From the NCBI GenBank assembly GCA_012295275.1, contig CM022670.1, positions 10,540,001 through 10,604,000 of the forward strand: a stretch of DNA of 64,000 nt, given 5' to 3'. Below are positions 1-64,000 of the stretch, piece by piece. The notes under the pieces are model-generated. The model made no database searches and had not been told where the DNA came from. It worked only from the letters and a program-made list of their open reading frames with translations. The position numbers were made by a program, and so were the translations under genes. The first letter of the stretch is position 1; every line of letters starts with the position of its first letter. The stretch is from Chrysomallon squamiferum (Eukaryota; Animalia; Mollusca).

Positions 1-357
1 TAAACAGAACTCACTGAACTAAAATGTTACACCTTACATTGATTACTGAAATAAATCTTTTATTGATTACATCCATTTAAATTGTAAACTGAACTAAATG
101 TTACCTTACATTGATTACTTCCATTTAAACTGCAAACTAACAGTTAACGTATTACTTACTGCCCGCTGCTTTGAACTTTGCAGTCTGAAAAAATCGCACA
201 TATTAAAATATATTTACTTATACTGGAATACATTTTTAAAAAAAAAAAACAAATCAGTGACAAATTAGTGAAAGATTAGGTTCTAAAAAACTAACTCTTC
301 AGATAGCCAGCTGAATCTGTCCTATGTCATTAATTATTAGTTATTTTAATATGTCAC

Positions 358-1252
358 CTTAACTTTTCTTATGTTCTGTCGAAGTTCCTCCATTTTAACT
401 TCAGGGTCCTGTGTTTGGCCAGCAGGAGCATTAGCGTCAGTTCCAGATTCAGATGTCTGAAACATCATAGTTTAATCTGATATAATATTTTGTAATAATT
501 TTTATTTATTATCTGAACCTGCATATCAAAAACAAACAAAAAATAAAAATAAATAAATAACATCCATATGTGTGTATTAATATTTTTATCACTTAAATAA
601 GCTTTACGTTAAAATAAAATACAATTTAAAAAATATGATAATATTCTGCTACTATATTTTATTTTATTTTATTTTTTTCTTGTTGTTTTTTGCGGGGGTT
701 TGGGGGTGGTCAGTCTTGATTTTTTGGAGTTGTTTCTTTTTTCAGTCTTGCCAGTAATATGCATTCAAGCAAAGAAATCTTCATATGAGAAACACGGTGA
801 TCTCTGCTAAAAATGCTTAACTGGTCATCCTGAAATAATTAAACTTCCATACGTAATGATATTATACAGGACGCACATATATTTATCATTAAATTTGATT
901 CCGAATTGAGGTAATGTTCGAAAACATATACTTGCATTTCTGGGTAACCACAGGATAACTGTATATTTAATACAATTATTTAAAAATGTATAAGATGTTT
1001 TGGTTATGATTATCAGTCTGCAAAATAAATATTTTTAGAAAAGCAACAGTTATTCATAATGAAATATTGTTTAAATTATCAAAGCAAATTACGTTTAATT
1101 TATGTCAGATTTATTTATGTCAGATATATATATAAAACTATGCTATATTTTAATACCTTATTCACGTAGTTATTATAAATATCTTATTTTATTATAAAAA
1201 AATATATATTTTTTGTATTGACTTTTATTTTTTTATTATGATTATTTGTTAG

Positions 1253-1311
<59 letters not shown>

Positions 1312-2282
1312 AATTAAACGCACATGACCAATTTCTTGTTATTAAATTTCTCAAAACGTGCTAGACCAAAATTCCATCTGTTCAGTAATATATATGTCAT
1401 GTGGACTTCAAGTTTGAACGTTCCTGTCAATATACTTCATTTTCGTACAAGACGGCGGAATCGAAAATAATCATAATCTTGGCTACCGGTCAATTTATTA
1501 AAAGACCTCTAACACGAAATAACCGGTCAACACCGGATCAGTCGTCTGCTTCTGCTGTCATCGATTACTCCGCTGCACGTGATACACCGGGACGCTGGCA
1601 TTACTTTCACCCGACCTTTGACCTGCACGGGATCTTATTAATGGCATCAATTTTTGGCTGTCATCTGACTGCTGCGATAGGGTAAATATCAGATCTGTCT
1701 ATCAGACCGTACAGTGAGTGACACGTTTTTCGGTCTAAGTCGTTTTAATAAGTCTTAATATCCTCCAGATATAACTATCGCCCGCTCGTTGGCTCTGACG
1801 GACAAAATGAACGCCATTTGCCCAGAAGGAAAATGGAAATCTCGTTAGGAGCCCGTTCCGAAACTGGCATGTTCAGCACATTTATCGAATGAGCCATCTG
1901 CTGTGTTTTCTAACATTTCATGTGTTTCTTCCAGCTTTCAGATGTTCTGTCAGATTAGTCCGTTGATACCCAGTTCGATACGTAGAGCTGGAAAAGTCTG
2001 TGACAACCGTACCAGCCTTATCGTATTCTGATGTCGACTTACAGTTACAGGCAGCGGGTTCCTAACGTGGAACTGGCTCGTGTCCAGTGTTAAATATAGA
2101 TACAAAATGATGACGCATATAAAATTAAACACATATTCACCCTGTTTTATGGGAATGCAGGCACAACCATGTATAAATTCCATTCGTGTTTCTACACATT
2201 TATTAATAACCACACACTTTATGTATGATTGTTTTCAGTGCTTTTGTAACGTAGTATTTTGTCAGTTTCTTCACACACACAA

Positions 2283-2324
<42 letters not shown>

Positions 2325-2439
2325 GTCAGACTTGTAAAACAACAAATTGATTTTAAATTGTAAATCAGATTATCTTCATAACAAATTCTAAAAGTGTACA
2401 CAAACATTCGTTATGCATGTATATGTTTGTATGTATGTA

Positions 2440-2500
<61 letters not shown>

Positions 2501-3313
2501 ACTTGTATGTATTTGCATGCGTATTTAATTAGCGATTACATACATATCGCTCAAGAATTCAAATTATTTTTCCATTATAAGGCCGGATCCAAGAAAGGAC
2601 AAATCACCATCATTGTTGTGTACATAACCTTCAAGAAAATTATCAGTTTATAATGAAGACAAAATAGAAGGGCGCAACCTTACTCCATACTCAGAATCTG
2701 AACACGGTTTGCATGTTCCCTGTAATTATTATATTTCTGCCCATATGTCCATTATTATTTCATTTTATTTCCGAATATACGGGCATGCTGACTTCAAAGA
2801 CGGTGCCATTTTAAGTGCTAGTGAAAATGACTTTTTATATTGAAAAATTCATTAAGACTTCAAAAGTTATTTTTGCTTCTTAATTACTGACGAGAAGAAG
2901 AAGAAAAACAAGAAAGAAAGGCGAAAATTTGTCAATTTGTATGCAATTCTGCTGCCTGTGTCGTTCTGTTCCTTTGCTTATATTGTTATTTGCTTAAACG
3001 TGGTAGCCAATGAATATTTGTTTGTTGTTTGTTGTTTTTGTTTTTAATGGGTTTTTTGTTGTTGTTTTTGTGGGGGTTTTGTTTATTTATTTTATTTTAT
3101 TTTATTTTATTTTATTTTATTATTTTTGTTGGTGTTTTGTTTTTGTGGGGATGTCTTTCATTTATTAAATGTGTACATTGTTACTGATGACTGAATTACG
3201 ACAGTAATAACATTAATAGCACGAATTACAATAAAAAGAAAGAAATACATTCAGAAAAAATATTTCAAAACATTATAATTATAATACTGACAACAACAAC
3301 AACATCAACAACG

Positions 3314-3356
<43 letters not shown>

Positions 3357-3854
3357 TATTAATATTAATAATTTTAATAATAATAATAATAATAATTAAG
3401 GAAAAACTTAAGTTATAATAATAAAAATTAAAAAAACCCAATGAAACGACATTAAAACAAAGAAAAAGGAGGGAAGAAAGATTAGAACATGCAGGCTGTT
3501 GCATTAGATTCCGACATGTTGTTACATGCAAAACCATCTGCGTGACCTCCAGAGATGAAAGGCAACGTAATTGGTTATCTGAACGGCGATTATAATGGCA
3601 GTGTCGTTTTATGGCTTTATCCCTGTACTTGTCGACAGCAGAAGTCGTTTGTAGTACCTCAACTTCTGTCACTAATATTAAGCTGGTTAGCCTGGTAATG
3701 ACATACTGGCGTGTGTCTCGGAGACAGTCAGGGTAGAATCTGGGGTGGGTGTTTAGGTATGATGGTTTTTTTTTTGTTTTTTGTTTTGAGGTGCAAGAAA
3801 GATAACTGTTTATTGTTTTATTTGTTGCAAATAATTAGCGGTTCTATACATTAA

Positions 3855-3889
<35 letters not shown>

Positions 3890-5010
3890 TGTGATTTGCC
3901 TCAGTATTTCGTTTATCGTAATTGTTTTGTTGGGGTTTTCTTGTTGTTGTTGGTTTTTTATGCGTCTCCATGTATACGCTGGAATCAAATATCAGCGAGT
4001 GTTTTTGTGCAAAGGAATTTGGATATTTATTTTATAGCTGTCGATGTTTCTTTCTTTGTTATTTTTAGGTTTTATGATTTATTTTATTATTGTTTTACAT
4101 GATGACTGGTTTAAGGACCACAATGGAAATGACTCTTACTTTTTGAGCTATTCTTGATATTCATTCAATGTACTGGTATAATTATAATATATAACGTGTG
4201 TTTTTTTTCGTTTGTTTTATATTATACATGCTAAAAGGTTTTTTAATATTTAGTGCTGTTGAACACCTGACAGATTTATTTATTTATTGGCCTCAATATC
4301 TATCCAAAGATCAATTCAAATATCAATTCAAAAACGTAGACATGACATTAATTCAGTATGGTATTCTACTTGCCGATATCATTAATAAAAATATAAACAA
4401 AAATAAGCACATTTAAAGAAAATGGTTAAAATAAATTTGCATACCCAACATTAACATACTTATAGCATTTTTCTCCTTCTTTGTCTTATTGTTTCTCTTG
4501 TGGCAATTACTACCGAAAAAATTTGTCTCATGAAAATTAGCCTTATTTAAGAAAATTTCTTTCTAAAACTCTTTTATTGACATTTGCCGGCATCGTGCCT
4601 AAAGCATGACGTGCCTACTTCCATTCGGCAAAACGCGAAAACAACTTTTGCAACTGACCGAAAAGAAGTAAGACAGTAAATCGATTGCACGCACTCTCCT
4701 AACTAGAGTTATCTCCCTTAAGTCGAAGCGGTTGAGTTTCGCAGCGTTCTGTTCAAGAAACCGCTTGATGATTCGGGGTCGAAATCGATATCCCCGAATT
4801 AATCTCCGCGCCTCTTGGAGCAAACTCCGTATCAAATCGAGTTTGCGCCTTGGTAATTTCTCCTGATGGAATATCTGAATGTCCTGGAACCCCGGATCAT
4901 TTGGTGAGCGCGTCTGCGTAATTTCGTATCTGTCAAAGACAGGAAAGTATTAAAGGTCTGAGAAAATGTGCGCGTTAATAAAACAGGACATCAGCCATGT
5001 GGCTTTATAC

Positions 5011-5053
<43 letters not shown>

Positions 5054-5525
5054 TTACTGACTATATAGATATTAGTATATTTACACAAGTTGATGTATAT
5101 ATATTTTTTTTTTTTTTTTTTTTTACTTTATATTTGATCATAATGCATTTGTAAATTAAAATTAATATATATATAATTGTTGATTCATTTTTAGCCTTTT
5201 TCCTAGTGTATTAATCTACTTGTTTTGTTTTGTTTTTAGATTTTTTTTTTTTTTTTTTTTTTTTTTTGTGTTGTTGTTTCTGCTGTTGTTGCTATTTGTT
5301 ATCTATCCTTACTACATGAGGCAACATTAATTGTATTAACTTTGAGATCTAGAATAATAACCATGGTGTATGGAATGCAGTGTTTGTATCTTATCAGCAG
5401 ACCATTTTTCTCTAATAATGAAATATGTAATTTTATTCCGTGTGTACTTTGAACGTCCCCTTTTGTTTTACTTACAGTCTTAAAAACAATAGAGCAAGAG
5501 TCAATAAATAATTGCAAGTTTCCAT
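358..5525 (-). CDS. Secreted protein, 5' part only (continues beyond left edge); possibly an animal heme peroxidase-family pre-pro region. Exons 5525-5476, 4929-4659, possible microexon 958-932, 456-358
   Basis: Phase-compatible GT-AG exons give METCNYLLTLALLFLRL|YEITQTRSPNDPGFQDIQIFHQEKLPRRKLDLIRSLLQEARRLIRGYRFRPRIIKRFLEQNAAKLNRFDLREITLVRRVRAIDLLSYFFS|(LSCGYPEMQ)|TSESGTDANAPAGQTQDPEVKMEELRQNIRKVK. The N-terminus is a hydrophobic signal peptide. EARRLI..Y..R..IK..L...DLLSYF recalls the myeloperoxidase propeptide (EAKQLV..AY..RR.SIKQRL...ELLSYF, from memory). The gene structure is well supported; the family call is weak. Confidence 0.65.
1256..1310. repeat. (ATT)n microsatellite
   Basis: Seen directly; many more (ATT)n/(AAT)n tracts occur across the window (e.g. 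~3315, ~5010, ~13790, ~26470, ~51730, ~54420, ~61170). Confidence 0.95.
1420..2080. promoter_or_regulatory. CpG-rich intronic enhancer-like block
   Basis: GC/CpG-enriched non-coding island with a nuclear-receptor DR1 (CGACCTTTGACCT 1612-1624 = AGGTCAAAGGTCG), CACGTG (~1576), two ACCGGTCAA copies and several CTGTCA motifs; no phase-compatible exon found. Confidence 0.4.
2272..2497. repeat. (CA)n/(TA)n and (GT)n microsatellites
   Basis: Seen directly; source of the spurious CVCVCV/HTHTHT ORFs. Confidence 0.95.
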
Positions 5526-5963
5526 GCTTGTAAATTGATGAGGGTTATTTCACTTTAACGTTACTGGGGGGGGGCGGGAATGATTTACTGTCGATTTGTT
5601 ACATTATCAGACTTCATTATCAGCAAAGACTGATTTGTAGTAAAAATTTAAACAATAATTTGGATAAAATATAGCATTTAAGCAATCATTATGAAGAAGA
5701 AGAAAATAATAATAATAATAATAAAACCATTAATTGTAGACTGCTTAATTTGCAGTTGAGGATGATATCCCCGAAATCCTTTAAATGTGTGCTGTAAACA
5801 GATTTAGAAACACAAGTATCTAGTAAATGACAGCCTTGCATCTAAACATATAATTCATCGAAATAAGAAGACAGGGCTATAATTATGGCGATAGTTGTAA
5901 CTTTCAAGATGAAAATTAATGAGGTATTTGTTTTTGAGAGAAAAACATTATTCCTGGATTTAT

Positions 5964-5996
<33 letters not shown>

Positions 5997-6399
5997 CATT
6001 TATATTACTTTTTGTTGCTGTACGTTTCTGTTTCAAAATCGAATTTATAATAGTTTGCTTCAGCTTCATCTATTGATAAATGTTAGTCTACGTTAAAGAA
6101 TCATTTAATAGCCTAAGGGAAGTAACTCTTTTTAGCACGTTCTAAGACACCCTCCAAAAACGGATAATTGTTTTTACATATTCAGGGACTGAATGAAAAA
6201 AGAAAACAGCTATTATGCGTTAGAAATATTAAGCAAGAATCTGCACTTATCGCTTCGTGGGCTGTAGTATACTTTTACAGTATGATCAAATTACTAAAAG
6301 TCTGAGTTTGCATTTTAATATTTTTAATTCTCCTTCTTAATAATATTGTCATCATCAACATCAGCAGCAACTGGATTTTGTTACGGCCACTTCTCGTTG

Positions 6400-6433
<34 letters not shown>

Positions 6434-7578
6434 AATTATTATTATTATTATTACTATTATTACTTTTATTATTATTATTATTATCAGGGATTTTGTAACG
6501 GTCATTTTCTCAGGCAGCTAATAATCTTAACTATACGAGACAAATGAAATTGGGAAGATGTGTTTCAGAGAACCACAATACCGCTTTGTTTTGATTAATA
6601 ACACAAGATGCTAGAGACAGCTAACCGAGTACTCGTTTCACTGTAGAATTAAAAAGTCTCGACACTCCGGGGGGAAATAACACTGCGTCTCTATTAGTGG
6701 TAATTAGTTGCAAGATAAATAAGCGTGTCTGTTCCAGGAACGGAGAAGACAATCTGATAAAGGATTATTCTTTCGAAAACATTCTTCCCCCAGCAATAAT
6801 TAGTCGTATAAACCGCACTGAAAAGATGGAATCGAGGAATCTGCCCACTTCTCCAAGGAATGCTGAAAAGCGCTGTAATTTGCCACGACCGTTTTTGAAA
6901 TCCATTAATAAGGCTTTTTTTGTTGTTTTATGTGTGTGTGTGTGTTATGCTTCTCGCTGGTTTTAAAAAAGACAAAAGTGGATGAATACTTAAAGGATCT
7001 CGATCTATATTTGGCAGAGTAAATTATAAAAAAATATTGTCTGAATTGTGGTATAACGACATAATCAGAGGAAATACACTGATACGGTTTAATAAGGTCA
7101 TTTTCCAATCCACTCTCTAATCGACTACAATTAAGGTGTATTTACGTGATTTAAACACATTTTTCTTTCTCTCTTTTTTCTTTGCTTATTATTATTATTA
7201 TTTATTTATTTATTTCATTTTATTTTATTTTTTGTTGTTGTTGTTACCGTTTCATTTTAGGGAATTGTACACAAAACTTGATGTCTTGTCGTATAAGCGA
7301 TGTTTTTCTAGAGTTATGTTAATATTACAGACGATAATTTTTGATGAAACTGCAATATGCAAACAAGCTGCCAAATCTAAATATTCAATTGCTGTGAATT
7401 GTTGATAATAGTATGGCTATTGCAAATGAAATAGTTATGATTGTATAGTGTTACAAACCAAATGCAAAGCCAAACTGAAAAGAAATACATTTGAGAGTCG
7501 TGTCATAAATTTTACAAAAGATGATATCTTTGTTGCAATGCACGTAACTTTACAGATTATGTAAGCTTTGTTATAACG

Positions 7579-7615
<37 letters not shown>

Positions 7616-8522
7616 TTTAAAAATCATCAGCACAAAAATGAGATGAGGAAACATAGTAATTGCCATTTTACTTGTTCTCTCTAATTATCTCATAAACAAA
7701 AACCAGCTGTCATAAAAAAAAACCTTTTCATACTCGTTAAAGACTGCTTAATACAGGCTCAACGGAATTTTCTGTTCTTTCAAAACAACAAAACCGCTTT
7801 GCACACAAAAATCTCATTTTCGTAAAACATCGTCGCCATCTTAAATCGGTAGATTTTGTTTTTTTTAATTCAGAAAACATGAAATCAACTTTATTTTTTT
7901 TTTTAATTTCAGATATCTCTGTTTCGTTTCTTGCCAAATGAAATTATTAATTTCTTTATCTCGTAGTAATGACAAGATGGTGTCAAGAGAATACATGATA
8001 CATAACTGAGTTAAATACATCAAGTGTGTTATTTATCTTCAGCCTTTTGTCTCTGCTGAAATTCTCAGAGGATCGAGCTCAGGCTCGAGCTGTCGACAAA
8101 AATGTCTGATTAAATGTTAGTTTCAATACATAATACTACTTTTTAGAAGAATTTGGAGGTTGCAGAAAAAAGTTTGATTTCGCATTTGCAAATTTGTTTA
8201 ATCAAAATTAAAATACTGTTGCGTGTGTTATTTTCTTCTTCCAATTCTTTAAATTAGTGTGTGGGGTTTAATTAGTTTTTTTGTTGTTGTTCTTGTTTTG
8301 GGTTTTTTTTTTTTTTTTTTTTTTTTATTGTTCCTTTGTTGTTTCATTTAACAATTTGGATTTTTTTTTTTTTTTTTTAAATTAAGTAAAGCTAAATAAA
8401 TCAGTAACAGAAAATATAACATATATATAACTGTACTTGCTATGAAAGATTTTGGAAATAACATGGATATATATACTTAAAACAACTGTACGCATTACTA
8501 TCAAACAATATATTTATTTAAC

Positions 8523-9022
8523 CTAGCGATCGGCAACTCGAACGACAGCGCCCACCAACGGGCGTTTTACTGGATGTGGTGGGCGCTCCGTTTTTTTTTT
8601 TCAGAGCCATGCATGGGCGTCGAGTTTCACAGGAGCAACTGGTCTCGATACCAATGAGCTTACACCCAGAGAAAAAGAAATAAAATTAGGAGAAAATCGA
8701 GACTTTTGGTTTAAAACATGAACGACCACACTGAGTAGTATTAGACCCATGTGCTTATTTTTTCTTCTTGTGTGTTATAATGTGTACAATATATAAAATA
8801 ATAAACGGACAGAAAGGCAGGATTTCTGTTTCTCTTGTATCTTCGTTCAGAGTTTGAGTAGTAACAACTTTTTCACAAAACTTTAATGAATAATTAAACT
8901 TTTATTTAAACTTTAATAAATTTGTATTCATACTTAATCCGTTAATTCTAAAAGTTTGGTGGGCGTTCCATCACTACAATGTCTGAATGTGGGCGACATA
9001 TGAAAAATGGTTGCCAACCTCA
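8523..9022. mobile_element. Possible degenerate non-autonomous DNA transposon (MITE)
   Basis: GC-rich ends around an AT-rich core; weak terminal inverted match (GCGATCGGCAAC / GTTGCCAACCTC); about six subterminal GGGCG motifs; internal inverted pair AGCGCCCACCA / TGGTGGGCGCT (~8547-8587). Confidence 0.3.
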
Positions 9023-9545
9023 GATGCCGATGATCAACAAATACTCTATAACTCAGCCTTTATTGGCATTTTGTACTAACCAAGAAAAACGTTTTAAAAA
9101 TAAAATCAATATTTTTTCTAAGAGACCTTTATATATATATTTATATTAAAGATAGTGATAAATAGCCCAGAAGAAAATTAAAAATAATGATATGAAGAAA
9201 ACGCAGAAATTATTCATTTTACATAACTTTTTATTATACATTCTTAAAAATTTTAAATGTTTGTTTTAGAGTACATATATACCTGCAAACAATATGACAA
9301 CTTGAGAAATATATAAAGGCCAATTTTCTCGTTTGTATCATCAACAAGTACCACAAATATATGCACAGCACTGTAAAATCTTGCTGTACAAAACTAAGTA
9401 ACATAAAGTTCACTATAAACCTATTAGTTTTGCTGTGAGTTACGTACAGAAACAAGCGATATATTTCTATGTGAGAATTCAAATAATCAACATTTTAATA
9501 ATTAACACAGTTTTAATTATCTCTATAAAACAGACTCTAAATAGG

Positions 9546-9580
<35 letters not shown>

Positions 9581-9988
9581 TTTTATATGCCCACATATAA
9601 ACATTATAACAAGTATAAAAAATTTGTTAATTAGGATTAGAATTCAACTGTTCAATAAACTAGGATATAAAATATAAATTTCAAACATTGTTCATGGTTA
9701 TAAAAAACAATAAAGTTTAATAGCATACATATTTATCATTATGAATCCACAAAATTCAAACCAAAGATATAAGATATATATATATTTTTTTATCAACTGC
9801 AACAGATTGGATCAAAATATTTGAAACAAAACAGTTCTGACTGACACTTTTCTAAAATATAAAATTTCTGAAAATAACAAAGTAAAAGTTAATTAAAATA
9901 AAGATAAAAGTTTGATGTAGTTATTACATCATTTGCGTAGACTGGTCATTAACACAGGACAGCTGCCATAAAAAATAATTACGCTAAT

Positions 9989-10410
9989 CAGGAAACAGGC
10001 TAATCATGAGAGAGGCTAATCATGAGAGAGGAGAGATCCCACGATCTACTGTTCTTCAGAAAGCCTTTCATGTACCAACAGTGAGACTGGTTAGAGCAGC
10101 AAACCACCTAATCATTACAGCAGAGGAGAGAGATTCCAAGATTTAATGTATTTCAGAAAGAATTTTGATATATAAAATATGGGGCATTGGTTGGAACAGG
10201 AAACAGGCTCAACATTATGTCAGGGAGGAGAGATCTCATGGTTTACAGCTCTTCAGAAAGCCTACTGATTTGCCAAATTTGGGGAAATTGCAGTTACCTT
10301 ATCCCTGTGACCAGCATCATTAATATGCAGTCTAGATTCATGTCTAAGATATTCTACCAGTTCCTTCTACACATGATTCTGTCAAATCTCTCCTCTTAAT
10401 CTGCTGTAGT
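9989..10410. repeat. Degenerate ~100-bp tandem repeat (3 copies) plus a partial inverted copy, downstream of TPMT
   Basis: Units start at 9989, 10097 and 10197 and share CAGGAAACAGGCT..CAT..GAGGAGAGAT..TTCAGAAAG; inverted fragment AATCTCTCCTC..CTGCTGTA at ~10385-10410. Confidence 0.7.
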
Positions 10411-10804
10411 TTTAACTGTAAAACCATCTTTACAAATTACAGTTTATATAATGAATGGTTTTGCAGTTTGTTTGTGTTTCCGTTCTGCTTTTGTAGCATC
10501 AGACACTAATAAAAAGATCATTCATTTTAAAAGAAACAAATCTGATGAAAAAAAAAAAAAAAAAAAGAAGCTAATTTCTTATTTAAACACATTAATATTC
10601 AATTTAAAATGTTTTTGTGCTTGATTCAAAAAACAGTACGCTGATTAAAATAACTGAGTATTTGTAGATCTAAAATAATATCCTCTATAATGCTAAGATA
10701 TATCTGCATTAATGAATATATTTTAAAACTCTGATAAAATCCAGAAAACAGTCAGTTACTGTTATGTTATGTGAACTGCAACCATTGTTCTCTTGATTTA
10801 AACA

Positions 10805-11806
10805 TCACTTGGCATTACTATCCTTATTAAAAGTGATGAGAAATACATTTTCAAAAAAGGATGTGGTACCCCAGGCTCTGTGACGTTCTTCAAAGGAATC
10901 AACTGTACACAGTTTTTCTATAGAGCATGTGTCCTCTGAAATAAAAATAAAAAAATAAATAAAACTGTAGTAAAGAAAACTCATTGCAAAACTGATTAAC
11001 CACACAATAACCGAACTTTTCACATTGTTCTTCCACTGCAGTATAATCTAAAAGCACCTTAAGCATGTGATCAAATGATTCCTAGGTGTGCTATAATCCA
11101 TAATGATTTCTAAATTTTCTGCAACTTCCAAAGAATCTGATTTTGATAGATGACACTTGAAAATCTTTATTTTCTCAGAAATTAAAGAATGGATATATTG
11201 TAGTTGTGTTGTTGATAATCAGTAAAGTCAAGCAGAAATTCACAATATTTATAATATTTGTATAGATCAACATACATAATTATAGATACATTCTCCAAAA
11301 CTGAGGCTGGAAGATAATTATATAGATGAATTGGGGATCATATTAAAATAAGATAACATTATATATATATATATATATATTAATATATAGAGAAAGAGAG
11401 AGAGTCAAAAATAAAAATTCTACACCAATCATGTATTTAAATAAAAATAAAAATTTCTTAAATAAAACTTTTATGGCTATAACACAATGTGATAGTAACT
11501 ATTAATCAAATCTTTACCATAGAGATCAAAAACTTCTTTGTCTGGTACAATATGAGGAGGACCTGAAAGAAGAAAAAAAGAAGAAGAAATGAACAGTACT
11601 AAATTTAATTAATATACTGAACAATTTCAAGTAATTTTCAGGTTCATAGTTACTTTTGGTTTAAATTATTTTATTTCTTTTAATTTAATTTAATTTCTTC
11701 TAATTTAATTTAATTTAATTTTATTTTATTTTATTTTATTTTATTTTATTTTATTTTATTTTATTGTTTTGTTTTGTTTTGTTTTGTTTTGTTTTGTTTT
11801 GTTTTG

Positions 11807-11837
<31 letters not shown>

Positions 11838-13788
11838 GTTTTGTTTTGTTTTGTTTTGTTTTGTTTTGTTTTGTTTTATTTTATTTTATTTTTTTTTTTT
11901 TTTTTTTTTTTGCTGAATATTTTGATATAAATAAAATAGTTCTGAAGTTAACCATTATTCAAGCTTTATGTGAATACCTGGCCAACTAGATGCATCAAAT
12001 GTCAGGGTACACACCAAACAGCGACAACCAGGAGCCATTAAAGATTTTATCAGTTCAGAATACCTGTGACAAGTGATAATACATTAATTGTGTATATTCA
12101 TAATAAGACATACAAGTACATACTAGCATAACAGGACATTCTATGTCACAAATAAAGCTGATGTAGCATTAATGCTTTTTATAAAATATTTCAATAGTTC
12201 TGATTAAACAATAAGAAGATGTGGCTAAATAATTTCTTTCTGTGAAAAGTTATCATACATCAGTTCATGTCAGGATTTACCTGTCGTTAATAAAGGTAAG
12301 ATAACAATGAGAATTTCTGTTTAATGACATGTTTTACATTAAAGATTTCAGCTGTAACAATAACATATCAATATCCTTGAGTCAAAACAGATATTTTCCC
12401 AACATCTTCTCAATCAGATTAAGTCAAATAAATGGAGTCCATGGTCATTTCTACAGTTTGCAAAATTATTTATAAGCAAACTCAAAATCTTTCACAACAG
12501 ACATGAATATTCTAGAGATATCTGTTGGGGGAAAATTTTATAAATTACAATTATAAAAAAAATCATCAAACTAAAAACACTGAAACATGTTGAATTCATT
12601 GGTTTTTGGAAACTTTAGTTAGTCTAGTAATTAAACATGGATACTCATCAAATAAATTCAGAATGGTATATTTGTGTTTTAATTAAGTGTGTTTACAAAC
12701 CGTGGTCTGTCATGTACATTTATAGCAACCAAAGATCCTCGATCCCAAATAGCATCAAACTGCCCTGCAACATCTCTGTAACAGATACAAAAATTGCCAC
12801 TAAAATATGTAGATATATATTTACTTTAGTAAATAAAACTTTTGAAATCAGCATTAAAAAGTTTCAAAATTAATATTCATTTTGTTTTTATTATTATGAT
12901 TAGCCTTAATACTGAGGTTTAATTCTGTTCAAAATATGGATACAGCAATTAAGTGATTGGTTTGTAAAAGTGTGTAGTGATCACTGAAGTTCACACTGTA
13001 AATCACAATTTGAAAATGAACAAATACTTGATGATTATTATTACAAAGCAATATTTATTAACAATATATAATAAGTCTGCCGTTTTCATTATAAAAACAG
13101 AAAACAATGAAAATGAAGCAGATTAAATATTAGATAACTTACTTGTTAAACAGAAAGAAATCACATTCAAATATCTGAATCCTGTTATCAGCACTCTATA
13201 AAATAAAATAACAAAAATAAATTTATAAGATGGACACAAAACTTTACATTAAACTGTATTGCAAATATTATAAATTTATGGCCATCTTTATATTTTCATT
13301 TTTGTACATATTTAAAATGATTATTTCAAGTGAACTTGGTAACATCAGAAATCTATTACAGATATAGAATTATAATAGTGGCAGTCTAGACTTCATAAAT
13401 GGGTTTAAATTAGATGCTTCCTGTGTCAAGACTAATTTCAATAAAATAGTTATAATGTGACAGGCAGCAAATACTGTTATAAGAAATCTGTAAAAATTAT
13501 TATTGTTACATACTTCATGAAATAATTATTTCAGTTACCCATAAATTCTTTAAAATAAATATATAAAACTGTGAAAAATACTGAGTCTCAAAAATATTAT
13601 TTTAATAAGAAATATTTCAAAATCGTCAACAAGAAATAATTATTTAAAAATATTTTATCAGAACATTTAATGAATGCAAAAAAAATAAATTGTTACCACA
13701 TACCCTGAAACATACTATTAACAAAATTTATTCATTATAAAATATTTTGTATTAAAATAAAATAATAATAATGCCTGCTTCAAAACAC

Positions 13789-13820
<32 letters not shown>

Positions 13821-15357
13821 TAATAATAATAATAATAATAATAACAATAATAAAAATTATTATTATTATTATTATTATTTAAACGCTAAAGCAACAGAAA
13901 ACACAAGATACCTTGTAATGTTTCCCATTAATGGACTCCATTGGTTCCACTGTATATTCCAAATTACTTTCCTCAAAAAATTCTTTAACTGCTTTTTCAC
14001 TTGTCTCTACACCAACCACATGATGACCCTGATCATAAATCCTGTTAAATAAACATACAAGAATTCTTAAAATTATTATTATATAGTTTTTTTTTCACTG
14101 AAGTATAATTAGCCTGGAAAGTTTTTATTTCTTTATATTCAAAATGATGTTTTGTATTATTATCTGGTTTTTGTATTATTATCATAATTTATAACAAGCA
14201 AAGGCTACTCACAATAAAATAGAAAAAAATAAAATAAAATAAAATAAAATAAAAATTTACAAAATGTATTGAGGTTTTGTTTGGGGTTTTTTGGTATAAT
14301 TATTCAACAAAAGGTATGTTTTTACTGTATAACTGACCATTTCATGTCCAGTGCTTTGCCACAAAGAGGAAACAAAATCTTTACATGTTCTCTTCCTGCC
14401 AACAAGTGGTCCTTGTATTTTACCAGCAGTCTGAAATAATTCAATCAGTATTTGTTCAAGCATATTCAAATTATCTTATGAAAATAAAGCATTAGTCAAA
14501 CACATAAGAAATATATAGACATCAACACCACAGTATTTTTTGTTGTGGTGGGTTTCTTGAGGGGGGGCAATTTCTCTTTGTTTAGGGGGGTAGGAGTTGG
14601 TTAGTTGATTTTGAGGATGGTGATGAGTTGGGTTGATGTTTTTTTTAAGGAGGTGTCATTTGGAATTTTTAAAAAAAAATTCTCATTGTTTGTTTTGTTT
14701 GTTGTTTTTTTAAAATCTGCTATTGTTTCAAAATATTAGGTTTCATATGTTTACTTTTTCATTATTTATAATGAGTTTCATTTTCTGTAACAAAAATACA
14801 ATCAAAAGAAAGAGAATTCCATTAAACATGGTTGTATTTTTTTTTTTTTTCTTTTTGTTTCCCTTAATGAATGGTTATCAATCATTCCATAAATAAAACA
14901 ATATGTTTTAGTGAATTACCATCCAGTTCCCATTGTTGAAATGTTTAAAAGTAATTATCAACAAAGAATATAATTATGAAATTATTGTTAGTTGCTTTCT
15001 GTGGGGTGGGAGGTTTTTTTGGGGGGGAGTAGTTTTAGTTGCTGTTGTTTTGTTTGGTTAGGTTTTGGGGGTTCGTTGTTGCTGTTTCTTTTTGCACCTT
15101 AAAAATAAAAAAATTAAATTAACATTAATAATAAAAATTATATTGAAAAAAACACACAAAAAATCATGCATTAACATGTCTTCATGTTCTCTACTTATTA
15201 TATTTTATAAAAAAATGACATACTCATGAACAGATGTTTTATGAAATCCTATTTTGCCTACTTCCCAGCTCACTTTCCAATCATCAACAGTCAGGACTGC
15301 ATCTTTAACAGTTGACTTTTTGTCAGTAGTATCTTCAATATTAGAATCCGACTCCAT
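10805..15357 (-). CDS. TPMT: Thiopurine S-methyltransferase (~248 aa). Coding exons 15357-15224, 14430-14338, 14041-13912, 13195-13143, 12775-12701, 12063-11978, 11562-11518, 10935-10805
   Basis: The spliced ORF (747 nt) contains the TPMT hallmarks LTVDDWKVSWEVGKIGFHK, ILFPLCGKALDMKW, GHHVVGVE, FDAIWDRGSLVAIN, GPPHIVP and DSFEERHRAWG. All introns are GT-AG. Exon sizes 93/53/75/86/45 match the vertebrate gene as I recall it. Confidence 0.95.
11690..11912. repeat. Compound pentanucleotide microsatellite (TTTAA)n-(TTTTA)n-(TTTTG)n-polyT in a TPMT intron
   Basis: Seen directly. Confidence 0.95.
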
Positions 15358-16309
15358 CTAAATTAATAAAAGAAGGAAAAAGGTTAGATATTTTCAAATA
15401 ATAATAAAATAAAATGAAGCCACTATTTTTTATTGTTATTTTTTATTTTATTGAATTTAAACACAAAGTTTCTACACAGGTATAATATATTTTGTAATGT
15501 GGCCAGTTATCAGAATAATTTGTAGACTGGTACACATCAAATATTGTTACAAAATGTAGGATCTGTATTATATATGCCCTTATTAACCCAATTTGGGGTC
15601 TAAAGTAAAAAAATAAATATTTTTTAAATAATTATTTAAAACTAGTTCTTTTAAAACATGATTTTCATTTTCTGCTGCATTTTAAAATGATAAACAAAAA
15701 AATAAAAGTGAAAGTAATTTATGTTTGTTTATTGACTTACAGCCTGAGTAACATTGTTAAAGATTTAATTTAATTTGTGATTTGTTTTGTTTTTTAAGTT
15801 TCATCTTTCATGAGAAAGTTAAATTGAATATATTAGGTGGTCTTGGTTGTTGTGTTATTTTCTTTTTCTTTTATTTATTTATTTATTTTTTTATTCATTT
15901 ATTTTTTTTTTTTTTTGGGGGGGGTGAGGTGGGAACTGACTGAAATCGTTTCCACTTAGTTATTTATATAATCAAGTGTTTCATGTTATTTCTTATTTCT
16001 TATAGTTATAGAAGTATAGAATGCATCTTACTCAGGTGTTACATGCTATCCAAATAATTATAGCAACAAAAATAAATAATTTAATGTAATACTATGTTAC
16101 TTATGTAATAAATGAAATTCTGTGTTGTTATTTTCTGGGGTCTGGGTTGTTATTGTTGTTGTTTTTTTGGGGGGGGGAGATGTATGTTTTTCTATGAGAC
16201 AATGTTGTGTATGATTACCAGTATATTACTGAATAGTTGATTAAATGATGCAATTATTACTCTTAGATCATTAAGACATGCATTATTTTTTTTAATCTAT
16301 TCTATTTGT

Positions 16310-16735
16310 GCAGTACGCCAGTAGGGAATTACAAAATTCCTATTTGTCCTATGTCATCTGATCATGCTGACGTAAGGGTTTTCTAGTAACAGTACTACGT
16401 ACCTACGTGACTAAAAGTAATTAAGTAGTAGCAAAAATCATACCTTGGTCAAGTTAAAGCCCCCTGTACGAGAAAAGCAATAAACATGCAATGCGCATAA
16501 CTGGGTTGTCCAAAAATATTTTTTGGGTTTCGTATTAAACAGCTTTGGCGCGTAACGAATGATCCTGAAAAAAGGTTTAATCATGAGTCTTAAGTTCACC
16601 AATGATAATCATAATCCACGTGCGTTTCGTATTATTTGTACACAAAGTACAAATCGTACTTCCGTAGTTATTCCGCCTGAATGTAGCCCATAAACGAACC
16701 AGGATTAGTAATGTTACACATAATTTACAGGTAGA
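16310..16735. promoter_or_regulatory. Bidirectional promoter shared by TPMT (-) and POP1 (+)
   Basis: Local CpG enrichment between CpG-depleted gene bodies; NRF1-like TGCGCAT (~16492), E2F-type TTTGGCGC (16544-16551), CACGTG (16617-16622), ETS ACTTCCG (16658-16664); divergent donors at 16443 (-) and 16731 (+). Confidence 0.7.
16444..16463 (-). other. TPMT: Putative non-coding 5' exon of TPMT
   Basis: Minus strand reads ttttctcgtacag|GGGGCTTTAACTTGACCAAG|gtatga. The ATG exon begins directly at an AG acceptor (15359-15358), so an upstream non-coding exon is expected. Confidence 0.55.
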
Positions 16736-17926
16736 GATTTATTTATACTTCATTGGAAATGTTAAATATCATGTATATTTATATTTATTGTAATTAGCTT
16801 GTGAAAAATAAATTACAATTTGTTTAGGAATAAAAACAATTATTTCAGTAGATTATTTAGTTTTAGAGAATGTGTAAGGTCATTTAAAATGTATTACTTG
16901 TGTAGACTAGAGAGACCCTGAATTAGGCGTGTTGTGAGACATTCTATGATTCTGATTTACCGACTGATTAGATATGTAATTGAAATTATTTATATTTGTA
17001 TTTAACGACATAGTGTATGATTAGAACATTCGTTTGTTTAGCGCATGTTACAATTTTAACACACTTCTAGGTTAAGTGTTTGCCATGCGGTATAAATTAG
17101 AGGGTCTCAAATCACATTTATAAAATTAAAAATTAAAACTATGGCAATTTTGTCGAATAAAATTAGAAATAGAATCAGAAAATTTATGAATAATAATCAG
17201 TTATTTGTTATTACAGGAAAAATAATGAAAATAATAATGCATGAAAAGAAGTAAATTTCGAATTCTTGAAATATATTCACTCAGGTCAGGAGTTTCATTA
17301 AATATTACAAATTTAAATTTAACTTTTACTTTACAATTATAAATGTGAATTATAAAAAATGTTTATCTTTTCGTCTACCCCTTGTCAGCAATGCTTTTAG
17401 CACTTCTTTACAGTATTTTATTCTACAGCTACTGAGCTAGTGCACATAAAACAGTGCCATAAAACTGTATAAACCCCCTTTACACATGTCAAATCAACAA
17501 TTATTTCCCAGTGTTAATACAACATTGATATTGTGATAATTGGTGTACATGTAAAAAAATTCATTGAAAATAAAACAAGTCTTGTGAATGGCATCAATCT
17601 GTTTTTGAGAACTGCTGAGTGAGTGAAACTTCTGCTAAAAAAAAGGGGTAGATAACCTCCATTTCACTAACTTTACAAGTTAATATATTCTGCATTTGCA
17701 CATAGTTTATTACTTGATATTTAGAACATAAGATAGTTCCAGTTCTAAAAAAAAACAATGCCTGAACAATATCATGCTGGTTTTTTATGCAGATTTTGGA
17801 CTTTTTTGGTTGGTTCATTAAGATAATCCTGTTGTGTGACAAGGAACTTCATATTTATCTTGATAAATGTTTTTTTTTTTTTTTTTTTTTAAAGATATTT
17901 TGTGATGAAATATTCACTTTAGAAGA

Positions 17927-19317
17927 ATGAAAAGATCACTTGATAAAGAAAATGGTGAATCTTCATCAGCATCTCAAGCAAAAAGAAAATTTATCCATGA
18001 AAAGCCAGATATTAAACTTAAGAATCCTGGAGGTGGGTACTATGAATCCTTTCAGAACTTTTTGGTTGTTTGTTTTTCAGCAGCATTTAAATTTATATTC
18101 AGCTGACTAGATTTCATAATAATTATTATTACACTAAAATTTTATTTATAAGTTTAATTCTTTTTTTAGTTTTATTTATTTTTTAACAGAACTGTTAAAT
18201 TAATTAATTAAATAAATAAAATCTTCAAAGAAGTAATTTAAACTGAAGTTATTATTTTTTTTCTGACTTCATATCAAACGTCCCAAATAATATAGTAATG
18301 CAAATATGTAACTATCATATGTCTATTCCATATTTCTTTTCCCCAGATATTATTTAATATATGGAAATGTAATCAAATCAAGATATTTAGACTATTTGCA
18401 GCACTAATTGATTATACATTTTGACTGATATTAATATTTAAAAATACAGAAATCAGGATAGTAGACTTTGCCGAATGTCGTGCTTTAGAAGTGGAAGCTC
18501 TGTCCAGAGCTGTCTCTAAAATGCACAGTTCTAAAACCATTTGTCAGCGATTGCCAAGACATATGCGACGTCGCGCCATGGCACATGATGTCAAGAGGTT
18601 GCCAAGACGATTGCGTGAAATTGCACTGAGCAAGGTACATTGTGTATTTCTGATTATTTGTTGACCAAATTACTTTTTATTTGATTTTTGAAATATGCAA
18701 GATAAACAGTTATAAATAATGTATTATAATAACCTTATATTTGCATGATATTAAAATTTCCTATTGTATTCCAGTCATTTTTTGTTTTTATCCATTTTCT
18801 AAAACATACATGAACTCTTTTTGTGTTTAAATTTTGGTCACTGATCTTTTATTATAAGAATAATTTGTCTAATGTTTGTCAAGACTTGTGGCATGTATAG
18901 TAATTAAATGGGGTGTTCAAATTGAATTTTTAAATTTGAAAATGTTGCTGAAATATTTTAAATTCTGTTGGCAAAAACATGTATGAATTCAAACCCTAGA
19001 TAATAATCTCTTTTTATTGTTAACCCTTCAGATGATAAAAAGTACAAAAACCAATCCAAACAAAAGACCGAGTCGAAAATTCAGGCGTCGACCAAAAAAT
19101 CTTCTTGAAGATTACAATCGACGTCAGAAGAGATGCTGTTGGTTGGAAACTCACATCTGGCATGCCAAGCGGTTTCACATGACAGAGAAATGGGGTTACA
19201 AACTGGCACTGAGCCCTTGTGACAAAAGTGCACGTGCATGTTACCGGGCTGCATCCAATCACTGTCTGCTTCAGGTAAGTGATTTTACAAAATGTAAAAG
19301 TGAAAACTCCAGATAAT

Positions 19318-19369
<52 letters not shown>

Positions 19370-22300
19370 CATTAGTATGAAAATTTTAAGGAGATGTGTA
19401 TTGTATTAATCACTTTAATCTGTTGTTTGGTCACAAAAATAGTTTTTGATTACATTATGTGATAAAGGTATGAATGATTGTACAGGTCTAAATAAAATGT
19501 AGCTATTCAATCTTTTTCTTCTTGTTTTTTTTTTCAGGATATATCTTATGTGTGCTGTTTAGAAATTCAGGGACCAGAAAATAAAATCATTGAATCTCTT
19601 CAGCATCTGACTAGACCTGAAATGGGTTTGTATAAAATATAGCAATTCCTACACTCACAGAAGAGCAAGTACCAGTGTAACTTTTATTACACACACATAC
19701 ACAGCTATTTTGAAAATATTTGAAAACATTTACATTCATGTGTTAAATTGTTGTAATTGTTAACTAATGTTTAAAAAATATATGTTGTTTCTATATAATT
19801 ATAGGACCAACTATTGCAGCAAAAGCCTATCTTGATGGCAGAAGATGTGGCAAGACCATTTTCTTTTCATATAACAAGAACTCAAACAAACCAGTTGCTC
19901 AGATTTCTTTTATGTGGAGGCCCCATGCTTCCAGCAGCAACTCAGTGCAAGGGAGACAACTTTGGATATGGTGTCATCCGTCTTGTTTTGAAGGAGTTCT
20001 ACATGAAGTGCAAAAATGTATAAAGGAAAGGCATGCAACATCTTTATCTGTTGAAAAGAAACAAGAGAGCAAAGTGCTTATTAAGAAAAATGAAATAGAG
20101 AATTCTGAAAACAAGACAACAGCTGAAGACAGAGCTATGACTATAGAAGGAGATAGCTCAAAAGAAATGATCATAAACATTGAATGTTCTGATCAGTTTG
20201 ACAAAAATTCCAACTTTACAACATTCTCTCAGACAACTGGAGATGTAACTGTTAGATCCTTGAAGGATAAACTGGTAAGATTTACACTGACAGGACCCCT
20301 TTCTCAAAAGATTCTGAATGAAACTCTTCAGCCATCTAAAATTGATACTGCTGAAACCAGTATGTCTGGTGATTCAGATAATCATTCTTTGTGGTGGGAA
20401 AAATATTTCTCAGATGACAACATGAAAACAAAATTTGAGGAACAGAAGTCTGTTTGGACCCAGCTAGCTGCCTGTCAGTCACCTGCTGAAGCCCCTCCCA
20501 ATATTGTACTTGGATTGACAGTCAGAGATCCCAGAGTTCTTCTTCCTCAGAAAAGGTATTCCATGAAAGAAAGTAAACCAGGTAATTACTTCTTGATCAT
20601 TATTTTAAATGTAAAGAGAGAAGTTTAATAATTTAAGTTGTTTATTTTTATTTATGTTTTTATTTCTGGGAGGTAACTTTTATTATTAATAATATTAGAT
20701 TGTGTCTATATGTATTGTAAGCTTAGTTTTAACAAAGAAAAAAAATGCATACATCATATGGTATCATCATGGTGTTAGTGTTGTAGTGTGCCAATATTGT
20801 AAGATAAGTAATAAAAAATATCTTTAAAAGACATGGAGAGAACTTTCCAACTGGGTAGCTCAAAGGCAGAGTGCTGGTAATTGTTGCCAGAGATACAGGT
20901 TCAAATCCTGTCCCAGTTTAATCAGTTGTTCTCTGCCATGCTGTAATTTTACTTATTGATTTAAATATCTGTCAGCTATTGGATAATGAGAGGAAAATGT
21001 AGAAAAGTGTATTTAACTTTTTACTTATTAATACAATCGTTTTTGTGTTCATATTTTAAAACAACATTTAACAGTTTTTATTCCTTAAAAAAAGTTGAAA
21101 GTCATTTGATGTTAATATGATTCAAACATGATCAGTCTAATCTGTTAAAACTGAAACTACATAAAGTTAACAAAGTTTTTGTAATTTTAATGTTTTTATT
21201 TTTTAGACATAAATTATCTGCATGTAAGTACTACATATATGATACAAATATGCAACATAAAATTCTATGATCAAGCTTTAATTCCAAAAAACAAATATTT
21301 GTCAAATAATAATTATAAACGAAAACTATGGTTACTGAAAATGCACTATATTTTCACAGAAACAAATGTTGCATCAGTGCCAAGTTTAAGTGAACCACCA
21401 TTACCCCATTTGTGTGATTCTCCACTCTGGGATGAAGCAGTGAGACTGAACACAAAGGAAAACAAAATGCCAGAGTCTGAACTTAACAAACTTCGTTCTA
21501 AACACCTTGTGCCAGGTAAGATGTATAAAACAGAACAAAACATCAAAATGAAAACTTTGATAAACTTACTGTTATATTATCAACAGTAATAAAACAAAAA
21601 TAATTTGTATGTCTTTTTAATTCCAGTAAAGTATTATATAAAATTTATTATTAAAAAACAATTTCAACAGTGAGGACATTCTGTTAAATAATACAAATTT
21701 GTATTAATGATAAAAGTATATATATAATTTATATTAATAATACTATATGGTAAATCTTAAACTGTTATTCAGCAAGATTTAAATATGCACTAACTGAATT
21801 GTTTTACCAATATTGAACAATTTATTTTCTGTCTGCCAGCCAACCTACCAAGATCACATCTTTTTGTCCATTTCATAATTAACATATATCTTTTCTTTCC
21901 CTCATAGATCAGAACTTGTTTTTTGGTCTGTCTTGCAATACCTTGTAAACTCAGTGTTTTTAAATTTATTTTTATTTATTTAAGGTACAGCAATAGATCT
22001 TGGAAGAAGAGAATCACGTATTCCCATTGTGCTGGTCCAGCGACCAGGTTTTCGACCGCCTGTGCTGTCAAGAAATATGAAGCAGTATAAAGCTGGTTAT
22101 GGTAGTGGATGGGATCTGATAGCCCCTGCAGGATTTGGCATGGCCTTCCACCTTGCGATGGTGTACCGTGGGGCTCGTGTGGGAGGTCTGAGAGAAGCAC
22201 GATGCATAGCTGCAGAAAGTGAAGAGCTGATTTTTCCTGATGATTTTCCTGATACACCAGCAGGTGCTGCAGAACATAAAAGCCAGTATGAAGAACTGAA

Positions 22301-23099
22301 GAAGAAATATGAAAGACGTCCACCTGCCAAGAAACCAAACTATACTAAACTTGGAATTTCTTCTCCATTTTGTTGTCCTTGGCAACAGTTAGTTTATTGG
22401 TGGGCTTCAAAAACTACTGATAGTAAAGGCATGCAAGATCAGAAAGCTGAAGATGAAACATCTTTTTATGTCATGAGGAGTAAGAAGGGACTTAAATTGT
22501 TGAATTCTCTTGTATTAGAACAAAAACCACAAAAATCATCAAATTTCAACAAAACCAGCAACCTGATCAGTGATTTTCATAAGATGATAAATGAAAATAA
22601 GCATGCTTTAGTTCCAGTGACAGTCACTATGCTAGGTCGAGGGGTTCCTCAGAAGTTTGCTCACATCTGTATTCCATCACAAGAAGATCTAAAGAATCTG
22701 CAGCAAGATAAAACCTTTGCTGGTCCAAAGGAAAGTCTGCAACCAGATCCTGCTCTGGCAGCAAAGAAAAAAGAAAAGGCTTTGAAAAAGAAAACTAAAT
22801 CTGTTGTTAGCACACCATCTCTTTCTAAAGCATCAGATGATGACAGTGATGATGATACTTCAGAAAGCAGTCAGGATCAGTTACCTTCACAGACATGTCA
22901 TAGGCCAGTTATTGGGTATATTTCTTATGGTGACTTTGCATTAGGACAAGGTCAAGGTGCTGGCAAAGGATTTTGTTCTGTGGTAGGAGTTCACCAGCTT
23001 AGATCTGCTACACTGGATAACAAACACTGTGTGGTGCTTGTTCGAAACACAACTTCTCTGCAGTACCGTTTTGCTTACTTATCTTTGATAACTTCTTAA
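17927..23099 (+). CDS. POP1: Ribonucleases P/MRP protein subunit POP1 (~889 aa). Coding exons 17927-18032, 18450-18634, 19032-19274, 19538-19625, 19805-20581, 21360-21515, 21985-23099
   Basis: The spliced ORF (2670 nt) has the POP1 R-box [23 protein letters not shown], the W-box [29 protein letters not shown], the POPLD region [47 protein letters not shown] and the C-terminal G-box [24 protein letters not shown]. Confidence 0.96.
20849..20919 (+). ncRNA. tRNA-like cloverleaf (non-decoding tRNA mimic, or pseudo-tRNA/repeat-derived) inside POP1 intron 20582-21359
   Basis: Acceptor AACTGGG/CCCAGTT; TA; D-arm GCTC-AAAGGCA-GAGT; G; anticodon arm CTGGT-AATTGTT-GCCAG; variable AGAT; T-arm ACAGG-TTCAAAT-CCTGT; discriminator T. 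A box TAGCTCAAAGG and B box GGTTCAAATCC are present. The anticodon loop lacks U33 and purine 37. Confidence 0.75.
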
Positions 23100-24854
23100 T
23101 AGCAATAGTCTGATCACCAATTATTATCATAATAAACATTTATATTTAGACCATTTTAAGAAATACCCAAAAGGTTATCAGGAAATTAGCATCATAATAC
23201 TGTGAAGTTCTTGAAGATTAAATCATAATATATGTATATATATACATATTATTATGTCACATTCAAACAAATAAAAAAAATGAATGCACCACATTTAATT
23301 TTCATTTGTATTAATTGTAATTTTAAATGAGATATGTATTTAGTGCTTTGAGTAAAGATTGCTGTTCTTTACTTTAAGGGGAGTTTGGGAGGGTGTTTTA
23401 TTATTATTATTATTAACAAAACAAACAAACAAAAAATGTGGGGGAAAAATACTTACTTCCAAATTATTCTTTCAGTCTGAAAGGGATGTGTCCTGACCTG
23501 GAATTTGAGCTCACTATTTTTCAAGTTTGACCTACTGACCTATTATTGCATCAGCTGTTACGTATTTTACAATAATAATTTAAACAAACAAACATATTTT
23601 TTTTCGAAAAGGGCTAGGCCGTAATTATTTATTTCAGCCTGTGTGAATAATTTTATTTACCTTTTAATTGTTAATCGGTTCAAATTCATGTTTATGTTTT
23701 ATTTCATTCATAAAATATAAAATAGACAAAATTTAATAATTAAATTATAATATAAACTGTAATAACATAAACTGCTAAAAACAGAAATAATCGATCTGAA
23801 ACGTATGTGCAAAAAAATATTCTGAAACAGGATGACGCCATTATCATTGGGAACGCCTCCTCTAAACGGTGGTAATTATGTAAAGAGTATACAATGGGCA
23901 GTAATCCAAACAAAATAATAATCATTAAAGAAATGTCTTAGTTGTTTTCTTTCCTTTCTTTTTTTTCTCCACAAATTAACATATTTAATGGAAACTCGAA
24001 CTAACAGATACATTGATGTCACTGAGATACAACTGTTAAAAAATTACGCTTATTATTATCTGTTAAATGTTAATTAAAACACGGAAAACGACTTTAATTT
24101 ATACGGATTTCATATGTGGTTCAATGCGCTAAAATCGTTATGTTAAAACACACACACACACAGAACAGTGAATTATGTATAGGCATGTCTTCTACATGAG
24201 TCGGTGTGATTATGAAAAACAACAATGATTATTAATTAATCTAAGTATCTAGAATCCAGGGCATTTGAATTAATCAGGTCAGAAGCTTATAAATAAATAA
24301 ATAAATAAATAAATAATAGTAATAATATGATTTTAACATCATGGAATTCGTCGAGGTTTGGTTAAAAAACTGCTCGTTATATACAAAAATACACATCTTT
24401 CATTTAAAGAAGAAAAAACAAATCTCACGAGGCTGTGTATTCGATTAATTCTAGCAACAATTTTTCTCCTCGATTCTAAAAATAAACAGTTAATTAATTT
24501 GAAAATAAATAAATAAATACAAATATATGTTTTCTCGGATTTGCACTTTAACAAGACCAGATTCCAGCTGTCGTCTTATTGGCGATATTATATAAACATC
24601 AGTATCGATCCACTTTTTCAGACCACGTACTGAATAAGAAAACTCATGTGGTTAAAAATGAAGATTATCGTCAATATGTTCTCAAAGATCGATCACCAGT
24701 CTGGTAAATTACCGCAGACCAAATCAGTGTACGTTCTTGTCACAAATGTGGCAAATCTGTAAATGTTTAAAAGTGAATTAATGTTGCAATCACAGACAAC
24801 ATCTATTACGTATATTATGCTGTTAGATCATGCAAAAATTATTCAGTTATCGTT

Positions 24855-24855
<1 letters not shown>

Positions 24856-24930
<75 letters not shown>
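24856..24930. repeat. (CT)n microsatellite
   Basis: Seen directly. Confidence 0.97.
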
Positions 24931-24934
<4 letters not shown>

Positions 24935-25274
24935 AAATTGCTTGTGGTTGTATTATAATCACACAATGTTTGTTGCACCAAAAAGTAATAGAGACGTATA
25001 TGAGTGATGTATGCCTTTTGTCTTAAATACGATTTTTTTTTCTTTCTCACATTTAATGATACCCTTATTTGGGATTACTGCGTCTACGATGTCTCGACTT
25101 TACTGTTAATATACTTTTTGTGAGATAAGTAGATAGGCTTATAAGCACTTGCCTTTAGAAGATGAACAAATATTTTATTCGTTCAATAATTAATAAAACT
25201 AAGAGCAAAATAATAATTAGGAAAAAAATTAACTGCTGAAGCCTAAAGATGTATGTATAATATACGTGTTTGTG

Positions 25275-25320
25275 TCTGTATGTATGGATGTATGTATGTA
25301 TGTATGTATGTATGTATGTA

Positions 25321-25353
<33 letters not shown>

Positions 25354-25435
25354 ATGTGTGTGTGTATGTGAGTATGTATGTATGTATGTGTGTGTGTATG
25401 TATGTATGTATGTATGTATGTATGTGTATGTGTAT
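25275..25435. repeat. Compound (TATG)n/(TG)n microsatellite
   Basis: Seen directly. Confidence 0.95.
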
Positions 25436-25714
25436 ATTTTTAAGGCCTATATTTTAAACAGGCTGGTAGGTTAAACACTTACTATTATTATAATTACAAT
25501 TGTATTTTAAGAAAACAACAAAACTAAGAAAATAAACAAAAAAGCAGTTTGTTGCTTGAATATTATTATTATAATTATTATTATTATTATTATTATTATT
25601 TATGTTCGTTTTTCACACGTCATCCTCAGACATTCTCTATTAAAGCCATGCTGTTATAATTATAAGAGTTGTGTTCCTACTTTTACGTCCTGGTTGCAGA
25701 GGGCAGTACAATAT

Positions 25715-25765
25715 GTACGACGCGTCACATGTCACATGACCAGAGGCGGAAGCCATTTTGGATCT
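25715..25765 (+). promoter_or_regulatory. AP3D1 core promoter: tandem GTCACATG E-boxes (CLEAR/M-box-like), ETS core and YY1-type motif
   Basis: GTCACATGTCACATGAC (25724-25740), GCGGAAG (25746-25752) and GCCATTTTG (25752-25760) lie in a CpG-rich patch ~110-150 nt upstream of the ATG. Confidence 0.65.
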
Positions 25766-25870
25766 CAATATGTGAGAAGTGTCATTTTTCTGTGTATGAA
25801 AGTGACGGGTGATGAATAAGCCGGCACTTTCTGCAACATGATTATTCGTGTCGATCAAAGAACAATATAA

Positions 25871-26469
25871 ATGGCACTGAAAAAAGTCAAAGGGACCTTT
25901 GAGAGGGCCCTAGACAAGAATGTACAAGATCTTGTCCGGGGAATACGCAACCACAAGGAAACTGAGGTGGGCAGAATTGATAGTGGTCATAACGGATGTG
26001 AATAAATTGATAAATACAAATTCAGTCATGTAAACAAATAATTCATAATATACCATATGTAGATTCATACTTAACTGAAAGTAAATTATTTGAAAAGAAA
26101 TTATATGTAAACAATAAATTAGTGTCATATGGTGGTATAATATTTTTCAGGGTAATAAATGCAGCTACTTCCCACAGTTTATTTAAATCATTAATGACAA
26201 CCGCATACATTTTTATGCAGAATCTTTATTAGAATGAACTTTGGACAGTTGTTACTTTTAAAATTATGCAGATAATAAATTAATTGTTTACGCATATTTA
26301 ATCAGTTTGCTTTATAATCTTAAAAATGTCTTAATATCATGGCTTATTGATGCAGGTAGCTTCATTTGTTCTTATAAAGATGCTCATCTGAATACTGTTG
26401 AGATCCATATTGGCACAAACATTTATGTTAATATAGATATAGATATTACATATAGATAGATCATATTAA

Positions 26470-26510
<41 letters not shown>

Positions 26511-28711
26511 GTCATTTCCTAGCTAATTATTAAATCAGTTCAGATGTAATGCAAATTTTAGTTATTTATTATCCCAGCTAAAATGTTAAAGTTAGATATC
26601 TGTATATTTTATATATGTATTTCCAAGAATATGGTGCATGCATATAGGATGAAGACCAATCATTATTATTTTATTTATTTTTTGTTTATTATTTGTTTTT
26701 TGATTATAATTATATTAATCTTTTTCTCTTTTTTTTTAATTTTTTTTTTTTTACACATATGGTTAATCTTATAAAATAGTTTCTTCTGTTATATGTTAAA
26801 TATAAGTAATAGACATTTTGTTTATGTGGACTTGTTCCATTACAAAGATTTCATCATGTTTTGTCATAGCAACTTTTTAAATGTACATATGGTATTGTTA
26901 CAACTGCTTGTGTAACACACTAAATAAAGGAGACAGTTCCTAAAGCATCAGTAAAACCATATATATGTAGTCTTTTTATTTAGTTGGTTAAATTTCTTAA
27001 ATAAATAAAAATAAATTTAGATACATCATAACTTTAAAAATCTCACTGAGAGAGCATATGCTAGAAGGGAAATTATTTCTTTGGTAGCAACTTAGACTCC
27101 ATTATAAATCAGTTCTAGTGTTAATGTATCAAAAATTAATTTAAGTACTCGCCTAGGGTTCCAAATGCTCTTGTATGAATCTAATGCCCATTTCATCTTT
27201 TAACTTTATTACAATCCTCAAACAGTTTCATTGATTCAGTTGGTATTGATAACTATAACTGTTAAGATGCAGAGTTCAAATACAATAATTTAAAATAAAA
27301 TAAAAGGATCTTAAATATTTAAATATTTGCACTGCATATAAGTAATTTTCTTTTTCTTTTGTTTTTTAAAAGAAAAATGAATAATTTGCAAAACATATTC
27401 ACTGATAGCTTTTCTTACCAAACATAGTGTAATAAGATAGAAATTATAATTACGCATCCAAATACAGATTTATTCAGTTATTTTCACTTTATCTGAACAC
27501 ATCACACTGAACCTTCATGTCTGGCATATTAAAAATAAAAGCTATTCTCTTGATAAACTGTGTGTTAAATTCTCACCTATGCTTCGCTTTCATTTATTTC
27601 AGAGTAAATATATTGCAGAATGTATAGACGAAATCAAGCAGGAATTGAAACAAGAAAATTTGGCAGTGAAAGCCAATGCAGTAAACAAACTAACATATGT
27701 AAATATATTTCTTTCATGTTTTGTCTGTGGTTTGAATTATTGTAATTTTGTTGTTAGAAAAACAGATGTTAATAAAATTGTTCCTTTCTAAACACATATT
27801 GTTAATAACTGACAGAAAATTTTGGCCATTTTAATAACAGTTATTTGTAAAATAGAAGATCATAAATTGTGTGAGAGAGAGGTATTAATGTTATAGATGT
27901 TTGTCACATAAATAACACAATGCTATTCCTTTCTTCAGCTACAAATGCTTGGATATGACATCAGCTGGGCAGCCTTCAATATTATTGAAGTTATGAGCTC
28001 CACAAAATTCACTTTCAAGGTCTGTAAAACAAATGCCGTAAACAAAACTGGTTAAAAGCAAAGAAAATTCTTTAATTGCCTAACATTTTGTTAATTTTTA
28101 TAAACTTTATTCATTGAATTTGTCACTTGGTAGATATTTCATTAAGTTTTTGATTACTGAAATACTTAGGCATTTTTCATATTTAAAAAGAAATACCTAA
28201 CAAGAAGTATATCAGCTAGTAAACTAACATTTTATCAAAATAAAAATGTTGGGGAAAAAAAAAAAAATTAATTCCTCCAGATGAAAGACATTTTGATAGT
28301 TTTAGTTATTAAGTTTGTAAACATCAGTTTAAAAATCTATGTTAACACTTTTTATTTATTACTTGTCTACAGAGAATTGGTTACCTGGCTGCATCCCAGT
28401 GTTTCTATGAAGGCACTGATGTGCTCATGTTGACAACAAACATGATCAGAAAGGTATTAAACAATAAATATATAAATAAACGAAATATGTCTTTACAACC
28501 CTTTATATTTGTTAGATCAGTAATAAGATATGTACTCAATTTTCTGTGCTTAAGTTCAATTTTATCAATCTCATGGTATTTTCTTGTTTAATATGCTATT
28601 TTAAAACGTCTTATATAGTAGGGGAAATTCTGTTACACGGTCCAATTTTTTAATTTATTTTTTATTTTTTATTACTGCTATTATTTTATTTTCATTTATT
28701 TTATTTGTATT

Positions 28712-28755
<44 letters not shown>

Positions 28756-31700
28756 TTTAATGAAATATATTATTTAACAAAAAAAAACATCATCAAATTA
28801 GTAATAGTAATTATTATTTAAATTTTGAATTCTGTACGAGTATGATACATAATTCACTTTATTAGTAATTTAAAACAGACTTAATATGTTATTTTAGAAA
28901 CAAATATGTAGATACTTAGCTGTAATACTTTATTTTCCAGGATCTCAGCAGTCAGCAGATGTATGATGCAGGTGTAGCTTTGAATGGTCTTTCATGTTTC
29001 ATTACCAGTGATCTGGCTCGCGATTTGGCTAATGATATAATGACTTTGGTAAGGCAGCATTGTCACAGAACGTTAGATATTTACTATGCCATTTAAAACA
29101 ATTTGAAAATCAGTGAAATCTCTGGTTTTTTTGTTTTTTTTAATTAGCACAGATGATTGTCACATTTTAAACTTATTAAATAATAAAACAAATTTAATCT
29201 TGAAACTATTTCAATGTTTATTACATCCAGAGATTATTGAACAATGATAAGGGTAAACACTTCAGTGATGTATTGCTTTTGAAAAACTGTTGGACTTAAT
29301 ATATTTTAATTATTCAGATTTGTTTATTTTACATTTTGTTATTATTATTAATATTATTATTATTATTATTATCTAGATGGCATCATCTCGGCCACATCTG
29401 AGGAAAAAAGCTGTACTGATCATGTACAAAGTGTTTCTTCAGTTTCCTGAAGCACTTAGACCAGCTTTTCATAGGCTCAAAGAAAAACTTGAAGATCCTG
29501 ACCCAGGTTTGTTTTGTCACTCCATTTCCATCTAGAGCTGTTTCAATGACTAAGTCGGGTTAATTGTTGCCTGACAGAGTTATTGCCCTTTTCATATTCC
29601 TTTGATCTCTAGTTAACGTTTTCTTCTTGCATTGATTTTATAGATTTGGGCTTTTCATTATTTTAATGCAGCTGATTAAATGATTTTTTTATATATATAT
29701 ATATTATTTATTGCCAGTGTAATGTTATCCTCATATTATGTAGTCATAATAAAACAGAAACATCAGTGCATGAGTTTGTCATGTGTAAGTAAGAAAAACT
29801 TTGATTTGTATAGAATTACTATAATGTTCTTTTAAGGATATTTTCAAGCTTTGAAAAAAACTAAATTAATGTAATAAATATGTATATTTATATCTCAAAC
29901 AGTTGAACCATTATGATATGATAACGGTAATGATTAATATAATTAAATATATTGTGTATACTTTGTCTGTTGCAGATTGTATTCTTGTATTTATAGAATA
30001 GTAATAATAATAATAATAATGACAATAATAATAATAATAATAATAATAATAGTAATAGTAATACTAATAGTAGAACTAATAATGTTACAGGTGTGCAGTC
30101 AGCTGCTGTGAATGTGATATGTGAACTGGCTAGGAAAAATCCCAAGAATTACCTGTCTCTTGCTCCTCTCTTCTTTAAACTGATGACCAGCTCTACCAAT
30201 AACTGGGTTCTCATCAAGATCATTAAACTGGTATGATTTAAATACATTGGTTTTTTTTCTATACCTTTATGTACCTATGTCAGTCTGTGTGTGTGTGTGT
30301 GTGTGCATGCATGTGTGTTTAATTTTTAGCCTGAAGCACAAATATATGTAGCACTGTATTTATAAGATACCATTTATTATTAATTTTCTTGTGTTATTAT
30401 ATGGTTATTTGCCATAATTATTTGTGAAAAGAAAATTTAGAATCACACTGAAAACATTTTCTTGGTGAGTTTTGCTTTTTGTCCTGCACAATTTTTTATT
30501 TTTTTTTATTGTATCCATCATTATTTAAAAGGAAATTAGATAATAAACGTAATTAATTATTATAATAACTTTGTGTCATTTCTATCAATTAAGATTTATT
30601 TCTGTTTCAGTTTGGTGCTCTCACGCCTCTTGAACCACGTTTAGGCAAGAAGCTCATCGAACCTCTTACTAACCTTATCCATAGGTGAATATTTCATACA
30701 GACAGGGAGAGGCTTTAAACTTTGTAGATACTCTTTCAGTAAACAGATAGATAATCTTTACAGTTCTAGGACATTTCATAAAAGCTGAGTAAGGAATGAA
30801 CTGATGGTTGGGTAGAACATAAGTGTAAAGCAGGCATCAGCAAACTTTTTAAATCTTCAAGTACTCAAACTATATCATAATCAACCAGATTTATTGATTC
30901 CCTTTTGACTTCTAGACATTTATAAACTCTTTGGATAGCAACATCATCCCTGAGGGATTGCCAACAATGATGTTGCTTATCTCTGAGCTAAACTGTCATT
31001 ATAGCATTAATTCTTTTCTGTCTAAACCGTTTCATTAATTTTTTAAAGGCAGTGTATTACTGCTCAAAAGGAAAATGTATGTAAAATATTCATTGCTGCC
31101 AGATTACAAGAGCACAGTATTGGAAATGGAATTTGTCTGTTGTATCATCATTAAACAAAAAAAATATATCTAGTAATATTTTGTTCATAGACTGTGACTA
31201 GCTGTTTCATATTTTTTAAACCAAAATTTTCTCATTATTTAGTAGGCAATTTGTGGCATTACTCATTAATGAGGAGTTCAAATCGTATTCAGCAGTTATC
31301 TTAAATGTTTATAATTACAGTTAATAGAACTCAGCTTAATGAATTATAAATGTTAATAGGTATACCATCGTAATACCAGCTGTTGGTTTCTGAATAAAAT
31401 TAAGCTGTTATCGATCCACTGCATAGACAAACATTATGCAAGAGTAAATGGAGAAATGTATTTAGGTGTCCTATTTATTAAAAATAAACTTTCATAGATG
31501 ACAATGCAGTTTAAATCCACAGACAAAAATCCATATAAAATAAATAAATAAACTTTCAGAAATCAATTTTGGAACAAAACAGCTGCCATAAATACATTTG
31601 TATCACATCCTTCTCAAATAAATGAAAGCAAGAACTGGACTAAATAATTTGTTTTTGTTATCATGTTATCATGTGAAAATTAAAAGTGCCCAATGGTTTA

Positions 31701-33381
31701 GCTAAAAATATATTTTGCATTTCAGCACTTCAGCCATGTCTTTGCTTTATGAATGCATTAATACTGTGATAGCAGGTAAGTAATTTTTGTTGTTGTTGTA
31801 AATTGAAGTTATCCAAGCAATTTGTTTTACAGCACTGTGACAAATTTTGAATTGATATAGTCACTGCAAAATTAATTTTTATAAATAATGTTAGCATAAA
31901 AGTTGTTTAATTTTCTTATTGAAAACCAAACAAAAATTAGTTTTGTTTGTTTATAAGTATTATATATTCACTTCTATGATTTTTATAATTTTAAACTTCA
32001 CTGTCATTTTATTTGATGAGCATTAAAGTCAAATTGCTCAAGCTGGTTTATTAATACTTTTATTTTTGAATGTTTCTTTAGTTTGTTTTATCAAGTAGAG
32101 TTTTGTTATTTTTGTGTCTGCAGTGAAATCATTTTGTTTCAATCAAGTGAAAAATAAATGTTGCACTTTTTTCTAAGGTTTGTGGTATACATTTTTTTTT
32201 TTTTTTTTATTTTTTTTTTTTTTTTATTATTATTATTATTACTTCTTTGTCATTGCTGCACAAACACATTTTTGATTATTAAAATGAAGAAAGCCCCTAA
32301 AAAAAATCACCAGTTTCATTTCTGTTGCAATATTATGTTTATTATTTTTCTAAGTTAATTTATTTTAATTTAAATTTTTCTTTTTATAAAAAGACTATAT
32401 TTTTATCACATTTTATCTGCATTCATTTTAATATTTTAATATTTCAGTCACAGATAATGTGCATTTTCAGTCATATAAAAAATGTTTATTGTAATTTTTT
32501 ACATTGTTCGTTTAGTGTGTTTAAAACTTTAATAAATAATCTTTTCTAATATTTGTTTTGATATATTAGAATATTTCTGTTAAATGTAGTAATGAAATGT
32601 ATAAATTTGAATATTCTCAAATATTTATTACTTTCATAATAAATATTAACAGGTATATCTAAATTAACAAATGCAAAAGAAATCTAGTTTAAAATTAATT
32701 GAAATAAATCTTTAGAATTATTTTTAATTATATATGTGATAGTTTTTGTTCAAAATTAAAATATGTTTAAGCCATCAAATAGATCATAGAATAATTTTTA
32801 CCTTTCACTGATAACAAATAAAGCCAGTTACAATTAATAATGTTAACTAAATATATTCATAATAACAGTAATTAAATTAACTTAAATTACCACAAACCTC
32901 AGGTACACTGTGTAGCATATGTTATTTTATTTATTTATTGTTTTAAAATTCTACTTATTTATTTATATCTTTTTTAATTTTTGCATTTGAAATAGAAAAT
33001 AAAATGACTTATGTGTGACCATGCAAAACAGGAACTTAAAAGATTTCTTTACAATAGTCATTAAGAATTTACTGCATAATGAGTGCAAAAAGAACTAATA
33101 TCATTAAAGATGTTAAAAGTTTATATCATAAAAACAAAAGTTGAAACTATAATAAAAACTTTTTTTTACATTTTTATTTTGTTTTGTTTTTGTTTATTTT
33201 ATTTCTTCTTATTTTTCCACATTTTTGTAATGAATATCAACATGTGTGTTTTTCTGTGCATGGTTAAACATTTGACTGCGTTTCGACTGCTGTAATTAAA
33301 TTTTTACAATTACAAACTGAAATTTATGACTTTTTACAAAATTTATTCATTACATTTTTATTAAAATTATTTAATGCATTC

Positions 33382-33412
<31 letters not shown>

Positions 33413-34637
33413 TTTTTTGCAAAGATAAAAAAAAAAAACAATGACTCACTGCTGACACATAATAATTTCTCTCCTCTTACTTACAGTACTCATTTCTATA
33501 TCTTCAGGCATTCCAAACCACACTGCCTCCATCCAGGTACTTGACTTTCTTTGTTTTGTTTCAGATGAGTCAGAATTTCAGATACATGTAGTAACTTTTT
33601 ATGTATGAAATAACAGAGCTGACAAGCACTGACTATTCATGTGATATGCATACATGAGAATGAGTGTTTTGTTCATTACACATGGAATACGATTTTGCTA
33701 TTTCATGGTAACGTAAGTAAAGATCTAGCATCGCTATGCCATGGTGTAATTAAAAATTTTAACTGTCATTTTTGTTATAACAAACATGCATACTGTGTAA
33801 ATAACCCAGGCCAATGATAACCCAATTCTTTTGCAGACCAAAATAATGATCTCATTTTGATATGTTATATGAAGTAAATACATTATTTGTTCAAAATTAA
33901 ATGCATCTAAGTTCATAAACAGTATATCATTTTTAAAATTATAAGACCAGTAAAAAGTATATATATATTATCTTGCATGTAACTGAAATTCTGAATTTAT
34001 CTGTGGTTTATGGTTGTTAATTTGACTTTTGAAGGTGTTTTTGTAATTATTTACATGTACATGACTATTATAGTATTAATTTTTACATAGACATTAAAAA
34101 GGTGATGGATTTAAATGTTGGTAGTGGTGTTGAAAATAGTCACTATTTTTGTAACAAGTGTTGTTATGATTATGTGTTTACAGTAGCAATGGCTACAATA
34201 TTACTAATCTAAATTATATTTTAACTCATACAAATAATGTTTTGTTTTCTTACAAATATCAACATTTTATTGTGATAAGAAAATATTTCATTGTCAGTGA
34301 CATATGGTATGCATGATTATATCATTTACAGCTGAAATATTAACATCAATAATTAAAGCATACTGTTTTTAAAACATTTGGTGCTATTTGACAGTTGATT
34401 TTTAATTTGGCTCAGCTACCCTTATTGAAAGATTATATAATATAGATCTGTCTGATGTTTATTAAATGTGTAATTTTTTGGGGGAAATGTTATATCATTA
34501 GTTTTTGTGTGATGCTTATTGTTCATTGGTAAATGGCAAATTGTCTAAGCTTTTACCTTTCCATATGTATTCCTATACATTCCCTGTTAATGCAATAATA
34601 CCAGTATGCACATTGACATGCACATGCATGCACATAG

Positions 34638-34704
<67 letters not shown>

Positions 34705-35313
34705 CACATACATATATACATATATACATACACATACATATATACATATATACATATATACATACACATACATATATATACATACACATACATATATACA
34801 TACATAACATTAACTTGATTAAGATAATAAACCTGTCAATAAAATGTTTATTTACTATCATAGTTTCAATTTTAATTAATTTTCAGGCAATATAGGCCTG
34901 AGTTTTATTGTTAAATTGGTTGAATTATTTGTACATGTTTATAAATATTGATTCTCCAGAATTTTAAATAGTTTTTCTGTTGTTGTTTTTTTTTTGGATT
35001 TTTTAAATAAAATTTTAAAATTCTTTTTTTTATTGATTTCCATTTTTATTTAATTAAACAATATGATAATGTGTTTGAGGTGTTTCGGTGTATATATATA
35101 ACATGTTTACACAGTTGGCCATTCAGTGCAGTTGACTTTTTTGCTTTTGTTAAATTTATTAACAATGTTGTATAAATATTGTGAAAAATATCAGAACTCA
35201 AAAACAGAACATTTTAAATTTTGTGTTTATTGTTATTATTAAGCACACAAATGCACATGCATACACAGCATCTAAGAACGTTAATGTGTTTTAATTTAAT
35301 TTTTTCTCCATGG

Positions 35314-35344
<31 letters not shown>

Positions 35345-38036
35345 TGTATTTTTATTTTTAGATGTTGTGCTGGCTTTTAATGTGCTCTGATATTTTTAAA
35401 TTCAAATCAATTTAAATTATTTTTAATTCAGTTATGTGTTCAGAAGCTGAGGATACTTATTGAAGATTCAGATCAAAACTGTGAGTACCTCGTCAGCTAC
35501 CTTTCAGGTTTAGATGAAACATATGTACATATAGAATTGTTTCTGTGTGTTACGGGATATCGATTCTTCTGGGAGAATCTTTTCATCTATTGCAGCCACT
35601 GCTCTGTTGTATGAAATAAACTAAAACAAAAGTGGGACAGTCATGACCTGGGAGATAATTTGTAACAGGATAAATCCTGTCTTGCTTCTTTTTCCCATTC
35701 TACTGACCTATTACTGGTTTATCAAAGGCATTGGTATGTGCCCTCCTGATTTTGATAATATGTACATATATAAAAGATCCCATGTTTATAATAGGGGGGA
35801 AAAATGTGTCCTCTCTCATTAACTGTTTGAGCCTCAAGCAAATATATTTTTTGCAATAGATCAGTTGAGTTTTACAAAAATGTGTGATTACCCAAAAAGT
35901 TTAGTCGGTGTAAACTATACCATTTCAATTTCATAAATATTAAAAATGTTACTACTCTTTGATTATATGCAGTTTTTAACTTTTATTTTTTTAAATTTTA
36001 ATTTTTGTATTAATTTAATTTTTTTAATTTCTTTAATTTATATGTTAACACAATAAACTTTGTCCTGATAGCTGAACTGTTTTCATTTCAGTAAAGTATT
36101 TAGGGCTACTGGCAATGTCAAAGATTTTGGCCACGCATCCAAAGAGCGTTCAAGCACACAAAGACCTGGTCATGCAGTGTCTAGATGACAAGGATGAATC
36201 CATCAGATTGAGAGCTCTAGACCTTCTGTATGGAATGGTAAGATAATGTTTTAGAGAACATGTACAGCTGATGATCTTTCTTTTGTAGTAAAATATTACA
36301 AAAAATGTCCTATTATTAAGAAATATAATCATTTAATCTGTAGTACATGGAAGGGGAAAGACATTTTCAATCAGAATCATTTTTTTATATTCATAGGCAA
36401 GAAACAGAACATTAACAAGCAGATAAAATAATTAAACAGTTGTTCTTTTTTAAAGAATCTATGATACATTTAAAATCATACACATATATCAGTAAAGAGG
36501 ATAAATAAATATTTTTAGTGAATCAGTAACATATTTTAAATCAATACCAAAGGTATGAGGATAAAATATTTTTTAATTGCATCATATATTACTTAATCAC
36601 TGTTTTGATGTGTAAACTGATGAACAAATTTCCTTTGTATTAAGGTGTCGAAGAAGAACCTGATGGAGATTGTGAAGAAGCTCATGGTACACATGGACAA
36701 GGCTGAAGGGTCTCACTACAGAGATGAACTTCTAGCTAAAATAGTTCTCATCTGTAGTCAGTCCAACTACCAGTATGTGACCAACTTCGAATGGTAAGTC
36801 AGTTTTTATATCTTCTGGATGATTGTATTCTTACTGTACACATTCGGTTGTAGAAAAAAAAAATTAATATACATTATAATTTATTATTTTTTATTTGACA
36901 AAATGAAATAATGAAAAAACAATCCTTGTATTCAATGTATATGTTGTAGATAATATCACCAAAAATTTCATTAAATTTAAAATAATTGCTAAAGGCTTCT
37001 TTATGGTTTTTAAATTTTTATTTGACAAAATGAAATAATTTAAAAAAAATTCCTTTTACTTGGCAGTGTATTTTTACGAAAAATACTTAGTATTAAATAC
37101 TCACTAAATACTAATGATATTTTGTTGTTTTTTTGTTTAAATTTTATATTTTTTTAAATGAAATAAATAAAAGTAAGCATTTTCTGTAACAGTGTAGTTC
37201 ATAGATAAATAGGTTATAAAAGCTTAAAATTCATGCTCAACTATATGACTATTTCAGGTACGTAAGCATCCTAGTAGAGTTAACAAGAATGGAAGGTACG
37301 AGACATGGAAAAATGATTGCATCTCAGATGTTAGATGTAGCAATAAGGGTGCAAGCAATAAGACACTTTGCTGTGTCACAAATGGTAATAATATTTATAC
37401 ATTTTCCTCTTTTCTTTATTTTTATTTTATTTATTTTTTTAGGATAACAAATTCATAAATCCTGTTTGACAAAATTATTAATATCTGTAAGACGAAATGT
37501 TAGTATTTGTTACAGCAAATTAATATTAATTAATACAGTTAATTTGATGAACAACTGCAGTATAAATATCTACATCAGAAATAGGATTTCTTTATTGAGT
37601 TTATTGTAAAGCATTCGAAGTTATATCAATACAAATGTCTGAATTTAGAATGTTTCTTTAACATCAGATACATTTCCCTATATTGATATGCATATTGTAT
37701 CCTATTTTCTTTTGTAAACAGATAAATATTAAATATAATGTTATAATATAACATTATATAGTTACATACAAATTTTAGTAGTAATTTTATTTTATTTATT
37801 ATTATTATTATTTGTTTAAAATTATTTTGGGGTTTGTTTCATGCTCAGGCTATTCTTCTGGAGAACAGCCATGCTTTAGCTAACAACTCACAAAGGAATG
37901 GAATCTGTGAGGTGTTGTATGCTGCTGCCTGGATATGTGGAGAGTTTTCTGAGTGAGTACAATATTTGTTTATCCTGCTTTTTCTATTCCTTATTACTTT
38001 TTTTTTTTTTTTGATACATACACATGTGTGCACACG

Positions 38037-38086
<50 letters not shown>

Positions 38087-41000
38087 CTTTTAATATTATT
38101 GTTGTTCTTATTCTTCTAATAATTCCACTTATCTGCAGACATCTTCAGAATCCAAAAGCCACTCTCGAGTACATGCTGCGACCAAAGATCACAACCCTGC
38201 CAGGCCACATTCAGAGTGTGTATGTACAGAACATCATCAAACTGTACAGCAAGGTGATCATGAAAGGAGAGGTGGAAGAAGATGCTGATCTCATCAAGGA
38301 GGTGAACCAGCTGCTGTTAGAAAAACTGCCAATCTTTGAGCAGAGTTCTGATCTTGAAGTGCAAGAGAGGGTATGTATTTTGATGTTCATGTACTTTTTT
38401 CATAGAAAATAGATTTAAAAAAAGTAGATGGTTTTCATCTCTGTTTCTGAAGAAATGAATTGTGTAATTAATTTTAAATAATACTGATGCCATTTAATTT
38501 CTTTATTAGAGTGATAGTAATACTTATTAATTAATTTAAATTTGTACTATTTTAAAATATGTTGTTTTCTTAGATATGTAAAAAAAATAAAAAAAACAAT
38601 GTTATAAGTAACAGTTTAGCAGTGGTTCACTCAGTCTATCATTTTTCTGTTATTATTATTTTTATTTTATTAACTGCATTTCTACATATATTTTAATTGA
38701 AATGAAATAAAACCTACTGATTCATCTTAAGCTCATAATTCTCAAAATATCCGTGAAATTAATACAAAAACTAATTTACCATGTTAAAAAATGTTTGTCA
38801 GGCCTGCACAATGATACAGCTGGTGAAGTACACGAGCAAACTGCAGGACAAAGGGTTGAAGGTTGCTGATGATCTGGAGTCTCTGTCGGCTGGAGATCTG
38901 AACCCTGTAGCTCTCAAAGCTCAGAAGAAAGTTCCTGTTCCAGAAGGGTGAGTGGGTCCCTTAATATATCCATGATTTTGAAAATATTCATATATTCATT
39001 TATTTATTTATCTATTTTTGTTTGTGTAATTTTATATATTTACATATTTATTTTATTTTTTATTATTATTTTTAGTATTATATTTTTTTTTTATTTTTTT
39101 TTTAATTTATTTTTTTATTTATTTATTTATTATTATTTTTTTCATTATATTTGCCTGAGAATGATGGTATATTAACTTAAGGCCCTATACATTCTAAGCA
39201 TATATTGGATAATTTAACTGAAGCGTCTTTAATAAATATATCAGATGTAACTGACTTTGTTTTTCAGTCTTGATCTTGATTCATACATCAATCCACCCCC
39301 ATCTGATAGCTCAGATGAAGATATACAGGGAGCTTCATTTTTCACCATGACAACAGAAGAGCATAGGTAAATGGAGGTGTTTTGTTATTTTTTCTTCATT
39401 TATTTATGGATTTACTTATTTGTGCCTTAGAAATGGAAGAATTTGATTAAATAAACTAAGCTCTTTTTTCCAGTTTTATAGAACTAGGAATTACATTTAA
39501 ATACAAATACCACATTTTAAATAAAAACCCAGTAACTATGACACATATTTTAATTAATTAGAAATTTTCAGATTATGAACAAAATTACAATCATTTTTCC
39601 AGTTAATGTTTGTTTTAAAGAAAATTATTTTTGTATAATTATAATGGATTAAAATTAAGCATGTGTAACAGATTTTTTGTTTTGATGTTTTCTATTTCCT
39701 TTTAAAAAAAAATTTATTATGTTTAATTTTTTAATTTTTGGTATATTAATATTGATTTAAATCATTTTTCATAGACCTTCATATCAATATGAAGCTGATG
39801 GTAAGACATACGAACCAACAGAGGATGAAATAGAAAAAGTGAGTGTTTTCTGTGTACATTTTTGTTTTAATATACTTTAAGAATGGACAGTTTCTAATTA
39901 CAGATTATTTTGATAGAAAATTTAACATCTGGAATTCTGCACTTAACAAAAGTAATTAAGTATATTGAAAAATTATTTTTAAGTTATTATCAAAATATAA
40001 ATAACTATAAACACTTGATAAATGATATTTTGTGCATATTTTGGTATTTTTGTTCATTTTATACATTACTTTATTTTTATTTTGGTATTTCAGCAGCGTG
40101 AAGCTAGGAAATTTGAAATGGAACACAATCCACATTATTTGAAAGGAGACACAAAGAGAAAGGTTGGTCACAATAATTTTGTTCATTATGTTTTGTTGGA
40201 GCAATTTTTTTTGGGGGGGGGGTGAGGAGGTTTGTAGGTGTTTTTTTTTTAATTATTTCTCTTGCGTATTTTATAACATCATTTATCAACATTTTTATAT
40301 TTAATTATTTTATTTTACATTTTATTTGAATAGGGTAAGAAATATGATGGATCCGGTATTGATGACATTCCAGTTGCTAAAATTGATCTTTCTGTTCCTC
40401 TACATGTGCCTGGTAGGTCTCCAGTTTCTAAATGCACATTTTTTTAATAAGTTATATCTCAGATGAATTGTTCAAAATTTTTGGAGAGATTTATTTTATT
40501 TTTATTTTTTGTCATAAAAATAGTCAGACTTTAGTAATTTCATTTATTAATTTGCCTTTATCATTTACTTTTTATTTATTATTGTTACTGTTGTTTATTA
40601 TTATTGTTTTTGTTGTTTATTGTTTATTATTATTATTATTATTATTTTTTTTTTTTTTTTTATTTCTTATTCTTTTCTTTCTGGCTTTTTTCTTTATTGA
40701 TTTGTTTTGAGCAGTGAATTAAAATTCCTATCTATTATTACTTTTTCCTTTACATTTAACGAAACCATTTTGATTCCATTTACTCCCAACAGTTATTGAC
40801 GTTAAACAAAGATACCATTCCAATTATTCTACAGGCATATCAGCGTCTGACAAGTACATGGTGTTGCCAAGCTCAGATAGGAAGGGTAAGAAGTCTAAAA
40901 AGGGCAAAAAGAAGAAGAAGAAGGGCCATGGAGCCACAGAGTCAGATGAAGATGTTGAGGCTATGCATGCTGTGAGCACAGTTGTTGACATGCCAGAGGT

Positions 41001-44000
41001 AATTTTAGATATTTTCTTTTTTTAAATTTATTTATTTATTTATTTATTTATTTTAAATGTTCGACTTAAAGAATATTTTATATAACTGAAATATATAATG
41101 TTGTATTTTACATCAATTTAAAAAAAAATTCAATAAATACACACACCCACATATATATAAATTAATTAAACATTTTTTTTAACAATAGATGTATTTGTTT
41201 TTGAAAAATATAGTTCTTTTTATTATATAAAAGGTACGTATACTGATGAATTTTAAACTGTGTCTTTTTATCTTTTAAAAAAAAAGAGATTTTCTTTAAT
41301 ATATTGTTAAAATATCCAGTTTCTAAATGCAGCCACCTTTTACAGAATATTTTATTTGTAAAGCAATTGTTATTTTACATTTGTTACATGAGTAACTGCT
41401 GTATAGTAATTAATTAGCTTTTCTTCTTATTTCATTTTCTCATCTTGCTGTTGTTTTTTCAGGGAGTTAATTTGTCAGACAAAGATGACAATGAAGATAA
41501 CCTGACTGATCCTTTCAGAAAACTTGATATTAATTTAGATGAGTAAGTAGTTTTGTTAACACAGGGTAATGTTTCTTAATTGTTCCTGTTTTTTTCTTCT
41601 TTTTTTAATTTTTTTTATCCCATTCGTATATATCATATAAAACATTTGTCTCTATTGCATTCTGGAAAATTCATTGACAAATCTGAGTAAAGAAGATAAA
41701 TTATGATGTTAAACAGTTTTTAAACTTTTACCAGTATATCTGTTAAATGTAGTCATGCATGTTTTTTGTTTTTTGGGGTTTTTTTTCTTCATGTTGTGTT
41801 GTTATTTTCAAATAAACAAATCAGATATTTATTTTAAATAATTAGCATTTTATTAAAAACAAAATTTTATACTTTTAGCTTTCATATGTTAATGCATTTT
41901 TAAGAAAAAAAAATTTTTTTTTTTTTTTTCAGCTATAAATTTTATGACTTTAACACCATTTTTTGTGGGTTGTGCTTTAGTAATAATTGTTTTAGATTTC
42001 TTTTGATGTAGACACACACACATTCGTATACATATGTACATTTTTGTTTTTTACCCCCAACATTAGACCTCTGAGGGATGATGAGAAGCTTCCAATACCA
42101 ACACATCACATTGTACCAGAGTCTAGTCAGGACAAAGAACCAGAAGAACAGGAAAAGAAATCCAAAAAGAAACATAAAAAAGAGAAAGACAAAGAGAAAG
42201 AAAAACACAAAAAGAGTGTTAAGGTATCATCTGCCACCAAATACATTCTAGATATTAAGACTTGTGCAGCCATTACACAAGATTTTTTAATTTTTAATAG
42301 GACTTCTTATTTTTGTCTGGTTTCATATTTTTTATTTCTTTTTAATGAATATTAGTTAACAGTAATGGCAGTTCACTTGTCATTACTTGCTACAGAGAAT
42401 CATTTTTCAAATTGAAGTTTTATTGAGGCTTGCTCCATAACCAATTCTCAGTTTCTGACATTTAATTTTTCATTAAGAGAACAAAAGGTTCTTTCATTCA
42501 CACAGATCAGTATATGTTATTTATTTCCACCAGAAAATTATAGTTGGTATAACTATTCTAGAGACAGATGAAAAAAAACAATACTTTTTCAAAAAATACA
42601 TAATATTTCCAATACCAGTTGTATTAATGATTAACAAAAACAAAAAAAAAAAATGTTTTTTTTTAAATAAATATGATAAGATTTATTTCTTCTTCTTCCT
42701 CTTCCTCTTGGGCCATTAATTGTGGGTTTTTTTTATAAATTTGTAGAAGGGAACAAAGGAAAGGAAAAGAAGAAAGTCTGGTCACAAGGAAAAGGAGCAG
42801 CCCAGTTTGCTGCTTGCTGACAGTGGCATGGAAAATGGAATTGAACCAACAGTGAATGAAAGTGGAGATTTTAGCAGTGTTGTGGAAAACCTAGCTCCAT
42901 CAGATAAGGTTAGTGGAAGGCAGTACAACATATTACCATCATCATCATAGTCACTGACATCAGCACCATAGACATGTACCATTCCCATTCGCATTGTTAC
43001 ATCTTCATTATCATAAATCTTAATCAAGAATCATTACTACCACCACCATCATCATCTTTTTATTATTCATAATTATCATCATCTTCAGAAACTTGGCAAA
43101 CAGTGATGACAAATGCCCGATGATATTTTTGATGAAGAGTTTTGTTTGATGTTGTTTCTAATTATTTTTGGAACAGATAAGATAAGAAAATTAAAATATT
43201 GTCTATAGATCAATGATCACTGATCTGTAATATGTAAAAGTTGAGATATCATATCTGTTTCCATCTGAGGAATTAACTTATTAAGAATGTGTTTTTCGTT
43301 TTTTTAAATGTTTTTTTTTATTTCATTTCATTTCATTTTACTTATTTATCCAGATAGACATTGAGTTCTGGTTGTCAAACAGTGATGTGGCAACTCCATC
43401 TCCAACCAAAGAAGTAAAATCAGTTGAAAACCATGTTTCTAACTCACCCGAGGTAACTGTCAATGATGTTCTGTCTACAGAGGAAGATGACAGCGCTAAA
43501 ATATCCGAAGAGGTTTGTTTTATTTTGTTTTCTACATTAAAATAACGTTACCTAATTTACTTTGAATAAACTGCATAGGCATATATATATAATATATTAT
43601 TATATTCTAAATGTAACACATACTTTATTAAACTAAACAGTTTTTATATTTCTTGATTTTTGATTTAACTATCATGATTCATTTAGTAAATCTGATAAAG
43701 TTCCATTATAATATTTATGATTTTCTTTCATGGTTTTTTAGATTTAATTCGTTTTTTTCATTCACTTTAATAAGATACCTCTCTTTTAAATATTATTTTA
43801 TTTTTGTTTGTTTTTGTTCTCTAAATGATTTTCATTTGTTTGATTTATAGACTTTGCTCAAATTCTAATATACTGATAATAAACAGATCAGAATTTATAA
43901 CTGTTAGATAAATTTCTAAGTATATAGGATTTAAGCTTTTAAAATGTGAAAGAACATTTCAGAAATCCAAGAAAAAGAAGAAGGACAAACGATCAAGCAC

Positions 44001-46387
44001 AAAAGATAAAAAGATAAAGAAAGAGAAGAAGAAGAGAGAGAAGGAGAAAAGAAACGAGTATGAAGAGCCAGAAGGAATAACCACTCCATCAAAAGAGAAT
44101 ATTTCTGTGTCTCAGATGGGCACCCCCATGGAAACAAAACTACCTGTTAGTTGCTGTTATTTTATTTTTATTATTATTAAAACTACTAACATTCGTTGCA
44201 GTAGCAGCATTACTTTTGTTGTAATAATAATCATAATAATTCTCATTTTATTTTATTTTTTATTATTATTATTATTTATTTTATTTTTTATTTTTTATTT
44301 TTTTTATCTTTTTAAAGTGGAAAGTTAATTTTGTTTTTTCTGAATGATGTGTGTAATTGACTGAACATAGACATGCCTACATAAAGTAATTTTTGATATA
44401 CGTATTGTTTTCCCTTTCTTTAAGAAGGTAAAAAAAAAAAAATAGATACTGAGCTTATTGAAAATAAAATCCTATTAACACGACACTTTATAACTTTCTT
44501 CCAGCCCATGTCAAGTTACAAACTGTTGGCAGAAAATTCATCAATAAAAATGGTAAATTGTATTTTATTTGACACTTAGAAATTTTAAATAGTGCAGTTC
44601 ATTTTATCAAATATTGTGAATTCAGGATAAAAATATACTTAACATTTCTGGATTTAATGTTTTATATATATATAAAGAATAATATGAAAAAATATTTTAA
44701 AAACTGTTTCTAAGTGTTAACCATATGTTATTAATATAAAGCATCTAAATAATATTTCCTACATGTGGCTCTAAAGTTTTCTTTCCTTTATTGTTTTTGT
44801 ATATTTTTACAAATATGATTTTTTAGACGTATGAGACTCGAGTGACACACCAAAGAAGTGACCAGATAATCGTGTCAATCATTTTCAACAATCTTACTGC
44901 AAATCACGTGAAAGAGATGGAGTTCAATGTGTTGGACACATTGAATACAAAACTTATTAGAGGGGTATGTGTTATTTTGTTCTTTTATTCTGTCGAAACT
45001 AAAACATAATGTAATTTTTGATTAAATGATCATTAATTTAAGAAAAAACAAATAATAATATTTTAAATATAGTTTTTATTTCCATGTCTAAAATTAATGT
45101 TCAGATATGTGTTTTTATTTTTAATACAATATGTAATGAAGAGTGCTGATTAGGTAAACATTAAATTAAATTATAAGATTACTTTTTGGGGTGAAGGGCT
45201 TTTCATAAAATAAGTAACAAAAAATTTCCCTTTTGTAATGCACACCTATTTCATCTTTGTTTGGTTTTTTTCTTTAAAATCTTTATTCATATTAGATATT
45301 TCATCTGCCCAAATTGCTTCTTCTTCTTTTTTTTTTCTTTAAAAAAAAAAAAAAAAAAAAAAAAATGACATAAGATTATATTTTATTTCTTATTTAACCC
45401 AGATGGGACAGAGTCATCACGATGCTGTCAAAGTTCCTTTTACTCTGCTTCCTGGCTCTCAAAACGAGGGACAGTTTGCGTTTTCTGTAGACAGCATCAC
45501 CATGCCTCAGAAGATGCGTGGCACACTGACATACATTGTGAAGGTATTTGTTGCTGCATTCACTTCATTAATACAATTATTATTATTACTACTGTTATTA
45601 CTACTAATGCTACTATTCTTATATTTTACATATACCTAATCATTACATTTTCTCATAATTTTAAGCACTGATGTATGATTTACATTGTAAAGATTCAGTT
45701 CTTCCATGTTTTTCACTGCTGATTTATTAATTTGTGGTGTAGTGTCATTAAATAACAGTTAATTAATTCGTTCATTTATTAAATATTTTTTATTATTGTT
45801 ACGCTTAACGGTCTTTATTATTAATAATGCTTATTGAAGCTAAACAGTTATTCAAATTATTTTTTTATAGTCTGAAGACGGTTCTACGCATGACAAACTG
45901 GATTTTAAAATTCACTTACCTTGCAGCTGTTATCTTATTACAACACCGTGCAAGAGGTTTGTTCAGTTTAATATTTCTTTATAATGCATACATATTCGTT
46001 TTTTCTCTTCTCCAGATAATAATTCTTAACATTTGTTTAATTAATCAGCCATTTGAGATATGCTCATATCGACTGATAGAAAATAAATGAGAAAAAAAAA
46101 GACATTCAGAAAATTAAGTTTGCAGAAAAGTACCTTTAAATCTGAGTAATTAGCTTAGCATAAAGGTATGTCTGACCATTTCAAGATGGTGTAGCCTATG
46201 CAAATTTGTTCATAAATGTAAATTTTAATTAAAACAAATGTTTGTGTTTTAGAACAGAATTTCATTAATAATATTTTTATAATAAATGTTTTTCATTTCT
46301 GTTATGACTTTTATTATTATTAATTTTGTTTTTATTAGTATTTTTATTTTTTTATTTTTTTTTTATTGAATATTTATAATTTATTTA

Positions 46388-46418
<31 letters not shown>

Positions 46419-47073
46419 AATTATGTTATCTGTGTTGTAATTTTCTCAGCGCTGACTTCACCAAATTGTTAGAGAGTGGGGACTTGTCTGCTAAAAGTTC
46501 AGTAAACCTTACACCAGTAGACACAGAGTTTTCTCACATCATAGCCAAGTTGTGTTTCTTCCTTCATTTCAGACGTGAGTAACCTTTTTCATGCTTTCTA
46601 TAAAAGAAAATTTTACACACATTCTTGTAACAGGATTCTTTTGTAATCACCAGAGAACTCTGTTGTAGTAATACAGCCACATAGAAATTATTTTCAATCA
46701 CTTTTGTTGCTAACCTTTTTTGATGAGTATCTGAATTGTTTGTTGTTGTTTTTAGGGTTTTTTTTCAAATGAAGTTACTGGTCATAAAATATAATAATAA
46801 TAATATAATTGCTGTTTATTTTAAAAGTGTTTATTTTTTTTTGGAGTGGGATCTAGGATTTTTCTTTTTTTTAATAATCATTTTAGAAGAAGCAGATTAG
46901 AATGAAACTGGATGAAAGATGTTAAAGTGTTTCATTCAGAGATTTAAAAAAAAATAAAACAAGAACAGAATAATTCCTTCAAAATATTTACTATTTTTAA
47001 AACGGTTCAAAAAATAAAGAAAATTAAAATCAGTAATTGCAAATTAAATTTAATGTCAAACTAATTTGAAAAC

Positions 47074-47105
<32 letters not shown>

Positions 47106-47452
47106 GGTCAAAAATACAAACTAAAATATTAAAAACAATAATGCTGTAAAAGATAAATTTATTTTGTTTATTTTGAATAATAAATGTCAAAACATGTACA
47201 AATGAAGAAAATTACAAAGCTAATGTTTTGTTTTGCAGTTGTGGAACAAGTTGATAAAAATGCGTCACTGTACAGCAAAACAATACAAGACCATCCTGTG
47301 TGTCTGCTTGTCAAAATGGTCAGTATTCATCATATTGACTCTTAACATTATCATTACTATTTAATTATTATTATGTAATTTAACTGTTTTTATTAACAAC
47401 TGAAACATTACACCAGTAGCAGGTATAATAATATCTATATCTAGCTATCTAT

Positions 47453-47492
<40 letters not shown>

Positions 47493-47984
47493 ATTAGTTT
47501 AATTTTCATGTCCACCCACAAATAGCTCATCAGTTTAATGGTAAGACTGCATGTTAGGAGCAAATTAACAAATTTGAGCCATGGTTTTAATAACCTGAAG
47601 CTAAATCTCTATTGCATCATACACAAGTACTATTTATATTCGGCCCCAATACACTGGCTAGTATATTTTCAGGATTTTGTTCTATATTGAATACTAATCA
47701 ACAAAAAAAAAAAAAAAAAAGAAAAACCATTAAAAAAAAAAAACCTTCCAGTAAACTTTGATTTGGTAAACTAGTTCTTTATTTCATTAATTTTTTTTTT
47801 CTGAAAATTAATTTTATTTCTGGGTTGTTTTTGTTTTTTTGTATCCAATTTTGAACCAAAAAATATTTAAAAATCTACATTTCAGAAAAATGGTTCCCTT
47901 TCGCTGGATGGAAAGAGCACTGAAGGAACACTTTTGTCAAATGTTTTGGACGATGCAAAATGTTTGTTGACAGCGTCTTCTTAA
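25871..47984 (+). CDS. AP3D1: AP-3 complex subunit delta-1 (~1263 aa), 34 coding exons: 25871-25966, 27603-27698, 27939-28019, 28373-28453, 28941-29048, 29377-29506, 30091-30230, 30611-30684, 31726-31775, 33487-33536, 35432-35480, 36092-36237, 36645-36793, 37258-37384, 37849-37952, 38139-38370, 38802-38947, 39268-39366, 39775-39838, 40094-40162, 40334-40412, 40835-40998, 41463-41542, 42067-42223, 42747-42908, 43354-43512, 43963-44145, 44505-44552, 44827-44964, 45403-45543, 45871-45956, 46450-46574, 47239-47318, 47886-47984
   Basis: The N-terminus [88 protein letters not shown] is typical delta-adaptin. Further hallmarks are [74 protein letters not shown], a Lys-rich hinge and an ear domain. 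All phases join into a 3792-nt ORF ending in TAA. Confidence 0.97.
34637..34806. repeat. (TACATA)n hexanucleotide microsatellite in an AP3D1 intron
   Basis: Seen directly; source of the YTYT/ICIC/MYMY ORFs. Confidence 0.95.
35550..35925 (+). mobile_element. Degenerate tRNA-derived SINE with a Meta-like central domain
   Basis: B-box remnant GATATCGATTC (~35556) and ACTGGTTTATCAAAGGCATTGGTATGTGCCCTCCTG...CATATATAAAAGATCCC (~35713-35780), resembling the MetaSINE central domain of molluscan SINEs (matched from memory, not by search). Confidence 0.5.
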
Positions 47985-49682
47985 CACTGTTGTGTCATTT
48001 ATTTATCTGTACAGAACTTGTGATTACAGTTGTGATTTTTCCCCCTAGATGGTGCATCGAATACACTGACAAAGGACTATACATTCTACAAGAATTAATT
48101 CAGTTTGATGGGCCACTGATGGATATACTAAAATTTCTGTTATTTTCCTCATGAATAGAAAATATAAATATGTAAACTTGAAATTTTTAAATGCCTGTGT
48201 TGTTGGAGTTTAAAAAGAACTTGTTTGGCAGTGATACTGCATTCGACAAAATGACTGACCAAAAATAAGGATAATAGATATGTATAAAAAAAAATTAAAA
48301 AAATTAAGAAGAATAATTATGTGAATTCTAATAAATTGTATAAATGTTTGTTAGAAATATCCAACAAATAAAACAAAACCAAAAAAAGGGAAAATTTACA
48401 TAGGAAAACTAAATATTTTAAATATTTTATTTAAGGTTATTACTTTTTCAAAAAAGTACTTTTATTTATAAATGTACTTTTATTTATAAATATTATAACT
48501 GGGAATTATATTGCACTTGCACAAAATATATATCAAAGGTTGTTCTACCAGTATATTTTTATTCTTTATAATTATTATTATTATTCTTTTGTTAATTGTT
48601 CAGAACATAATGGCTGCTGAATAAGAAGAAAACTTACAAAAAGAAAAGTATTTTTTTACAAACCAAAATGACTTTGGGCGATAAATTCTGATAGAAATGA
48701 TGTAAACTGACATTTTAGATTTAAAGCACTTAAAAAAAATGTCACAAATTTACATTTAAATGTATCTTATTCTCAGAAAAAGTAAAAACTCAAAGATGTA
48801 AATCTGCATTGGTGGGACATACATTTACAGGATGTTTTGTAATCTAGTTCAAGTACATCTGTGAATATTTACAAAATGTGACATTCAGGTAAAATATCTT
48901 AATTGACTTCAGACACCCTCAGTTTTGAGCAAATCATCACCCCAGTCTTTATCAAATTAGATTTATAAAATTTATCACAAACAAAACATCAGCTTTTACT
49001 GAAGACATTCTGGTGGATTTTTTCCCAACCTTACACATCACATATTATTTTTACTGTACAGCTCCAAATGACAGATTTGAATTTATGCGTAGAATACATG
49101 TATGTCTTCTTTTCTGAATACAGATTGTAACCTTTACTGTTTAAAGATTCAGTTATGTAAGTGCCATCTCTTTTAGCTTATAGGTAATTCAAGCTGTTCT
49201 TTTATTTACTGAAGCTTTTGGCTAATTTACAGCAAGAATGCAGCAGAATTAAGTATGAATTCTCTTTGTATACTGAGATCTCACTGTGTTTGATTGCCTT
49301 TAATTCAAATGGAACATGGATGTATATTTTTGAAAATAAAATAGATGTTATGACATCTCACATTTCATTTGTGCATATTTTTATGTCGTGTCTCCATGTG
49401 TCAATAAAACTTACACATCACCAATGATTTTATTTTTATTATTATTATTATTTTTTATTTTTTTATTTTTAGTATATATTTGTTTCAGCATTTTTTGTTT
49501 TGTATTTATGGGTTTTTATATCCTTTTTTCTTTGTTTTTTGTTTTACCTTTTTTTTTTTTTTTTTTTTTATTATTATTATTAATTTTTTTTTCTCCTATC
49601 ATTAAAATTGATGTCATTGTATGAATGGGTGTATTTATTTTTTCAAATTAATATCATCTGAAAAAATCATATATTTACTCTT

Positions 49683-49731
<49 letters not shown>

Positions 49732-51729
49732 CTCTGCCCATTGTTGTCTGCAATATTTTGTTTTGTTTTTAAATTATGTTTTTTGTAAAAAAGAAAAACA
49801 TTGCCTTGATGAATATGGTATTTTGATACTGGATTAATCTGATTTTTCTTTTTGTCTTCCTTCAACCGAGTTTCTTTTTCTTAAAAAACAGAAAGAAAAA
49901 AAGAACATTTTCCATTTACATATAGTGTATTATACAAAGTTAAATCCAGTCATTTCTATAAATATAAATATTTTATTTAGGGAAAAAAAAAAAAAAAAAG
50001 TTTAAAGTGATATAATAATAATTAGTGGGGCAAAATGTTGGCTTTTGAGTGTTTCTTTTTAATTGCATGAAAACTTATCATCCCCATTGATTTTTAATAA
50101 GCAGAATGTTAAACTAAAATGTAACTTTATTACAAACTGACTTAAGTATTGCAGGTATTATTTTATTAGATTTTTGTGTAAAAAAAACCTATTGTTTAGC
50201 TTTGTAGCTGCTTTGTGTTTTGCTTATCTTCATTTAATGAAATAGTAGGCTAACAATTTGGTAGAAAAGATTTACTGATAGAGCTTAATTCAGTTATTAG
50301 TATATGTTGTTGTTATAATCAAAACTTCTTTTTTTTTTTTTTTTTTTTTTATAACATTTTAAGTTGATGGCTGGTTTACAAATGTTGAGTGCTGAAGCAA
50401 TATAGACATGTTTTTAAATGACAAAAGGAAATTGTGAAATTGTAATGGGAAAAGTAATCAGATTTATTTTAGACTTCTTTGAAAATAGTATACTCTGAAT
50501 ATTCAAAAAAATGTTGGCTCTCGAATGTTAATTGGCACCTTCTACTTAAAACAGCTTGTGTGTTTGTTACAGGACAGGAAATATTTTCATGAAAATAGAG
50601 TTTAACAAGTTAGACATCCAACAATCTACTTAACAGCATCAGTTGGGTTTGTTTTCATGTCAGTGTTAAATGTACACTTGTTTATTTGTCAAATGTTACC
50701 AGGCAAATGAGGACTGCAAAATGTGGGATTTAATAATAGTAATCTAATAACTTAACAAGCAGATTCCATTTAGAACTTTGTTAATACATACATTACATTG
50801 ATAATCTCAAGATGTTACTTATTAAATTTTTGTGTGTTAAGTGTTACCGGGCATCCGAAAAATAAATGTACAAAATGTGGAATCTTAATAATGGTTATCG
50901 GAGTATAAATTTATTTAATTCTGTGTTTTTTAAGTGGTTCATTAAAGAATTATCAATGATGATCTTCGGGTATGAAGTGTTATATATTCAATGTTATCAG
51001 GGAATTTAAAAAAAATAATAATATTAATAATAAATCATGGAAATTAATAGTAGTAGCCTGAGTATTACCTCATTTCATTTCGTATTTTCTTGGTAGTTCA
51101 GTTAGTGGATTTTGACAAAAGATTTTTACTTTCAAACTCATTCAAGGGATTCAGCATTACTTAGCCTGTGTTTTAGTCTTCACCCAAAAGTGTAATTGTA
51201 AATAAATATGTGGACATTTTTGTTATTAGCTTGTTAAGTGGAAAACTGGACATCTGGACACTGGTCAGACGAAATTGGTGGAGGTTGGTGTATTTGTTAT
51301 GTACACTTGTGATATATGTGTATCATTAATTATTTGTTATGATGTTAGTGACCAGGTATTGTTATGTAAGGTTATTAACACATAAGTGTTAAATTTATGA
51401 GGTGTTGTTAAACAAATATAAATTTTTGTTTGGTTTTGTAAGAAGATGAAATATATTCTAGTAAAAAAAAATGTTAAATTTAAAAACAAACAAAAATTTA
51501 AGTTTATTATATATAACTATAAATGACATGAGTTTAAAGTTTCAAAAATGAGTCTCGATTTCAAATTCAGTACATTCATCAGTTCTTACGTAAATCTTCT
51601 GAAATTGCCTTTAACATTACTATAGTAATTGATAGGATTTATTATTACTATTATTTTATTTATTATTGTTATATTGTTTATTATTATTGTTTTATTATTT
51701 ATTTTTTATTATTATTATGATGAAGATGA

Positions 51730-51790
<61 letters not shown>

Positions 51791-51798
51791 TTATTTTT

Positions 51799-51832
<34 letters not shown>

Positions 51833-52514
51833 TACTATTATTTATTTATTTATTTGACAGAGATACAGAAACGTTTTTGAGGAAATTACTGTGGAAAATA
51901 TAGGCACTTTTTATTGGGATGTTTTCCTTAATTATTATTATATTTTATTTAATTATTATTATATTTTATTTTTATTTATTAATATTGTTATTGTTGTTTC
52001 CTTAATAGATGGGACTGCATGTACATGGTTTTGAATTGTATATTTTCAAATCTTTCACTGAATAAATCTGACTTGGCATTCTGTAGCTCACTTAGTCTTT
52101 GATTCTCTGCACATCATTTTCTGTTTAAATATTTAGTTCACTGGTGAAAATTTGTTTTGTTCATTCTGTCTGCTGGGCATAGTAATTCAATTTTTTTTTT
52201 TTTTTTTTGGTCAGTTTTGAATAATTAATAATGTTTTGTAATTTATTAAAAAAAAAAATTCATTCTGTTTGTCTTTTTGTTTAAACAAGGATCATAATGT
52301 TAGGTTCTGCTGATAACAACTGGTTTTGAAATCCTTTGCACTAAAGCCAACTGTATTGTGTTAAATATATTAAATTTACTGAACTAATTTTACAAATTCT
52401 GTGTATGTTTGTGTATGGAATTTAAAAAGTCTTAAACATTTCTCATAACCCCAAATATGATTTCTATTCAAATTTAGGTTTCTTCTACACTTCTTTTGTT
52501 TTTATTTTAATTTA

Positions 52515-52545
<31 letters not shown>

Positions 52546-53342
52546 TTTTTTAAACTGTCTACAAAATTTAATTATTAATTTGGTCATAATTATTACAACA
52601 TTCTAACAGCCTTTTTTTTCCTTTACTGTTTAAGATATTTTTCTAAACAATGAATTTTATAATTTATTGATATATTAATTTATTTATATATATTTTTTAT
52701 TATTATTATTATTATTATTATTTATTATGTATCATTAAGGGATGTTTGAAATATATTTAAGTCTATTTTCTGTTTATTTTTCTAAATTAAAATCTATATA
52801 GAATACATTTTTCATTTGGTTTGTGTTCCATTTATTATATATATATTGTTTTTTTCTTCTTTTTGTTACTCATGTATGTTGGTGAATGTGATGGTATGTT
52901 AACTTTCTTAAAGAGAAACATTTCTGTTGAATATGTACATTTATAGTGATCATTTTTTAATATATTTATTTAGAGATATGGTTTCTGAAAGTTATTCAAC
53001 TATGTAATTGTTTATTTTTTCTTTTATCTTCTTTTTTTTTTTTTAAATTATTAATATTCTGGGATATTGCTGTTAGTAAATAATCAAATAGTATTTGTTA
53101 AAATTACGATAATTATTTCTGTTACTGTTATTACTTTTCTTTATTTTATTTTAAATTTCTGTTTTATTATTTATTTTTATTTATAAATTTATTTATTTAT
53201 TCATTTATTTGTTTTATTATTTTATTATTATTACCATGTAACAGTAGAAATTTTATGTATTAAATGTTTTAAACTAGTTGTGCAATATGGACATGTAATA
53301 TTCAGTATGTCCAGTAAAAAAAATTGTTATCTGCCACGCATG

Positions 53343-53344
<2 letters not shown>

Positions 53345-53394
<50 letters not shown>
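53345..53394. repeat. (CA)n microsatellite
   Basis: Seen directly. Confidence 0.95.
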
Positions 53395-53395
<1 letters not shown>

Positions 53396-53639
53396 CATAT
53401 GGTTTTCTTCAGGGTAGAAAATTCAAACAAGACGGTTGAGAAAATTAATTAACCAAACAACAACAACAACAAAAGTAATTATTTCTTGGCAGTATTAGAA
53501 AATAAATTTAAAATATGACTTTTGAACTTTGATTTCTTGTTTTCTTGTACTGAAATATGCAGCAGCAAGAACATTTATTTCACGTTTGTGACAAAATCTG
53601 TTTGTTGATTCATTTTAAAAACAATTATGTAATCATGTG

Positions 53640-53725
53640 AACTGTACATGTCAAATGTATTTTAAAACAATAAAGGAGCCAAACTGATTAGTTATTTTTA
53701 ATGTGTATGTTGTTTGTATTCTTCA
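53640..53725 (+). terminator. Candidate distal polyadenylation site of AP3D1
   Basis: AATAAA at 53669-53674 with upstream TGTA motifs and a downstream GT-rich tract (ATGTGTATGTTGTTTGTATT, 53701-); CpG depletion ends just after it. Confidence 0.45.
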
Positions 53726-54413
53726 CTACAAACTGGTATTATTGAAATTATCCTTTGGTAAAGCTAAATTATAAGTTACACGTGAGTTATGCATTATTTT
53801 TGTTATATTACATCATGATATAATTAAAATCGTTTCATACTCCCTTACAAAAACAATGTACGCGGTTATTCAGGGTATAACATGCTAAATTAAATCCTGA
53901 AATATTTTATTTGCCCTTCACAAGACAGTGTTTAACAGTGCCAAATTAGAACAGATATAGGATTATGTTGTACTGAAAGCATACACTTACAAAAAGAAGA
54001 TCATTCATTCTTCATGCAAACAAGATGGTTTTAGTTTGTGTAAAGGCCAAACATATCTGCTCGCGTATTAAATTTTGAAGGTCTTCTGTTTGTTCTGACA
54101 TCTCAAATTTATAACATGATTGTTAAAGGAAATTATTTTATGTAACGAATCTGTGATTGCTGACCATGAGGTGTCAAATTCGTGATACATTTGTTTACAT
54201 GATGTCTGTTAAAATCATTCCATGCTCCCTTATCAGTAGTAGTAGTTGTCTTCAAATACTATGGCGTGAAAAGAGAAAATAACTATTATTTTAAAACAAC
54301 ACATGTATTGTTTTTTTCATTTCTTTCTTTCATTCTTTCTTTTCTTTATATATATATTTATTCCTTTATTTAATTTTACTTTTTTCTTGTAATAGTTATT
54401 TATTTTATTCTTA

Positions 54414-54471
<58 letters not shown>

Positions 54472-56238
54472 ATGTATTGTTGTTGTTGTTGACGTTGTGG
54501 TCATCATCATCATCACTATCGTCATTATGACTGTGTACACAACTATTGCAGTGCTTGTGGCTATGCTAAAGACACCTGCTTTCAAGACTGCAGCCTTTAA
54601 AATCTATTTTGACGTAACTAGTAAATCAATACGCTTTAAAATCAAACAGCCAAAGGTTAACTCTGCAAAATTTACTCTTGTCTTATTTATAAAGATGAAG
54701 GAATTTACGAAGTCATTTGTTAAACTCTTTATGTATTCAGAAATAAACAAGAATTTAACAGTGACCATATACGAAACAGATCAAAGTATTTCGATTCACC
54801 TCCTACGATAAGATAATTTTTATGTCTTAATTTTATATAATTATTTTTTTTATGTCGTTGAAGAAGCCTGAACTTAAACGTTAGTTATCAGTCCATTTTA
54901 TATATACATTGATTTATTTATTAACATAAATAATAATAATAAAAATGATCAGGCACTGAATATGTATAATAATTCTATTGTTTAAATTAATGCATAGCTA
55001 ACTTTCTGTCTCTATTTCTGCCTACATGTTACCTAAATACATCCATACAGTTATTTATAGATAATGTCGGACCACGTATGCATTATATGCGAACAGATTT
55101 ACATATACAACCTCCCCTACAGACAGTAAAATATAATGATAGATTCTAAAATTAAATAAAACTGTTTAAAATCTAACAAAGATTAATTTTGCATTCTTTT
55201 GTATACGATCTGCCCATTGTTCACCAGGTCATGACGATAAATGTTACAAATGACGTACACAGGTTAGTCATTGTTTCCATTTTAAATAAAGAAATTTCTT
55301 TCTTTTTTTTAAATAATAAAATACTATAAAGGTATTCCACCAAAGATAACTTTTAATTTATACTACAGCTACATCGGTTTTATGTGTTTTATGAAAACGC
55401 TTAATTTACAGCCGCACAATGTTAGATTCGTGTTATTTGATCTTTGGTCCGTTTTGTGAAAAAAAAAAGGTTAATAATAGAGTCACGTACGTACAATCTA
55501 TATAAGTTTCATTACACTTCTAAAAAAAAATATTTAAAAAATAATACTAAAAAAACAATATATATAGGGATGTTTTGTTTTTCCTTTTTTTAAATTTATT
55601 GTATTTACTTTTTCTTCTTCTTGTTTTATTTTTTTTTATTTTTTTTTATTTTTTTATTATTATTATTATTATTTTATTATTATTATTATATTTATTTATT
55701 TATTTATTTATTATTATTATTTTATTTTTATTATTATTATTATTTTTTTTTTTTTATCTGAATCAGTAATTTATTCACTGACCAAAATGTGTATAATTAA
55801 AATATTCGTAATCGTTTACGGTCTACACGGGAAATAACCACTATTAAAATACTATTAAAAAGTAACACGTGACTTTTTCATTCAGGAGTTTCCACGTAAT
55901 CATCTCATACAGTAAGTAAGGATCTGATATCGTGCTAGTCGTTTGTCTAGATGTTCCCCGTGGACAGGACGGAAAAAAACTAACATGTATCGCTTCAGGA
56001 GGTTTGCTAAATAAATCATCCACAACGGTCTCTGCCCATTTGTATGTGGTTTATTAAACAAACAGAAGAATTTACTTTTCTTATCGTACATTACTGTATC
56101 TTTCAAATGTCTTTAAAGTTTATATTACTAAAGTTTATATTACTAAGTTTATATTACAACTATGTGTTGTTGTTTAAAAAAAATAAAAAAAAAAAAAAAT
56201 TAACTGTCAATCCTCTCTCTCTGTTACTTTAATAATTA

Positions 56239-56287
<49 letters not shown>

Positions 56288-56771
56288 AAGAAAAGAAAAG
56301 GACATACAATTTATAACATGATTGTTATTGAAAAAGAAAATCAACAAAACCGGAAGTAGCATATAGGAAGAATTACGACACCGAAGCGGTTTCTAGGTAA
56401 CAGTTACATCGTTAAAAATCACATGGCTGTGTTATAAAAGCACGTTAAAAATACGTTGCTGTCGCCATAACATCACTGTGACGTAAACAAAAAAAAATGT
56501 GGGTAAGCACACATTCATTCTTTCAGCACACTGAACGATGTTCACTGACATTGCTACAGAAATATTTTATAATTATTTTTATTTTCTTCTCTCTCTCCGT
56601 AAATAATTAGAATAGTCTTCATCATTTTTCTTCGGTGGTGTTTTCCTATTCTTTCGAGTGTGGCCCGCCTGGCAGATTTTCAATACCGAATCACTTAGTG
56701 GCAACTAAATATAAATTAACGACAACTTCCTGTCTATTTATGTTCTAAATACAAATACGTAGCGTACAATG

Positions 56772-57020
56772 AGTGGCGTGCAGAGGTCCTCTGATGCCCG
56801 GGGACAACTCCTTGCTCCAAAGACTCAAGTATAAGGCCTACTACTGAGAAATATTATGAGAAAGGAAGATGTTTTGAATATGTAAACACAGATAAAGCAT
56901 AAAATAAACACTTTGTTCGATTTAAATATAAATCAAGCAAATTTATTAAGTTCTTTTCTCTGACCCCCGACCATTTTGATGCGCGGAGTCACCTCCCCTT
57001 CGCCCCCCCTCTATAACTCT
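56772..57020. mobile_element. Probable degenerate MITE
   Basis: GC-rich left end AGTGGCGTGCAGAGG..GATGCCCGGGGAC and right end GATGCGCGGAGTC..CCCCTTCGCCCCCCCTCT around an AT-rich core, with a repeated subterminal GATGC(C/G)CGG motif. Confidence 0.45.
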
Positions 57021-57679
57021 ACATATATTTTAAAATGAAAGCAATTCCATATCAACAATAATTAATATATCGGAAGATTATTTTAAATAAATACTATTAT
57101 CACAGAATACGTGATTAATGTTAACGAATGACTGAATGAATAAATAACTGAATAATTATTTAACAACATCTCAGTATTTGTATGTGTTAATGGTTATTAG
57201 GTGCAAAATATGGTCTTGCAGGAACAGTCTCACATAAAAACGTTTGTGTCCACCAGCATTTTAACATTACTTCTTCATTTCTTTTTTTTGTTGTTGTTGT
57301 TTTTGTTTTGTTCTTTTTTTTCTTTTTTTTCCCTCAAACGAATCTTCTGACATACTGACCATAGCCAAATAGACCGATAGCTTCCCGATTGTGTAATCAA
57401 AAGACACAAATTTGAAACTCCACTGAATGTGAGTACTTTACAAATGGTTGACTGGTTTTGTGATTGATGAAGCAGCAGACGTCTGATCAACGTTCACTGA
57501 CCGGCCACAACCTCACTGCTCGGTTTATAAATACGACTATGTTTACATCGACTACTCTAACTGCATGTTACGTACTAAGTAACCTAGCCAATTTTAGATC
57601 ATAAGAACGAGTCTAAAATCAGTGAGAATATTGGTCCTACTCTTTGTATGTAGAGATTACACACAAAGACCGAGGCTTG

Positions 57680-57750
57680 ACAGCATGTAAGATCGATTCT
57701 CCTTAAGACGCCCCCACTCATTTAATTTTCAATCCAGCCAGTGCCCATTA
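57680..57750 (+). mobile_element. SINE fragment (B-box remnant and start of Meta-like domain)
   Basis: GATCGATTC followed ~40 nt later by TCCAGCCAGTGC; probably the same family as 35550-35925. Confidence 0.4.
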
Positions 57751-57799
57751 AATGACATGACATTTATTTTCCTGAATAGAGAAATATGAATTTATATGA

Positions 57800-57865
<66 letters not shown>

Positions 57866-57957
57866 AGAGAGATAGATAGATAGATAGATAGATAGACAGA
57901 CAGACATACAAATAGATAGATAGATATAGATACAGATATATCACTTACAGGTAACTG

Positions 57958-58025
<68 letters not shown>

Positions 58026-58046
58026 AGATTTATACAGATAGAGAGA

Positions 58047-58078
<32 letters not shown>

Positions 58079-58121
58079 TAGATAGATATAGATACAGATA
58101 TATCACTTACTGCTAACTGAT
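57800..58121. repeat. Tandemly duplicated compound microsatellite block (TA)n-(GA)n-(GATA)n-(GACA)n plus unique tail
   Basis: Both ~160-bp units end in GATAGATATAGATACAGATATATCACTTAC..TAACTGAT (~57920-57959 and ~58081-58121). Confidence 0.9.
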
Positions 58122-59608
58122 CAGAATAAACCTGATACTTTATTACAAATCACATGACACTTTACAATAGCTGTTGAGTCTTCAAAACATGTTCACTGAT
58201 CCTGAAGATTATCATCTGATTCATACACTAATTAAATCTGTTTAGCTGAAACTGATATACCAAGAGCAATGAATTAAGATTTTATTTTTCACTATAATAA
58301 AGGAAACTGATCTAGAATTTCTGAAAAATGAATGGACCAAGATTTCAGAAATAATGGAACCAACCAGGATTTTAAAAAGTTTGGAAAATCAAAAATTCAG
58401 AAAAAAGTGTTCATTCGTGTCCAATAAGTGGGAAATTATAGATTATTATAGTTATGTTGAGTCTTCGGCTTTTCATTTGATAATTTCAACTGTTTTCATA
58501 TTTTTCTTTTTTTTCCAGTAAAACCTAAGCCGAACTCCGAATATAAGTAAAGCAAAACAAGTAAATAAAAATAATTCTTTATGGAATGCCTTTAAGAAGA
58601 GCTTCCAGAAGATACTGATTTCTAAATGAATATATGTGTTTAAAGAAGAAAGTACGAACAAAGCATAGATTAATGGGTATCAGTAAAATTTAAAATGAAA
58701 GCCATTTATGAGAAGTTACCATCAAAAAACGAACTCAGTTATTATTTATTCGTCTAAAGCCAGAAGAACAACAGTCTTTCGTTGTTTTTTTCTTTTTCAG
58801 CAAATACCACTGGTTTATTTTAGAAACCCGTATTACCTGCTGTCTTCATTGGCAATATCTTTTGTAATTAATCTGTATGATTAGTTTATGGACAGAGTAT
58901 ACCATGTTTCTTTCTGTATAATGATCATCTTTATATTATTATATTAAACGTGTGACAACAAACAACCATTAGTCTTCAGGTGTCTGATTAAATTATTCTT
59001 TCATTCATTCGTGTCTGGTTGGTTTTTCTTTCTGTTTATTTTGTTTATTTTTTTTTGTTGTTGTGTAGCTTTTTTTTTTTTTTTTTTTTTGTTTCTTTCT
59101 ATCTTTTTTTATTATTAATGTTGTTGTTGTTGTTATTATTATTGTTATTGTTGTTGCTGTTGCTGTAGTTGTTATTATTATTATCATCATCAACATCATT
59201 TGTTTTGATTCATGTTTGTGAACCTAATGATAATTAAAAACAATGTAAAAAATGAATGATACTGAAGTTATAAGCATGAACCCTTCAAGCAATCTGGATA
59301 TTTTAGTCCTGTAATAAGGGATTGGTCGTCCAGTTTCTATAACAATTTTCAAAATGTATCATCTCATTACTACAGCTGATTACAGGAGGAAATGGACATT
59401 TGACATAAATGAAAAAAAAAAAAAACAAATGACATACTATCAATCATTTAAAAACTAGAAAGAAATCAACATAATATCCCTTGGGCCAGGATTTTAACTC
59501 ATATTAAAAAAAGAATAACTGAATAGTAAATGATAGTTTTCCGGTGTTGTTTTAAAGAAAAGGAACCAAGAAAGTTGTCTTTCGACAGAAGTTTCGCCGG
59601 CTGGAAAC

Positions 59609-59855
59609 ATGATTATCGGCTCCCTGCTGTTGCTGGTCGTTTTGGCGTTTGGTAAGTTCTTGTAGTGACTGAGAAGAACATAGTTATATTGCCAGGAGTA
59701 ATCCTAACGTATTATCGGTGGAAGCGTCTAAGGAATGATACTTGATTATGCTGAAAGAAGTTATTTTTACTCTGCAGGACACGATTATAAATTCCTATAA
59801 GAACAGAAACTTACTTTCTTTCTTTTATGATTAACATACATATATACCTTTAATA

Positions 59856-59891
<36 letters not shown>

Positions 59892-60358
59892 TTTTATTTT
59901 TCATTTATTTTTTTTTTTTTTTTTTATTATTATCATCACTATTTTTAATGCTTCACTGTTGGATATAGAACCGTTGGAAATTTAAGACAGGAACCTTCTA
60001 AAGGATATTTTATATCCATTTTAACCATTTAAAGGATATCACGACATTTAATGAACCACTCGCAGGACCGGTTGGAACAAGATAAAAGCCAATGCAAAAC
60101 GACTGATCATTCTACTGTATCACTGAAAACAATTGCTCTTGTAACTTCAGTCCATATACTTATGGAATGCACTGATTATCTGTTGCTTCAGAAATCCAGA
60201 TGAAACATATGACTCTTTAGTTTTATCGTTTTATCGTACCACATGTTTGGAGTAAAGCATCAGAAGTAATTGTTTTTACAGTTCAAAGTGTCATGGGCAA
60301 ACTGCGGCACGGCCTGAACTGCACACCTAATTTCACATTCGTTAATCCTGTTAAATAA

Positions 60359-60389
<31 letters not shown>

Positions 60390-61150
60390 TGGAATCCTAA
60401 TAACCGGCAGAGTTAAGACAGCTAGACATGTCTATACGCATATATTTATTAATTAATTATTTAAATTATTTTAGAGCTTGGGGTTACGACTGGCCAGAGT
60501 TTCCCTTCCACTGGTACAGGCCTGGAATCCATTCCTGAGAGGAGCAAATGGAGGACGGGGAGCTGGATCGGGGTCAGTGAGTAGTAGTCCGTGGGGCAGT
60601 AGATCTTCACCTAGCACATTTGGCAATAGAGCTCCATCTAGCACATTTGGCAGTAGAGCTCCATCTAGCACATTTGGCAGTGGACCATCACCTAACATAT
60701 TTGGCAGTGTATCTTCACCTAACACATGGGGAAGCAGATCTCCATCTAACACGTTTGGCAGCAGACCTGTGCCTGGTTCGTGGAGTGGTAGGCCTCTGCC
60801 AAACACGTGGAACCCCAGGCCCGTGCCCGCCCCATTAAATTCTCCATTTATTAGGAGCAGCTCGAAAAGCTCCAGGAGAAGGAAAGACAAGGTGTGGATA
60901 GTCGACTTTTCTGCTTCGAAGGCAAGAGCCAGAAATACTGCTCCGGATAAGGTCAAAGCCAGCGCTCCAGTGAGAGTTCCAGCTAGTGCACCAGCTAGGA
61001 CTGCCGTAGACAGTGCTCCTGCTGTCGCCAATACACCGATAGCGGTTCGGATTAGCAATCCCAGTCTTAACAGGGACAGGTGGAATGATGAAATAGCTAA
61101 ATATTTCGGTAAGAGACCTTTTGGAAAAAAAATAAAATTAAAAAATAAAA

Positions 61151-61207
<57 letters not shown>

Positions 61208-61879
61208 TCTCTCAAGTAAACCTGTGCAAATAATAATAAAATAACAATATTTTTTTAAATGAAATACATTATCCTTTACCGTTTTTAATTTAAAAAATCG
61301 TGTTATCTGGTTTGAAACAATATTAATAATTACAACAGCAGGAACAACAACAACAACATCTACTACTACTGCTACTGATTATGGTGAGGATGATGATTAT
61401 GATGATAATAATAATAATAATAAATGAATGTGTGGATGAATAGATTTTTAAATTTTATTTATTATTCTTTCTGTCTTTAGACACACACAAACGCACTTAC
61501 ATACATATAAACATATTTATTTATTTTATTTTATTTATTAAATTTAATTCTTTTTCTTTTCTTTTCTTCTTATTATTTTTGTGTATTTATCTATTTTTGT
61601 TTTGTTGTGGTTTATTTTTACTTATTTTTTGGTGCGTGAGTGTGTGTGTGTGTGCACGTGTATGTGTCTTTTATTTTTCGATCTTTCTTTCTTGTTTTTT
61701 TTTTTTTAAATTATTTGTTTTCATTTTTGATCGTTTTCTTGTTTTTTTTTCAGACAGTGATTTTCTGACGTGTTCAGTTTTCAGAAATGGACTAATGTCT
61801 ATGTCAGCCACTCTTTCTAAGGTTTGTTTCGATATCTATCTCATTCTCTTCACAAAATAAAAAGCCTGTTATTTATTTA

Positions 61880-61911
<32 letters not shown>

Positions 61912-63446
61912 TCTATTTATCTCTCTCTCTCTCTCTCTCTCTGTGTGTCTGTCTGTCAGTCTATATATTTATTTATCTGTCTCTATCTATCTACTTACAA
62001 TAATTATTATTGTTGTATGTTTTTGTGTAAAGGATTATAAAATTACTTCATTCTTTATTTATCAGTATAGACGTAAAATTTCAAAAATGAGCCAGTTAAA
62101 AAGTTTTATATTTTAAATGTTTGGTGTATTATTTATTTATTAGTTAATTAACTCATTCATTCATTCATTCATTCATTTTTGTTTTTCGTTAACGATATCT
62201 ATCTCCTTCTCTTCACAAAATAAAAGCCTGTTATTTAGTTATCTATCTTTTTCTCTTCTTTATTTGGTGGCGAAGGGAATTTGTTTTTTGGTATGTTTAT
62301 ATATTTATTTATTTATTTATTTATATTTGTTTTCTCTTGGGTTTTCTTTTGTGTGTGTCTGTGTGGTTTTTGTTGATGTTATTTTTGGTGGGACATTTTA
62401 TCACGGGCAGCAAACTTGGAAGTTTACAAAACTATATTAGACTCTTTACATCACAGATGTGCTCTTCAAGACACACCAACCATTAAAGATGGTGCATTCT
62501 ATACATTCTTTCTTTACGGTATTTTGTGACGTTATTATGGTGTGTTTGTCTGTTTCAGATTTCTTCTGGATTACGTTTGAACGTTTTGTTTATGTCTCGC
62601 TCTCAAACCACAGACTACTGGACAGACAACTTGTTCCTGGTGTTAACAGAGCGATCCCAGTTTGAAAACACGTGCACTCCCGAATCGCTAGGAAGCATAA
62701 TTAACAGGTGCGTATGCGGTGCAAACTGACTAGAAAATAAAACTAACACGCATAAATTGAACATGTTCTGTTAAAAGTTAATTTATTGGCATTTAGTGCA
62801 AAATGACTGGCAATTATAACTTATATTAATTTTAGTGCAAAATTTCTAGGCAAATTAAACTAACAAAACAGGTGGTGAAATACTAGGAAATACGATATCT
62901 AGGTATTCAGTGCTGTATCACTAGCAAATACAGTTTTTATTAATTCAATTACTGCTTATTTCATATCACATTTTTATAATCTGGCCAGTGAGAAAAGGTC
63001 ATTTAGATTTCCTTAATTTATTCTTCATTTGTCGTTGAATGCATATTTTATCAATGTCTTTTTTTGGAAGACAAGTTTGAATTTCACTTCGGCAAATTTT
63101 AGGAGTCGAATAATTTCTTAAAAGATAGAATTTACCCGTTTGTTTCATTCTTATATATATATATCTTAAGTTGTAGTTGCTTTTTGGTCCCGAGTGGACT
63201 TCAAATTGAATTATTCATTAACTAAGTTTACATAATAATTTATTTAAATTACTCTGCTCATAACAGTGACTTGATCTTCTAATTTACAGACATCACCTAA
63301 AAGCGAACAATGACCAGTCCAATGCTACCATCGCAGATAAGACAACATTAGGAAGATTCAAACTTTCGGTAACAGAAAATCAGACGTCAGAAATTAAAAA
63401 TCTTCCTTTCCCCGACCTGAGAGACTACGCGGGAAGAGGCTTAGCG
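59609..63446 (+). CDS. Uncharacterised secreted low-complexity protein, 5' part (continues beyond right edge): signal peptide, 9x9-aa F/W-G repeats, basic patch, Ala/Pro-rich linker, Cu/Zn-SOD-like segment. Exons 59609-59651, ~60475-61108 (5' junction ambiguous), 61754-61821, 62559-62707, 63290-63446
   Basis: Signal exon MIIGSLLLLVVLAF|gtaagt. The long exon ends KYF-G|gtaaga. Downstream exons join in phase: DSDFLTCSVFRNGLMSMSATLSK|ISSGLRLNVLFMSRSQTTDYWTDNLFLVLTERSQFENTCTPESLGSIINR|HHLKANNDQSNATIADKTTLGRFKLSVTENQTSEIKNLPFPDLRDYAGRGLA. Confidence 0.8.
60592..60834 (+). repeat. Coding 27-bp minisatellite, 9 units
   Basis: WGSRSSPST/FGNRAPSST/FGSRAPSST/FGSGPSPNI/FGSVSSPNT/WGSRSPSNT/FGSRPVPGS/WSGRPLPNT/WNPRPVPAP. 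Confidence 0.93.
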
Positions 63447-63474
63447 GTAAGATGAACTGGGAGATGGGATAGGG

Positions 63475-63683
63475 CAGGGAGGGTCTTAAGGCATGGGCGC
63501 AATGGGCGGTTGCCCTGATACCCCCCACCCCATGAGTCTCGAAGACCGTGCAGTCAGTGATTGCAGTGGGTTGCCGTCAAAATATTTTGGCATCGTTGTG
63601 TATGAGGAGCCTAAATACGTTCCTTTGTTCAAACCTTATAATGCTTTTACGATGGCACGATGTAGATGGTGGAAAAAGAAGGA

Positions 63684-63777
<94 letters not shown>

Positions 63778-63793
63778 CTTAATATGCCATTGC
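63475..63793. mobile_element. Possible degenerate MITE containing a (GA)n tract (~63686-63775)
   Basis: GC-rich left end CAGGGAGGGTCTTAAGG..GGGCGCAATGGGCGGTTGCCC and weak inverted right end CTTAATATGCCATTG. The (GA)n tract is certain; the MITE call is tentative. Confidence 0.3.
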
Positions 63794-64000
63794 TAATTCA
63801 TTTCTTTCATTTTCACCAAATTTTGACTGAAATATATATCTATATGTACATCCATAAATTTATTATCATTTTATAATTTTATTTATTTATTTGTTTGTTT
63901 ATTTATTTATTTATTTTTATTATTTTTTTTTTTTTTTTTTTTATTTATATATTTATTTATTTATTTATTTATTTATTTGTCTTTTTACTATATATTTTTC

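Follow-up and report, generated by a model that had tools for sequence, protein, structure and literature searches.

This locus raises the question of why a complete tRNA-like fold should be carried by an intron of POP1, which encodes a subunit of the tRNA-processing enzyme RNase P. According to the available parts of PMC8509007, RNase P measures the elbow formed by the D and T loops together with the acceptor stem, which is anchored by POP1 itself, and in those of PMC8457004 it is described as cutting the tRNA-like mascRNA out of the Pol II transcript MALAT1. A sequence-only reading of the window (the whole stretch of 64,000 nucleotides that was analysed) had pointed to an intact cloverleaf within POP1 and had suggested that RNase P could cut the pre-mRNA at that place. 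In the analysis presented here the element is real, selected and tied to POP1, and this conserved structure is likely to be a pre-tRNA decoy through which RNase P would cut the POP1 pre-mRNA as a feedback brake, a reading to which we give slightly better than even odds (a probability of about 0.55). If this is true, the enzyme, a ribozyme, would close a feedback loop directly by cleaving the transcript that encodes its scaffold protein.

The host gene and its intron

The identity of the host gene is given by Pfam matches to POP1_N, POPLD and POP1_C (PF06978, PF08170, and PF22770) in the frames that flank the element, and by seven coding exons of the + strand (17927-18032, 18450-18634, 19032-19274, 19538-19625, 19805-20581, 21360-21515, and 21985-23099) which, once their GT-AG introns are removed, join to 889 codons without a stop, so that the coding span extends from 17927 to 23099. 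The junction 18634/19032 is seen spliced in an RNA contig and is the only such joint observed; the boundaries of the host intron come from the GT-AG rule, frame continuity, and homology, and not from a spliced read. That intron (20582-21359, + strand) is in phase 1, is 778 nt long, and lies between the exon that carries the DPR motif (19805-20581), of which the part 20455-20559 can be aligned in a second species, and the exon at 21360-21515, itself delimited by GT-AG and frame. The element is found 267 nt past the donor of this intron and on the sense strand of POP1, where it had been placed from the letters alone. The best protein relatives are the POP1 of abalone, with 40-43% identity over the last exon, and the genome is thus gastropod-like.

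The transcripts available are neutral with respect to cleavage. One contig from an RNA library, X6, crosses the element unbroken (20702-21266), but may represent either DNA or uncut pre-mRNA, and the RNA contigs in general are thin (depth 0-8 in most bins), cover the introns as well as the exons, and contain the one splice joint mentioned above, for which reasons they say nothing on cleavage; under this same thin cover no alternative junction of the host intron was seen. An AATAAA at 20810 was set aside, there being 164 copies of this motif on the + strand of the window.

A tRNA shape that is unlikely to decode

Within the 64 kb of the window ARAGORN finds a single tRNA-like gene, at 20849-20919 (+), which it reads as Gln-TTG, and the same 71 positions are the sole match at the gathering score in the whole window for Rfam, where the tRNA family RF00005 gives 53.2 bits against a gathering score of 29 (E 1.2e-9). 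The cloverleaf is the minimum-energy fold of the 72-mer (z -2.75; 3 of 200 shuffles as good), and its stems (a 7-bp acceptor, a 4-bp D, a 5-bp anticodon, and a 5-bp T stem) form all 21 of their 21 pairs, two of them G-U and none mismatched, with pair probabilities of 0.66-1.0 when the entire 778-nt intron is folded. The four stems without a mismatch that had been described from the letters are recovered by ARAGORN, by Rfam, and by folding. The loops are AAAGGCA in the D arm, AATTGTT in the anticodon arm, AGAT (4 nt) in the variable region, and TTCAAAT in the T arm, and the discriminator base is U.

The anticodon loop is the abnormal part. In AATTGTT both U33 and the purine of position 37 are missing, and the loop is predicted to zip, extending the anticodon stem from 5 to 7 bp by two added pairs whose probabilities are 0.95 and 0.55, as had been proposed beforehand. 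In a control set of 43 distinct phage tRNA-like sequences, chosen for having the same T-arm motif as the element and a 3-nt anticodon (9 of 52 distinct sequences, with anticodon calls of 2 or 4 nt, were excluded), U33 is present in 38 and a purine 37 in 41, and only 2 lack both. Of the properties that a Gln-TTG tRNA would need for decoding, the cloverleaf and the conserved bases of the elbow are present, and an anticodon loop of 7 nt that stays open and carries U33 and a purine 37 is absent. Since such a loop is rare in the control, the element is shaped as a tRNA but is unlikely to decode as one.

Two internal sequences of the cloverleaf, 20856-20866 in the D arm and 20898-20908 in the T arm (both +), fit the Pol III consensus of the A and B boxes, and both are intact. 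The first run of four T on the 3′ side, at 20947-20950 (+), 28 nt downstream, is a possible Pol III terminator; runs of 4-5 T number five within 20920-21100 and are common in this AT-rich intron. The host intron also has three donor-like sites, one of them inside the anticodon stem, at 20877.

A predicted stalk around the cloverleaf

On the two sides of the cloverleaf, 20829-20843 is predicted to pair with 20928-20942 (both +) in a helix of 14 pairs, whose 5′ strand has pair probabilities of 0.76-1.0 in the fold of the whole intron and whose 3′ strand contains a pyrimidine-rich core motif. In the predicted folds this stalk leaves unpaired, at the foot of the acceptor, 5 bases of leader and 9 of trailer, if the discriminator is counted; the free leader is 20844-20848 (+), and the RNase P cut would fall at 20848/20849 if the rule of the enzyme, as given in the accessible text of PMC8509007, is applied. 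The duplex has an energy of -18.7 kcal/mol, which is equalled in 11 of 5000 shuffles, and its number of pairs is equalled in 34 of 300; being significant by energy and not by pair count, the support that the window alone gives to the stalk is moderate. The + strand of the window has a single occurrence of the core motif of the 3′ strand, and in the second species this motif is found again, 12 nt downstream of the cloverleaf in the loose end of the contig. Both this stalk and the intact A and B boxes had been overlooked in the sequence-only reading.

Copy number and conservation in a second species

If the element belonged to a dispersed family, further copies would be expected, and that reading had kept a neutral, repeat-derived origin as a real alternative. 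Copy number was followed through the contigs of DNA runs aligned to the window, which is not a search of the genome, and in X1 and X3, two whole DNA runs from the species of the window, at 80% likeness, the depth over the element is that of a single genomic contig (75.7 and 7.7, respectively), with no second copy at or above 80%; the window may itself derive from X1, which is immaterial for counting copies. At this likeness the AT-rich stretches of the host intron draw extra contigs and the element does not. At 85%, the 234-nt bin that contains the element reaches 60.7 versus 56.7 in X5 and 137.7 versus 106 in X4, and a true repeat at 18138-18371 draws a depth of 505 in X5 and 2547 in X4. Because records with a match to human DNA are removed from the comparison, it may miss ordinary tRNA genes. 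The body and the tail of a SINE were also looked for, and neither was found: the alignment with the second species stops at the ends of the cloverleaf and the flanks are without repeat depth. A search of the 71-mer against phage sequences by blastn gave only weak tRNA matches, none of which covered 80% of it, and no sign of a phage donor. From these sequence comparisons it is unlikely that the element forms part of a repeat family; not hundreds of copies but one is what the runs contain. Among the within-species differences listed, none falls in 20829-20942.

The second species, here organism B (runs X10 and X11, which are one sample), shares almost none of the words of the window. A single contig of this organism carries two aligned pieces in the same orientation: a part of the POP1 exon, 20455-20559, in which 17 of 105 letters differ, and the element, in which 5 of 71 differ (93% identity) and whose alignment covers 20849-20919 and ends precisely where the cloverleaf ends. 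Between these two pieces there are 434 letters (289 in the window) that cannot be aligned at 80%. Of the 10 exon differences listed, 8 are at third codon positions, or 8 of the 14 third positions in 20490-20529, and when these are set against the 5 of 71 in the element the difference is clear (Fisher p 5.6e-5); with the entire exon piece as the reference, the contrast does not reach significance (Fisher p 0.10). Of the five differences in the element, the one that is listed is at 20880, in the anticodon loop, and this change removes a consensus base from the donor-like site of the stem in organism B; the anticodon arm is as well kept as the rest of the element. Judged by these alignments, the cloverleaf is under purifying selection, and the stalk probably is too. 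The expectation that the element would be kept in orthologous introns is thus borne out, and a single copy together with this conservation largely excludes the neutral, repeat-derived origin. A different contig of organism B matches the window over 24 nt, at 20674-20697, and we regard this as a chance match.

The same intron in a vertebrate and in other animals

A wider comparison was made with POP1 loci taken from metagenome contigs, the best 80 of 212 relatives (528 kb). The default ARAGORN and the default covariance-model search were applied to 80 of 80 loci, the Rfam E-value scans to 29 of 80, and the model search with its filters off to 17 of 80; the relaxed thresholds of ARAGORN gave mostly noise and were left out of the counts, and the covariance model, built from two sequences with the D and anticodon arms of the vertebrate out of register, serves as a second search only. 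POP1 scans in the collections of genome contigs and viral contigs gave no matches.

The sole default match of ARAGORN in the 80 loci is L063:6003-6076 (+), without a definite anticodon, and L063 is a vertebrate POP1 gene, whose best exon has 81% identity to the POP1 of an amphibian. With the Rfam tRNA model this element gives 41.4 bits, it is sense to POP1, and it lies 246 nt past the donor (267 in the window) of a phase-1 intron that follows the same DPR exon, so that the cloverleaf sought in orthologous introns is present at the same site in a vertebrate. By a rough estimate from one match in 528 kb and 24 loci touching the intron, a sense match in its first 500 nt would arise by chance in about 1% of cases. 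Of the 21 pairs, 8 are identical in the two elements, 9 have changed on both sides and are still paired, 3 have changed on one side, and 1 is broken. The vertebrate element has fully paired acceptor, anticodon, and T stems, an A-box region short of one base, and an abnormal anticodon loop of 8 nt which shares nothing with that of the window; it lacks a counterpart of the donor-like site at 20877, its lone fold is weaker (z -1.05), and its stalk is not significant, 365 of 2000 shuffles being as good.

As to their origin, 35 of 71 letters match between the two elements, and unrelated phage tRNAs with the same T-arm motif match in 29-47; the motif itself, common to both elements, occurs in some 790 viral stretches. 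The sequence, then, cannot prove that the element of the window and that of the vertebrate descend from a common form. The host intron is old, and coral-like and insect-like loci share it in position and phase, but a sense cloverleaf was found in 0 of the 16 other loci that span it whole (L002, L011, L016-L019, L027, L033, L035, L036, L046, L054, L058, L059, L064, and L069, several of them near-duplicates), including coral-like, insect-like, and two lophotrochozoan-like ones, which means that the mechanism is not one that animals in general have at this site. Another 8 loci cover the intron in part, and among them, in addition to the positive L063, L042 has a weak tRNA-like head in sense, with broken stems and 19 bits, presumably that of a SINE. 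Antisense SINE-like heads are present in L033, L035, and L036, in the same intron, and in L064, in another. In other words, tRNA-derived sequence also lands in POP1 introns by chance, and the distribution of the conserved element is patchy.

Proposed RNase P feedback and its alternatives

The preferred reading would proceed as follows. RNase P would cut at 20848/20849 in competition with the splicing of the 778-nt intron, leaving an upstream piece with an open 3′ end and without poly(A) and a downstream piece with a 5′ phosphate, both of which would be degraded; there would then be less POP1 mRNA and, according to this proposal, the levels of RNase P/MRP would be buffered, the output of POP1 being damped whenever RNase P is plentiful. 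The parts kept in the element are those that RNase P reads. The processing of mascRNA is best, in the relevant parts of PMC8457004, when leader and trailer pair and the cut site is unpaired, and is hindered by a continuous helix; the element is predicted to have this same build, with its stalk and its free cut site, inside the pre-mRNA of the scaffold of the enzyme. The decoy model does not explain the well-kept anticodon arm, which RNase P does not read, and intronic cloverleafs need not be cut at all, given that nimtRNAs are, in the words of a section heading of PMC7722341, not processed as tRNAs.

A broader proposal, which we put forward tentatively and would not expect to hold in full, is that for more than half a billion years animals have regulated RNase P through a tRNA decoy in one intron of POP1, either since the ancestor of molluscs and vertebrates or by re-invention at that place, with loss or displacement elsewhere, the holoenzyme cutting the transcript of its own subunit, and that the stalk of the gastropod may decide between the killing of the transcript and the release of the decoy. 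A mollusc counterpart in the same intron, kept by purifying selection, makes it more probable that the element has a function, and it offers a near-canonical and easily mutated substrate for a cleavage test. Since mutations in POP1 cause anauxetic dysplasia (PMC12406990, in the available text), a cis-element that sets the dosage of POP1 could also matter in people.

An uncut fold could instead act in cis, with POP1, RNase P, or another reader of the tRNA shape binding to it and shifting the efficiency of splicing or the choice of site. There are precedents, as GUT15 inhibits the splicing of its own intron (PMC6152437, in part) and nimtRNAs enhance splicing through a cloverleaf that is required for it (PMC7722341, in part); binding would also fit the retention of the whole fold, anticodon arm included, and one of the three donor-like sites lies in the anticodon stem, at 20877. 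We nevertheless consider it unlikely, for that site loses a consensus base in organism B, at 20880, and is absent from L063, the thin RNA cover contains no alternative junction, and the elbow, the length of the acceptor, and the free leader all suit a substrate of RNase P. A different possibility is that POP1 acts as a host gene, RNase P and RNase Z excising a stable tRNA-like small RNA while the stalk bridges the halves of the intron and the output of POP1 remains unchanged. The predicted stalk, which pairs the flank before the 5′ cut with the flank after the 3′ cut and whose 3′ motif recurs in organism B, would fit this reading, and GUT15 and MALAT1 do release stable tRNA-like RNAs from Pol II transcripts; but the vertebrate is without a significant stalk, an RNA that acts in trans need not stay in POP1, and, the anticodon loops of the window and L063 having nothing in common, a shared role in trans is not evident, all of which makes such a host gene quite improbable.

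The element could also be a Pol III unit of its own nested in the intron, whether an odd tRNA gene or a TFIIIC site, that acts as its own transcript or on the transcription of POP1 at the level of DNA. Its A and B boxes match the consensus, a run of four T follows 28 nt downstream, and tRNA genes are conserved with sharp boundaries, like those of the alignment with organism B. Here too a parallel exists, in the Pol III-occupied MIR element that regulates the gene of the Pol III subunit Polr3e (PMC5358760, in the parts available), although in that same source the MIR lowered the expression of a reporter only when antisense, and all three copies seen in POP1 are sense; moreover, the A-box region of L063 has lost one base while its acceptor, anticodon, and T stems stay paired, and the anticodon loop is unfit for decoding according to the control counts. 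Such a unit is therefore rather unlikely. There remains the neutral tRNA pseudogene, or the head of a SINE, that landed in the intron by chance, as the SINE-like heads in the POP1 introns of L033/L035/L036, L064, and L042 illustrate, and as a match of 35/71 with the vertebrate element, within the range of 29-47 for unrelated phage tRNAs, would permit. This origin is hardly credible when two whole DNA runs contain no further copy at 80%, when 21 of 21 pairs are intact without the tail of a SINE, and when 93% identity is preserved in organism B, where the rest of the intron cannot be aligned and more than half of the third codon positions have changed.

Relation to known tRNA-like elements

In 2011 Parker et al. 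(EvoFam) reportedly described an intronic tRNA-like structure in the POP1 gene of vertebrates and proposed that it is autoregulatory. The reported element agrees with the one described here in its host gene, in being an intronic fold of the tRNA type, and in the autoregulation proposed for it, and we take L063, a single vertebrate locus, to be an instance of it. The idea of autoregulation is thus probably not new, and what the window adds is an invertebrate member of a class apparently known by computational prediction only, which differs from L063 in being gastropod-like, in its more canonical D arm, and in a predicted 14-bp stalk that L063 does not have. Rfam contains no family for a POP1-intron element among its matches to the window and L063. 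No paper describing or testing the POP1 intronic element was found in a literature search that was thin on subscription journals; there is no mention of it in the available parts of PMC9945436, PMC12016569, PMC5538553, PMC3783177, PMC4269304, and PMC12406990, and the RNase P reviews, in their accessible portions, do not describe how cells set the level of RNase P/MRP.

Among the systems that have been described, mascRNA and menRNA, of MALAT1 and NEAT1 (PMC8457004, in the available parts), are like the element of the window in having a tRNA-like fold within a Pol II transcript, pairing between leader and trailer, and an unpaired cut site, but they are found at the 3′ end of a lncRNA, behind a triple helix, and their cut matures an RNA, whereas the element belongs to an intron of an mRNA gene, its D and anticodon arms are complete, and a 5-by-9 internal loop is predicted in place of a one-base bulge. 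Rfam gives no match to the mascRNA/menRNA family in 18000-24000, where the matches with E up to 1 are limited to tRNA and a chance mir-297, nor to an ENE or A-rich triple helix in the same interval, the host being an intron of a coding gene. The GUT15 of Arabidopsis (PMC6152437, in part) is also intronic, sense, and tRNA-like, and affects its host intron; its host is a plant lncRNA and not the gene of a tRNA-processing enzyme, and the available text describes no feedback loop. The Polr3e MIR (PMC5358760, in part) is a conserved intronic element with A and B boxes that tunes a host gene belonging to the machinery that makes tRNAs, but its orientation is antisense and its effect comes from Pol III transcriptional interference, while the POP1 elements are sense and keep their RNA stems. 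Finally, the nimtRNAs (PMC7722341, in part) are cloverleafs within introns, and their structure is important to the host pre-mRNA, as is proposed for the POP1 element; they are mitochondrial in origin and enhance splicing, whereas the element of the window has the D-loop GG and the T-loop consensus of the cytosolic type.

Donor-like sites and tRNA-like heads in POP1 introns

Within the cloverleaf, the anticodon stem carries on its 5′ strand a donor-like site (20877-20882), whose six intronic letters are identical to those of the true donor of the host intron. Further donor-like sites are found in this intron at 20673 and 21224, and splicing from the former would include a stop at about 20626.

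Among the POP1 loci on metagenome contigs (the best 80 of 212 relatives), one from another animal (L042) carries a tRNA-like head at 1676-1748, sense to POP1 and about 150 nt inside the intron equivalent to the host intron; its stems are broken, a tail is present, and it is probably a SINE. Some insect-like and coral-like loci have antisense, tRNA-derived, SINE-like heads within introns of POP1, namely L033 (4354-4437), likewise L035 and L036, and L064 (1474-1547).

RNA contigs and surroundings of POP1

In two RNA libraries, intronic contigs over 16500-23500 are numerous and there is a single spliced joint, which means either intron retention in POP1 or the presence of DNA. Another POP1 intron holds a short high-copy repeat (18138-18371), with a contig depth of 505-2547 versus 57-105 in single-copy DNA.

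A thiopurine S-methyltransferase-like gene (Pfam TPMT; exons within 12682-15357, minus strand) is arranged head to head with POP1. A multi-exon adaptin gene, presumably AP-3 delta, occupies about 27900-47000 on the plus strand, with Adaptin_N matches at 27912-28052, 29377-29532 and 36076-36243. Towards the end of the window, a plus-strand open frame of 252 codons (60475-61230) matches no Pfam family; it has a high content of Ser, Gly and Pro and contains short internal repeats. On the opposite strand, 60474-61211 is likewise open.
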